Part shown: positions 1-55,804 of the stretch, one piece after another | How the letters are laid out: every line of letters starts with the position of its first letter | Numbering within the stretch: the stretch's first letter is position 1 | Source: a plasmid | Length of the DNA stretch: 55,804 nt | Direction: 5' to 3' (one strand) | Sequence record: NC_022046.1 | Translations under genes and position numbers: made by a program | The notes under the pieces: model-generated | Told to the model about the DNA's origin: nothing | What the model saw: the letters and a program-made list of their open reading frames with translations, nothing else | Database searches by the model: none

Positions 1-333
1 TCCTAACAAGATTAATGTAATAATAACAGCAACAGCTTCGAAATATGTTTCATTTGGACGAGCAAACATAGCGTAAAGACTGTAAACATATGCAATAGTT
101 GTGCCTAATCCAACAAGCGTGTCCATATTGGCATGATGATTTTTGAACGAAGCGACTGCAGTACGCAAGAATGGCAATCCTGAGAACCAGTAAACTAATG
201 AGCCAAAGGCAAACAGAATCCAAACACCATATTTATCGCCTCCAAGCATGGAACCGCCAAAGCTCATAAACATATTGATAAGCAATGGGACTGATCCGAT
301 GACACCTATGATAAAACGATTTTTTATTGACAT
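1..333 (-). CDS. Heavy-metal (P1B-type) ATPase, N-terminal 111 aa only; the gene continues beyond the window start. No N-terminal HMA domain; likely copB-like.
   Basis: Minus-strand translation from ATG (rc of 331-333) gives MSIKNRFIIGVIG... with two TM helices then NMDTLVGLGTTIAYVYS, a typical P1B-ATPase early motif. RBS AAAAGGAGAT lies 5 nt upstream. Last gene of the copY operon on the same strand. Confidence 0.6.
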   Translation of the reverse strand, partial: MSIKNRFIIGVIGSVPLLINMFMSFGGSMLGGDKYGVWILFAFGSLVYWFSGLPFLRTAVASFKNHHANMDTLVGLGTTIAYVYSLYAMFARPNETYFEAVAVIITLILLG

Positions 334-371
334 AAAGTATCTCCTTTTGTAACTACATTAAAAATAGTTTT

Positions 372-644
372 TTATTTAACTGAATAGCTCCCCAGGATCA
401 TTTTCATACCGCAAGACCAATTATGACGTCCTTTTTCAACTGGAGTGAAATTAAAAGTGACAGATTCATTTAAGGGTAAATTTCGAAGTTCTCCATTGAA
501 GATAATTTGCTGAGCACAACCTTTATCAGAGACACGAGTAAAAGAGACTTCAGCTGGCTCTCCAGCTTTTAACTTAAATTTACTAGGAGAGTAACCTCCG
601 TCAACAACTACTTCTACTTTATTATTAATTTTTGATCCGAACAT
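372..644 (-). CDS. Small cupredoxin-like (Cupredoxin_1-type) copper-binding protein.
   Basis: 90-aa ORF with RBS AAGGAGGA. Shares GGY.P...L / SCGM motifs with the adjacent paralog and sits between copY and the ATPase. Confidence 0.5.
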   Translation of the reverse strand: MFGSKINNKVEVVVDGGYSPSKFKLKAGEPAEVSFTRVSDKGCAQQIIFNGELRNLPLNESVTFNFTPVEKGRHNWSCGMKMILGSYSVK

Positions 645-686
645 TTTATATCCTCCTTAGGGTATATTAGTATTTAATTTGTGATT

Positions 687-1058
687 CTATTTGATGATGA
701 TTTTTCCATGGAACATATTCATCCCACATGAATATATAAACTCGCCTGACTTAGATGTATCAATCAAAATAGACACATCCTGATTGAGTGGTAAATCCGC
801 ATCCACTCCAAAATCTGGAAAAATAACTTTTTCAAGACAAGATGAGGCATCTTTCCGGTTAAAGATCAAGTTAACTGGGACATCTTTTTTTAAATTTAAG
901 ACTGCTGGATTATATCCTCCATTTACCACAATAGTAGCTGTTTGTCCATCAGAACTGATAACGGCAGTTTCCTGATGGACCTCATGTTTGCCAAAGAACC
1001 ACCATCCAATAAAAGCAATTAGAGTCAATCCAATAATAAGTACGATAATTTGAGACAT
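687..1058 (-). CDS. Membrane-anchored cupredoxin-like protein, paralog of 372..644.
   Basis: 123-aa ORF with N-terminal TM helix, RBS AAGGAGAA, and GGYNP / YSCGMNMFHG motifs parallel to the 90-aa neighbour. Confidence 0.5.
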   Translation of the reverse strand: MSQIIVLIIGLTLIAFIGWWFFGKHEVHQETAVISSDGQTATIVVNGGYNPAVLNLKKDVPVNLIFNRKDASSCLEKVIFPDFGVDADLPLNQDVSILIDTSKSGEFIYSCGMNMFHGKIIIK

Positions 1059-1072
1059 GTTATTCTCCTTTT

Positions 1073-1567
1073 CTAATTATTATCACAACAATTTAATCTG
1101 TTTATACAATCACAAGTTACTTCGTCAACAACATTTTTGCTACTTAGTTTTTCGCTGATAGCTTCTTTATTTTCAGCAGTAATACTACTCGCGTCAATCA
1201 TTTCTAAAATAACATTGGCATGTTTATGTGCACAAATTTTATTCAAAAAAGATAGTGTCATTTGGCAAATCGCTTCATCTTCAGAACAAGTTGCAATATA
1301 GACATATTTACGACCATCACGACTGTTTTTTAATAATCCTTTTTTAATTAAACGCGCTAAAAATGTTTTTATTGTGGAAGGGCTCCACTGATAAGTTTCA
1401 CTAAGCTCACGTCCAATTTCATCTGCTGTAGTACTCCCTAGAGACCAAACGACACGCATAATAACTAATTCACTGTCCGAAATATTTAATTCTTTTAATA
1501 TTTTAGGATCAGAAGGTAATTGGCTCATTAGTACTTCATTTGAATTACTTTGATGTTTATTTTCCAT
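1073..1567 (-). CDS. copY: CopY/TcrY (BlaI/MecI/CopY family) copper-responsive repressor.
   Basis: Winged-helix N-terminal domain (SELVIMRVVWSLGSTTADEIGREL) and C-terminal CxCx4CxC metal motif (CDCINRLNCC). The internal ATG at 1567 has a perfect RBS AGAGGAG; the ORF track starts 5 codons upstream at 1582. Confidence 0.75.
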   Translation of the reverse strand: MENKHQSNSNEVLMSQLPSDPKILKELNISDSELVIMRVVWSLGSTTADEIGRELSETYQWSPSTIKTFLARLIKKGLLKNSRDGRKYVYIATCSEDEAICQMTLSFLNKICAHKHANVILEMIDASSITAENKEAISEKLSSKNVVDEVTCDCINRLNCCDNN

Positions 1568-1604
1568 GATTTCTCCTCTCAATTTTTATGGTATGACCAA
1601 AGTC

Positions 1605-1648
1605 TACTCTTGTAGATTTAATTTGTCAACTAAAAATTTACATTTGTA
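1605..1648 (-). promoter_or_regulatory. copY operator/promoter region with cop-box-like motifs.
   Basis: TACATTTGTA (1639-1648) fits the TACAnnTGTA cop box exactly. A second near-match TACTCTTGTA is at 1605-1614, just upstream of the copY start. Confidence 0.5.
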
Positions 1649-2296
1649 GATGATAAATTTAATAGAGAAAAAAACCTTTTTTCGTTTAGTCATATAAGGT
1701 TGATTACGAATTAACATATTGCTGATATTAGATAATCATCTATGCTACTACACAAAGTAAATTTTTAGTAGCAGGTTAAATTTATTTATTTATATTTCAA
1801 TCTATTCAGTAACAACGTGTTCAGTTAAATTTTCAATATCATTCTTTCTGAAAAATGATATTGTTAAAATAATGATAGATATTAATGCTAGAGTTGTTTT
1901 GGACAGAAATAAAATTTTTTTAAAATATGTTGTTTTTACCAGAAAGGACTGACTCAGGAAAAACCAAGCTGACTAAGGTATGTTAATATCTTAGAATCAA
2001 ATATTCACGGTGAATATAAAAAACGACTGGTTATGATTCTAAAATTGCTGTTGCAGGATATTAGAAGATTGCCCATGGAGTAACTAGTTACTAAATAGAG
2101 AAAAAATAATCGAAGATTCTTAGCGGAAGTGATTCTGATGCTTCAAACCACGCTTCTAGATATACTCTCTAAATCTAAGGGCTCAAAGGGAAGTCTGTGA
2201 AGAGCGAGAGGGAGGAGACATGGTGAGATTCATTTAATATAAGATCCATATGTGTCATTTTTCTACCTACTAATGGCAAAGAAATTTATCGTTAAA

Positions 2297-2326
2297 CGAA
2301 AAAAACAAGTGATAAAAAATCACTTG
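2297..2326 (-). terminator. Intrinsic terminator after the MATE gene.
   Basis: Hairpin CAAGTGATAAAAAATCACTTG (2306-2326), followed on the minus strand by a T7 run, immediately after the stop at 2328. Confidence 0.5.
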
Positions 2327-2327
2327 C

Positions 2328-3569
2328 TTAAGAAGAAAGTTCGTTATTACTGTTTAAAATTTGAAGATTTCGTTTGAAATGATAGGTTAAAAAAAGAGAA
2401 CGCACATATAGATCCAAGCCGATTGCCAACCACACTCCAGCAATCCCTAAACCCATTATACTCCCTAAAAGTATTACACCTAGTATTCGTGTGATCCACA
2501 TCCCAAATGCGGTGCTATATAATGGGGTTTTAGTGTCTCCCATTCCTTGGAGTACTTCTGCTAATATTAGACTGATAGCTAATCCTGGTTGATTAAAAGC
2601 GTCAATTTTGAGTGCAATGACAATTTGATTGATTGCCTCAGCATCTATGGTAAACCAAGGTGCAATATATGGCGTACCAAAAAACAATCCTATACCTAGA
2701 ATACTTAAAACAATAACACCGTATTTAACCGCATAAAGTGCAACACGTTTTGTTTCAGCATAGTCTTTTTTTCCAATACTATTTCCTGCTAAAGTTGCTG
2801 CAGCAGTAGCTAACCCATAGGCTGGCATATAGACAAAACTTTCAATGCTGCCTGCGATGGAGTGAGCTGAATAAGTTTTTGCGCCAATTGCTACGATCAC
2901 TCCAAAATACAAAACTTGCCCTAACCGCATCACTAAACGTTCTAATGCAGCAGGAAACGATAGTTTTAATAATTCTTGATAATTACTTCGTTGAAAGATT
3001 GAGAGTAAAGGGAAAGAAAGAACAGATAAATGTACTTTTCGATATAACAAAATAGTACCTAGTAATCTCGCAACTAACGTTCCTATTGCTGTTCCTACTA
3101 CACCCAAAGCTGGTATAGGTCCTAAACCAAAAATCAGAATATAATCTAGGGAAATATTTAGAATATTCGTGATAAGTCCAATTTTCATAGGAGTTTTCGT
3201 ATCACCTATCGCCCTTAACATACTTCCTAATATAATCATTGTGGCAATAGCCACCGATCCGCCACCTACTATACTAAAAAATTGTAAGGAATAGTTAAGT
3301 GTTTGTTTTGTTGCACCCATTAAGTTTAAGAGTTGTGGACCTATTAGAAGACTCACCAAACCCAGAAATAAACCCGAGACGATTGCTAATAGTAAAGATT
3401 GTTTAGCAATTAACTTCGCCTTTTCATTATTTTTTGCTCCAATATTTCTAGAAATCAGAGAAGATGTTCCGATTCCTAAAGCAATAAATACAGCAATATA
3501 AACATTTAGTATTGCATTTGCTATCCCAATCCCTGCTACAGCAAATAATCCAATCTGAGAAATCATCAA
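2328..3569 (-). CDS. MATE family multidrug efflux transporter. Interrupted near its 5' end by a frameshift in an A7 run; the full gene would be 2328..3660.
   Basis: 413-aa ORF with 12 predicted TM helices and MATE-like sequence. The upstream in-frame sequence encodes LIKLALPATVENILETSVGFVDSL (canonical MATE N-terminus), and an ATG at 3660 (MTRMLKK) is out of frame by 1 nt at the A-run 3637-3643. Confidence 0.7.
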   Translation of the reverse strand: MMISQIGLFAVAGIGIANAILNVYIAVFIALGIGTSSLISRNIGAKNNEKAKLIAKQSLLLAIVSGLFLGLVSLLIGPQLLNLMGATKQTLNYSLQFFSIVGGGSVAIATMIILGSMLRAIGDTKTPMKIGLITNILNISLDYILIFGLGPIPALGVVGTAIGTLVARLLGTILLYRKVHLSVLSFPLLSIFQRSNYQELLKLSFPAALERLVMRLGQVLYFGVIVAIGAKTYSAHSIAGSIESFVYMPAYGLATAAATLAGNSIGKKDYAETKRVALYAVKYGVIVLSILGIGLFFGTPYIAPWFTIDAEAINQIVIALKIDAFNQPGLAISLILAEVLQGMGDTKTPLYSTAFGMWITRILGVILLGSIMGLGIAGVWLAIGLDLYVRSLFLTYHFKRNLQILNSNNELSS

Positions 3570-3712
3570 CGAATCAACAAATCCTACAGATGTTTCTAAT
3601 ATATTTTCGACCGTAGCAGGAAGTGCTAACTTAATCAGGTTTTTTTAACATTCTGGTCATCGTTAGATTCGATTTTCATTGTCTTCATATACAACCACTC
3701 AATTCAATTTAT

Positions 3713-4519
3713 GGTTCTGTTGCAAAGTTCAAAGAAGTAAAATGATATCTCAACTATTTTCTAATTTTAAGCTGGAACACCCATTAGATTATTTATTTCA
3801 TGAATCACTGAAAAGCCAAAGAGAGAAAAGTCTCTTTGGCTAGTTTTGTATAAAGCATGTATAGTTTCAATTCCTTTGATTGTGGATGAGGCAGTCCTTA
3901 TGGACTGATATAATTTGTGCCTTTTCTTGATAGGCCTATGATCTTGTTCAATGATATTATTCAAATATTTACTCGTTCGATGTTCAGTGTTAGAAAATAA
4001 ACCTTCAGATTTAAGTCGATTGAACGCACTGCTTAGCGAAGGAGCTTTGTCCGTTACAAAAACTCTAGGTTCTCCAAATTGCTTGATTAATCGTTTAAAG
4101 AAAGCATAGGCCGCCTGTTTATCCCGATTCTTTCGCAACCAAATATCTAATGTCAAACCTGTAGAATCGATGGCACGATACAAATAATGCCATTTTCCTT
4201 TTACTTTAATATATGTTTCATCCATTCTCCAAGAATCGCTAGCAGACTTATTTCTTTTCTTCCATAGGCAATAAATAATCGAACCATATTCTTGTACCCA
4301 TCGATAAACAGTTGTGTGACAAACCTTGATTCCACGCTCATTAAGGATTTCTGAAACATCACGATAGCTCAAATTGTATCTTAAGTAGTAGCCCACGGCT
4401 ACCATGATGATATCCTGTTTGAATTGTTTACCTTTAAAATGGGACATTGTTATTCTCCTCGTGTAGTTTCTTCCATTCTACACTAAATAATCAGTTAAAT
4501 AAAACTTTGCAACAGAACC
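3713..4519 (-). mobile_element. IS6-family insertion sequence (IS1216/IS257-like), copy A, 807 bp.
   Basis: Terminal inverted repeats GGTTCTGTTGCAAAGTT at 3713-3729 and rc at 4503-4519. Contains a single 226-aa transposase gene. Near-identical second copy at 42186..42992. Confidence 0.85.
3767..4447 (-). CDS. tnp: IS6 family transposase.
   Basis: 226 aa starting MSHFKGKQFKQDIIMVAVGYYLRYNLSYRDVSEILNERGIKVCHTTVYRWVQEY, the hallmark IS6 (IS1216E / IS431-like) N-terminus, with a DDE core. Confidence 0.9.
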   Translation of the reverse strand: MSHFKGKQFKQDIIMVAVGYYLRYNLSYRDVSEILNERGIKVCHTTVYRWVQEYGSIIYCLWKKRNKSASDSWRMDETYIKVKGKWHYLYRAIDSTGLTLDIWLRKNRDKQAAYAFFKRLIKQFGEPRVFVTDKAPSLSSAFNRLKSEGLFSNTEHRTSKYLNNIIEQDHRPIKKRHKLYQSIRTASSTIKGIETIHALYKTSQRDFSLFGFSVIHEINNLMGVPA

Positions 4520-5010
4520 CAATTTTCCAAGTTGGGAAAGCGACCTTGCTACGTGTGAGTGACGTCATGAAATTAAAAAAAACAGATGTCTTTAATCTTG
4601 ATGGAACAGTCAAACAAACTGCATTTATTCATGATCAAAAAACAGGTAAGAAAAATACGTTATATTTGAAACCTGTCCAACAAGATTTAATGCTTTATCA
4701 TGCATGGCTCATCCAACAAAATATGAATTCAGAGTGGTTATTTCCTTCAACTTCTCGTCCTGATCGTCCTATTACCGAGAAACAGTTTTATAAGATTATG
4801 GCACGAGTTGGTGATCTTTTAGGAATTAACTATCTAGGAACGCATACCATGCGTAAAACAGGCGCTTATCGGGTCTATACGCAGTCAAACTATAATATTG
4901 GTTTAGTGATGCATTTATTAAACCATTCAAGTGAAGCTATGACCTTAACGTATCTTGGATTAGATCAAGCCAGTCGAGAGAATATGTTAGACCAAATAGA
5001 TTTTGGATAA
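4520..5010 (+). pseudogene. Tyrosine recombinase (phage-integrase family) 3' fragment, 5'-truncated by IS6 copy A.
   Basis: From the IS boundary the frame reads ...HTMRKTGAYRVY...HSSEAMTLTYLGLD, which carries the R/H-x-x-R...Y catalytic signature of the C-terminal domain. The first ~24 codons of track ORF 4447..5010 lie inside the IS and are not native. Confidence 0.65.
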
Positions 5011-5032
5011 TATTTTTTATTTAAAAAGAGGG

Positions 5033-5422
5033 ATGATCATTATGTTAAAAAATTACATTAGTTTGTTTAAAAAAAATATAAATAAACCTGTTTTTAGGAT
5101 GATATTTATTGTTTTAGTAGTCACATTTACCACTCTAATTATAAATATCATCCAAGGAAATCCTATACTTCAAAATATAGATTTTACTTTACTTTTAATA
5201 GGCATGTATGGATATATTTTTCTCCTCCAAAAATATATCCACCAGATATGGCTTCAATTTTTAATTAGCTTTATTGCAGCATTTATCGTTTTTACTCTTC
5301 AAATGTTTAGTGATGATAGCTATGCTGATTATACTTCTTTTGTTGTCGTTGGTGTAGTAGCTTTGTTTTTAGCTTTTATAATGGTGGTGCTCATAAAAGC
5401 TCTCTTTAAAAATTCAAAATAA
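5033..5422 (+). CDS. Hypothetical small membrane protein (3-4 TM helices).
   Basis: ORF preceded by AAAGAGGG; highly hydrophobic with no recognisable motif. Confidence 0.35.
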   Translation: MIIMLKNYISLFKKNINKPVFRMIFIVLVVTFTTLIINIIQGNPILQNIDFTLLLIGMYGYIFLLQKYIHQIWLQFLISFIAAFIVFTLQMFSDDSYADYTSFVVVGVVALFLAFIMVVLIKALFKNSK

Positions 5423-5605
5423 TAATTTTTAAAGAGATGAAATTTATAATTTGAAGATCTTATTTTATTTCTCTGGAGCTTTCTATTATCTAAGGAAATC
5501 AAAGTATTAATGGGAACACCTACTTAATAAGGTTAGACTGTCATTTTAATATTTAAATGGCGCATAGTTTGCTTCATAACTAGCGTTCAAAAAAACTAAA
5601 AAGTA

Positions 5606-5642
5606 TCATAAAAAGAAGGCACGCTTATAAACATGCCTTCTT
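5606..5642 (-). terminator. Intrinsic terminator downstream of cadA.
   Basis: Hairpin AAGAAGGCA-N11-TGCCTTCTT (5613-5642), with a T-run on the minus strand (A-run 5606-5612). Confidence 0.45.
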
Positions 5643-5654
5643 TTATTTGTTGTG

Positions 5655-7772
5655 TTATTTAACTTTCATCAATCGTAATCCGTTTAATGTTACTAAAAGC
5701 GTTGCTCCCATATCTGCTACAATAGCAATCCATAGTGTTAGCCAACCTGGTATGACTAGTAGTAGAGCTAATAGTTTTATACCTAATGAGAAGGTGATAT
5801 TTTGCTTAATTACTTTTAGAGTTTGACGGCTAAGTCTAACAATGAATGGTAATTTTTGTAAATCGTCGCCCATTAGAGCAACATCAGCAGTTTCGAGAGC
5901 CGTATCTGTTCCTGCACCGCCCATTGCAATACCAACCGTCGATGCAGCTAATGCTGGTGCATCATTAATGCCGTCGCCCACCATTGCTACTTTATTATAA
6001 GTTGTCCGCAACGCTTTAATCGAATCTAATTTTTCTTGAGGCATTAGATCTCCTTTTATTTCAGTCACACCTAATTGCTTACCAATAGATTCAGCGGTTT
6101 TAGTATTATCACCAGTAAGCATAATAGTGTGTTCAATTGACAACTTGTGGAGTTCAGAAATAACGGCAGCACTTGAATCTCTTACTTCATCCGCGACAGC
6201 AATTACTCCTAAAATTTGTTCGTCAGTACCGAAATACATGGCGGTTTTCCCTTGTTCTTGAAATTGTCTGTATTGTACTTTGACCGCTGTTTCTTCGATT
6301 ACTGATGCAGAAAACAGTTTAGGGCTTCCAATATAGTAACGTATGTTTTGATGTATACCTGTAAGTCCTTTACCTGTGATAGATTGGAAATCCTCGATTT
6401 GTATTGACTTGTAATCCACATTAGTTTTATCCGCTTCGTTTAAAATAGCAGAAGCTAATGGGTGTTGAGAAAGAGATTCCAACGATGAAATAATCGATAG
6501 ATAATTTATATCAGTTTCAGAACTGGTTGCAATGAAATCCGTTACGACAGGCTTTCCTTTTGTTAAGGTTCCAGTCTTATCGAAAGCAATTGCTCTCAAA
6601 TGACCAATTTCTTCCAGATAGACTCCACCTTTTACTAAAACACCATTTTTTGCTGCATTACCAATAGCCGAAACAATTGAAACAGGTGTTGAGATCACTA
6701 ATGAACAAGGACATCCGACAACTAAAATGGATAACCCTTGGTAAAGCCATTTATTCCAGTCACCACCAAAGAATAGCGGAGGAACAACCACTATCAAAAG
6801 GGCCATAATAATTATGAATGGCGTATAGTATTTTGCAAATTTATCTACAAAGGCTTGTGCAGGAGCTCGTTCTCCTTGCGCTTCTTCAACTAAGTGAATG
6901 ATTTTGGCAATCGTTGTATCCGTTACTTTTTTTGTTACTTTGACTTCAAGAACACCTTCTTCATTTAGTGTTCCTGCAAACACTTCATCATCTAACTGTT
7001 TTTCAACAGGAACCGATTCTCCTGTTATTGCTGCTTGATTTACTGAAGAATGACCGTTGATAACAAGCCCATCCATGGCTATTTTTTGTCCCGGTTTAAT
7101 GATCATAATATCGTCGATATCGATTTTATCGACACTGACTAATTGCTCTACATTGTTTCTCCTGATAAGAGCTTCTTTGGGAGCTATATCCATAAGAGAA
7201 CGAATCGACTGTCTTGCTTTATCCATTGAAAATCGTTCCAAAGCTTCGCTAATAGCAAATAGTATTACTACAATAGAACCTTCGGCCCATTCTCCAATAA
7301 ATGCGGCCCCAATAATTGCAATAGTCATTAAAGATTCCATGGAGAAGTCCAATTTGATCAAATCAGAGAACCCTTCTTTAAATAAATCAAATCCACCAAT
7401 TATTATTGCCAATATATAAAGAGCTTTCGTTAATAAATGATCTTCGCCCAATGATAGTTGGGAAATCACAGCAACAAGTATAAAACCAAGAGAGATGATT
7501 AAAGCGATATTCCGTTTAATAAAAGACTCTTTTGATCTAACTTGTTCATCATTTTCTTGATCATCACGAATGATAAGATTTTCGAAGGCTCCCGCTTCTT
7601 CGAGTTCTTCAATTGTTGTTTGGCCTTCTACTGAAATCCTACTTGCACCAAAGTTTACTGTTGCACTCGTAACTCCTGGCAACTGCTTTACATTTTTTTC
7701 AAATTTACCTGCACAATTTGTACAGCTTAATCCTTCTATTCGATAGGTTTTTTCGGTCATTTTCTCACTCAT
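5655..7772 (-). CDS. cadA: Cadmium/zinc-translocating P1B-type ATPase CadA.
   Basis: 705 aa with an N-terminal HMA domain ([15 protein letters not shown]), CPC, DKTGTLT and [10 protein letters not shown] motifs. Strongly resembles pI258/Tn5422-type CadA, and its stop overlaps the cadC start. Confidence 0.92.
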
Positions 7773-8128
7773 GCTAGCACCTCTTCTTTAAAATTTACGC
7801 CAAGCTCCATAAGATTTAAGATTTTGATATTTTTAATAAAATAGTAGACTAACTTACCATCCTTGTGACTATCAACTACTCCCAATTTTTTTAAGGAGTT
7901 CAGATGGTGTGAAGTTGTTGCGACCGAAGCATCAATGATATTAGCAATATCACAAACACATAGCTCATCTTCATGAACTAAAGCATGTACAATTTTAAGT
8001 CGATTTTCATCTGACAATATTTTAAAGAAACCACTTACTGACGGAGTATCAAAGTTTGCTAGTTTAGATTTAGCACGATTAACTTTGTCTTCATGAATAC
8101 AAGTTATTTCACAAATTTCATTATTCAT
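7769..8128 (-). CDS. cadC: ArsR/SmtB family cadmium-responsive repressor CadC.
   Basis: 119 aa with [10 protein letters not shown] and HTH sequence [13 protein letters not shown]. Forms a 4-nt overlapping operon with cadA. Confidence 0.9.
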
Positions 8129-8142
8129 ACGATCATTCCTTT

Positions 8143-8166
8143 ACATTCAAATGTTTGTTTGAATGT
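8143..8166. promoter_or_regulatory. cad operator: inverted repeat in the cadC promoter region.
   Basis: Perfect inverted repeat ACATTCAAA-N6-TTTGAATGT, 15 bp upstream of the cadC start. A second TGAATGTTTGAATGT repeat lies at ~8196-8214. Confidence 0.5.
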
Positions 8167-8401
8167 ATTATATCAGAACATCCATCTATATTCAAGTGAA
8201 TGTTTGAATGTTCATAAAATGGTCATTTTCTGAACACTCTTCTTTTCCTATTAAATTTCGTGTGACTTCCATTAATAAATTTCACCGCTTTTTATTGATA
8301 ATTTTCATCTAAATATAATAACGTATAATAATATAAGTAGCCCTTTTGCTGTTAGATCAAAAGGGCTACTTTTTATTGGCTGAAGAGATCCTTTTAGTTT
8401 A

Positions 8402-9001
8402 TTAGTTCGAATTTTTAATTCGATATACGGTTTGTCTTGTAATACCACTTTCTTCAGCTATTTTTGAAATAGACTCTCCTTTACTTAACATGTCAATGAC
8501 TCTCTGATAGATAACTCGTTTCTGTGGATCTTTTGAAGTAGGCGAATATAGAATAGGTCTTCCTTTGTAAATTCCTTTTTGCTTGGCACTGTGAATGCCT
8601 TGTGCCTGCCGTCTCTTACTCTCTGCTCGTTCTTGCTCGGCAATCATGGCTAATATCTGGATAATCAAGTCTTTAATAAACTTATCCAATAATGGATTTC
8701 CTATTGCTTCAGCCATAATAGGCAGACTCGTAATAACCAGTTTGACCTCTTTTTCTTTTAGAAAATAAACGGTTTGGATGATTTCATCATAATTACGACC
8801 CAATCGATCAATCGCTTCTACCATAAAAGTGTCACCACTTCGAACAAATTGCAAAGCTTCTTGAAATGCTTTTCTATTTTTAATAGAAGCTCCTGACTTT
8901 TGTTCCGTAAAAATTTTTTCAGCACCAAAACTTTTGAGTGTTTCGATTTGTCGTGTTAAATTTTGTTCTAAAGTTGAAACACGAGCATAAGCAATTTTCA
9001 T
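8402..9001 (-). CDS. Serine recombinase (resolvase/invertase family).
   Basis: N-terminal catalytic domain [14 protein letters not shown]..., catalytic Ser, C-terminal HTH (GITRQTVYR). The start at the internal ATG (9001) has RBS AGGAAGTGG; the ORF track starts at 9034. Confidence 0.85.
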
Positions 9002-9078
9002 TTTCCCACTTCCTATTTTCTGACTGTTTATCACACACCCTAAACATACACTAAAAATCGTTTGTTTTCAATCTGTTT

Positions 9079-9116
9079 TATATGTCTAATTAGGGTAGAC
9101 CCTAATTAGACATATA
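9079..9116. promoter_or_regulatory. 38-bp near-perfect palindrome between the divergent resolvase and transposase genes (candidate res/crossover or operator site).
   Basis: TATATGTCTAATTAGGGT-AG-ACCCTAATTAGACATATA; the 18-bp arms are perfectly complementary. Confidence 0.4.
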
Positions 9117-9159
9117 ATCTGATATATGAAATAATTTGTTCATATCAGGAGGTGAGGAA

Positions 9160-10596
9160 ATGAGTAATAAAAAAATTTTAGCTAATTACTCAGAGGAGCA
9201 GAGATTAAAAGCATTAAAAAAATTTCGGGTACTTCAGCCATACTTAAAAAAAGAAATTCCACTTTCCAAAGTAAGTGAAGAAAATGATATTTCAACACGT
9301 ACACTTAGAAAGTGGATTTCGAATTATAAAAAATCGGGATTGGTGGGATTAATTACAAAAGAAAGGTCGGATAAAAATTCAATGAAAATTTCTGAAGACC
9401 TTTGTAAAATCATTAAACACATTTACTTAGAAAATAAAAATGTTTCTATAACTTCCATTTATAGGAGAACTGTGTCTTGGTGTAAAGAAAATAATATTCA
9501 GGAGCCTTCTTACTATCAGGTAAGGAAAATTATTCAATTAGTTCCCGATAAATTGAAAGTACTAGCGCATCAGGGATCTAAAATATATATGAATCATTAC
9601 GAATTAGTTCATATTAGGGAAACTACAGCTCCCAATATCATATGGCAAGCTGATCATACATTATTAGACATTGAGGTATTGAATGCGAAAGGTTATCCTG
9701 AAAGGCCTTGGCTAACAATAATAATGGATGACTACAGTCGAGCAATTACTGGGTACTTTATTGCGTTTGAATCACCAAACTCACTACGAACAGCTCTAAC
9801 TCTAAGACAAGCAATATGGAGAAAAGATCAGGCTGACTGGCCTATTTGTGGTATCCCTAGAATTTTTTATACAGATCACGGTAGCGATTTTACTTCTCAA
9901 CATCTTGAACAGGTCTCTGCTGATTTGAAAATAGAATTAAAGTTTTCTAAGGTTGGGGTGCCTAGAGGTAGAGGGAAAATCGAACGGTTTTTTCATACTG
10001 TAAATTCTATGTTACTACAAGATCTTCCAGGTTATATTAAGAATCGGAAAGCAAAGTCAATGCTAACATTGGAGGAGTTTTCCGATATTTTCAGAAATTG
10101 GTTGTTAAGAATATACCATCAAAAACAGCATAGTACAACTAAAGAAAAACCTATAGCTATGTGGAATAACTATGATTTTCTACCGAATATGCCAAACTCT
10201 TTGGAGGATTTAGATCTTCTTTTAATAAAAGTTAAGAAAGAACGGGTGGTACACTCTGACGGTATTCACTTATTTGGGATGAAGTATGTCCACCCAACTC
10301 TTTCAGCTTTTGTTAGTGAACCTGTGGTGATTAGATATGATCCTAGAGATATTAGTGATGTTAGAGTCTTTTATAAAAATGTATTCCTTTGTACCGCAGT
10401 GTCTACATCTTTTGAACAATACGCTATCGGAATTAGAGAAATAGAAAAAGAAAGGAGCAAACTGAAAAGAGAGTTAAAAAGGGAACTAATCGTCTCCACT
10501 AATAAAGTGATAGAAAAATTGGTTGGGAGACAAAAAGAGAATAGTAGTACTGTTAAAAATAATGTATCAAGTTTGAGGAGGTATGAAAATGAATGA
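9160..10596 (+). CDS. Mu/Tn552-type DDE transposase (TnsB/TniA/p480-like).
   Basis: ~478 aa from an ATG with RBS AGGAGGTGAGGAA. N-terminal HTH, integrase-core motifs (IWQADHTLLDIEV ... DHGSDFTS), size and organisation like Tn552 p480. Confidence 0.8.
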   Translation: MSNKKILANYSEEQRLKALKKFRVLQPYLKKEIPLSKVSEENDISTRTLRKWISNYKKSGLVGLITKERSDKNSMKISEDLCKIIKHIYLENKNVSITSIYRRTVSWCKENNIQEPSYYQVRKIIQLVPDKLKVLAHQGSKIYMNHYELVHIRETTAPNIIWQADHTLLDIEVLNAKGYPERPWLTIIMDDYSRAITGYFIAFESPNSLRTALTLRQAIWRKDQADWPICGIPRIFYTDHGSDFTSQHLEQVSADLKIELKFSKVGVPRGRGKIERFFHTVNSMLLQDLPGYIKNRKAKSMLTLEEFSDIFRNWLLRIYHQKQHSTTKEKPIAMWNNYDFLPNMPNSLEDLDLLLIKVKKERVVHSDGIHLFGMKYVHPTLSAFVSEPVVIRYDPRDISDVRVFYKNVFLCTAVSTSFEQYAIGIREIEKERSKLKRELKRELIVSTNKVIEKLVGRQKENSSTVKNNVSSLRRYENE

Positions 10597-10969
10597 ACTC
10601 AACTTTATTGAAACTAAAGAATACAAGAAATTTGCCGAATTTTGTAGAGCATGCATGAAATATAAATATATTGGCATATGTTATGGCAATCCAGGTGTCG
10701 GGAAGACCATTTCAGCAAAGCATTATGCAAACTGGCATAGATTAGAAACTATTTTAACTAGAAAAGGTAATAGACTCAATCCGGAATTAGTCATAGATAA
10801 GTTAAAAGGGATAAAAACCAATACTCTATTTGTGACAGCACCTGCCACTAAACCCAGTTCATTGAGTTCTCAATTAAGCAGTCTTGGATCAGAGTCAATA
10901 GTTGAAACAGTTTTTACGAGAGACTGTTTGAGCATAAAAGAAAAAGTCTTCTTGGTAGATATTGATTAG
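10583..10969 (+). pseudogene. TniB/TnsC/p271-like AAA+ transposition ATPase, 5' fragment truncated at ~10928.
   Basis: Walker A YGNPGVGKT, translationally coupled to the transposase. Only ~115 native codons remain before the 44-bp junction repeat; the remainder of the ORF is junction-derived. Confidence 0.6.
10885..10928. repeat. 44-bp direct repeat, copy 1 (18 bp of TnsC-like gene + 26 bp of IS3 left terminal repeat).
   Basis: TGGATCAGAGTCAATAGTTGAAACAGTTTTTACGAGAGACTGTT is identical to 14929..14972; sequences diverge on both outer sides. Confidence 0.8.
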
Positions 10970-11947
10970 AGAAATTGGTAAAACCATATAACTAATACGC
11001 AGAGAAGGTAATAGTAATTTGGAGAAAGTACCCATATAAATTACATTTTCTCCGGTATCTAACCCTTGAAGCGCAGGTACTGGTTTACCACTATATCGAA
11101 ATTCACTATCATAATCATCTTCAATAATATAACGGTCTTTTTCTTCTTTTGCCCATTTCAATATTTGTAAGCGTTTTGAAACCGGCATAATCATACCACT
11201 AGGAAACTGATGGGACGGCGTCACAATCGCTACATTTGCATCAGATTTAATTAAATGAGAAACAAGCATACCTTCTGAATCGATTGGAATGAATTCTACT
11301 TGATTTGCTTCTTTTTCAAATAACATCATTTTCCTATGATATCCAGGGTCTTCAACAGCAAATTTGCTCTTTGGTAATAATAGAAAAAGTATCTTCATTA
11401 AAGTTTGTGTGCCAGATCCGATAACAATTTGACTTGGATAACATTTTACTCCTCTTGCTTCGTAAATATAATCCGCAATAGCTCTTCGTAAATATAGCTC
11501 TCCTTGAGGATGGCCTAACTGTAATATTTGTTTGTTATCACTTTGAAATATTTCATTTACCAACTTTCTATAAAGGTTAAAAGGAAAAGATTCTGGATCA
11601 ACACCAGTGTATGCAAAATCATAGGTATAACCATCGTTGTTATTTAATTTTTCCTCCACATACTGGGGATTTTGATAATTTATATTAAAATCCTCTTCTT
11701 CAATATCGCAAACATAATATCCTTTTCTAGGAAGTGCTTTTAAGTAGCCTTCAGCAACTAATTGCCCATAGGCAGATTCAACAGTATTTTGACTAACACA
11801 AAGATGCTGAGAAAGTTTTCGTTTTGAAGGCAACTTCATTTCAGGTAATAACCTTTTTTTCTTTATCTCTTGTTTAATATACGAATATAACTGGATATAA
11901 ATCGGATCTTTGCTTTGAATATCAAAATTCGGTGTTAACTGTAACAT
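10895..11947 (-). CDS. MocR/GntR-family regulator (HTH + PLP-dependent aminotransferase-like domain), C-terminally truncated at the 10928/10929 junction.
   Basis: N-terminal GntR HTH (LPSKRKLSQHLCVSQNTVESAYGQLVAEGYL) followed by an aminotransferase fold. 350 aa versus ~470 expected, and the last codons derive from the 44-bp repeat. Confidence 0.65.
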   Translation of the reverse strand: MLQLTPNFDIQSKDPIYIQLYSYIKQEIKKKRLLPEMKLPSKRKLSQHLCVSQNTVESAYGQLVAEGYLKALPRKGYYVCDIEEEDFNINYQNPQYVEEKLNNNDGYTYDFAYTGVDPESFPFNLYRKLVNEIFQSDNKQILQLGHPQGELYLRRAIADYIYEARGVKCYPSQIVIGSGTQTLMKILFLLLPKSKFAVEDPGYHRKMMLFEKEANQVEFIPIDSEGMLVSHLIKSDANVAIVTPSHQFPSGMIMPVSKRLQILKWAKEEKDRYIIEDDYDSEFRYSGKPVPALQGLDTGENVIYMGTFSKLLLPSLRISYMVLPISLINIYQEDFFFYAQTVSRKNCFNY

Positions 11948-12072
11948 TAACTCTGGCCCCCTCTACTAATAAAATACTGGCACTTATAAAAGAGTCAGAT
12001 ATTCACTATAATACCGTAAGAGTACAATTTTTACATCATAGCAATAAAAAATACTAACAATGGAGGGTTAAA

Positions 12073-12996
12073 ATGAATCAGCAAAATCAACATATAGGAT
12101 ATATTATGATTATTAGCGGAGCAACTCTTTGGGGCCTATCGGGTCCGATGATACAGTGGCTTTTCCAACATTCCAGCATTTCATCCATAGATTTTCTTGT
12201 TTTTCGCTTACTATTAGCTGGAATTTTTCTTCTCTTGTATCTTTCTTTTTCAAAAAAACAAATCTTTGAAATTTGGAAGTACCCAAGTCACAGATTTCAA
12301 CTCATATTATTTGGCGCTATTGGTATGCTCGGTGCTCAATACTTTTTTATCGAGACAATCAATGTAAGCAATGCTGTCACGGCTATGTTGTTTCAGTTTT
12401 TTGCTCCAATCCTTATTACAATTTATGTATCCATACAAATAAAGCAGCTACCAACTGTCAGACAATTTATTTCTATAGTTATAGCTTTAATTGGTCTCTA
12501 TTTTTTAATCACAAATGGTTCGTATCAAAACATTCTTCTAACCAAACAGGGTATTATTTTTGGAATTCTTACAATGCTAGGTTTTACATTTTATACTATA
12601 CAACCGGTTTCTTTAATCAAAAAATGGGACGTCGTTCTTATAGTTGGGTGGGGGATGTTAATCGCAGGTGTATTTTCCTTTTTATTAAATTTAAATTTAA
12701 GTATTCAAAGTTTTATTGAAGACTTAACAATCAAAACAACTGTTATGTTATTAGGTGTAATTATAAGTGGAACTCTTTCATTTCTTCTTTATATCGGAAG
12801 TTTAAAGTATTTATCCCCATCTGAAACAAGCATTTTATCCAGTATAGAACCTCTTGTTGCCATCATCATTTCAATTACTTGGTTAAATGAATCCTTTGGA
12901 TACTATCAACTAGTAGGCGGACTATTTATTGTTATAGCTGTCGTAGCTTTAACTACACCGAAAAAAAGTAAGTATGAAAAAGATACTTATTTATAA
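12073..12996 (+). CDS. EamA/DMT-superfamily transporter.
   Basis: 307 aa, 10 TM helices in two EamA-like halves, RBS GGAGGG. Confidence 0.75.
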   Translation: MNQQNQHIGYIMIISGATLWGLSGPMIQWLFQHSSISSIDFLVFRLLLAGIFLLLYLSFSKKQIFEIWKYPSHRFQLILFGAIGMLGAQYFFIETINVSNAVTAMLFQFFAPILITIYVSIQIKQLPTVRQFISIVIALIGLYFLITNGSYQNILLTKQGIIFGILTMLGFTFYTIQPVSLIKKWDVVLIVGWGMLIAGVFSFLLNLNLSIQSFIEDLTIKTTVMLLGVIISGTLSFLLYIGSLKYLSPSETSILSSIEPLVAIIISITWLNESFGYYQLVGGLFIVIAVVALTTPKKSKYEKDTYL

Positions 12997-13515
12997 AGAG
13001 TGTCTTAATCATTTCAAAACATGCTCGTTAACGAATATATCTTGATCTATACATTTTTTATCTCTCTTTTCTTATGAGGTACTTTATATTTTCGAGAATC
13101 TTGCCATAGTTTGTAAATAACTTAATTTCCCAAAAAGTAGCAATAACATAATGTTCATTTAAATTATCAGCTTTTAAAAGCAATAAACATCAAAATCTTT
13201 CGCTTTTTAGATTTTTATTTCGGTTTAAGAAAACACACAAATTCTTCTTTAAAATCAGCAATTACTTATAAATGGGTCAAAACTGTATAGTTACTTTTAG
13301 ATAAATCTTTAATTTTATTCTAGTATAGTATATTGCTTACGTGTATTAAACTTATCTATAATTACTTTTTAATTAATTTTGGCTAAATAAATACGATGTT
13401 TGGCATTTTGCTACATATGAACTAACAATTTTCTAAAAAGAGTAGGAAATCAATTTGTTCCTCTGAGTTTACATTATAATATCCAGGGTAAAATCTTTAG
13501 AGGAGCGTGGTAAAA

Positions 13516-14664
13516 ATGAAAGCAGTTACTTATCAAGGTCATAAAAATATGGAAGTGCGTGAAGTACATGATCCAATAATAGAAGAATCAACGGATGCAA
13601 TTATAAAAATAACAGCTTCAGGTATATGTGGTTCTGATTTACATCTTTACCATCAAGGTGATTTATTTATGGATCCTGATTTTGTTATTGGACATGAGCC
13701 AATGGGAATTGTAGAAGAAGTAGGAAAAGAGGTTAAAACCTTAAAAAAGGGAGATAGAGTAGTTATACCTTTTAACATAGGTTGTGGCGATTGTTTCTAT
13801 TGTAATAATGAAATGGAGTCTCAGTGTGATAATTCTAATCCATCACCGGCAAATTGGAAAATGAATAATGGTGGACTCTTCGGTTTTGGTGGCATGCACG
13901 GAAACCACTGGGGAGGTCAAGCAGAGTATTTGAGAGTCCCATTTGCCGATTTCTCCTCTTTCAAAGTTCCAGATAGTGATTTGAAAGACGAACAAGTATT
14001 ATTTTTATCTGATGTGGTCCCAACAGCTTATTGGAGTGTTGAACATGCAGGCGTAAAATCTGGAGATACCGTTATTGTTCTCGGTTGTGGCCCAATCGGT
14101 TTAATGGCACAAAAATTTGCTAAATTAAAAGGTGCTGAACGTGTTATTGCCATTGACAATGTAGAACATAGATTAAACCATGCCAAAAAATCCAATGGCG
14201 CTGAAGTATATAATTTTTCTAAAGAAGATAATATAGGAAAATTACTTCATGAAAGCACACGCGGTGGTGCAGATGTCGTTATAGATTGTGTTGGAATGGA
14301 TGGCCAAGTTGTTCAAGATGATTTAGAGATAAGTTCAAATTCAGCGCAACGAGGTAATATTAGTCCCATTATTACAGCAGCTGAATCAGTAAGAAAATTT
14401 GGAACGATTCAATTAACTGGTATTTACGGTACACCTGCAGACAATTTCCCAATAGATTTAATTTTCAATAGAGATGTCCAAGTAAAAAGTGGACAAGCGC
14501 CAGTTATTCATCTAATGCCAAAATTATATGAAATGATTAAAAATGAGGTTTTTGATCCAACAGAAATTATAACTCATACAATGCCTTTAGAAGATGCAAA
14601 ACAAGCGTATGATATTTTCGATCAGAAAAAAGATAATAATATTAAAGTAGTTCTAAAACCATAA
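13516..14664 (+). CDS. Zinc-dependent alcohol dehydrogenase (MDR superfamily; glutathione-independent formaldehyde dehydrogenase-like).
   Basis: GHEPMGIVEEVG zinc-ligand motif, Cys-rich structural-zinc loop (CGDCFYCNNEMESQC), GCGPIGL NAD-binding motif. ATG at 13516 has RBS AGAGGAG; the track ORF starts at 13507 (GTG). Confidence 0.85.
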   Translation: MKAVTYQGHKNMEVREVHDPIIEESTDAIIKITASGICGSDLHLYHQGDLFMDPDFVIGHEPMGIVEEVGKEVKTLKKGDRVVIPFNIGCGDCFYCNNEMESQCDNSNPSPANWKMNNGGLFGFGGMHGNHWGGQAEYLRVPFADFSSFKVPDSDLKDEQVLFLSDVVPTAYWSVEHAGVKSGDTVIVLGCGPIGLMAQKFAKLKGAERVIAIDNVEHRLNHAKKSNGAEVYNFSKEDNIGKLLHESTRGGADVVIDCVGMDGQVVQDDLEISSNSAQRGNISPIITAAESVRKFGTIQLTGIYGTPADNFPIDLIFNRDVQVKSGQAPVIHLMPKLYEMIKNEVFDPTEIITHTMPLEDAKQAYDIFDQKKDNNIKVVLKP

Positions 14665-14676
14665 TAATAAATATAT

Positions 14677-14720
14677 AAAGAAGTCTATATACAGATTATA
14701 ACCAGTATATAGACTTCTTT
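14677..14720 (+). terminator. Intrinsic terminator after the dehydrogenase gene.
   Basis: Perfect 16-bp stem AAAGAAGTCTATATAC / GTATATAGACTTCTTT with a 12-nt loop, followed by a T-rich tract. Confidence 0.55.
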
Positions 14721-14928
14721 ATTAATTGCATGTGATAATTTTCAGAATCGCTAAGTTTCAAAATTTCTAAATCTAACTAATGCTCTATGAAAATATGAAA
14801 CAATTTTAATCATTTGCTATATAAAGTTTCAAATGCTTAGATGTTAATGTTTTATTCTCTTTAACAAAGTTTATAGGATAGCCACTAAATTGTACTTTAC
14901 CTCCATCTAGACCAGGACCTGGTCCTAC

Positions 14929-14972
14929 TGGATCAGAGTCAATAGTTGAAACAGTTTTTACGAGAGACTGTT
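14929..14972. repeat. 44-bp direct repeat, copy 2 (flank plus IS3 left terminal repeat).
   Basis: Identical to 10885..10928. Confidence 0.8.
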
Positions 14973-14976
14973 AAGA

Positions 14977-15846
14977 TTAAGCAACTGAAATTTTCTGTTC
15001 AAACTTGTTTGGAGATAAGTAAGCTAATGCGCTATGAATTCGGTGATTATTATAGAAACCTTGCACATAGCTGAAAACATGAAGCTTGGCTTCTTCGAAG
15101 GTGGAATAAGCCGGTCGCTGGTAAACATGCTCCTTCTTTAAAAGCGCATGGAAAGCTTCGATTCCAGCGTTGTCATACGGATAGCCTTTTCGGCTGTATG
15201 AATGGCAGATATTCATTGCTTTTAACTTTGTTTCATAGTCGATACTTGTATATTGTGAACCTAGATCGGTATGAAGGATCAGTCCATTTTCTATCTTCCG
15301 TTTAGAAAAGGCATCATCTAGGGCTTTAAGAACGATAGAGGTCTGCATCGTTTGATCAAAGTGATACCCAATAATTTTTCGGGAATGCAAATCCATGATA
15401 GTGGATAAATAGCACCAGCCATCTGCGATGGTATAGATATAAGTAATATCAGCTACCCATTTTTGATTGAGTCCAGTCGTTGAAAAATCTTGATTCAATA
15501 GATTTTTATACGTTTTCAAGATTCTTTTCGTTGATCTTTCTGCTTTAAATTTCTTTACCGTGATAGACCGCAGGTTTTGCCTTTTCATCGATTTTTGGAC
15601 ACGTTTGATACTGATGTCTGGATATTCTAAGTACGAACTTGCTAGCAAATAACGAAGTTTCCCAGCTCCATAGATTCCTTGATTTTCTTGATACAATCGT
15701 AAAACACGTTGATCCAACAACTGATCGGCTCGCTTTCTTTTGGAAACAATCGGATTTAAATGCCTGTAGTAGGAACTTCTGGAAACACCAAGACTCGTAC
15801 ACATTTTTAAAATGCTATGGCGGCCTGCTTCTTGTTCTTGGTTCAT
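14977..15846 (-). CDS. IS3 family transposase OrfB (DDE integrase core); expressed as an OrfAB fusion by a -1 frameshift.
   Basis: 289 aa with an rve-type DDE region. The frame is open upstream into the orfA 3' end, with slippery TTAAAAAAAG at ~15885-15894. Confidence 0.85.
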   Translation of the reverse strand: MNQEQEAGRHSILKMCTSLGVSRSSYYRHLNPIVSKRKRADQLLDQRVLRLYQENQGIYGAGKLRYLLASSYLEYPDISIKRVQKSMKRQNLRSITVKKFKAERSTKRILKTYKNLLNQDFSTTGLNQKWVADITYIYTIADGWCYLSTIMDLHSRKIIGYHFDQTMQTSIVLKALDDAFSKRKIENGLILHTDLGSQYTSIDYETKLKAMNICHSYSRKGYPYDNAGIEAFHALLKKEHVYQRPAYSTFEEAKLHVFSYVQGFYNNHRIHSALAYLSPNKFEQKISVA

Positions 15847-15860
15847 CCATTCTAGGATGG

Positions 15861-16124
15861 CTATTTCTTTGCGAGCAGACCGAGTGCTTTTTTTAAGATG
15901 AGGAGTTCTTCATCCTTTTCTTTCAATTGTTTTTTTAATTGTTTGACTTCATCAGAAGTAGGTCCTCCGGGACTGATAGGTGTATTCCCTTGAATCCACT
16001 TCAAAATGGTGGAGTAACCAACTTCGTAATCAGTAGCCAATTGCCGGGGTGTTTGTCCTTGTTCATGAAGGTCAAGTATTGTTTGTTTAAAGTCTGCTGC
16101 GTAGCGTTTGGGCATGTAAGACAC
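15861..16124 (-). CDS. IS3 family transposase OrfA (HTH).
   Basis: 87 aa, HTH and leucine-zipper-like C-terminus ([21 protein letters not shown]), ending in the frameshift window. Confidence 0.8.
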
Positions 16125-16166
16125 CTTCCTTTGAGATTAATTTTACACTCTCTTAAAAGTTGTCTC

Positions 16167-16307
16167 AACTTCTATCCTACATCCACAAGACAGACGATAC
16201 ATGCCATTGAAAAGGGAAAATATAATCCCAGTTTAGAACTTAGTTTATGTATAGCTAAGTATTTTGAGACAAGTATAGAAAATATTTTTTACTTGGAGGA
16301 GAGATGA
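16167..16307 (+). pseudogene. XRE-family small HTH regulator, 3' fragment only, disrupted by the IS3 insertion.
   Basis: Frame reads ...[36 protein letters not shown], the conserved second half of ~65-aa XRE repressors. The 5' half is absent on the other side of the IS. Confidence 0.5.
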
Positions 16308-16308
16308 A

Positions 16309-16722
16309 ATGAAAAAATATATAATACAAAAATTTTTAATTGTACTAATTACACTAATCTATACAACTTTATTATTTATGATTATTAGTGGAAGGCAGCC
16401 ATATGAAAACAGTAATCTTTCTATAATAGGTGGTCTAGTGGTATTTATCACTGCATATGTTATTTCAGCGTTGATGACACCTAAAAGCAAGATTTCTAAG
16501 CAAGCACAAGAGGAAAATAGAGCTAATGATGAAAGAAATAGGCATCAAAAGAAAAATGTTGCGTATATTTTTCTTTTGATACTCACATTGATAATACCAA
16601 TTTTATTATTTTTACTGGATAATATGGAGGTTAATGCTGTTTCTATCAAATCTATAGCTTCTATTTTTATCGGGTTAGTCATTTTATATAATGCTATACT
16701 TTATATTGTGAATAAATTTTAA
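16309..16722 (+). CDS. Hypothetical membrane protein (4 TM), formerly co-transcribed with the XRE regulator.
   Basis: Start overlaps the XRE stop (GAGATGAAATG); hydrophobic with a charged central loop. Confidence 0.4.
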   Translation: MKKYIIQKFLIVLITLIYTTLLFMIISGRQPYENSNLSIIGGLVVFITAYVISALMTPKSKISKQAQEENRANDERNRHQKKNVAYIFLLILTLIIPILLFLLDNMEVNAVSIKSIASIFIGLVILYNAILYIVNKF

Positions 16723-16772
16723 AAAGACACCTTCAAAATCCAATTGATTTTGAAGGTGTCTTTTTTTATTTT
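16723..16772. terminator. Bidirectional intrinsic terminator between convergent genes.
   Basis: 18-bp stem AAAGACACCTTCAAAATC / GATTTTGAAGGTGTCTTT, T-run on plus and A-run on minus. Confidence 0.55.
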
Positions 16773-17332
16773 TTAACAGTGCTCTCAGTAGTTCTTACAT
16801 AGCCAACTTTTCCATTCTTTTTGTACATGAATTCATCAATTACCTTATACTTATCTTGTTTTTTTGTAGACCATTTATATATTGATTGACGCATATAGTT
16901 ATATTTTTTGAATAAGGATCCTCCACCTCCTATAACAGTACCTACTACAGAAGCAATCGTTGTTTGGGCAATTTTACTTACAACCCCTCCGGCTGCTAAA
17001 AATGCCAAGTCATAAATAGTGTTCGCAGCAGATAATTTTACAGTTTTTTTACCAACAAATTTGTATTTTGAACCACCACCATCAACAGGTGCGTTTGAAA
17101 AAACTTGGATTGGAGGAAGAGCAGACCCTTGATCTAGTAATGTGGTATCTAAAGCAGGTGTTTCATCATCAGAAGTTAAATTTTCTCCTGAAGGAAGAGC
17201 GCTATCATCAGTAACAGTCTGTTCATTTTCTTCTGCAAATACTGAAATGGTAGCAGACAAAGGGGTAAAGAATACAGCAATTGCTACAGTAAAGATTAAA
17301 AATTTGAATACGTTTTCTTTTTTAAAGTGCAT
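16766..17332 (-). CDS. Secreted hypothetical protein with Sec signal peptide and Gly-rich C-terminal region.
   Basis: N-terminal MHFKKENVFKFLIFTVAIAVFFTPLSATISVFA signal peptide; C-terminal GTVIGGGGSLFKKY; no recognisable family. Confidence 0.4.
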   Translation of the reverse strand: MHFKKENVFKFLIFTVAIAVFFTPLSATISVFAEENEQTVTDDSALPSGENLTSDDETPALDTTLLDQGSALPPIQVFSNAPVDGGGSKYKFVGKKTVKLSAANTIYDLAFLAAGGVVSKIAQTTIASVVGTVIGGGGSLFKKYNYMRQSIYKWSTKKQDKYKVIDEFMYKKNGKVGYVRTTESTVKK

Positions 17333-17600
17333 AATTTCATCTTTTTAGTTAGTATGCTCTAATTTTAATCAATCCAAATGGGCAAGTCAATTGTTTTTTT
17401 TTCAGAATAATTACAAATGTTACAAAAAATTACCTTCATAGGAAAAAAGTGGAAGAAATATACCTTGAACGAACTATAAGTTGAGTATATTGCAGTAAAA
17501 TTCTCTCTTTTTTACATAATTAACTTGCTAAATAGAACATTTGTTTGTATAATTTAATACATAAATAGAACGTTTGTTCTTGTTGGAGGAGGTCATTTCA

Positions 17601-17945
17601 ATGACTTATCGAGATCGAGGCATGCAAAAATGGCAAGGCATGATTCTATCTGAACATACAGAACAACTAGAACAAGCAAAAAGAAAGTTATCCTGGCTAC
17701 CGCGGCAAAGTGAAGAATGCCTGGTAGAAATTTTAAGCTACGCTGTTACAAAGCAGCATGCTATAACGATACAACGACTTACAGAAGATGAAAATGGTTA
17801 TCCCCTACCCTTTGTGGTAGGTAGAATCGTTGGCGTGGAAGACGATCGTATTTATCTTAGAGATATGGCTGGAGAGATCACTGTGTTGACATTTGACGAT
17901 CTCAATCATATTTCAGAAGGGACAATCGAAAAATGGTACAGGTAG
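17601..17945 (+). CDS. YolD-like protein (accessory to Y-family polymerases).
   Basis: ATG at 17601 with RBS GGAGGAGG (track ORF starts at 17574). Immediately upstream of and overlapping the Y-family polymerase gene, as in yolD-uvrX / yozL-yqjW pairs. Confidence 0.65.
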   Translation: MTYRDRGMQKWQGMILSEHTEQLEQAKRKLSWLPRQSEECLVEILSYAVTKQHAITIQRLTEDENGYPLPFVVGRIVGVEDDRIYLRDMAGEITVLTFDDLNHISEGTIEKWYR

Positions 17946-19213
17946 AAAATTACACCCATGTCCCTTCTCGCGATATTCTTTGTGTCGATGTGAAATCGTT
18001 TTTTGCCAGTGTGGAATGTGTTAAACGAGGATTGGATCCCCTTCAGGCTTTTTTAGTCGTCATGAGTAATGCAGATCGCGCCGGAGGATTGGTGCTTGCA
18101 GCAAGTCCTCAAATGAAAAAAGTTTTCCGAATTAAGACAGGATCTAGAAAATTTGAAGTGCCAGAGGACGATCCTCGCATCATTATTGCTCCACCTAGAA
18201 TGCAACTATACTTAAAAGTGAATGAGCTCATCCAGAAAATCTTCCTTCGATATGTATCCAGGGAAGATTTTCATGTCTATTCTATCGACGAAGCCTTTTT
18301 GGATGTCACGCACAGTAAAAAGCTTTTTGGATCCGCTGAAGTCATCGCAAAAAAGATACAAGCAGATATTTTAAAGGAGTTAAAGCTGTATGTCACGGTT
18401 GGTATTGGAGACAATCCCCTTCTTGCAAAATTAGCATTGGATAATGAAGCCAAACATCAAAAATCTGGTATTGCGAAATGGCGATATAAAGATGTACCGG
18501 AAACAGTGTGGAAGATCCGACCGATCACTGATTTTTGGGGAATTGGAAAAAGGACTGCTTTTCAGCTGGAGCGAATGGGGATCTATAGCATCCATGGATT
18601 GAGCCAGATGCTCCCCTCCTACTTAAAAAGACGTTTAGGTGTGATTGGGGAACAATTGTATTATCATGCGCATGGGATCGATTATAGCCGTCTGTCAGAA
18701 AAGTATAAGCCACTTGAGAAGTCGTATGGAAAGAGCCAAATCCTAGAAAAGGATTACCATGATCCGGAACAGATCGCCGTGATTATTCAAGAAATGGTGG
18801 AAGAAGTAGCGATGCGCCTACGCAATCATCATGTTGATACCAGCGTCATTCATCTAAGCGCCGGCTACAGCCGATATTCCACTCGGAACGGTTTTAGCCA
18901 CCAAAAAAAGATAATGGCAACCGAAAGTAGCAAGGAGCTTGTCCCCTACTTCTTAGAAATGTTTTGGAAGTATCAGGAAAATGATGCGGTGCGATCAGTT
19001 GCGGTTAGTTGTGGTGGCATCAAAAGAAAAACATCGATGCAGCTGAGCGTATTTGAAGACTATACAAAAACGCTCCAGCAAGAACAGCTAGAGCGTACGA
19101 TTGATAAGATTCGTGATCGTTATGGATTTAAAGCACTTATGCATGCCAATAGCTTAGTAGCCAGGGCTACAGGATTGAAACGATCTGATTTGGTCGGTGG
19201 GCATAAAGGATAA
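17933..19213 (+). CDS. Y-family translesion DNA polymerase (UmuC/ImpB/UvrX-like).
   Basis: 426 aa; N-terminal ILCVDVKSFFASVECVKRGLDPL and SIDEAFLDVT catalytic motifs (IMS family). Confidence 0.88.
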   Translation: MVQVENYTHVPSRDILCVDVKSFFASVECVKRGLDPLQAFLVVMSNADRAGGLVLAASPQMKKVFRIKTGSRKFEVPEDDPRIIIAPPRMQLYLKVNELIQKIFLRYVSREDFHVYSIDEAFLDVTHSKKLFGSAEVIAKKIQADILKELKLYVTVGIGDNPLLAKLALDNEAKHQKSGIAKWRYKDVPETVWKIRPITDFWGIGKRTAFQLERMGIYSIHGLSQMLPSYLKRRLGVIGEQLYYHAHGIDYSRLSEKYKPLEKSYGKSQILEKDYHDPEQIAVIIQEMVEEVAMRLRNHHVDTSVIHLSAGYSRYSTRNGFSHQKKIMATESSKELVPYFLEMFWKYQENDAVRSVAVSCGGIKRKTSMQLSVFEDYTKTLQQEQLERTIDKIRDRYGFKALMHANSLVARATGLKRSDLVGGHKG

Positions 19214-19262
19214 AAAGATAATTAGATAAATTTATCTTTTTATCTAATTATCTTTAGATAAA
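19205..19262. repeat. Partition-site-like repeats/palindromes downstream of the par operon.
   Basis: AGGATAAAAAGATAA plus the 14-bp palindrome AGATAAATTTATCT (19224-19237); the same motifs recur at 20549-20573. Confidence 0.5.
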
Positions 19263-19263
19263 A

Positions 19264-19560
19264 CTATCTGTTTTTCAATAAATCCTTAAGTATCTTTTGT
19301 TGTCTTGGTTCTAGCTTAGTATCCACCCAGTTTTCTAATAAGAGATTTACCAATTCATAATGTTTTAATTTTGTTTCAAAGAAATTATTAGCTATTGTAT
19401 CAATTAATAACATATCGTCAGGGTTAACCTTAATATTTTTCCTGTCTTTTGCATTAACTTTTTTTTCGGAGTTGGACTTTGTATTAACTTTTCTCGATGT
19501 ATCTGCTTGAGTTTTTACTTGTGCTTGTTCCTTGTCTTTACGATCTATTAATCGAGCCAT
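19264..19560 (-). CDS. Small basic protein downstream of parA: putative partition adaptor/centromere-binding protein.
   Basis: ~99 aa, Lys-rich N-terminus, overlaps the parA stop; family not recognisable. Confidence 0.4.
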   Translation of the reverse strand: MARLIDRKDKEQAQVKTQADTSRKVNTKSNSEKKVNAKDRKNIKVNPDDMLLIDTIANNFFETKLKHYELVNLLLENWVDTKLEPRQQKILKDLLKNR

Positions 19561-20512
19561 TAACAACAATCTCCTTTCCCAAAGCAGTTACTTTACCAAT
19601 TTTTGGATTGTAAAAAATTGGTTTATATTGATAGTTATCTAAATCACTGCCGTTTTCAATAAGCTGCATACGTTCAAGCATCTCTTGTACTATATCAGTA
19701 TAGAGTGCAAACATTGTTCGATCCCAATGATCTTCAAATTGAACGCCAAATTTACCATATAACTCTAGTCTTGCGTGATTGTTTATTGTAGTTCCAAATA
19801 TATTTTCTTTACCAAATTTTTCTTTTGTAGTTTCTAGTATTTTTTCATGCAATTTTCTTTTTTTCTGTAGTAAAACTGGTAAAATACCAATTATTTCTGT
19901 TTTGAAGCGACTGCCAAAATCATCTACTAAGGTATTAAGATAAGTTGAAATAAAGGTGTTTGAGCCTTCTAATGCAAATTGTTGAGTTTCTTGAACCACA
20001 ACTAAGTAATCAGCAGCAACTACAGCATTATCTACTTTTAAATCTGTAGAAGGTGGAACATCAATAAAAATAAAATCATAGTCATCACGAATTTTGTCTA
20101 TAAGTGAAGAGAGATAAAAAGTTTGTGCTTCTTCAGTTTTGAATTTACCAATTAAAAAATTAACCATTTTTCTCATATCGTAACTACCAGGGATAATATC
20201 AATATTTTCGTCTAAATTAACAATCGCTTTTGTTAAGTCTCCTTCTTCAATTGCTTTCATTAGTGACATGGGGAACTCTATAACATCATAAGTTTTACTC
20301 ATGAAACTAGTTTCATTACCTTGCATATCTTCATCAATCAATAAAACTTTTTTATTAAAGACATGCGCAAGAATAATTGCCTCCATAGTGGTGTTGGTAG
20401 TTTTCCCTACTCCACCTTTTTGATTTGCATTAATAATAACTCTGCATCGATTATCACTTAGTACTTTCTGCACTTTTTTATATTCTTCTATATAAGCCGG
20501 ACTATTAAACAT
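19538..20512 (-). CDS. parA: ParA/Soj-family partition ATPase.
   Basis: Deviant Walker A ANQKGGVGKTT. ATG at 20512 has RBS AGGAGGCGAGAG; the track ORF extends to 20584. Confidence 0.85.
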   Translation of the reverse strand: MFNSPAYIEEYKKVQKVLSDNRCRVIINANQKGGVGKTTNTTMEAIILAHVFNKKVLLIDEDMQGNETSFMSKTYDVIEFPMSLMKAIEEGDLTKAIVNLDENIDIIPGSYDMRKMVNFLIGKFKTEEAQTFYLSSLIDKIRDDYDFIFIDVPPSTDLKVDNAVVAADYLVVVQETQQFALEGSNTFISTYLNTLVDDFGSRFKTEIIGILPVLLQKKRKLHEKILETTKEKFGKENIFGTTINNHARLELYGKFGVQFEDHWDRTMFALYTDIVQEMLERMQLIENGSDLDNYQYKPIFYNPKIGKVTALGKEIVVNGSINRS

Positions 20513-20548
20513 TCTCTCGCCTCCTGTAATATATTTGTAATAAAGATA

Positions 20549-20573
20549 AAAGGATAAAAAGATAAATTTATCT
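20549..20573. repeat. Partition-site/operator-like motif upstream of parA (copy of the 19208-19237 motif).
   Basis: AGGATAAAAAGATAAATTTATCT contains the perfect palindrome AGATAAATTTATCT. Confidence 0.5.
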
Positions 20574-20717
20574 GATAAACACATAATAACATTCCTTGAA
20601 TTTTATGTAAAGCGAAAAAAGATAAATATTCGGAGGTTATATAAATTATTTGTAGTATAAAGTAACATAGTAACTTATAAAATTAATTGTAAATTGCATA
20701 ACAGCAATACTTTACAG

Positions 20718-20843
20718 GAGATAAAAAGATATATAGATAAAAAAATAAAAAGATAATGAGATATATAGATAAAAAGATAAAGAGATAAAAAGATAAAAGT
20801 ATATATAGATAAAAAGATAAAAAGATATTTATATCTTTTTATC
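20718..20843. repeat. Iteron array (about 3 x ATATAGATAAAAAGATAA-type units) ending in a 28-bp palindrome.
   Basis: Repeated ATATAGATAAAAAGATAAA units with GATAAAAAGATAT-TT-ATATCTTTTTATC (20816-20843), located between parA and the candidate rep gene. Confidence 0.55.
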
Positions 20844-21251
20844 AAATATTATATAGGAGTAAGCTTATTGTGAGAAAAATTGATAGTTTACAAAAAAAAA
20901 AACTTGTTGTATTGTGTAAACAACAAGTAAATAAAAAAGGAATCGCCCATGCATTGACCAAAATGCACTTTAATGTGTTCGACCAAAAACACATTAAAAA
21001 GACGAAACCCTACAAGCTATTAATTTAAAATTGATAAAAAAATTATAGCATAAGTAGGCTTATTTGACAATGCTTAAAAGCAAGTTTTCAAGCATTTTTA
21101 TAAGGTTTTTGAACGTTTCGTGCATGTGAAAAAGTTTCCTTTTCCTGCGCGAGATTTTTGTTTAAAAGGACAAGATTTCTCTGCAGGGAGGGATCTTGTC
21201 CTTTTTTGTTTGCTAAAAGTGAGAATCAACGAAGAGAGGAGAGAGGATCAG

Positions 21252-22886
21252 ATGTTTGACAACGAAGCGATGTATCAATATAGCAGCGTGATCGATGCGG
21301 TCGTGCATGAAGGAATCACTGCTTTTCGGAAAAAGGGAAGTAAAGGCGTTTTGGCTATTCGAGATCACTATGCAGCTGTCGAAGCAGCAAGCGAAAATCG
21401 TAAAGGCGTGCAATTTGTCGTTCGCGATAAAGGTCATCTGCAGATGGAGCATGGCGTCAAAGGGTTTATTGTTACGAGCCAAGAAGCGCTGCTGACAGAA
21501 GCAGATAAAATCACGCATTGGACACCAAACGTTTTTAGATGGGGAACATATACGGACGATAAACGGCAATACATAAAAGGTTTTGACGAACAAAACTTGC
21601 AACAAATCAATACATTCGTGGTCGATGTCGATACACAACAAGTCGATGTTGCGAAGATGCTGACGGCATCGATGAAAGTGCTGGATCAAACGCCGACTTT
21701 TATTTTACATACTACAGCTGGTTTTCAACTGTACTTTGTCCTAGATGCACCAACGTTTATCAGCAATGCCAACCAGTTTAAAGGGTTACGCGTGGCGAAA
21801 CGTATTGCTAAAAACATCAAACATGCGTTTGCGAACGAACTGCCAAACGTCGATTGCGGATGCAATGATTTTGGTTTCTTCCGAGCTCCAAATACTAAAA
21901 ATGTTGCCTTCTTAAATCTGGAGAGTAAATTTCAATTTCAGGAATTGATGAACTGGTCTAAGGAATATACGGCTAAAAATAATCGCCCAGGTCTGCAACT
22001 TGTGTCGAAGCAAGCAGCAACTTTTGATGCGACGCAGCAACCTTGGTTCGATAAAATCGTGCATTTAACGAATGTCCAGGGGCGCAAAGGGCAACTTGGC
22101 CGGAACAATGTTATGTTTACACTGGCACTTGCTTGTTATAGCTCCGGCAGATCCAAACAAGAGGCTTTAGATCTGCTTGATCAATTTAATAGTCGCCTGC
22201 AGGCTGAACTGAAAAATTATAAAGAGATCGAAAAAGTCGTACATAGCGCTTATTCCAAAAGATATAAAGGTGCGAATCTGGAGTATATTGAATCGATCTT
22301 GGAAACGTACGATTCAGGAAGCGAAATGGAGCATTCTACGCCATTTATCTTTGCGAAGCCAGGGAATAGTGTGTTTCGGAAGCATAAAAAAGCGCGAGAA
22401 GTGCGAGAATATTCACATTTTGCAGAGTGGGAAAGTGATTTGGAAAGCTACCTAGAAAAACAGATCACAGCTGGAAAACTTTACTTAGAAAAGTCGCAGC
22501 GCGAGTTGGCTGAAGAAACAAAAATACCATACGCATCCTTGAAAAAAGTCCTGAAGCAATCGAGCAAAATTATTAGCAAAGTACAAGGCAAAGGTCGATA
22601 CGCGAAAACGTTGCTGACCACGATCGCGATTGTGACCGAACAAGCGATCCGTCATGCACTCGATCAAAAAAAAGTGAAGCAAGAAAAATACCGTGCATTT
22701 GTTGAAACGTTTGCGTCAGCAGTGGAATATGTGAAGGGAAAAGTCTACTCAACCAGCAACGCAGAGAGCCTTTTTGTGCGTTCCAACGTCAGAGGGGATA
22801 GAACTGCCCAATTAGTGTTAGAACAAATCAATAAAGTGTACCAGACAAGTCCTAGCAACGATTTAGAGCGATCGCGAAGTAGTTAA
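21252..22886 (+). CDS. Candidate plasmid replication initiator (large theta-type Rep, PriCT-domain/pXO2-like class).
   Basis: ATG at 21252 with strong RBS GAGAGGAGAGAGG (track ORF from 21120 has no RBS). ~544 aa, adjacent to iterons and par genes. Family assignment rests on size and context only. Confidence 0.5.
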   Translation: MFDNEAMYQYSSVIDAVVHEGITAFRKKGSKGVLAIRDHYAAVEAASENRKGVQFVVRDKGHLQMEHGVKGFIVTSQEALLTEADKITHWTPNVFRWGTYTDDKRQYIKGFDEQNLQQINTFVVDVDTQQVDVAKMLTASMKVLDQTPTFILHTTAGFQLYFVLDAPTFISNANQFKGLRVAKRIAKNIKHAFANELPNVDCGCNDFGFFRAPNTKNVAFLNLESKFQFQELMNWSKEYTAKNNRPGLQLVSKQAATFDATQQPWFDKIVHLTNVQGRKGQLGRNNVMFTLALACYSSGRSKQEALDLLDQFNSRLQAELKNYKEIEKVVHSAYSKRYKGANLEYIESILETYDSGSEMEHSTPFIFAKPGNSVFRKHKKAREVREYSHFAEWESDLESYLEKQITAGKLYLEKSQRELAEETKIPYASLKKVLKQSSKIISKVQGKGRYAKTLLTTIAIVTEQAIRHALDQKKVKQEKYRAFVETFASAVEYVKGKVYSTSNAESLFVRSNVRGDRTAQLVLEQINKVYQTSPSNDLERSRSS

Positions 22887-22986
22887 CTTTTAATGAGCTC
22901 AATTGCCAAGTACTTATTTCTAGTTACTAGTTTGCTCTCGACCCCCTGGTTAAATTAATTTACTGATGTGAGGATAGTTTTTAAAC

Positions 22987-23151
22987 ATGAATCGAGCAGA
23001 GAAACAGCAAAAACAACAGCTGTTACTCCAGCTGTCAGATTGTTATGAAAAGCATGATGCGTTACATGTGAAACATGAGGCTGGTACTTATTTACAATGT
23101 GCTACGTGTATGAGAATTATAGAGGTGACAGCTGCAATCAAACGGTTATAA
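22987..23151 (+). CDS. 54-aa Cys/His-containing small ORF (possible zinc-ribbon peptide), not in the ORF track.
   Basis: MNRAEKQQKQQLLLQLSDCYEKHDALHVKHEAGTYLQCATCMRIIEVTAAIKRL*; C-x-x-H...C-x-x-C spacing. Intergenic position downstream of rep, with weak RBS. Confidence 0.25.
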   Translation: MNRAEKQQKQQLLLQLSDCYEKHDALHVKHEAGTYLQCATCMRIIEVTAAIKRL

Positions 23152-23160
23152 GAACCACCA

Positions 23161-23643
23161 GTGGTAAAAAAAACGGAGAAAAAACAGCTAAAGGGTAGTC
23201 ATCAGGCCGAACCGGATGCGGTGAAGTTTGAACGTATGGAAGATTGGTTTCAAGGTTTTACGGTGGATCAGTACGTGCATTTAAAAGATTCGGGAATGAA
23301 AGATAGCGATCTTGTAGATTTGTTAGATATTCCAGTTGCTATTTTAAGACATTGGAAGATGTTACATGGTTTAGCGAGTTATCCAGCAAGTATTTTTGAG
23401 GTAACGACTAAAGAGCAAGAGAAGTATTATTATAAGGCGCTCAAGCAGAGGGATTTGCGGCATCTTTTAAGACAAGCAGGAATCCAAGCACGTTCGATCA
23501 CTGAAATTCCTGGCGATGAATGGGAATCATTTTATGTGTCACTGGATGGAGCTGATAGCTATTGGATAGATGTCAATAAAGTAGACAGAAAAAAGGAATA
23601 TTTTATGAAGAATCAATTAGAAAAGCAAGTTCTTTTAAATTAG
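23161..23643 (+). CDS. Hypothetical protein; its 3' end runs into an IS3-family remnant.
   Basis: 160-aa ORF with GTG start and no recognisable domains. The last ~14 codons overlap the IS3 orfB fragment region. Confidence 0.3.
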   Translation: MVKKTEKKQLKGSHQAEPDAVKFERMEDWFQGFTVDQYVHLKDSGMKDSDLVDLLDIPVAILRHWKMLHGLASYPASIFEVTTKEQEKYYYKALKQRDLRHLLRQAGIQARSITEIPGDEWESFYVSLDGADSYWIDVNKVDRKKEYFMKNQLEKQVLLN

Positions 23644-24205
23644 GTGATAAGAAGTTGTTTGCAGAATGTGGTCTTTTTGAATTATAGAATCCTTCAATAT
23701 ACTCAAAACAAGCTAATTTTACTTCTTCCAAAGAGGAAAAATTTCGACGATTAAGTTCTTCTTTCTTCATGTATTTAAAGAAAGATTCTGTGACGGCATT
23801 ATCCCACGGGTAAGCAAGTTTAGAATAGGAAGGGATAAGGTTGTATTTTTCTTGGACCTGCCGTAATTCTTGAGACAAATATTGGGAACCACGATCAGAG
23901 TGAAAAATAACCGACTGCACAGGATTTCTAGAATGAACGGCTCGCTCTACCGTATCACAAACTAATTTTGCAGTCATAGAGGCATAGACATTCCAAGCAA
24001 TCACTTTTCGAGAGAAGATGTCAAGAATTACACAAAGATAAACAAATCCTTTTTTTACAGGAATATACGAAATGTCGCTGACCCAAATACGATTGGGTTG
24101 CTTGGAATGAAATTGCTGTTTCAACAGATTTGGACAAGTAGAAGAAACCGTCGGTTTTTGATAACGGAATCTTGGTTTTACGGTAGACATTTTAGGAAGA
24201 TCCAT
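23603..24205 (-). pseudogene. IS3-family orfB (DDE integrase core) fragment, 5' part removed by IS21 copy 1.
   Basis: 200 aa with rve-core motifs (DISYIPVKKGFVYLCVILD ... HSDRGSQY ... PWDNAVTESFF). It abuts the IS21 end at 24213, and no orfA is present. Confidence 0.75.
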
Positions 24206-24281
24206 GGTTTTCTGTCAAGGGCCATATTAAAATGTTGGTTTTAGGCCACTGAAAATGTAGGTGAAAATCGTTTAAACGTTT

Positions 24282-25085
24282 TTACGATTTCACCTCTTTG
24301 TTTTCGCTATAACTCTTCATTCTATAAGAGGGCCCCGTAATTTGGATCAATTTAGAGTGATGGACCAACCGGTCCAGTAGCGCGTTGGTAAGCTTCTTGT
24401 TTCCAAATATTTCGGACCACTGGGATAGTGGGATATTGGTTGTAACAATCGTAGATTTTCTTTCATACCGCATATTAATCAGCTGAAAAAGTAAGTTGGA
24501 ATCTTCTTTGGAGAAAGGTAAATAGCCGACTTCGTCGATAATCAACACCGAATAACCCGAATATTTTTTTAGCATCGTTTCGCTAGTTCCGCGCTTGTGA
24601 GCGCGGATCAAACGATTCACTAATTCAGTGCTCGTAATGAACAAACAACTTAAACCACGATCGATACATTCTAATCCAATTGAAACGGCTAAATGGGTCT
24701 TTCCAACACCACTATTTCCAATAAAGAGAATATTGTCATATGTGTCTAAAAAGCGTAATGTTAATAAATCCTGCATTTCCTTCTTTTTTATCCTTGGTTG
24801 AAAATCAAAATTGAAATCATGGAGTCGTTTGTGGTAGGGGAACATTGCACGCTTTAATACCTTTTTTTGACTTTCTTTTTTACGATAACTAATTTCTTGT
24901 TGGGTGAGCTCGAATAAAGAGTCTACAAGCGATTTATCACTTTTGGCAACCTCATCTAAATGGGCAGGTAGATTTTCTTTCATGCAAGATAAATTCAATT
25001 CGTTTAGTTGATTTAACAATTGATGGTAATGGGACATCATTTCCTCCTTATAGATCGTCATATGCATGTAAATTATCATCGACAA
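24282..25085 (-). CDS. istB: IS21 family helper ATPase IstB.
   Basis: 267 aa, Walker A GNSGVGKTH, DnaA/DnaC-like AAA+ fold. Confidence 0.9.
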   Translation of the reverse strand: MSMIIYMHMTIYKEEMMSHYHQLLNQLNELNLSCMKENLPAHLDEVAKSDKSLVDSLFELTQQEISYRKKESQKKVLKRAMFPYHKRLHDFNFDFQPRIKKKEMQDLLTLRFLDTYDNILFIGNSGVGKTHLAVSIGLECIDRGLSCLFITSTELVNRLIRAHKRGTSETMLKKYSGYSVLIIDEVGYLPFSKEDSNLLFQLINMRYERKSTIVTTNIPLSQWSEIFGNKKLTNALLDRLVHHSKLIQITGPSYRMKSYSENKEVKS

Positions 25086-26274
25086 ATCGCTCTAATTCTT
25101 CATCTTCTAAATATTTAAATACATCGGAACGCAAAATTTCAAGCGAGTCTTCGCGTTGATAATTAAGCGCTTTTTCACTTATAGGATGGGTTCGAATACA
25201 TTTATCCCCATACCAAACAAATAGATTGTCCCTACGAATATCTAACGTCACTTCTTTCCCAATATATTTAACAGGAACAGAATATTTAGCATTTTGATAT
25301 TGAACCATGGACTCCATCGATACCTTTCTCAGTAGACGTTTATTTCTAGAAACATAGCTGAGCAATTCTAAACGATGGATGGGAGCTAGTATGGGAAGCT
25401 CTTCCTTTAGTAAAACCGTCGGTTTGTTGTGGATGGCTTGTGAGACGGAGCCATTCAGATCTTGCATCAATTCATATATGATCTGTTTTAACTCTTGTAC
25501 ATCTGTAAATTCATAATTAAAGACCATTAAACGCTCAACTGTTCGGGCTAATGCTTCCACTTTCCCTTTTGTTTGGGGTCTAAAAGGACGACAAGCAATC
25601 GGATGGAATCCAGCGTCTTTCGCAAATTGCCGGAATTTTTCATTGAAAACAGTTTGTGTGAATTGACTCTTACTACGGTCGACAACGGTTTTCATATTGT
25701 CAAACCAAATTTCTTGAGGAATACCGTTTCCGCAATATTCAAAGGCATTGACTAAACACTGAAAAACCGTCGGTTGTGTTCGATCAAAAGTGAGCTCTAA
25801 GTACTTCATTCTTGAGTAACCAAGAATATAGAGAAAAATATTGAAATAAAACACTTCACCGTCTCGGCTAACCATTTTAACGTTTTCTTTCCAATCTACT
25901 TGAGCAGAAAGACCGGGTGTGGTCTCAATGCGAATCGTTGCTTTTTGTACTTTTTCTTCCCGGTATTTACGACAATAACGTTTAATCGTTGTATAACTCC
26001 CTTTATAACCTTTTTTACCTAAGAAATAAAAGATAGAAGCTGCCGAACAATTTAATTCTAATTTATCACGAATAATTTCTTCAAAACCATGAAGCAAAGG
26101 AGGGACCGAAGGTTTTCTCTCTCTAAGCTTATCTAAATCCCCCGTCAATCCAGCTTCATAATAGCGTTTAACCGTTCGATAATCACAATTATATTGTTTG
26201 GCAAGGGCTGCGAAATTAGGATGAATTTCATTCATAATGTGTAGTAACACTCCTTCTAAGACATCTTTTCTCAT
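25048..26274 (-). CDS. istA: IS21 family transposase IstA.
   Basis: 408 aa with HTH N-terminus and DDE core; overlaps the istB start, as usual for IS21. Confidence 0.9.
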   Translation of the reverse strand: MRKDVLEGVLLHIMNEIHPNFAALAKQYNCDYRTVKRYYEAGLTGDLDKLRERKPSVPPLLHGFEEIIRDKLELNCSAASIFYFLGKKGYKGSYTTIKRYCRKYREEKVQKATIRIETTPGLSAQVDWKENVKMVSRDGEVFYFNIFLYILGYSRMKYLELTFDRTQPTVFQCLVNAFEYCGNGIPQEIWFDNMKTVVDRSKSQFTQTVFNEKFRQFAKDAGFHPIACRPFRPQTKGKVEALARTVERLMVFNYEFTDVQELKQIIYELMQDLNGSVSQAIHNKPTVLLKEELPILAPIHRLELLSYVSRNKRLLRKVSMESMVQYQNAKYSVPVKYIGKEVTLDIRRDNLFVWYGDKCIRTHPISEKALNYQREDSLEILRSDVFKYLEDEELERFVDDNLHAYDDL

Positions 26275-26377
26275 GATTCACTCTCCTTGGATAGTTTCAC
26301 GAAAAAGAATATCAGATTTGTCATGTACCTACATTTTCGATGGCCCTTTTCCTACATTTTAATATGGCCCTTTACAA

Positions 26378-26602
26378 TATGATCATACAAAACGGGTTGA
26401 AGAAAGTGAATTACGTCCAGGAGATCTTGTCTTTTACACAAAGACCTATAATGCAGGAAGGCCAGTAACACATGTTGCTTTTTACTTGGGAGATGGCAAT
26501 GTTTTTCAAGCAAGTGGAAACAAAATTAATTACAGTTCGATAAATAATAGCTACTGGAGAGCGCATTTATATGGGTTTGGTAGAGTGGCAGAATTTAATT
26601 GA
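26378..26602 (+). pseudogene. NlpC/P60-family peptidoglycan hydrolase, C-terminal ~74 codons only.
   Basis: Open frame from the IS21 boundary reads ...LRPGDLVFYTKTYNAGRPVTHVAFYLGDGNVFQASG..., the NlpC/P60 catalytic His region. No start codon is present. Confidence 0.55.
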
Positions 26603-26617
26603 AAAGGAGTTTATTAA

Positions 26618-27208
26618 ATGACAACAAGTAAGAGAATGTTAACCATATTTATCTTAACTATTTTACTTTTATCGATTATTTCATTTTGTTTTTTGTACGT
26701 GCAAGCTAATAGTAAGGTCGTTACTCAGAGAGAGATAATTAAAAAAATGAATATAAATTTACGAAATAGAAACGAAGAAAATATCACTTTAAAAGAAAGA
26801 AGTTTACAAAATAGTGATGATTCCGATCAAAAAAAAATCCATCTTTTTTTAGATAAATTTTTTGGTGAAATACAAAATTATACGGAAAAAGATTATGGAA
26901 AAAGATTTGATGGAATAGAAAATATGGCAAATGAATCTATTCTTCAAGAAATGAAAGGTGCTGGATCTGAAGTCGAAACGGCTTCCCACAATATTGAATT
27001 TGAAAATAAACTAACAGGTCTGACGGTTTATCAAGACCGTGAAAAGCCACTCCACTTTTTTATCAAAATGGAGCTAGAATATCATACAAAAACATTTGAA
27101 AACAAGTCCTATTTTTTAGCGGAAGTAACGTTACAAAAACAAAAAGAGGCTTACTTCATGACGAATTACACCGCTTTAGGATCGATTCAACAAACAACGG
27201 AGGCCTAG
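26618..27208 (+). CDS. Hypothetical membrane-anchored protein (transfer-region associated).
   Basis: 196 aa, single N-terminal TM, RBS AAAGGAG. Confidence 0.4.
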   Translation: MTTSKRMLTIFILTILLLSIISFCFLYVQANSKVVTQREIIKKMNINLRNRNEENITLKERSLQNSDDSDQKKIHLFLDKFFGEIQNYTEKDYGKRFDGIENMANESILQEMKGAGSEVETASHNIEFENKLTGLTVYQDREKPLHFFIKMELEYHTKTFENKSYFLAEVTLQKQKEAYFMTNYTALGSIQQTTEA

Positions 27209-27210
27209 TT

Positions 27211-28128
27211 ATGGAAGAAGGAAGTTGGATAGAAAAAATTCAAAATTTGAATAAGAAAGATAAAAAAATATTTCAAACAAACAAAATTCTTCGGTTTAAA
27301 ATCGGGATTATCTTATCGGCTTGTTTAGCTGTATTTTTCTTATCATCTAATTATTGGTGGGGAGATTATTCCCCGATTCAGCAAAGTCAGATTGGAGAGA
27401 AAGTGGACATTAACGGCACAAAATTTATTCTGCAAGATTGGAAATACAATCCAAATAAAAAGTCCATGCGCATCAAAATGTTTATTGATCCGAACGCAAC
27501 TGACACTTATACCAACCTGTATAAAGTAAGTTTTGTGATGCGTGATTTAGAAAAAGAGGACTATGAAAATACACAAATTCACAGCAAAATATTGTATCAA
27601 GATGATCGATATTTGGTAGTAGAAGTCAGCGACTTACCGGAGAATTTTCAAAAAATGATTGTCTATGTGGATGATGCTAATGAAGAAAATAACGAAGTTG
27701 TGCTTCAAACATTTTCAATCAGCAAGAGTGATGATAATGAAAAAATGGGTGGCTTCTCCGGAGATTATCGTAAGTTGAAAAAAGTGAAAAACTGGACCAG
27801 TGAAACAACGTTTGCCTACAAAAAAGAAGGACTCCGTTTTCAAATAATGTTCTTAGAAAACAACATAGCGAAGAAAGATATGCAAATCAAAAAGCTGGAA
27901 GAAAAAAACCAGATTATTCATGAAAAGCAACAAGATTTGGAGGCGAGCAAAACTCACAAAACACCGGAAGAACAGACTAATATCACTTATGAAATCCATA
28001 GCTTGGATGACACTATCAATGATAATAAATCTTCGATATCGAGTAAAGAAGCGAATATCGCTGCTTTGGAAGAACAAATAAAAGCGATGAAGAACCAGAT
28101 CCAATCACTTATCGAGATAGGTAAATAA
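27211..28128 (+). CDS. Hypothetical membrane-anchored coiled-coil protein.
   Basis: 305 aa, N-terminal TM, long C-terminal coiled coil (KKLEEKNQIIHEKQQDLEAS...). Confidence 0.4.
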   Translation: MEEGSWIEKIQNLNKKDKKIFQTNKILRFKIGIILSACLAVFFLSSNYWWGDYSPIQQSQIGEKVDINGTKFILQDWKYNPNKKSMRIKMFIDPNATDTYTNLYKVSFVMRDLEKEDYENTQIHSKILYQDDRYLVVEVSDLPENFQKMIVYVDDANEENNEVVLQTFSISKSDDNEKMGGFSGDYRKLKKVKNWTSETTFAYKKEGLRFQIMFLENNIAKKDMQIKKLEEKNQIIHEKQQDLEASKTHKTPEEQTNITYEIHSLDDTINDNKSSISSKEANIAALEEQIKAMKNQIQSLIEIGK

Positions 28129-28130
28129 AG

Positions 28131-28290
28131 CTACGGTAAAACCACCGGGAGCATGTCTTAGGATATACGGTGGAACCACCGTAAGTAAGGAAATAAGACC
28201 TACGGTAAAACCACCGTAAAAAGCTTACAGCATGACCCCACCGTTTCCTCGCCTCTGGCGAGCCTCCAAACACTGTTTGGGGGCAAAAAC
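28131..28290. promoter_or_regulatory. oriT-like region: 17-bp direct repeats and several short inverted repeats upstream of the relaxase operon.
   Basis: Direct repeat CTACGGTAAAACCACCG at 28131-28147 and 28200-28216. Inverted repeats ACGGTGG-AA-CCACCGT (28167-28182), TCGCC-TCT-GGCGA and CAAACA-C-TGTTTG. Confidence 0.5.
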
Positions 28291-28492
28291 ACATTATGCT
28301 CTTATCCATTTACTTCGTAAAATTGGATAACCCTTTTTAGACAGTGGATAATCATAATTGATTATTCATTGTTTAAAAGGCTCATAACTCTTGTTTTTTA
28401 AAAATAAAAGAAACCGGGGATCCGGGTTCTTCCGGGTACGATTTCGCTGTAGGCGATGTCGTACGGTCTTCAAATGAAAGGGGTGGAATTAT

Positions 28493-28732
28493 TTGGCAGA
28501 AGTAAAAATTCGTGATCTAGATGCAGCTGTCGTGAAGCAATTAGATCAATTAGCTCGTGAAAAAAAGATGTCGCGCGAAAGTTTTCTGCGGCAATTTCTG
28601 ACGAGCATTGCTGCATTGGAGGAAAGCAATCATCTTATTGGAAAACAAGAAGAGGCGTTCCAAAAAATGACAATAGGAATCATCGAATTAACGAAAGATG
28701 TTCGACAATTATTAACAGAAATTCGTGAATAG
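28493..28732 (+). CDS. Ribbon-helix-helix (CopG/MobC-like) relaxosome accessory protein candidate.
   Basis: 79 aa, N-terminal RHH-like beta-strand + helix pattern (AEVKIRDLDAAVVKQLDQLA), directly upstream of the relaxase operon. Confidence 0.45.
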   Translation: MAEVKIRDLDAAVVKQLDQLAREKKMSRESFLRQFLTSIAALEESNHLIGKQEEAFQKMTIGIIELTKDVRQLLTEIRE

Positions 28733-28743
28733 GGGGATATAAC

Positions 28744-29184
28744 ATGGCGAGAAAAGAATTTCACATCACCGATCAAAATGCAACTTATATCAAAGAGATT
28801 AAGAAAGAACTAGGATTTAAAAGTGAAGGGAAAACAATCAATTATATTATTCAAACATTCGCCGAAAAACAACGTGATTTTTCGCTTGCTAAATTTATGG
28901 AAGACCACTATGAAGAAAATAGAAAATTAACTACACGCATACGATTAGGTGTCAACTCCGCAGAAAAAACAACACAAGAAATCAAGGAAATGTTAAATAA
29001 CTATTTCCTATTCAATCGAGAACCAGAGGAAGCATTTTTCCCAATTGAAAAAGACAAACACTTCATCACACAAAAAGCAGAAGAAGAAGTGCAACGACGA
29101 TTTAAAATTATGCGTGATAAAACGAAAGAAGCTAGCAGGAAAAAACAAAAAGACCCTGTAATTCCGGAGCCGGTTCATGAGTAA
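28744..29184 (+). CDS. Mobilization accessory protein candidate.
   Basis: 146 aa; its stop overlaps the relaxase start. Confidence 0.4.
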   Translation: MARKEFHITDQNATYIKEIKKELGFKSEGKTINYIIQTFAEKQRDFSLAKFMEDHYEENRKLTTRIRLGVNSAEKTTQEIKEMLNNYFLFNREPEEAFFPIEKDKHFITQKAEEEVQRRFKIMRDKTKEASRKKQKDPVIPEPVHE

Positions 29185-30517
29185 AATAACAGCAGGTATT
29201 GTATTAAAGACAAAATTTATTGTTCCGAATAGTCCATTAAACAAGTCGAAACAATATTGGCCAAATTATATCAAATATATTGATCGTGATGAAGCCGTTC
29301 GTAATGCGCATTATAAAGAATTTAGTTTGATTGGTAATGAAGAAGAACGTGCAGAAGAAGATAAGGAACGGAATAAAAAATATATTGATTATATGGGCAA
29401 TCCGCAAAAAACATCTGGCTTATTTACAGAGGGAAAAACAAGACTGACAGCAGCTGAAAAGAAAAAATATAAATCGGCTTTTCAAACTGCCCAAGATAAT
29501 AATAGTGTTATGTTTCAGCATGTTATCAGTTTTGATAATGATTGGTTAGCGAAACAAGGTATTTATGATCCGAGCATTGGCATGCTTGACGAAAAAAGAT
29601 TGCAACAAGTAACCAGCGCTACGATGAAAAGCTTTTTGCGTAAAGAAGAAATGGACGGGAGTGCCATTTGGTTAGCAGCAATCCATAAAAACACTAAACA
29701 CTTTCATGTCCATATTTCTGTGACGGAACCAACCCCAACTCGTAAATTCTATTCCAATAAAAAACGACCAGAGTTGGAAAAAGGAACTGATGGAAAGCCA
29801 GTAAGAGATGGACGTATGGCACCCGCAACAAGGAGAGCTGTAAGGAGTACGGTTTATAGTGAAATTGCGCAGCCTGGTGTTTTTTACCAGCGAATTGATG
29901 ACTATGCGAAAGCACAACTTCTTACGCCACTTCGTGAATCAAAAGAAGCCCTTCGATCAGAAGAAAACGTTGCTTTATTTTTTGAGCTACACCAAATGTA
30001 TAAGGCACATTCAGGTCAATGGAATTATGGAAACTTAAATAAGCATCCAGCAAAAAAGGTGGTTGATCAAATCACAACGAATTATTTAATGCAGCATCAT
30101 CCAGAAGAGATGCAAGTATTTCGTAAAGCGTGGGAACATGAAGGGAAATTGCAGCAAGAAGCTAATGGAGAGAAAACAGAATTTAATATACACACCTATT
30201 TAGAGAGTAAGGATGAAAAATTATATAAGCAATTAGGGAATCAAGTTCTTCAGGAAGTAAAAAAATATGATCGCTCGAATGGCGAGTCTAAAGCTAGTGG
30301 CCATTATTTAGATCAGCAGGGGAACTTAAAAGTGACCGGAAGGTTAACACCAAAAGATAAACTTGAGAGATATCGACGTCGCCGGGGATCTGTGATTTAT
30401 CAATTGAAAAAGATGGATTATGAGTTAGATAATTCCTATAAAAAGTGGAAGAATGACCGGGCCTTTGAAGAACTTGAACAAGAAATGGAAAGGGAAAAAT
30501 CAGTTCATAGAGGATAG
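29177..30517 (+). CDS. Relaxase/mobilization nuclease (MOBP/MOBQ-like).
   Basis: 446 aa with histidine-triad motif AAIHKNTKHFHVHISV (HxH.H 3-His motif III) and an N-terminal catalytic-Tyr region. Confidence 0.7.
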   Translation: MSKITAGIVLKTKFIVPNSPLNKSKQYWPNYIKYIDRDEAVRNAHYKEFSLIGNEEERAEEDKERNKKYIDYMGNPQKTSGLFTEGKTRLTAAEKKKYKSAFQTAQDNNSVMFQHVISFDNDWLAKQGIYDPSIGMLDEKRLQQVTSATMKSFLRKEEMDGSAIWLAAIHKNTKHFHVHISVTEPTPTRKFYSNKKRPELEKGTDGKPVRDGRMAPATRRAVRSTVYSEIAQPGVFYQRIDDYAKAQLLTPLRESKEALRSEENVALFFELHQMYKAHSGQWNYGNLNKHPAKKVVDQITTNYLMQHHPEEMQVFRKAWEHEGKLQQEANGEKTEFNIHTYLESKDEKLYKQLGNQVLQEVKKYDRSNGESKASGHYLDQQGNLKVTGRLTPKDKLERYRRRRGSVIYQLKKMDYELDNSYKKWKNDRAFEELEQEMEREKSVHRG

Positions 30518-30527
30518 GAGCTAAAGG

Positions 30528-30890
30528 ATGCAAAAAAGAAATAGAACAAGAAAGAAAATACGGCCAAAACGGAAAACATGTTTGATAGAACCAGATGATA
30601 TTTGTGTAACCACGGTCATGTATCAAGAAGAGACGAACAGGAAAGTGAGACCAGTAGTAGTTCTTGAGATTGATAAAGAAAAAGAAATTGCCTGGTGTCA
30701 TAAAATGACGACAAAACCAAAAGGGATTCCTTTAAGGAGGTGGATCGAAGAAGGACTTTTCAAACCAACCTTTGTGGACAATCGGATGGTTATTCCAGTG
30801 AAAATGAAAGGGATGGTCCGTATAGGCGTGCTGCATCCAGAGGATAAAAGCAGCCTAAATTCATGTACAACGCTTGGGATTACGCTATAA
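30528..30890 (+). CDS. MazF/PemK-like (SH3-barrel) protein candidate with a basic N-terminal extension; no cognate antitoxin gene seen.
   Basis: Pattern DDICVTTVMY...KVRPVVVLE...PLRRW...KPTFVDNRMVIPVK..RIGVL parallels MazF GDIVxVxF...KxRPALVLS...P...V.CDQIRTIDK.RL; weak similarity. Confidence 0.3.
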   Translation: MQKRNRTRKKIRPKRKTCLIEPDDICVTTVMYQEETNRKVRPVVVLEIDKEKEIAWCHKMTTKPKGIPLRRWIEEGLFKPTFVDNRMVIPVKMKGMVRIGVLHPEDKSSLNSCTTLGITL

Positions 30891-30910
30891 TGAAAAGGAG
30901 GTGAGAAGAA

Positions 30911-31674
30911 TGCATACAAATCCACGGTTACCTAACGAATATTTACAAGATGTATTGGTACGCTTAGCTCATCATTCCAGTGCGATTGAAGGGAACACGA
31001 TATCGCTCGCCGATACGGTGTCTATTATCTTGCATAATAAAGTGACGGGGAAAGAAAGTTACGATCTTCGGGAAATTTATGAAGTGAAAAACCATGAACA
31101 AGCCTTTGCTTATGTGATGGAAGAGATAGAAGCATTACGACCGATCAGTGTTCCAACAATCAAACAGATCCATGCGTATTTAACGGATCGACTGCAGTAT
31201 GATCATGGCGAGTTCAAAGCGAGTGCCAATGCGATACTTGGTGCAGATTTCCAGACGGCGAGTCCACAAGAGACCCCCTTACTCGTGCAACAATGGGTAG
31301 ATAATGTCAATTACCGTTTAGGAACGCATGAAGAAAGTTTGGAGAAAGAACCATCGAAAGATGATAAGTTAGAAACTATTCTGGAAAGCCATATTGACTT
31401 TGAACGTATCCATCCATTCAGTGATGGAAACGGACGAACAGGACGGATGGTCATGAATTACCTATTGATGGAAAATGATTTTCCACCATTGATTATCAAG
31501 GCAGAAGAAAAGGCGGTCTACATGACGTATCTAGCCAATCAAGATGTTTCGGGCTTCCATACATTTGCGCAACAGAAGCTGGCTCAAGAAAAAGAACGGG
31601 TAGATCAGTTTAGATCTACGGAAAAAGAACAAATCCAGTTGCCAAAAAAGCAAAAGGATGATTTAGAACGATAA
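30911..31674 (+). CDS. fic: Fic-family protein (AMPylase-type) with an internal inhibitory motif.
   Basis: Canonical Fic motif HPFSDGNGRTGR. N-terminal SSAIEGN matches the (S/T)xxxE(G/N) auto-inhibitory helix (class II Fic). ATG at 30911 has RBS AAAGGAGGTGAG. Confidence 0.85.
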
Positions 31675-31717
31675 AAGGTTCCTTACGTCAGTGAGGAGTT
31701 TTTTTCAAAAATAATTA

Positions 31718-31756
31718 GATAGCTAGGAACTTCCTAAAAAGGAAGTTCTTTTTTTT
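31718..31756 (+). terminator. Intrinsic terminator after fic.
   Basis: AGGAACTTCCT-AAAAA-GGAAGTTCT followed by T8. Confidence 0.5.
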
Positions 31757-31787
31757 GTGCCAAATTATAAAAGGAGTGGTAAATACA

Positions 31788-32318
31788 ATGAAATATGAAG
31801 AAGAAAAACATCCATTATTTAACCAAGAAGCATTAGATCAATATGTGGAAGATACTTCCCAATATTATACCGAAAACATGAAAAATGCGATGCACTTATG
31901 GCCCAATGGTAAAATGACAAGTTCCACCTATGAGGGAGTGAGGGGGGACGACCATCAAGTGATTTCCAATTACTTTGATAATATCGACATGCCAGAACTG
32001 ACAAAACTAAAACGAAGTGAGGTAATGAAAGTTGCGGCTGAAGGTGTGGGAGTTTTGATTGTAGTTCCAGAGACAGAAAAAATATTGAAAGCGAAAAATC
32101 AAGTCCTTACAGATAAACAAATTCAAGTTGTGTGTAAAAATAACTTCGAGTTGGACTACTTCAGTGAAGGTATCGTGCTTACAAAAGAAAAAATGGAGGC
32201 TTATGGTGTGACGGAAGCACAGATACAAAACCTTGCAGCTAAAAATCAAGCAGCTAAGGAGAATAAAGCTTTGCAATTAGGAGAGGTAGAAAAAAGTATA
32301 GAGGATCTAGAAAGATAA
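31788..32318 (+). CDS. Hypothetical protein.
   Basis: ~176 aa from the ATG with RBS AAAGGAGTGG (track ORF starts at 31755); no motif. Confidence 0.35.
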   Translation: MKYEEEKHPLFNQEALDQYVEDTSQYYTENMKNAMHLWPNGKMTSSTYEGVRGDDHQVISNYFDNIDMPELTKLKRSEVMKVAAEGVGVLIVVPETEKILKAKNQVLTDKQIQVVCKNNFELDYFSEGIVLTKEKMEAYGVTEAQIQNLAAKNQAAKENKALQLGEVEKSIEDLER

Positions 32319-32324
32319 GAAAAA

Positions 32325-32358
32325 GAACCTCCCTGGTATCGGGGGGGTTCTTTTTTAA
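32325..32358. terminator. Bidirectional terminator between convergent genes.
   Basis: GAACCTCCC-TGGTATC-GGGGGGGTTC followed by T6. Confidence 0.45.
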
Positions 32359-32690
32359 TTTGGATACAAAGTTTCAACGGTATCAACCAATACTTTAATT
32401 TTCGCGATTTCTTCTTCGCTTCTCAAATTTAGGGATAGTAACCATTGCTTTAGGGACAAATCATTCCATACTTTGTCTTCCTGAACATAACCGACTAATT
32501 CATCTATCGATAGATGGAAGTAAGTGGCAAGACGGATCAGCTTTTCAATATCTGGTTTTGTTTCACCACTCATGTAGTAAGCGACGGTTCGTGTTTGAAC
32601 GTTTAATAATTCAGCAATTTGATGATTTTTGAGACCATGTTCTTTTTTTAATCTCGAAAGATTTTCAGCAAATTGGTGTTGAATAGTCAT
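32355..32690 (-). CDS. XRE-family HTH transcriptional regulator.
   Basis: 111 aa; HTH LKNHQIAELLNVQTRTVAYYMSGETKP. Confidence 0.75.
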   Translation of the reverse strand: MTIQHQFAENLSRLKKEHGLKNHQIAELLNVQTRTVAYYMSGETKPDIEKLIRLATYFHLSIDELVGYVQEDKVWNDLSLKQWLLSLNLRSEEEIAKIKVLVDTVETLYPN

Positions 32691-32863
32691 GGTTCTCCCT
32701 CCTTTATTTAACGTTTTAAGTATAACAAAAATTTCTAAAAAGAAAAGATATTTCCTTATTCTATAAAAAAGAATGTAATTATCACTTGAAAATGAAATAA
32801 AATAAGTATATTATGAATTTAAGAAATATAATTTCCTTTTTATAGGAAAAGGAGTGAAGACAA

Positions 32864-33262
32864 ATGTCTATCATACAAGGATTTTTAGATATATGTGATC
32901 GGATCGCTTACTTCTTTGGAGAATTAGTTAGTATCATTGTTACAAGCATTTTACTTGTGATTGAAAACGTATTTACTGCTTTATATCATGCGTATCAAGC
33001 AAGCGGTCAGATGAAATGGGCATGGTGGACGGTTATGACTATATTAGCTTGTATGATTGTCGTATTTATCATTCGCTATTTTATTATTGTCGCAGTAGCT
33101 ACGCTGTTTTTGGTCCCTTTAATGGCTTTTTTTGTCAAAGCCTTTTTGACAATCGTTGTAGCTACCTTTCTACTTACGATTGTTTTTATTATCATTTATA
33201 AAGGCAAAACGAGCATTTCAAAATGGATGAGAGCAAGAAGGAGTCAGCAAGAAGGAGCATAA
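32864..33262 (+). CDS. Hypothetical polytopic membrane protein.
   Basis: 132 aa, 3-4 TM helices, RBS AAAGGAGTG. Confidence 0.4.
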   Translation: MSIIQGFLDICDRIAYFFGELVSIIVTSILLVIENVFTALYHAYQASGQMKWAWWTVMTILACMIVVFIIRYFIIVAVATLFLVPLMAFFVKAFLTIVVATFLLTIVFIIIYKGKTSISKWMRARRSQQEGA

Positions 33263-33265
33263 GAC

Positions 33266-34750
33266 ATGAACGAAGAAACTAGAAAAAAGAAAAAAAGACC
33301 TTCACTTACCACACTTTACGAAGGAACGATGAAGGAAATTACGAGCAATGAGAACCGTTACATCGAATTTTTGAATTTCGCCAGCAGGGTGCATAAATAT
33401 AGCTTTGATGAACAGCTGCTTTTATATGCACAAAAACAAGATGTCCACATGGTAGCGACATTTGATATTTGGAAAAAGCTTGGTCGGTTTGTGAAACGCG
33501 GATCTACTGCAGCGCTTCTATTTGATTACACGACACAACAAAGAAAGTATGTCTTTGATATATCCGAAACAGGCGGAGAACCCCTTCAGGTATTTGATTG
33601 GCAGTTACTTGATAATGACAAAAATGATTTACTTCGATATTGGAACACATATGAAAAACAGAGTGGTACGCTTGTCAATTGGGAAGATGGCATTCACGCA
33701 AAAATAGCTTCCTATCAAAAACCAATAGGTGATCAGATTCATCCGTTTTTTGTAAAAGATATTGAAGTGGTTGCAGCGTATATCATCTATCAACGAACAA
33801 ATACACTAATACCAGAGGATTTACTACTAGATGTACAGAGCGTTTTACAGATTGGGAAAAGAGATAATACGTTACTGGAGATACAACATTTTGCCAATTT
33901 AACCGCAAAGGAATTTTTACAAGATGTGGAACGCATTTTAAATAATGAACTGAAAAAAGAGAGGGTGCTTTACCATGACAGAATCAAATTTGAAGATGAG
34001 TTATCGCGAAGAGAATGGCAACCTGCTTCCAGAGATAGAAACGTCAGAAGAAATGATGCCGATTGGAAAGATCGGGAAGCTGATCCAATTGAAATGGGAG
34101 AAAGAAAAATCGCTTCAAGTGATGAAATGGAAGTTAAACGGAAATTATCTTCAGGAAGTGAAACGAATGGAAATTCAAGTGCAAGACAAGATCAACCAGT
34201 ATTACGAGAAACTCGTGACGAAAGAAAGCTTACCGACCGAGATGGAACCATTAGCGAGAGCGAAGCGTCTGAAATCGCTTCGGATGCAAGCAGAGGAGAT
34301 CATTCTGAACCAACTATAGTAGAAGAAGTAAAAGAATCTGAGCGATCAGGTTCTTTTTTTATGCCTGTCAGTGAGCGAGGAGAACAAGTCGATTTATTTG
34401 CAGAGGAAACAAAACACATGGAAGATCCAACCCTTCCTTATTTAGAAGATCATGAGGAAGAAACGGTGGAGAACTTTCGCTTTGCGGATACATTCACTTT
34501 TCCAAGTGGTCCAAAAGCTAAATTTCAAGCTAATATTGCAGCCATTCGATTGCTGCATCGATTAGAAACGGAGAATCGGTTCGCTAATAGCGAAGAACGC
34601 AATATATTAGCGCAATACTCAGGGTGGGGTGGTCTTGCGGATGCTTTTGATGAAAACAAGCTAGCGTTTCAAAAAGAATATCTCGAACTGAAGGAGTTAC
34701 TAACACCTGAAGAATATCAAGCAGCATTTGAAGGAACTTTAACGACCTAC
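33266..34750 (+). CDS. ArdC-like N-domain (DUF1738-type ssDNA-binding) conjugation protein (LtrC/TraC-like), 3'-truncated by IS21 copy 2.
   Basis: N-terminus YSFDEQLLLYAQKQDVHMVATFDIWKKLGRFVKRGSTAALLFD resembles ArdC/TraC1 N-domain. The ORF runs into the IS21 end at 34751 (track ORF end 34768 is IS-derived). Confidence 0.5.
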
Positions 34751-34852
34751 TGTAAAGGGCCATATTAAAATGTAGGAAAAGGGCCATCGAAAATGTAGGT
34801 ACATGACAAATCTGATATTCTTTTTCATGAAACTATCCAAGGAGAGTGAATC

Positions 34853-36077
34853 ATGAGAAAAGATGTCTTAGAAGGAGTGTTACTACACATTATGAATGAA
34901 ATTCATCCTAATTTCGCAGCCCTTCAAACAATATAATTGTGATTATCGAACGGTTAAACGCTATTATGAAGCTGGATTGACGGGGGATTTAGATAAGCTT
35001 AGAGAGAGAAAACCTTCGGTCCCTCCTTTGCTTCATGGTTTTGAAGAAATTATTCGTGATAAATTAGAATTAAATTGTTCGGCAGCTTCTATCTTTTATT
35101 TCTTAGGTAAAAAAGGTTATAAAGGGAGTTATACAACGATTAAACGTTATTGTCGTAAATACCGGGAAGAAAAAGTACAAAAAGCAACGATTCGCATTGA
35201 GACCACACCCGGTCTTTCTGCTCAAGTAGATTGGAAAGAAAACGTTAAAATGGTTAGCCGAGACGGTGAAGTGTTTTATTTCAATATTTTTCTCTATATT
35301 CTTGGTTACTCAAGAATGAAGTACTTAGAGCTCACTTTTGATCGAACACAACCGACGGTTTTTCAGTGTTTAGTCAATGCCTTTGAATATTGCGGAAACG
35401 GTATTCCTCAAGAAATTTGGTTTGACAATATGAAAACCGTTGTCGACCGTAGTAAGAGTCAATTCACACAAACTGTTTTCAATGAAAAATTCCGGCAATT
35501 TGCGAAAGACGCTGGATTCCATCCGATTGCTTGTCGTCCTTTTAGACCCCAAACAAAAGGGAAAGTGGAAGCATTAGCCCGAACAGTTGAGCGTTTAATG
35601 GTCTTTAATTATGAATTTACAGATGTACAAGAGTTAAAACAGATCATATATGAATTGATGCAAGATCTGAATGGCTCCGTCTCACAAGCCATCCACAACA
35701 AACCGACGGTTTTACTAAAGGAAGAGCTTCCCATACTAGCTCCCATCCATCGTTTAGAATTGCTCAGCTATGTTTCTAGAAATAAACGTCTACTGAGAAA
35801 GGTATCGATGGAGTCCATGGTTCAATATCAAAATGCTAAATATTCTGTTCCTGTTAAATATATTGGGAAAGAAGTGACGTTAGATATTCGTAGGGACAAT
35901 CTATTTGTTTGGTATGGGGATAAATGTATTCGAACCCATCCTATAAGTGAAAAAGCGCTTAATTATCAACGCGAAGACTCGCTTGAAATTTTGCGTTCCG
36001 ATGTATTTAAATATTTAGAAGATGAAGAATTAGAGCGATTTGTCGATGATAATTTACATGCATATGACGATCTATAA
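34853..36077 (+). pseudogene. istA: istA with a 2-bp deletion frameshift after codon 24.
   Basis: Copy 1 reads GCAGCCCTTGCCAAACAA; copy 2 reads GCAGCCCTTCAAACAA at 34917-34930. ATG at 34853 gives MRKDVLEGVLLHIMNEIHPNFAAL then shifts frame; the track ORF 34896..36077 starts from an internal frame. Confidence 0.8.
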
Positions 36078-36843
36078 GGAGGAAATGATGTCCCATTACC
36101 ATCAATTGTTAAATCAACTAAACGAATTGAATTTATCTTGCATGAAAGAAAATCTACCTGCCCATTTAGATGAGGTTGCCAAAAGTGATAAATCGCTTGT
36201 AGACTCTTTATTCGAGCTCACCCAACAAGAAATTAGTTATCGTAAAAAAGAAAGTCAAAAAAAGGTATTAAAGCGTGCAATGTTCCCCTACCACAAACGA
36301 CTCCATGATTTCAATTTTGATTTTCAACCAAGGATAAAAAAGAAGGAAATGCAGGATTTATTAACATTACGCTTTTTAGACACATATGACAATATTCTCT
36401 TTATTGGAAATAGTGGTGTTGGAAAGACCCATTTAGCCGTTTCAATTGGATTAGAATGTATCGATCGTGGTTTAAGTTGTTTGTTCATTACGAGCACTGA
36501 ATTAGTGAATCGTTTGATCCGCGCTCACAAGCGCGGAACTAGCGAAACGATGCTAAAAAAATATTCGGGTTATTCGGTGTTGATTATCGACGAAGTCGGC
36601 TATTTACCTTTCTCCAAAGAAGGTTCCAACTTACTTTTTCAGCTGATTAATATGCGGTATGAAAGAAAATCTACGATTGTTACAACCAATATCCCACTAT
36701 CCCAGTGGTCCGAAATATTTGGAAACAAGAAGCTTACCAACGCGCTACTGGACCGGTTGGTCCATCACTCTAAATTGATCCAAATTACGGGGCCCTCTTA
36801 TAGAATGAAGAGTTATAGCGAAAACAAAGAGGTGAAATCGTAA
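36040..36843 (+). CDS. istB: IS21 family IstB ATPase (copy 2).
   Basis: 267 aa, one substitution (E to G) relative to copy 1. Confidence 0.9.
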   Translation: MSMIIYMHMTIYKEEMMSHYHQLLNQLNELNLSCMKENLPAHLDEVAKSDKSLVDSLFELTQQEISYRKKESQKKVLKRAMFPYHKRLHDFNFDFQPRIKKKEMQDLLTLRFLDTYDNILFIGNSGVGKTHLAVSIGLECIDRGLSCLFITSTELVNRLIRAHKRGTSETMLKKYSGYSVLIIDEVGYLPFSKEGSNLLFQLINMRYERKSTIVTTNIPLSQWSEIFGNKKLTNALLDRLVHHSKLIQITGPSYRMKSYSENKEVKS

Positions 36844-36920
36844 AAACGTTTAAACGATTTTCACCTACATTTTCAGTGGCCTAAAACCAACATTTTAATA
36901 TGGCCCTTGACACTATAGCC

Positions 36921-37214
36921 TTATTGTTTGATATTTGCATCTTCATTATGATTATCTTTTATCTGTGTCTTTAATTCATCCAAAAACCTTACTCCTTCAT
37001 TGGTTTTCGTATATCGTACACTGCTCCCATACTTTATTCTTTTTACATATCCTAGATATTCAAGTGTATAAACCGCTTTTAACAACTCTGATTTCGTGAA
37101 GCGATTGGCGCCTTCAACGTCAATAATCATTTTACTAAGTTCCCAAGTCGTTGCATTTTCACTTTCGCAAGTTAGTAACACTTGCAACATAATTTCCTTT
37201 GATAATTTTTCCAT
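36921..37214 (-). CDS. Small putative winged-helix transcriptional regulator.
   Basis: ~97 aa from the ATG with RBS TGAGGGAT (track ORF starts at 37256); helix-turn-wing-like pattern TTWELSKMI...LEYLGYVKR. Confidence 0.35.
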   Translation of the reverse strand: MEKLSKEIMLQVLLTCESENATTWELSKMIIDVEGANRFTKSELLKAVYTLEYLGYVKRIKYGSSVRYTKTNEGVRFLDELKTQIKDNHNEDANIKQ

Positions 37215-37230
37215 ATCCCTCAAATACTCC

Positions 37231-38385
37231 TTAATGAGAACTCTTTGGCAAAGCAAGCTTAATAAACAAGGGCGACAAAATAGTCGTCATCACAATGATC
37301 GCAACGAATATAGAGTAATAGTCTTCACCTATGAAATGTAGCGATATCCCAATATTAAGTGTGACTAACGCCATTTCCCCTCTAGACATCATACCACTAC
37401 CAATCAAAAATGAATCCGGACGACTTAACTTACTTGCTCTAGCAGCAATATAACAACTTCCGAGTTTTGTAATAATCGCCAGCAATGTACCAAGTGCTAT
37501 CGGACCTACATTTCCCCAAATATCACTTAATGTGATCGCTGCTCCGATGGAAGTTAAAAATAGTGGAATGAAAATGGAATTGGCAATCAGATCGATTTCT
37601 TTCTCTACGCGCTGCTTGGTTCCAGAGATTGCCAACATTAATCCAAAAAAGAATGAACCCAAAACAGCACTTAATCCCATTAATTCTGCAAAGTATCCCC
37701 AAAAGAAGCAGATAATTAGTGTGATAGTAACTGGTAAAAAGGACCACGTCCATTTCTCCGTGTATCGTTTTATCCATGGTAATGCAAATTTATAGAATAA
37801 ATAAAGCATGATAAAGAAAAGTATTTTAGAAAGAAGCAAATCCCATAACATAAAAAAGATATTTGCAGTCGCTAACTGATCTACTGATTTATAAGCGCTT
37901 ATCAACAAGACCGCCAAAATATCATCAATAACCGCTGCGCCTAAAACAATGGCTGCCACTTTTGTTTGAAGTATATCGCTATCCATGAATATTTTTACAG
38001 TAATACTAACTGAAGTTGCCGAGAAAATAATTCCGACAAAAAATGACTCCATAGTCTCCATATGAAGATATTTTCCAAATAGTAAAAAAGCAACCAATGG
38101 AATTATAACACCAAATAAAGCAACAATAATGCTCGGCTTTAAATTGGCCTTCAATTTTTTAAAATCCGTTTCCATACCGGCAATAAACATCAGTAACAAT
38201 ACACCTATCTCGGAAAAGATATGTAAAAACTCCCCGGGTTGAACGATGTTTAACAAACTAGGACCTAATACTACACCTACTAATAACTCCCCAACTATTT
38301 TAGGTAAGCCCATTCGACTTGCCAATACCCCAAAAATTTGCGACACACCTAATACAAGAGCAATCGCTAAATAAATTTTTTCCAT
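37231..38385 (-). CDS. Cation:proton antiporter (CPA family, NhaP/KefB-type Na+/H+ exchanger).
   Basis: ~384 aa, 11-12 TM, N-terminal MEKIYLAIALVLGVSQIFGVLASRMGLPKIVGELLVGVVLGP typical of CPA exchangers. Start preferred at the ATG with SD AAGGAAGG spacing 10; the track ORF extends to 38466. Confidence 0.7.
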   Translation of the reverse strand: MEKIYLAIALVLGVSQIFGVLASRMGLPKIVGELLVGVVLGPSLLNIVQPGEFLHIFSEIGVLLLMFIAGMETDFKKLKANLKPSIIVALFGVIIPLVAFLLFGKYLHMETMESFFVGIIFSATSVSITVKIFMDSDILQTKVAAIVLGAAVIDDILAVLLISAYKSVDQLATANIFFMLWDLLLSKILFFIMLYLFYKFALPWIKRYTEKWTWSFLPVTITLIICFFWGYFAELMGLSAVLGSFFFGLMLAISGTKQRVEKEIDLIANSIFIPLFLTSIGAAITLSDIWGNVGPIALGTLLAIITKLGSCYIAARASKLSRPDSFLIGSGMMSRGEMALVTLNIGISLHFIGEDYYSIFVAIIVMTTILSPLFIKLALPKSSH

Positions 38386-38531
38386 ACCCTTCATTCCTTC
38401 CTTAAAACGAAAAAAGCCAATGCGTAAAGAACGTTTTCTCCCCCCAGAAAACAGAACTTGAAGCATAGGCTCAACCGATCGTCACTATTTGATTTTTCAT
38501 TTAACTATATTCCCTTTAAACCCTAACAAAT

Positions 38532-39770
38532 TTACTTTATTTTTGCAAGTTCTTCTTCAATCCGTAAAAATTGATTGTATTTCTCTACACGTTCTGACCG
38601 TGCAATTGAACCCGTTTTAATTTGCCCTGCATGCATAGCAACTGCAAAGTCCGCGATAAAGGTGTCCCCAGTCTCCCCTGAACGGTGGGAGATCATCGTT
38701 GCATAATTGTTTTTTCTAGCTAAATTTATCGTATCAATGGTTTCTGTTACTGTCCCGATTTGATTTAGCTTTATGAGGATCGCATTTCCAATCCCTTTAT
38801 CTATTCCTTGCTGAAAAATAATTGGATTTGTAACAAAAATGTCATCCCCAACCAATTGGACTTTATTTCCTAATTTCTCCGTCATTAATTTAAAGCCCTC
38901 CCAATCATGTTCAGACAATCCATCTTCAATCGAAATAATCGGAAACTCTTGTACGAGATGCTCGTAGTAGTGGATCATTTCTTCAGATGATAGTTGTTTC
39001 CCCTCAAAGTAATAAGTGTTATTTTCACTAAATTCACTTGCTGCCGGATCCATCGCAATCGCGATATCTTCTCCAGGCTTATATCCAGCTTTTTTTATGG
39101 CCTCTACCAATACTTCAAGAGCTTCTTCTGTAGAAGCGAGTCGTGGGGCAAATCCTCCCTCATCACCTACAGAGGTCGCCAATCCTCTTTTTGATAAAAG
39201 CTTTTTCAATGTATGGTAAACATCCGCAATGGATTCTAAGCCTTCTCGAAAAGAGAGCGCTGCAATGGGTGTGATTAAAAATTCTTGTACATCTATACCT
39301 GAATCTGCGTGCTTTCCGCCATTAATGACATTAAAAAATGGACGAGGAAGTTCTAAATCGATTCCACCCAGATAGCGATATAGGGGGACTGCTTCAGACT
39401 TTGCTGCAGCACGAGCTACAGCCATTGAAACACCTAAGATAGCATTAGCTCCTAGCCTGCTTTTATTCGCTGTTCCGTCTAATTCAATCATTTTATGATC
39501 AATTTCTCTTTGGTTAAATGGACTTATCCCTACTAAGGCATCATTTAATGTCAAATTTACATTCTGAACTGCGGTTTTCACGCCTAATCCCTGTAAACGA
39601 TCGCCCCCATCCCTAAGTTCCACTGCCTCTCGATCTCCAGTTGAAGCACCGGAAGGAACAGCTGCCCTTCCTATCGTTCCATCTGTTAAATGCACATCAA
39701 CTTCTACAGTAGGATTCCCTCGTGAGTCAAATATTTCCCTTCCTCGAACTTTACTAATTTTAATCCCCAT
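38532..39770 (-). CDS. eno: Enolase (phosphopyruvate hydratase).
   Basis: Start [26 protein letters not shown]... (RBS AAGGAG); enolase signature and Mg-binding residues; ~412 aa. Confidence 0.9.
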
Positions 39771-39791
39771 ACTAACCACTCCTTCAATCAA

Positions 39792-40154
39792 TTAAATATG
39801 ATTTCCTATATATAAACCTGCAAAAGCCATTAATAAGCCAATGCAGTATGATAGGCTCAAATATGTCAAAAATAAGAAATGCTTTTTTCGCAAGAGTAAA
39901 TCGACACTTTCGGATTTAAGCGTTGAAAATGTCGTGAATCCACCCATAAAACCAGTTCCTAAAAGCAGTGTCCAAATTACCGACAAATCGGAACCGATAA
40001 TAATCCCTAATAAAAAAGCACCCGTCATGTTGATTAAATACGTTCCCCAAGGAAATTGACTCTGTCCATTTTTTTTCATCCAGTTAGAGAATAAGTATCG
40101 TGCTAATGAACCAAAGACAGCGCCCACTCCTACTACTACACCTTGCAAAATCAA
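39792..40154 (-). CDS. crcB: Fluoride channel CrcB/FluC homolog (second of pair).
   Basis: 120 aa, 4 TM, GTGFMGGFTTFSTL motif. Confidence 0.85.
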   Translation of the reverse strand: MILQGVVVGVGAVFGSLARYLFSNWMKKNGQSQFPWGTYLINMTGAFLLGIIIGSDLSVIWTLLLGTGFMGGFTTFSTLKSESVDLLLRKKHFLFLTYLSLSYCIGLLMAFAGLYIGNHI

Positions 40155-40537
40155 TACCTCTCACTTCCTAACTTGAAGACATTGTTCCCAGCCCAATAGC
40201 CTAAACGTGCTGCAAGCAAGCCACCAAACAAGCTAACAGTGAGATAGATGATAAAATATTGGATATTCCCTTCTTGAAGGAAATGAATACTCTCAATTGT
40301 AAAAGTTGAGAAGGTGGTATAGGAGCCGACAAAACCAGTACCTAATCCAGTAATAAGATCTTTTGAGAAGAAAGAAAAATTAGCTATCCCTTGTACAATG
40401 AATGCTAATAAAAAGCATCCAGAAAGATTGATTGCTAATGTAGTGAATGGAAACCCCTGTGCGGTAAACAAACTGCTAATAATCCATCTAGTCATTCCTC
40501 CCAAGAAAGAAAAGACTATCAAATAAACAAACTTCAT
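40151..40537 (-). CDS. crcB: Fluoride channel CrcB/FluC homolog (first of pair).
   Basis: 128 aa, 4 TM, GTGFVGSYTTFSTF motif; overlaps the downstream crcB (heterodimer pair arrangement). Confidence 0.85.
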   Translation of the reverse strand: MKFVYLIVFSFLGGMTRWIISSLFTAQGFPFTTLAINLSGCFLLAFIVQGIANFSFFSKDLITGLGTGFVGSYTTFSTFTIESIHFLQEGNIQYFIIYLTVSLFGGLLAARLGYWAGNNVFKLGSERY

Positions 40538-40548
40538 TAAAATCCATC

Positions 40549-41184
40549 CTATCTATTTATAACTACATCTACGGGAGCGGTGAAAACAATGCCTTCTTCA
40601 AGAACACTTTTAATATCATCCACTAACTCCTTGACGTTCTCTTTAGACACTAAGCATTCTAGAACAATTGGCGTATTTTTACTTGTTGAAAACAAATTTT
40701 GGCTATGAATAACGTGATCCTTGCCAAAACCTGTAATCCCTTTTGTGACCGTAGTCCAAATCACATGTTTTTCTTGTAAATAACTCAACACTTTCTCATA
40801 ATCTTCAGGAGCGAACCAATTATTATTTTCTTTGGTAAAAATTTTCATTACATAATAGTTACTTTGTTCCACATTTTCTCCCTCCCATCCATTGATGACA
40901 CTGACTTGCCCCACAACAATTTTCCTTTTCAGACTTTTATTGATCTCCTTCGAAAGGCTTTCTGGAACAACGGTTTCAATAATGAGAGGTAAATCATTAA
41001 ATGGTTCATCCTCCAAAATAGCTATCTTCCTCTTATTATTAGTGTTAATTCCCATTTCACTTTTCCTTGTCGTCACTCCTGATACCCCAAGTTTCCACAG
41101 TAGTTCCATAACAGTCTTTTCAATAGTGTGATGATGTTCATCTTGAGCTTCTTCATCAATAACGACTCGTATCAATTTATCCAT
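40549..41184 (-). CDS. DUF190-like (PII-like fold) protein, first gene of the fluoride operon.
   Basis: 211 aa, about two tandem ~100-aa repeats; genomic context with crcB and a fluoride riboswitch is typical for DUF190. Confidence 0.55.
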   Translation of the reverse strand: MDKLIRVVIDEEAQDEHHHTIEKTVMELLWKLGVSGVTTRKSEMGINTNNKRKIAILEDEPFNDLPLIIETVVPESLSKEINKSLKRKIVVGQVSVINGWEGENVEQSNYYVMKIFTKENNNWFAPEDYEKVLSYLQEKHVIWTTVTKGITGFGKDHVIHSQNLFSTSKNTPIVLECLVSKENVKELVDDIKSVLEEGIVFTAPVDVVINR

Positions 41185-41198
41185 GTTTTCTCCTCCAC

Positions 41199-41295
41199 AA
41201 AAAAATGACTCCTACTTGAACAAACGTACCACCATACGTTTTCAAGTAGGAGTCATCAGCTTTTAAGCATTTAATGGCGAACTCCATCGCCTATT
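41199..41295 (-). ncRNA. Fluoride riboswitch (crcB RNA motif) with intrinsic-terminator expression platform.
   Basis: Minus-strand sequence AATAGGCGATGGAGTTCGCCATTAAATGCTTAAAAGCTGATGACTCCTAC matches the conserved fluoride aptamer. The terminator stem GACTCCTACTTGAA...TTCAAGTAGGAGTC + T7 shares the CCTAC 3' strand. RBS GGAGGAG and ATG (41184) follow. Confidence 0.8.
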
Positions 41296-41562
41296 GATTG
41301 ATAACATTATATATCTCTTATTCATATTTGTAAAGATTCTGAGAAGACTATAGACAAAACAAATGGCTTTTCCTTAATAAAATCAGCCCTATCAATATTT
41401 TTCATTGTATTCTGGCTAATATCAACTCAAACCCTGTTCAAATTTACTTTCAGTATTATTTTCACGGTTTAATACTCCTAGACCTATAATTATTCTTTCT
41501 TTACTCATAAGCCTCCCCCTGTAAAAATTTCAATTTGTTGAACTCTATAATCCAACTTATCA

Positions 41563-41633
41563 AAGGACGTATTAAAATGTTGGTTTTGAGCCACTGAAAA
41601 TGTATAAAAAAACATTAAAAGTTTTTACGATGT
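41563..41633. repeat. Degenerate relic of an IS21-family terminal region.
   Basis: TATTAAAATGTTGGTTTTGAGCCACTGAAAATGTA...TTTTTACGAT aligns with the IS21 copy-1 end (24223-24290) at ~85% identity, then diverges. Confidence 0.5.
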
Positions 41634-41682
41634 CAGTGTCAGCTCTTTACTCTCACATAATAGATGACTCATTCGTCAGTAT

Positions 41683-41720
41683 AAAAAAAGTCTAGAAATT
41701 ATAATTTCTAGACTTTTTTA
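41683..41720. terminator. Bidirectional intrinsic terminator.
   Basis: Perfect hairpin AAGTCTAGAAATT-ATAA-TTTCTAGACTT flanked by A7 and T6. Confidence 0.6.
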
Positions 41721-42185
41721 TGCCACTACTAGAATACGGTTTTTTTCGCCTGAAATACTTTTCTTTTAATCTATAATGTAGTATAGAAAGTAAAATCTAG
41801 AATATCTAAAGTTGTAGACAAAAGGAATTTCCTACATTTGAAATAATAGTAGATTACGTTGATTGATTAGAATAGCTCTAGTGTATATATGGAGGCGTTT
41901 TCGTGATATAATTAGCACAAGAAAGTACTTCTTTTAAAGGATTGTATAGTAATTTTGATTATCCTAATATAAAGTTTTTTTAAACAGTAGTAGAGTAAAA
42001 TGAGGAAATTTTGAATATACTCTAAGGGAGATGTTTGCTTTGGAAAAATGTGAAATATATATAGAAAGCGACTACATAATAAGTTTTTCCGATAATGAAG
42101 TGGAAATTAGTGGCGAAACGGTATCAGACGATGAGAAAAAGGATAATGAGACATGGGAAGCCGTTGCAACTCGATTAAGAAAAGT

Positions 42186-42992
42186 GGTTCTGTTGCAAAG
42201 TTTTATTTAACTGATTATTTAGTGTAGAATGGAAGAAACTACACGAGGAGAATAACAATGTCCCATTTTAAAGGTAAACAATTCAAACAGGATATCATCA
42301 TGGTAGCCGTGGGCTACTACTTAAGATACAATTTGAGCTATCGTGATGTTTCAGAAATCCTTAATGAGCGTGGAATCAAGGTTTGTCACACAACTGTTTA
42401 TCGATGGGTACAAGAATATGGTTCGATTATTTATTGCCTATGGAAGAAAAGAAATAAGTCTGCTAGCGATTCTTGGAGAATGGATGAAACATATATTAAA
42501 GTAAAAGGAAAATGGCATTATTTGTATCGTGCCATCGATTCTACAGGTTTGACATTAGATATTTGGTTTCGAAAGAATCGGGATAAACAGGCGGCCTATG
42601 CTTTCTTTAAACGATTAATCAAGCAATTTGGAGAACCTAGAGTTTTTGTAACGGACAAAGCTCCTTCGCTAAGCAGTGCGTTCAATCGACTTAAATCTGA
42701 AGGTTTATTTTCTAACACTGAACATCGAACGAGTAAATATTTGAATAATATCATTGAACAAGATCATAGGCCTATCAAGAAAAGGCACAAATTATATCAG
42801 TCCATAAGGACTGCCTCATCCACAATCAAAGGAATTGAAACTATACATGCTTTATACAAAACTAGCCAAAGAGACTTTTCTCTCTTTGGCTTTTCAGTGA
42901 TTCATGAAATAAATAATCTAATGGGTGTTCCAGCTTAAAATTAGAAAATAGTTGAGATATCATTTTACTTCTTTGAACTTTGCAACAGAACC
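42186..42992 (+). mobile_element. IS6-family insertion sequence, copy B, 807 bp, inverted relative to copy A.
   Basis: Terminal inverted repeat GGTTCTGTTGCAAAGTT at 42186-42202, rc at 42976-42992. The transposase differs by one residue (L to F) from copy A. Confidence 0.85.
42258..42938 (+). CDS. tnp: IS6 family transposase.
   Basis: 226 aa, identical to 3767..4447 except one substitution. Confidence 0.9.
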   Translation: MSHFKGKQFKQDIIMVAVGYYLRYNLSYRDVSEILNERGIKVCHTTVYRWVQEYGSIIYCLWKKRNKSASDSWRMDETYIKVKGKWHYLYRAIDSTGLTLDIWFRKNRDKQAAYAFFKRLIKQFGEPRVFVTDKAPSLSSAFNRLKSEGLFSNTEHRTSKYLNNIIEQDHRPIKKRHKLYQSIRTASSTIKGIETIHALYKTSQRDFSLFGFSVIHEINNLMGVPA

Positions 42993-43200
42993 AGAGAATC
43001 CATTAATTTATTAGTATGACTAATAAATAATACAAATCCTACATTTACATTGATTACAGAATGGAGCCGAACTAGACTTTTAATAAGAAAAGTCATAGAT
43101 ATCAGGCCAAAGTAACTACTATCGTTATAATTGATTATATTAGGAATGTTGCATGTAGCACGTTTTATTAGAGATGACTAGGTTATAAAAATATTAATAA

Positions 43201-44499
43201 TTGATATTAATAGGGATGGTGGTTATCATTACAGTGGATAATACTTATTTAACAGATGTATTTAATCAATACAAAACACGCGAAAATTTACTTTATCAAA
43301 CTTGGTTTATAAAAAGTGAAAAACGCTTGAGAGCGTTTAAAAGAGTTAGAAAATATGTACAACTATTTATCAAACATGTCAATAACGGAACCTTTCCAAC
43401 AGACTTTAAAAATTCAGCATTAGAGGACATAATGGATGTAATTGCAGAACAAACAGAAATTTTTAAAGGAGCCAAACATGCATTTATGTGGAAACCTAAA
43501 TTGAGAATTCCAGATATTTATGAAAATAGGGAAAATCAGTTAGCTTTTTCACATTGTCTTGATCAAATTCTTAAAGCTAATCAAGAAATAAAAATGTTAT
43601 TAGCTGTAAATATTCTAACAGAAAAGAAAATCAGAGGGCTTGGTCCCGCTGTCGCAAACATTTTATATTTTCTTGAACCCACCATTTTTCCTCCTTTTAA
43701 CACAGCTATTGTCAATGGATATAATTATCTAACGGGTTCAAAAATTCGCTTAGGTAAATGGGAAGACTATTTTAAACTTCGTGATGGTATGATTGAGCTC
43801 AACTGCAGAGGAGGACAATTTTCGAAAGATTTGGGTGCTATTTCAGCTTTTTTATTTGATATTGGTAAACTAAACTATATTGTTCGCGAAAATGAAGAGG
43901 AGTATATCAGAATTTCAGAAAGTAACACTCAGAAATTAATAAAAAAGAAGCTGGAAAAAGAAGATTCCAAAAATGTACACCAAAAAATCCAATATATCTT
44001 AGCTACTTTAGGTAATGAGATAGGTTATCATGCGTGGATTGCCTCAAATGATCATAATAGAATGGTAGATGGGAATCGCTTAGGAGATGTTTCTTTACCT
44101 CTGTTACCGGAAAAAATCTATCAATTACCAATTTCGTTAAGTAGGACAATTGGTTTGATTGATGTTATTTGGTTTTCAAAAAATGGGGAACCGGTGTGTG
44201 CTTTTGAGGTTGAAAAGTCGACATCAATAATTTCTGGGATGAATCGAATGGATGATTTGTATTCGATTCATCAAGAAAATTTGATGATGTATATCGTATC
44301 ACCAAATCAACGTGAAGAGGAAATACGAGCACAATTTAATAGACCACATTATATGCGTAATCAAAATTTGCATGATCACTTACGATACATTCTGTTTACA
44401 GATTTGGAGAAACATGCTAATTTTATGAAGAAATTTGGCAAAGATTTTACAATTTTAGCCCCGATATCTCATTATCCAAGTGGTGAACTAGTTCGGTAG
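43201..44499 (+). CDS. Solitary PD-(D/E)xK-like nuclease candidate (orphan restriction/defence-type protein).
   Basis: 432 aa. C-terminal LIDVIWFSKNGEPVCAFEVEKS fits the D...(D/E)xK nuclease core. Conserved-looking GLGPAVANILYFLEP block mid-protein. No methyltransferase gene nearby. Start is TTG (43201) or ATG (43216), both with weak RBS. Confidence 0.45.
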   Translation: MILIGMVVIITVDNTYLTDVFNQYKTRENLLYQTWFIKSEKRLRAFKRVRKYVQLFIKHVNNGTFPTDFKNSALEDIMDVIAEQTEIFKGAKHAFMWKPKLRIPDIYENRENQLAFSHCLDQILKANQEIKMLLAVNILTEKKIRGLGPAVANILYFLEPTIFPPFNTAIVNGYNYLTGSKIRLGKWEDYFKLRDGMIELNCRGGQFSKDLGAISAFLFDIGKLNYIVRENEEEYIRISESNTQKLIKKKLEKEDSKNVHQKIQYILATLGNEIGYHAWIASNDHNRMVDGNRLGDVSLPLLPEKIYQLPISLSRTIGLIDVIWFSKNGEPVCAFEVEKSTSIISGMNRMDDLYSIHQENLMMYIVSPNQREEEIRAQFNRPHYMRNQNLHDHLRYILFTDLEKHANFMKKFGKDFTILAPISHYPSGELVR

Positions 44500-45063
44500 T
44501 TATTCTGGACAAAGAAGTTAAAATTAATACGTTTAATTATAGTATAAATAAGCATTTTGGCAGAATTAGAAATCAATCTTTCTTTTTTTTACACGTAGTC
44601 CCCACATTTATAATGGCGCTCATTGCTATTGAATGTCCTGATAACATCAAGAAGAAAATCATCACATTAATGCTGCCCATGCTTCCATTTTAGTAACTTT
44701 TCGTTGAAGAAAATTGCGGATAGAGTGATTACTATCCATTCATAACCTAGAAATGTTATCTAAAAAGCTATTTTCCTTATATTCATCGGAGATAATGGTT
44801 TTATTTGCACTTAAAAAAGAAACAATAAATCTTACTTCTAGAATTCCTTGGTGTATGGAGTAGTCCATACACCAAGGAATGTTATGGACTCCTGGTGGAA
44901 TGCATCGAGTGGATGGAATGATATGGATCATTTTCTTTGGTGTCAGAAATACATAAAGAAAGGTTATAAACCACGCATGCCTTATTCGTTTTATAAAGAG
45001 TAAAGTTAGACTAAATATTTTGATAGAACCATTTCTATTCTGAACCATGAATTTAGTGAATTT

Positions 45064-45095
45064 TAAAGGAGTGTGAAATATAAATCACACTCCTT
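45064..45095. terminator. Hairpin downstream of the small-protein/lgt operon.
   Basis: AAAGGAGTGTGA-AATATAAA-TCACACTCCTTT, immediately after the stop at 45100. Confidence 0.45.
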
Positions 45096-45099
45096 TAAC

Positions 45100-45285
45100 T
45101 TATTTTAACCGTGATTTCAAATCGCTTAGTTCACTACTTAAGATATCATTTTGCTCTTTTAAATTTTCAAGATCCTGTTTCAATTGTTCGTCATCTTTTT
45201 CATTATGCGATCCTGAGTGCATACCCCTCATCATAAATATCATCATTATCGGACATAATAAAAGTAATAACCACTGCATTGTCAT
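45100..45285 (-). CDS. Small membrane protein with coiled-coil tail (paralog of 45282..45506).
   Basis: 61 aa; LLLLLCPIMMIFMM TM then charged helix; overlaps the upstream gene stop (ATGA). Confidence 0.4.
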   Translation of the reverse strand: MTMQWLLLLLCPIMMIFMMRGMHSGSHNEKDDEQLKQDLENLKEQNDILSSELSDLKSRLK

Positions 45286-45506
45286 CGCTCCTTAACTAAG
45301 TTCTTTAGAGTAGCAACTTCTTCTTTTAATTGCTCAGTTTGGATTTTTAAACTTGCTATATCATTTTCGGAACCAGTGTGTTTTGAATGATCTTCTCCAT
45401 GCATATGATGATGCCCAGCATGTCCGTGCCCTTTATGCATAAACATCATTGAGATAGGACAAATTAGTAGTAATAGTAGTGGTAAGAGATTAAGTAATGC
45501 TTCCAT
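45282..45506 (-). CDS. Small His-rich membrane protein (candidate metal-binding), coupled to lgt.
   Basis: 74 aa; TM LLPLLLLLICPISMMFM followed by HKGHGHAGHHHMHGEDHSKH, then a coiled coil; overlaps the lgt 3' end. Confidence 0.4.
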   Translation of the reverse strand: MEALLNLLPLLLLLICPISMMFMHKGHGHAGHHHMHGEDHSKHTGSENDIASLKIQTEQLKEEVATLKNLVKER

Positions 45507-46293
45507 GTAAATCTTCCTCCTTAGATTTTTTGAGATAGATGTAAGTTAATATAGAGCCAATTAATAGGACTATGGACAGGACTTGAGCCATTCTCAAGTT
45601 TGCTGTTAGCATTAAACTGTCGGTCCGTAATCCTTCAATCCAGAATCTCCCGACGGAATATAGTGAAAGATAAATTAAAAATATTTGCCCAAAGAACATT
45701 CTATTTCTAGACACCAGAAGCAAAATAATGAGTACTCCTATATTCCATAAAGACTCATATAAAAAAGTCGGATGATGGTAGGCCCCATCAATATACATTT
45801 GATCAATTATGAAAGATGGGAGTTTCAGAGATTGCAGGAACTCTATGTCTACAATTTCTCCATAGGCCTCTTGATTCATAAAATTTCCCCATCGTCCAAT
45901 GATTTGTCCAATTACTATACTGGGAGCAACTACGTCAGCAACATTCCAAAAAGAAAGATTTTTCTTCTTGCAATAAATAACCCCTGTCAATACAGCACCA
46001 ATTAATCCACCATGTATTGCTAGACCACCTTCCCAAATTTTTAAGATACTTAAAGGATCATCAATGTACAAAGGTAATTCAAAAAGTACATAGTATAATC
46101 TGGCCGATATAATAGAAACTGGCAATCCATATAACAACAGATCAACAATTGTATCCTCAGGCAATGCCGCACGCTTTGCTCTTCTATTAGCAACAAAATA
46201 TCCGATTATGATCCCAAACACTATGAAAATGGCATACCAATAAATAGTAAATGGACCAAACGAAATAAATACTCTGTCGTAGGGTTCTCTCAA
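45490..46293 (-). CDS. lgt: Prolipoprotein diacylglyceryl transferase (accessory, plasmid-borne copy).
   Basis: 267 aa; Lgt signature (FGPFTIYWYAIFIV..., GRWGNFMNQE, H..G.P.H), 7 TM. Confidence 0.85.
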   Translation of the reverse strand: MREPYDRVFISFGPFTIYWYAIFIVFGIIIGYFVANRRAKRAALPEDTIVDLLLYGLPVSIISARLYYVLFELPLYIDDPLSILKIWEGGLAIHGGLIGAVLTGVIYCKKKNLSFWNVADVVAPSIVIGQIIGRWGNFMNQEAYGEIVDIEFLQSLKLPSFIIDQMYIDGAYHHPTFLYESLWNIGVLIILLLVSRNRMFFGQIFLIYLSLYSVGRFWIEGLRTDSLMLTANLRMAQVLSIVLLIGSILTYIYLKKSKEEDLHGSIT

Positions 46294-46448
46294 ATTCTTC
46301 CCTCCTTCCTAATGAACTTGTTTTGACTATAGCAGGCTATTATGGAAATTTTATGTAGACTTTTTGACAGATACATTGGTACACATTTTCTACACAAGTT
46401 TTTTTATCATTATATTAAAAGGAGTGATCTAATATAAATATTAATTTA

Positions 46449-47063
46449 ATGAAAAAAAGCATGCTATTTCTATTATTTTTTGTCTTTGCTTTATCCCTCG
46501 CGATTACATTGACAATCAACTTCCCGGGTTTGCTCAAAATCAATTTATTCTTTCAAAGCGATATAAATTTTCAAAACTGGAGTAGATCTCAAGTTAATCA
46601 AGATTTTAGAAATTTAATGGGCTATTTAAATAATCCTTTTCAAAAAGAATTGGTTTTTGATAATCTATACGTCTCAGATCGCGGTATAAACCATTTTAAA
46701 GATGTTAAATTTTTGTTCCAGCTTAACTATTCATTGCTTCTTTCTACGAGTAGCATTCTTTTATACCTAAACAGGAAAAAATTAGTAACGCGTGATCAAG
46801 TCAGAGAAATCACTAGTTTAATCAAGTGGATGATAATATCAGTCTGTGTAATGGCACTTCTGTTTTTTGATAAAGCATTTGTGCTTTTTCATCAAGTATT
46901 TTTTGACAATGATGATTGGATGTTTGACTATCGTACAGATCCAATTATCAGTTTTTTACCGGAAACATTTTTCTTTTTATGCTTTTTATTAATTGTAACT
47001 ATAAGTGTTTCTACTTTGACAACAATTCATCATTTGTTTAATAAAGAAGAACGTACTTTATGA
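46449..47063 (+). CDS. DUF1461/TIGR01906-type integral membrane protein; candidate lipoprotein intramolecular transacylase (Lit)-like.
   Basis: 204 aa, 4 TM, divergent from lgt and upstream of copper genes. The Lit assignment rests on the context known for copper-linked lit2-lgt pairs in Listeria/Enterococcus mobile elements and was not confirmed by motif. Confidence 0.45.
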   Translation: MKKSMLFLLFFVFALSLAITLTINFPGLLKINLFFQSDINFQNWSRSQVNQDFRNLMGYLNNPFQKELVFDNLYVSDRGINHFKDVKFLFQLNYSLLLSTSSILLYLNRKKLVTRDQVREITSLIKWMIISVCVMALLFFDKAFVLFHQVFFDNDDWMFDYRTDPIISFLPETFFFLCFLLIVTISVSTLTTIHHLFNKEERTL

Positions 47064-47078
47064 ATAGCCTAAGGAGGG

Positions 47079-47444
47079 ATGGTCTTGGTCGAACACAAAA
47101 TACAGGTATCGAATTCAGAGTTAGATGTTTTAAAGTTTATCTGGAGATATGAACCGGTAACATGTGGTTTAATAACACATGGAATGCAAGAGCGTAATAG
47201 TTGGCATCCCTCCACAACAAAAACGTTAATAAGAAGGTTGTTAGATAAAAATGTGATCACGTTTAACACTTCAAAAAACCAAAGATACTACACTTCACTG
47301 ATTAAGAAGCAAGAATTTTTAGAAACCGAAATACAAAGGTTACTTTCTGGAATGGATGAAGGTTGTATCTCAGAAGTAAGCTACTATTTAAACGGATTGG
47401 TTAAACGTTCTGACACGGAGGAATTCAATGATTTCAAAATATAA
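47079..47444 (+). CDS. BlaI/MecI/CopY-family winged-helix repressor lacking the C-terminal Cys cluster.
   Basis: VSNSELDVLKFIWRYEPVTCGLITHGMQE...TTKTLIRRLLDKNVIT matches the penicillinase-repressor family N-domain. The possible true start is TTG at 47085 (SD AGGAGGG). Confidence 0.6.
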   Translation: MVLVEHKIQVSNSELDVLKFIWRYEPVTCGLITHGMQERNSWHPSTTKTLIRRLLDKNVITFNTSKNQRYYTSLIKKQEFLETEIQRLLSGMDEGCISEVSYYLNGLVKRSDTEEFNDFKI

Positions 47445-47859
47445 TCTTTATGGAATGACTTGTGCAGTTTGCGCAACAACAATAGAGAAAAAAATTCATG
47501 AGTTGGATGGAGTATATTTCGCTAAAGTTAACTTAACAACTGAGGTTCTAAAATTGGAATATGATGAAGGTGTTTTGTCTAATCATACAGTTATAACAGC
47601 TATTCAAGACATTGGTTATGACGCTGAGATTCGAAAAAAAACTGAGATAAAGGTATTTGGAATAAGTGGAATGAATTGCTCAGGGTGTGCAACAAAAGTA
47701 AGAAATGCTTTGGAAGCAGAGCCAACAGTCAGTGTAAAAATAGTTGACTTGGCTAGAGGTACAGTTACTTTCGATGCTGATTCAAAATTAACATTAACAT
47801 TCTTAAATCAACTACTAAAAAATACAAAGTATACTGTAACTAGGGATATATCTATATAA
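47428..47859 (+). CDS. Tandem heavy-metal-associated (2x HMA) copper chaperone, CopZ-like.
   Basis: Two ~65-aa HMA repeats with GMTCAVCA and GMNCSGCA metal-binding loops. Confidence 0.8.
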   Translation: MISKYNLYGMTCAVCATTIEKKIHELDGVYFAKVNLTTEVLKLEYDEGVLSNHTVITAIQDIGYDAEIRKKTEIKVFGISGMNCSGCATKVRNALEAEPTVSVKIVDLARGTVTFDADSKLTLTFLNQLLKNTKYTVTRDISI

Positions 47860-47869
47860 ATATAAATAT

Positions 47870-49456
47870 ATGTGGGGGGATCGACACGAAATCTCCACAT
47901 ATTTTTTTTATGGTAAATACATAATAGATATGGGAGATGATGGGTTGAAGAATAATAAATATATTTGGTTAGCAGCAACAACAATATCAATATTTACCCT
48001 AGGCGGTATTTTCATATTGATTCAACAGCAGAACAAGGAGGAGCATGCTGAAGTTATCTATCAAGAAGAACAACGACAAATCTCAAGTAGAATGTCCAAT
48101 ATGATGGGGGATAATCAAGAAGCTGATTTGAAGGTTGTACACCAAACAGATAGAAAACTATTGATTCCCCCTGTTCTTGAACCATCTTCAAAAAGCAAAG
48201 AAAATGTGACATATGATATAGTTACTCAAAACGGGGAAGTTCAAATCATGGATGGAGAAAAAACTGAAACATTAGGCTATAACGGGGATTTTTTAGGGCC
48301 AGTTATTAGACTGAAAAAAGGTCAAAAAGTTACTATCAATACAACCAATAATCTTGATGCTAGCACATCTTTTCATTGGCACGGTTTGAAAGTAGCTTCT
48401 GATGCAGATGGAGGTCCACATCAGATTATAGAAGCAGGACAGAAAAAAAGTGTAACATTCGAGGTTGATCAAGAAGCTTCTACACTCTGGTTTCATCCCC
48501 ATCCGGAAGGAGAAACAGCATCTCAAGTTTATAAGGGGTTAGCAGGTTTGATGTATATTGATGACGGCAACTCAAAATTATTAGATTTACCTTCCAAATA
48601 TGGTGTCGACGACATTCCCTTGATTGTGCAAGATAAATCTTTCAGTTCTACTAATCAAATTAACTATGAAAATGATTTTAACTCTGATGGAACAAAAGGG
48701 GAGACGTTGCTTACTAATGGCACAATCAATCCATACGTTGAGATAAAAAGCCGATGGATGAGGTATAGAATTGTTAATGGATCCAATGCAAGAAACTTCA
48801 CTTTTAATTTGGATAATGACGAATCATTCTACCAAATTGCTACAGATGGTGGTTTTCTGAATACTTCTGTTAAACTTAGTAAACTACTTTTAGCGCCCGG
48901 GGAAAGGGCAGAAATATTAGTGGATACTCAGAATTATAAAAAAGGTAAGGTGATTCATTTACTAGCAAATAATTTGGTTGCACTGACAATGAGAATTGAG
49001 AATACGATAGACAACAAAGAGTTTAATCCCACTGATAGTCTAAATACTATTAGTACTTTAGATGAAAAGAAATTGGAAGATTTAACAAGACAGAGTATTA
49101 ATTTAAGTGGAATGTCTCACATGGTAAACATCAACAATAAGCAATTTGATATGGAAAGAATAGATTTATATAAAAAATTAGGTACTCAAGAGATTTGGGA
49201 AGTTAACAATATTAGTAGTATGATGGGAGGCATGATTCATCCGTTCCATATCCATGGTGTTCAGTTTCAAATTTTATCTAGAGATGGAAATCAGCCCGCA
49301 CTAAACGAGCAAGGATGGAAAGATACTGTGCTGGTAAATCCGGATGAAACAGTAGAACTTCTTGTGAAATTCGACCGTGAAGGTATTTTCATGTATCATT
49401 GTCATATATTAGAACATGAAGAGTATGGAATGATGGGACAAATGGAAATTAAATAG
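47870..49456 (+). CDS. mco: Multicopper oxidase (CueO/Mco-like).
   Basis: HWHG (T2/T3 Cu site), HPHPEG, and C-terminal HCHILEHEEYGMM motifs. N-terminal signal/anchor LKNNKYIWLAATTISIFTLGGIFIL; the true start is probably the ATG at ~47930. Confidence 0.85.
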   Translation: MWGDRHEISTYFFYGKYIIDMGDDGLKNNKYIWLAATTISIFTLGGIFILIQQQNKEEHAEVIYQEEQRQISSRMSNMMGDNQEADLKVVHQTDRKLLIPPVLEPSSKSKENVTYDIVTQNGEVQIMDGEKTETLGYNGDFLGPVIRLKKGQKVTINTTNNLDASTSFHWHGLKVASDADGGPHQIIEAGQKKSVTFEVDQEASTLWFHPHPEGETASQVYKGLAGLMYIDDGNSKLLDLPSKYGVDDIPLIVQDKSFSSTNQINYENDFNSDGTKGETLLTNGTINPYVEIKSRWMRYRIVNGSNARNFTFNLDNDESFYQIATDGGFLNTSVKLSKLLLAPGERAEILVDTQNYKKGKVIHLLANNLVALTMRIENTIDNKEFNPTDSLNTISTLDEKKLEDLTRQSINLSGMSHMVNINNKQFDMERIDLYKKLGTQEIWEVNNISSMMGGMIHPFHIHGVQFQILSRDGNQPALNEQGWKDTVLVNPDETVELLVKFDREGIFMYHCHILEHEEYGMMGQMEIK

Positions 49457-49477
49457 GAAATAATTTAAGAAGGATGA

Positions 49478-50164
49478 TTGTCTATGAAAATTCTTATTGT
49501 GGACGATGAAGAAAAAATATTAGAAATTATAGATGCCTATCTAGTTGCTAATCATTATTCAGTTTATAAAGCAATAAGTGGCGCAATGGCATTGGAAAAA
49601 TTCGAGAAAAATAATCCTGATTTAGTTGTGCTAGATCTAATGCTTCCGGATACTGATGGATTGACTGTATGTAGAAAAATCAGAGAAATATCAAATGTAC
49701 CAATTATAATGTTAACAGCTAAGTCTGATGAGGATGATATTCTTACTGGTCTCAAGTTAGGTGCAGATGACTATATGCTTAAACCATTTAGTCCCAAAGA
49801 ATTAGTTGCGAGAATACAAACTGTATTGCGCAGAACTGAGACCTTATCAAATCCTAATAAGCTTTCTTCAAATAATAAAGAATTGATAGTATACCCTGAT
49901 AGTAGACAAGTGTATCTACATCAAGTGGAGTTAAACCTTACAACAACTGAATTTGATATTCTACACGCTCTAATGTCCACACCTAATAAAGTCTTTTCTC
50001 GTAGTGATTTGATAGAGAAAGTTAAGGGAATAGAATTTGATGGACTAGATAGGAGCATCGATTCCCATATAAAAAACTTAAGACATAAAATTGAGAATGA
50101 TGCTAAATCACCTATGTATATTTTGACAGTCCATGGTACAGGATACAGATTTGGTGGCCACTAA
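49478..50164 (+). CDS. OmpR-family response regulator (copper-associated two-component system).
   Basis: Receiver domain (LIVDDEE...DLVVLDLMLPD) and winged-helix output (TVHGTGYRF). Confidence 0.85.
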   Translation: MSMKILIVDDEEKILEIIDAYLVANHYSVYKAISGAMALEKFEKNNPDLVVLDLMLPDTDGLTVCRKIREISNVPIIMLTAKSDEDDILTGLKLGADDYMLKPFSPKELVARIQTVLRRTETLSNPNKLSSNNKELIVYPDSRQVYLHQVELNLTTTEFDILHALMSTPNKVFSRSDLIEKVKGIEFDGLDRSIDSHIKNLRHKIENDAKSPMYILTVHGTGYRFGGH

Positions 50165-51558
50165 TGAGAAAAAGAACGATAAAAACTCAATTAGCTGTTT
50201 CCTTTTTAGCAATCGCAACATTAATAATAGGATCGATTAGTTTAGTCGCATTAAGTTTGACGAACAATCATTTTAGTAAATACGTGGAAGAGCGGCAAGA
50301 AGATTTGTTGAATCAGTATGTATATACAATTGATTTATTGTGGTTAAATAGTGGGGAAACATGGAATAGTGAAGAACTTGCAGCACTATCTGAGAAAGTA
50401 TTAGAGAATAATATTTATTTTTCTATAGAAGACGAACAAGGCAACATGGTTTGGGAACTTACTGGAAAAGATTTGAAGTCAGCACAGGAGAAACTGAAAA
50501 AAAATGCATTGAAAGTTTCTGAGAAAAACAGTGTGAAACTAGACGAAACAATAGAAGTGAAAAAGAAGTTAATTAATGATGGAAACGAGTTTGGAAAAGT
50601 AACGTTTTATTATTTCGGACCTTTTGCTTATACAGAGCACGATGCCTTGTTTATCTCCAGTATGAAACAAAGTTTAATGTATGTTGCAATTGCAGCTCTT
50701 CTTGTATCATTCATACTTGCTTCGTGGATCTCTGCTAGATTAGGATTGCCACTAAAGCATGTAAGCGATTTTACACATAAATTAACTCGTGGGGAATATG
50801 CTGATAAAATCCCACAAGAAACTTCAATTATTGAAATAAATTCCTTAATTGATTCCCTAAATGATTTAAGTAATCAGTTGGAGAAACAGCATGGGCTTCG
50901 AAAAAGATTAACTACCGATATTTCACATGAATTAAGAACTCCATTAGCTACGCTTAAAGGCAATGTGGAAGGAATGATTGACGGAGTCTGGAAAATAACT
51001 CCCGAGCGCCTACAATCTTGTTATGACGAAATAGATCGTCTAACTCGTTTAATTGGAAATATAGAAATAATCAACAAAATTGAAGCAAAATATGATCATT
51101 TAAATAAAACTGAGTTTAACATATATAAGTTGATTGAATCCGTTATTGAAAATTTCGCCAGCAAAATTGAGTCAAAAAACCTTCATGTTGAAATCCAAGG
51201 GGATAACATCAATATATCTGCAGATAAAGATAAAATGAACCAAGTTGTTATCAATCTTTTGAATAATGCTATTAAATTTACGCAAAAGGAGGGAACCATT
51301 AAGTTTTCTATAAGTAAAAATAAAGACCATGTTCTTTTAATTGTTGAAGACAACGGCATCGGTATAGAAAAAGATCAGCAACTTCATATTTTTGATAGAT
51401 TTTATATGGCTGACCCCTCCAGAAGTAGAGCTTTAGGGGGGCAAGGTATCGGATTAGCTATTGTAAAGAGCGTTGTTGAAGCGCATAAAGGTAGTATAAC
51501 TGTAAAAAGTAAATTAGGTCTAGGAACTAAATTTGTTATAAAGTTACCATTTCAATAA
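50164..51558 (+). CDS. Sensor histidine kinase (HAMP + HisKA + HATPase_c).
   Basis: Two TM helices flanking a periplasmic loop, H-box DISHELRTPLATL, N/G1/G2 boxes (LLNNAIKFT, DNGIGI, GGQGIGLAI). Confidence 0.85.
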   Translation: MRKRTIKTQLAVSFLAIATLIIGSISLVALSLTNNHFSKYVEERQEDLLNQYVYTIDLLWLNSGETWNSEELAALSEKVLENNIYFSIEDEQGNMVWELTGKDLKSAQEKLKKNALKVSEKNSVKLDETIEVKKKLINDGNEFGKVTFYYFGPFAYTEHDALFISSMKQSLMYVAIAALLVSFILASWISARLGLPLKHVSDFTHKLTRGEYADKIPQETSIIEINSLIDSLNDLSNQLEKQHGLRKRLTTDISHELRTPLATLKGNVEGMIDGVWKITPERLQSCYDEIDRLTRLIGNIEIINKIEAKYDHLNKTEFNIYKLIESVIENFASKIESKNLHVEIQGDNINISADKDKMNQVVINLLNNAIKFTQKEGTIKFSISKNKDHVLLIVEDNGIGIEKDQQLHIFDRFYMADPSRSRALGGQGIGLAIVKSVVEAHKGSITVKSKLGLGTKFVIKLPFQ

Positions 51559-51572
51559 AGGAGGAGAGTTAT

Positions 51573-51779
51573 TTGTTTCAAAAACAGATAAAAATTGCTA
51601 AACTAGTATGTGAATGTTGGGCAAAAAAAATATTTTTTCAACTGATTTCGATAGATAGTGTCGAAAAAGTTCATTTAGATATCTTATCAAATTCTGTAGT
51701 AATCTTTTCTAAGAAGGACTTATCAATAGCTACAATTAAAAAAGAAGTTTTTGGATTACAAATTTATGAGATGACCTAA
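51573..51779 (+). CDS. Small hypothetical protein, possibly a degenerate HMA-like fold.
   Basis: 68 aa, RBS AAAGGAGGAG; CxC rather than CxxC. Confidence 0.3.
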   Translation: MFQKQIKIAKLVCECWAKKIFFQLISIDSVEKVHLDILSNSVVIFSKKDLSIATIKKEVFGLQIYEMT

Positions 51780-51808
51780 ATGTGATTAATTAAAGGAGGA
51801 TGAACACA

Positions 51809-52396
51809 GTGAAAAAGATGATAAAATTAGTATTTGCAAGTCTTGGAATTATTGTATTTTTAGGAGCGTGTAGCAATCAAAGTGAATCGAATAATTCTAA
51901 AAGTACAAACGAGGAATCGACTTCTATAGCGTCTAGTGAAATGAATAGTATGGAGGGAATGAATCACGAAGGTATGGTTCCTTCTTCAATGAAAGATGCT
52001 GCGAACCCTAAATTCCCGGTGGGAAGTAATGTTATACTGCTAGGCGATCATATGGAAGGGATGAAAGGTGCAAATGCTCAAGTTGTAGGGGCCTTTGATA
52101 CTACAATGTATGAAGTAAGCTATGAGCCAAAAACTGGGGGACCAATGGTTAACAATCATCGATGGGTAGTACAGGAAGAGTTAAAAGATACTGAGACTGT
52201 AGCAAATGAGGGCGATACTGTTATCTTGAATGCCGATCACATGGATGGGATGATGGGAGCTGAAGCAAAAGTAGATAAATCTATTACAGGAACTGTTTAC
52301 GTTGTTAATTACACTCCAACCGATGGTCAAGAAGAAGTTAAGAATCATATGTGGGTAACTGAAGATGAGATGGAATATGACGAAAATAATGAGTAA
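51809..52396 (+). CDS. DUF1541 (YdhK-family) lipoprotein, tandem-domain, copper-associated.
   Basis: Lipobox LGAC after VKKMIKLVFASLGIIVF (GTG start 51809; track ORF starts 51800). Two repeats with GDHMEGMKGA / ADHMDGMMGA motifs typical of DUF1541. Confidence 0.6.
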   Translation: MKKMIKLVFASLGIIVFLGACSNQSESNNSKSTNEESTSIASSEMNSMEGMNHEGMVPSSMKDAANPKFPVGSNVILLGDHMEGMKGANAQVVGAFDTTMYEVSYEPKTGGPMVNNHRWVVQEELKDTETVANEGDTVILNADHMDGMMGAEAKVDKSITGTVYVVNYTPTDGQEEVKNHMWVTEDEMEYDENNE

Positions 52397-52537
52397 TTTT
52401 ATATACTAAACCAATAAGCTGGTACATGGCCTTCGTATTCTCAACATGAGGAATATGAGCTCTTTGTTAATAAGGACTGATGAGTTGTGCAAAATCAAAT
52501 CTGGGTCAGAACGAACCTCATTCTGGCTCAGATTTTT

Positions 52538-54038
52538 GGCTCTTCGACATTTAGTGCTGGTAGAGAGACAACTGAAAATTTAGTCATAACCAGTTAGGCA
52601 GAGTGCTTAACTGGTTTTTGTTTTACTTGGAAGATCAAGCCTTGAATGAGATAAATTCTTGCTCGAAAGTTGTGGAAATTTCGATAGCCGTAGGCTACTC
52701 GTTTTATCACTTTTATCTTATTATTTGTTCTTTCCAATGCACCATTACTATACCTGGGTTTTAAAGCATATTGAATCCCTAATTTGTATTTATTTAAAAA
52801 CGTCAGCTTCTTACAAAACCATTGTGGAAGGCATTGATCTAAGCTGTTGATCGTATCGAAAAAACTTTGGTTGTCCTTGTGTTTAAAGTGATAGAGGAGG
52901 AGCTGGCAAGTCTCGTAAGCCCTGGTTAATTGCTCGTCGTAACTCAAAAGCTCATCGACCATCGCTTTTTGCGTCATTGGTCTGCGAAAGAATCGATCAT
53001 ATTGATAATCGGAACTATCCAGATCATAGGCATGCGTAAGGAGTAATTTCCAGAATCGCTTCAATCGTCAATACTTTGTCGGTTCCGTTTTTTGAAACCT
53101 GTTCATTGTTTTGATTCACAACTGATTTAACGTACGAGTGATTTGTTTGACAATGTGAAAGCGATTGGTCACGATTTTGGCGTTTGGGAAGACCGCTTTT
53201 ACAAGTTCAAAATAAGGGGCATTCATATCCATCACAACGTATTTTACGTTCGCTCGTGCTTTTCGTGTGAAATTAAGGAAATATGGTTTTAAGAAAGTAA
53301 GGCGACGATTCTCCAATACACCGATTAATTGCTGGGTCTGCCCATTCATAAAAACAAAACTCATTTTTTCCACTGCAGGACTTCATCGATTTGTACTCAT
53401 CAAAACAAAGGACCGAAGGTAACGTATCAAAACGAGGATGATACGTTTTTAAACAGGTGTGCAGGACACGCAAAACGATTACGTCTGATACAAAATAGCG
53501 ATTGGCAATTCTTTTTTTATTGTATTCTTCGCTAGTTCCAAGGCAATTTGTACCTTTAATTCCTTTGAGAGATAGCAGTTTTCATCTACCAAATTGGTCT
53601 GAGCGTTGAATGTCGACTGACATTCTTTACAGTAAAAGCGCGTACGTACCAAGCGTAATTCTGTTTTGGTTGCTCGGTAAGGCAAAAGTTGGACTTTTGT
53701 TTTATGTGAGCCATTCTTAATGATTTGTCCTTCATTTTTGATGCCACATTTACGGCAATGGCTTAGTATATAGCTAAGTTTAGCATGGATAAGATTGGTG
53801 CGAAAACCATCTTCTTCTACTGTCTCTAACCATTCTTCTTCGAAGAATAAATTTTCATCTGTTAAACCTAACAATTTTCTAGTACAATGATACATGGAGA
53901 TATCCTTTCTTGGTATGGTTTTGTTTTAGACGACTAAATTCCACCAGTTAGGCTATCTCTTTTTTCTATCTTTTTTTACAAAAAAAGTGTCAGTAGAAAA
54001 TCTGTAGATTTTCCACCAACACTAAATATTGTAGAATC
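52538..54038 (-). mobile_element. Decayed ISL3-family insertion sequence (~1.5 kb).
   Basis: Left end GGCTCTTCGACATTTAGTGCTGG (52538-) and right end ...CCAACACTAAATATTGTAGAATC (to 54038) form imperfect inverted repeats (16/23); internal transposase broken into 3 frames. Confidence 0.55.
52594..53895 (-). pseudogene. ISL3 family transposase with multiple frameshifts.
   Basis: Track ORFs 53479..53895 (zinc-finger N-terminus, CRKCG...CKEC), 53116..53373 and 52594..53064 (ISL3 C-terminus) are consecutive pieces of one ISL3 transposase in different frames. Confidence 0.7.
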
Positions 54039-54040
54039 AA

Positions 54041-54073
54041 AAATCAGAACTACTGGATGTAGTTCTGATTTTT
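54041..54073. terminator. Bidirectional hairpin terminator downstream of copA.
   Basis: AAAATCAGAACTAC-TGGATG-TAGTTCTGATTTT, perfect 14-bp stem. Confidence 0.5.
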
Positions 54074-54175
54074 GGTTCTCTTATTGTATGCCTAGTATTT
54101 AAGACTCTGATTCAAATTTTGAAAAAGGAAAATTACTATTATAATTAAAAGCGTCACTTTTGTATATTACAAATA

Positions 54176-55804
54176 CTAACTATTACCTATAAGTGTCTCA
54201 CTACTTTTTGGCAAGCGCACATAGTTCAATAATAGTGAGCTCAAAACAACAGTAATTGAGCTAAGTGCCATTGCAAGACCAGCTAACTCTGGAGATAGTG
54301 TAAATCCAAGTGCTGAGAATATACCCGCTGCGACTGGAATACCTATCACGTTATATATGAAAGCCCAAAATAAGTTAATCAAAATCCGACTATATGTTTT
54401 TCGTGCTAATACTAAAGAAGTTACAACATCCATCAAATCATTTTTGACTAGTACAATACCTCCAGATTCAATTGCAATATCACTCCCCGATCCCATAGCA
54501 ATACCTACTGTTGCCGTGGATAATGCAGGGGCATCATTGATTCCATCACCTACAAAGGCGACTGCTCCTTTTTCTTGCAACTTTCTAATATGTTGTGCTT
54601 TGTCCCCAGGCATAACATCTGCTATGACCTCGTCAATCCCAATATCATCTGCTATGGCTTGTGCGACCAAACGGTTGTCCCCAGTTAACATTACAGTGTG
54701 AAATCCTGATTTTTGCATTGCCCTGATAGCAGCTTTAGAGCTGGACTTAGGTGCATCTTGAATCCCAATTAAAGCAATTATTTGACCATCGTAACCAACT
54801 AATACCACAGTTTTCGCCTGCGCCTGTAAAGATGTCATTTTAACCTTAAGATCATCTGTCATGTTAAAGTCATCGGATAAACGATCATTACCAATAAAAG
54901 CCTGCTTACCATCAATCAAAGCTTGTACCCCTTTACCAGAAATAGCAGTGAAATTTTTAGCTACGGCAGGAGTAATTTTCTTGTCCTTTGCTTCATTAAT
55001 TACTGCTAAAGCTAATGGGTGTTCTGATGAATCCTCAAGTCCAGCAGCGATTCGCAGAATCTCGTTCTCACTAATTCTTCCGATAGAGATAATATCGGTC
55101 ACTTGTGGTTTGCCAACAGTAATTGTTCCAGTCTTATCCATGACGACGGTTTTTATATCGTGGGTCGCTTCAAGAACCTCAGCATTTTTTATCAAAATTC
55201 CCAGTTTAGCAGAACGTCCGGTTCCAACCATCAATGCTGTTGGAGTTGCGATCCCTAATGCACATGGACAAGCAATAATCATAACTGATACCGAAAATAT
55301 CATCGCAGTGACAAGAGTTGATCCTAGAAACACATACCATACAATAAAAGTTAAAATTGAAATCATTAAAACTATAGGTACAAAAATATTTGAAATCCGA
55401 TCAACAGTTTTTTGTATAGGTGCTCGGGAGTTTTGTGCATGACGAACCATTTCAGCAATATTTGACAACATGGTATCAGCCCCAACTTTGGTAACTTCGA
55501 ATGTAAATGACCCAGTGTTATTAAGGGTTGCTCCAATTACATTATCGCCAGGGCCCTTTTCTACAGGCATGGATTCTCCAGTTACCATAGATTCATCTAA
55601 TGTAGAAGTTCCTTCAACAATTTGGCCATCAACAGCAACTTTTTCACCTGGTTTGACGCGGATTAAATCACCTACAATAATTTCTTCAATAGGAAGTTTA
55701 ATAAACTCACCATCACGCAGAACTTCTGCATCTTTTGCTTGCAAACCCATCAATTTGTCAACAGCAGATGAAGCTGAAGCTTTCATACGTTCCTCAAAAT
55801 ATGA
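54176..55804 (-). CDS. copA: Copper-translocating P1B-type ATPase, C-terminal ~540 aa; the 5' end lies beyond the window end.
   Basis: Actuator [19 protein letters not shown] (CPC), [17 protein letters not shown]; the ORF is open to the last base of the window. Confidence 0.85.

Follow-up and report, generated by a model that had tools for sequence, protein, structure and literature searches.

The window, which is the whole stretch of 55,804 nucleotides that was analysed, belongs to a Listeria plasmid. An earlier note on this DNA had already taken it for a plasmid; ten Listeria plasmids match it, NZ_MT459813.1 at 100%, and several share the region at 99.9-100% identity. The minus strand carries a fluoride riboswitch, a gene for a P-II-like protein, two crcB/FluC paralogues and an extra enolase gene, followed by a candidate second riboswitch of sodium type, an antiporter gene and a DUF3116 gene (Table 1). 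Pfam gives the DUF190, CRCB, CRCB, enolase and Na_H_Exchanger content that the note had claimed, and DUF3116 besides.

Table 1. Positions of the operon's features and of the neighbouring insertion sequences
Feature	Position	Strand	Basis or remark
IS6-family element closest to the operon	42186-43004	+	Pfam DDE_Tnp_IS240
Fluoride operon promoter, TTTACA-17-TATAAT (11/12)	41306-41334	-	Promoter scan; both hexamers kept in L088
Fluoride riboswitch aptamer	41240-41300	-	RF01734; pairings read from sequence and Rfam alignment
Intrinsic terminator of the fluoride leader	41197-41257	-	Predicted hairpin 41257-41204, then U7 41203-41197
Double-DUF190 / P-II-like protein, 211 aa	40549-41184	-	Pfam PF02641, two stretches, 2.5e-28
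crcB/FluC paralogue 1, 128 aa	40151-40537	-	Pfam PF02537, 1.3e-23
crcB/FluC paralogue 2, 119 aa	39792-40151	-	Pfam PF02537, 7.1e-27
Extra enolase (eno), 412 aa, closing the fluoride module	38532-39770	-	Pfam Enolase_N and Enolase_C
Fluoride/sodium module junction	38477-38550	-	Homology breakpoints; scans
Na+-I (DUF1646-type) riboswitch aptamer, variant form	38433-38476	-	RF03071 and model R2
Predicted sodium-switch terminator	38410-38472	-	Long hairpin 38472-38414 around P2, then U6
Single-base difference in terminator 3' arm	38419	-	RNA U here, A in relatives
NapA/GerN-like CPA2 Na+/H+ antiporter, 384 aa	37231-38385	-	Pfam PF00999 (Na_H_Exchanger), 6.6e-69
DUF3116 protein gene	36921-37214	-	Pfam PF11313; annotations
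IS21-family element (istA/istB), directly beside the DUF3116 end	34748-36912	+	Inverted twin 24213-26379

The double-DUF190 architecture is known from just three protein clusters. The CRCB domain occurs in both adjacent reading frames, and such a paralogue pair is what a heterodimeric CrcB/FluC channel would call for. The start of the second paralogue overlaps the stop of the first; it was taken from the annotation of the identical plasmid, as was the eno start. For the antiporter, the ATG at 38385 (MEKIY...) is the true start, because the upstream reading frame meets a stop in L001, a stand-alone relative of the antiporter region.

The operon was also described in the earlier note as an IS6-bracketed, mobilisable cassette. 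Inverted IS6 copies are indeed present, the partner of the copy in Table 1 lying at 3701-4519, but the 37.7 kb between them hold the plasmid backbone (primase/Rep and the ParA-type PrgP), and on its left the operon directly adjoins an IS21-family element. The mobilisable cassette is thus weak, since the IS6 pair encloses the replicon itself. An IS6-flanked composite transposon carrying the operon is not supported, as the copies are far apart, inverted, and enclose replication and partition genes. Other plasmids have piecemeal IS-mediated truncations of the region and show no movement of it as a single unit.

The leader sequence quoted in the note is present on the minus strand from 41295 onward, and it has the full-length RF01734 match that the note called for (model positions 1-64 of 64). 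The match scores 60.0 bits against a gathering score (GA, the curated cut-off set by Rfam) of 34, with E = 3.5e-14 over the whole 55.8 kb window. The aptamer comprises P1 (GGCG 41291-41288 with CGCC 41279-41276), P3 (GCU with AGC), and a pseudoknot that joins the P1 loop to the 3' tail (GGAGU 41285-41281 with ACUCC 41253-41249). The terminator 5' arm GAUGACUCCUACUUGA (41257-41240) coincides with the final 18 nt of the aptamer, among them the pseudoknot strand ACUCC. The overlap of aptamer and terminator is thus as claimed, and the expression platform is predicted to be mutually exclusive with the aptamer. The leader folds at -43.4 kcal/mol (z -6.4), and 0 of 200 shuffles are as stable. L088, the closest relative of the fluoride module (78% nucleotide identity), retains the promoter, aptamer and terminator in the same architecture. 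A canonical fluoride ON-riboswitch, with a terminator that is mutually exclusive in the folding model, is supported as the driver of DUF190-crcB-crcB-eno on this Listeria plasmid.

The fluoride gene block and its riboswitch were correctly recognised in the note, but they are already known. Earlier work placed the same fluoride riboswitch on pLM7802, a plasmid of L. monocytogenes (PMC9484302), and described the CPA-enolase-CrcB block from 11 plasmids of Listeria (PMC8508797). The full-length aptamer, the terminator-based ON platform, and the cargo of a crcB pair, DUF190 and enolase are the same as in published RF01734 operons, and nothing material differs. The published descriptions of the Listeria block (PMC9484302, PMC8508797) mention neither a second switch nor a two-module origin.

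The last two genes of the operon, for the antiporter and the DUF3116 protein, stand behind a candidate second riboswitch, which is of the sodium type. The note had reported no second riboswitch in 38386-38531. That negative does not hold: the Na+-I (DUF1646) riboswitch model RF03071 matches 38476-38433(-) with 40.9 bits, a marginal 0.4 bits over the GA of 40.5, and the site has comparative support. It is the sole Rfam match besides RF01734 in the 55.8 kb. A near-identical copy in a third lineage, L003, is below the RF03071 gathering threshold in a larger search. P1 consists of UUG-AGC with GCU-(U)-CAA and a CUAU loop, and P2 of GUUUUCU with AGAAAAC and a GGGGGG loop. The association of Na+-I with sodium-related genes is found here too: besides its Na_H_Exchanger domain, the antiporter has T. 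thermophilus NapA (4BWZ/5BZ3, E 5e-41) as its closest solved structure, and napA-like 'kefB' is the gene class tied most often to Na+-I switches (PMC9337991).

A terminator that competes with the sodium aptamer was found by folding, and it predicts an ON switch. Its basal stem, GAGCCUAUGC with GCAUUGGCUU, is predicted to draw on P1 nucleotides. The 3' arm has another sequence in L001 and L003 with the pairing kept (one-sided changes), and the same P1-competing layout occurs in ten Lactobacillaceae leaders and in the Enterococcus leader L019. Position 38419 is A in eight other Listeria plasmids and in L001 and L003; the U found here gives a U-U mismatch, and the predicted terminator is at -20.4 kcal/mol with it versus -25.0 kcal/mol.

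The aptamer plus 8 nt (52 nt) has 0 and 2 differences relative to L001 and L003, respectively, whose coding sequences match at 75-77%. At 75.6% identity, 52 nt would be free of differences with a probability of ~5e-7. The two differences comprise one compensatory pair, P2 U-A to C-G, within the Listeria clade. Upstream of the aptamer, identity in these lineages falls to 47-60%. Model R2, for which 13 leaders from Lactobacillaceae and Clostridia and no Listeria sequences were used, ranks the site first at 22.5 bits (E ~0.002), and the next match in the window has 10.9 bits. The motif is at the same position in 15 of 80 homologous antiporter loci. In the family alignment, 93% of cells are paired versus 73% in shuffles and at most 61% in slid controls, and both sides have changed in 11 of 15 pairs. 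P1 and P2 thus appear to be supported by covariation, in an alignment that is fitted to the model and made of sequences related to one another.

The validated Na+-I (RF03071) example is the C. acetobutylicum kefB/napA leader (PMC9337991). The Listeria element shares with it the two-hairpin fold, the GGUUG...UCAAG at the base of P1, a P2 loop rich in G, and the location before a napA-like antiporter, with terminator and aptamer mutually exclusive and ON predicted. In contrast, its P1 is cut to 6 bp with a tetraloop, the loop is GGGGGG for GGGGUG, and U replaces A after CAAG. The Listeria terminator has P2 inside it and is in competition with P1, whereas the validated clostridial terminator replaces P2. 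The Listeria element also lies within its operon and not at the 5' end. The leader of Enterococcus hermanniensis (L019, 1871-1914) precedes a P-type cation ATPase and a NapA-like antiporter; its P1 is nearly identical (GGUUGAGC-GUAU-GCUUCAAG) and its terminator layout is the same, but its CAAG-A and GGGU core is canonical, its first gene is another one, and a fluoride module is lacking.

The stretch homologous to L088 spans 41335 to 38550 and ends there, and homology to the stand-alone sodium module begins at 38479. On these breakpoints, the operon is a fusion of two modules, one for fluoride and one for sodium. In L088 the last gene is eno, followed by a terminator-like hairpin, without an antiporter; the hairpin was read by eye, is unflagged by the scan, and is absent from the Listeria plasmid. 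The sodium module (aptamer, napA-like gene and DUF3116) stands alone with its own promoter on plasmid NZ_CP014254.1, and is also found alone in a chromosome-like contig; the DUF3116 gene accompanies the antiporter in both plasmid versions. The promoter of the L001 module is TTTACC-17-TATAAT. Within the junction there is no terminator, and the promoter scan of its 55-nt spacer gave nothing at 9/12 or better.

The operon is therefore read as a probable chimera, in which two ion-sensing modules, a fluoride ON-switch and then a Na+-I-type ON-switch, are joined end to end. Both aptamers, both predicted terminators, the gene identities, the two-module origin and the conservation with covariation are computational results; for its operation we infer ligand binding by both aptamers, ON logic in vivo, and a serial (AND-like) coupling. 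In module 1 (41334-38532), the promoter would fire and, without fluoride, the terminator would form. With fluoride, the aptamer pseudoknot would hold the strand GAUGACUCC and block the terminator, and the released transcription would yield DUF190, two CrcB/FluC subunits and a spare enolase. In module 2 (38476-36921), a Na+-I-type ON-switch would precede the NapA-like antiporter and DUF3116 genes. Without ligand, the long hairpin, whose base uses the P1 nucleotides GAGCCUAUGC, would terminate at U6; with Na+, or the variant's own cation, bound, P1 would form instead and the polymerase would read on. The fusion would have lost both the hairpin after eno that L088 has and the -35 box of the module 2 promoter, so that fluoride-released transcripts would run from eno into the sodium switch. 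The antiporter would then need fluoride, or a weak internal promoter, plus sodium. A natural tandem logic gate, Na+-I with c-di-AMP, is known in Dehalobacter (PMC9337991). The Listeria operon is like such gates in having two independent aptamer-terminator units per transcript, with downstream expression that would depend on two signals. In contrast to them, its units are separated by 2.8 kb and four genes, and the first signal would control all genes and the second just the last two.

The serial gate in full, where fluoride opens the operon, the Na+-I-derived switch adds the antiporter, and the core substitutions may alter cation selectivity or affinity, is a tentative and rather doubtful proposal. 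Somewhat more credible, though still the less probable side of even, is that the modules are mere neighbours, the antiporter being made mainly from an internal promoter, with independent fluoride and sodium responses and no combined logic. A TATAGT -10-like box at 38509-38504, seen by eye and reported by no tool, is at the same distance from the aptamer, per alignment, as the TATAAT of L001, which makes a weak internal promoter possible. Furthermore, pLI100-type plasmids have lost the fluoride switch but still carry the sodium module, an argument that this module can function by itself. Against this, the spacer has neither a -35 box, nor an extended -10, nor the promoter match sought, and the eno-aptamer interval lacks a terminator where L088 has its terminator-like hairpin, so that read-through from eno is structurally unavoidable.

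The Listeria aptamer keeps GGUUG, UCAAG and the loop GGG, but has U after CAAG, where A is near-invariant (14 of 15 other examples), and a P2 loop of GGGG, where U follows GGG in 15 of 15 others. Na+ binding is thus not assured. A working Na+-I-fold riboswitch whose substitutions shifted the ligand (e.g. to Li+ or K+) or the working concentration is unlikely. All three Listeria-type copies share CAAG-U and the GGGGGG loop, whereas the loop has GGGU in all 15 other examples and CAAG-A is present in 14; the closest aptamer relative, L019, has both. The loop belongs to the binding core, since mutation of its Gs abolishes Na+ binding (PMC9337991), and the discoverers leave room for specificity variants (PMC9337991). 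In contrast, the gene controlled still encodes a NapA-type Na+/H+ antiporter, and the positions changed here differ from those mutated in published work. That the antiporter is just one more gene of the fluoride regulon, as the note held, and the sodium match chance or a dead relic, is very improbable. The marginal Rfam score, the two altered core nucleotides and the unremarkable fold of the sodium leader as a whole (z 0.22) are in its favour, and Na+/H+ antiporters are known behind fluoride riboswitches, e.g. in C. difficile (PMC11477304). However, the 52-nt element is invariant or compensated over three lineages that diverge by 25% in coding sequence and whose upstream flanks cannot be aligned, and the terminator arm co-varies with it. 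The independent model R2 and the motif upstream of 15 homologous antiporters also speak against a chance match. The antiporter has its own Na+-I-type aptamer and terminator, is a separate module elsewhere, and is lacking in L088.

The fluoride operon adds nothing new: in Listeria plasmids of food-processing environments it is an accessory block already known. What is useful is the sodium-type switch, which lacks an annotation and accounts for the antiporter travelling as a module of its own; the long antiporter start in RefSeq (38466) passes through this regulatory RNA. Many short-P1 forms in Lactobacillales are missed by the Rfam threshold. In the Listeria element, nature provides a variant with which to ask what core nucleotides determine the cation selectivity of Na+-I riboswitches. 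If the serial coupling is true, two ion-sensing RNAs would partition one operon. The tolerance of salt and sanitisers that Listeria plasmids give is a matter of practical interest.

The fluoride-riboswitch operon on this plasmid is real, canonical and previously published. Its minus-strand leader is found in the sequence as the earlier note quoted it, and an Rfam scan of the whole 55.8-kb window recovers the riboswitch as a full-length RF01734 match at 41300-41240(-), with 60.0 bits against a curated gathering score (GA) of 34 (E 3.5e-14). The predicted fold of the leader comprises the P1 hairpin and, at 41257-41204, a long one with seven U directly after it. This fold has a z-score of -6.4, and 0 of 200 shuffles fold equally well. 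The first 18 nt of this terminator hairpin, at its 41257 end, coincide with the aptamer's 3'-terminal 18 nt, pseudoknot strand included. Aptamer and terminator hence exclude each other, as the note had claimed and as is expected of a fluoride ON-switch. The downstream genes that it listed (DUF190, two CRCB, enolase and Na_H_Exchanger) are borne out by Pfam. Five Listeria plasmids match the 4.5-kb region at 99.9-100% identity, the match to L. monocytogenes p2017-TE-6913-1 (NZ_MT459813.1) being 100%, and portions of it occur in five further plasmids, Listeria in every case. A fluoride riboswitch (via Infernal) and two crcB genes have been reported for pLM7802 (PMC9484302). The region is thus already in the literature, and the main finding of the earlier note is correct but known.

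Features of the operon and of the IS21 pair
Feature	Position or pairing	Strand	Basis or remark
Fluoride-operon promoter TTTACA-17-TATAAT	41334-41306	(-)	11/12 match; directly 5' of aptamer
Fluoride aptamer P1	GGCG with CGCC	(-)	read from sequence
Fluoride aptamer P3	GCU with AGC	(-)	read from sequence
Fluoride aptamer pseudoknot	GGAGU 41285-41281 with ACUCC 41253-41249	(-)	read from sequence
Double DUF190/P-II-like protein			211 aa, two repeats; Pfam
CRCB proteins			two; Pfam
Enolase			one; Pfam
Na_H_Exchanger protein			one; Pfam
DUF3116 protein			one; Pfam
IS21 element	34748-36912		abuts DUF3116 end
IS21 twin	24213-26379		inverted relative to the 34748-36912 copy; 100% identical

The same note found no second riboswitch in 38386-38531. 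A match to RF03071, the Na+ riboswitch (DUF1646 motif), falls exactly there, at 38476-38433(-), and besides RF01734 it is the only Rfam match at the gathering threshold in the whole window. Since its score is marginal (40.9 bits against a GA of 40.5, E 4e-5), five further tests were made of the sodium aptamer. The antiporter occurs in three lineages, namely the window, plasmid NZ_CP014254.1 (L001) and a chromosome-like Logan contig (L003), and its coding sequences are 75-77% identical in nucleotides across them. The window and L001 are identical over 52 nt, namely the aptamer and the next 8 nt, which at 75.6% identity has a chance probability of about 5e-7. L003 has 2 differences over these 52 nt, and they are both partners of one P2 pair, changed from U-A to C-G. 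Directly 5' of the aptamer, identity between lineages falls to 47-60%.

The covariance model R2, built from 13 leaders of homologous antiporters from Lactobacillaceae and Clostridia with Listeria sequences excluded, has its top window match at the sodium aptamer site (22.5 bits, E about 0.002, filters off) and its second-best at 10.9 bits, and also detects the L001 and L003 counterparts of this site. A model from 8 Lactobacillaceae leaders only (R1) was discarded as too narrow and replaced by the broader R2; it gives clostridial examples 20-25 bits and L003 15 bits, with the window unlisted at E <=1. A GGUUG...UCAAG...GGG motif is present directly upstream of the antiporter gene in 15 of 80 relatives' loci. 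Two of the 15 reach the RF03071 gathering score, so the Rfam model gives too low a score to the short-P1 forms that are common in Lactobacillales. In a 17-sequence aptamer alignment, which is fitted to the model and consists of related sequences, standard pairs fill 93% of cells versus 73% in shuffles, both sides are changed in 11 of 15 pairs, and pairing in a partner-sliding control is <=61%. Plain MAFFT alignments misaligned P2 and were excluded from the pair counting. The nearest solved relatives of the antiporter are the Thermus thermophilus NapA structures 4BWZ and 5BZ3 (E 5e-41, full length). In the Na+-I class, its discoverers point out, the 'kefB' genes that are associated most often are in fact napA-like Na+/H+ antiporters (PMC9337991). 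On all tests jointly, the element at 38476-38433(-) can be regarded with considerable confidence as a genuine Na+-I-type regulatory RNA.

The antiporter and double-DUF190 clade is small, with three clusters each, and no additional covariation was obtainable. In the protein search, identity falls to about 40% after only three antiporter clusters at >=77%, and of the double-DUF190 protein the database contains only two further clusters (three in all). A metagenome pattern scan with GGTTGAGC-N4-GCTTCAAG-N11-GGGNNG yielded no further Listeria-type aptamer lineages, its only three matches being GC-rich chance matches in coding sequence.

RNA from 38472 to 38414 is predicted to fold into a long hairpin with U6 immediately after it. 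In the basal stem of this terminator, GAGCCUAUGC, made of P1 nucleotides, pairs with GCAUUGGCUU; terminator and P1 thus cannot coexist. The terminator 3' arm of L001 and L003 is AAGUAUAGGUU, which remains fully paired to a 5' arm that is unchanged. Position 38419 is T (U in RNA) in the window and NZ_MT459813.1, and A in 8 other Listeria plasmids, L001 and L003. The U makes a U-U mismatch in the terminator (predicted -20.4 versus -25.0 kcal/mol), and on this folding model basal antiporter expression should go up. An alternative GAGAAAA/UUUUUUC terminator that sacrifices P2 was rejected; it has nearly all A-U pairs and is unsupported by the MFE fold or by relatives.

Several RefSeq plasmid records start the antiporter at ATG 38466 (1236-nt CDS), in a frame that passes through the sodium aptamer and its terminator. 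This extension is open in window-type plasmids only, and in L001 an in-frame stop before the antiporter start rules out the long ORF as coding sequence. The conserved start is ATG 38385, and the start codon is mis-set in the annotations.

The Listeria P1 is short and comprises six pairs, a single bulged U and a CUAU loop. The P2 loop contains GGGU in 15 of 15 non-Listeria Na+-I examples, whereas the three Listeria-type copies have GGGGGG; the nucleotide following CAAG is A in 14 of the 15 and U in the Listeria type. The closest aptamer relative, from Enterococcus hermanniensis (L019), has a P1 nearly identical to that of Listeria but retains the canonical A after CAAG and the GGGU loop. Na+ binding by a validated Na+-I example needs the loop Gs, and the authors state that the existence of specificity variants cannot be excluded (PMC9337991). 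The Listeria form is thus a fixed variant, and its ligand is presumably Na+. In ten Lactobacillaceae leaders and in L019, the terminator, as in Listeria, surrounds P2 and competes with P1. Clostridial leaders, in contrast, follow the published scheme of a terminator that takes the place of P2.

Short-P1 Na+-I-like leaders of Lactobacillaceae and Enterococcus lie 5' of antiporter homologues in loci L014, L019, L026, L030, L031 and L038, and more such leaders are found in L039, L051, L055, L056, L061 and L072. In an Rfam rescan of L014, L019, L051 and L056, all four leaders are under the RF03071 gathering score. At L019 1871-6022, the leader is followed by a 917-aa P-type cation ATPase and then by a NapA-like antiporter.

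The two switches belong to modules of separate origin. The chromosome-like contig L088 contains a 73%-identical double-DUF190 relative in the gene order DUF190, crcB, (crcB), eno, with no antiporter after eno. The window and L088 align at 78% identity from 41335, at the promoter, and the alignment ends at 38550, 18 nt ahead of the eno stop; promoter hexamers, fluoride aptamer and terminator are shared. About 45 nt past eno, L088 has a GC-rich hairpin, CACCCUCC...GGAGGGUG-UUUUU (10290-10340), read by eye and unflagged by the terminator scan, and this hairpin is absent from the window. Homology with the stand-alone sodium module begins at 38479, the aptamer 5' edge. In L001 this module has its own promoter, TTTACC-17-TATAAT. 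The corresponding -35 position in the window falls within the eno end and has no match, and the promoter scan found no promoter of at least 9/12 match in the 55-nt eno-aptamer spacer. A -10-like TATAGT at 38509-38504, read by eye, lies at a distance homologous to that of L001 by alignment. The breakpoints, the lost L088-type hairpin and the lost -35 indicate that the plasmid operon is a fusion. What it lost are the terminator behind eno in the fluoride module and the -35 box of the sodium module.

The computation establishes the two aptamers, the two terminators and the history of the modules, and we infer the ligand responses of both switches. Fluoride would release the first terminator, allowing expression of DUF190, CrcB, CrcB and enolase, and polymerase past eno would then reach the sodium switch. 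With cation bound, P1 would form and the NapA-like antiporter and DUF3116 genes would be transcribed; with no cation, transcription would end after eno. Such serial, AND-like coupling of fluoride and sodium is a tentative reading, with slightly less than an even chance. Transcription of the antiporter module independently of the fluoride switch is rather unlikely. Two observations speak against strict coupling: a residual -10 box lies upstream of the sodium aptamer, and pLI100-type plasmids (L092 3659-4852), in which IS3 truncates the eno 5' end and leaves the sodium module alone, keep eno'-switch-antiporter-DUF3116 after removal of everything upstream. No salt-stress expression results for the antiporter were found in the Listeria plasmid literature.

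The operon had also been described as an IS6-bracketed, mobilisable cassette. The brackets are present, as two inverted and 99% identical IS6 copies at 3701-4519 and 42186-43004, but replication and partition genes lie between them, so there is no discrete cassette. In pLIS10 (L091 7176-7917), an IS6 transposase gene lies directly 5' of DUF190 and displaces the promoter and fluoride riboswitch. Insertion sequences reshape the block piecemeal, and its movement as a single unit is disfavoured. The IS21 pair flanks about 8.4 kb with MobP2 relaxase, Fic and ArdC-like genes, possibly a composite element. A 432-aa ORF beside an IS6 copy, at 43201-44499(+), has no Pfam match at E <=0.001. At 2661-2765, 7729-7917 and 7971-8058, L001 contains rli28 (156 bits) and, below threshold, an LhrC-like match of 54.7 bits and a RatA-like match of 46.1 bits; in the window no match to any of the three is at threshold.

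New here are a probable variant Na+-I-type riboswitch within the operon that had gone unreported, the operon's origin from two modules and the mis-set annotated antiporter start. These results would gain weight should the variant core change the selectivity for the ligand, or should control by two ions in series be demonstrated.
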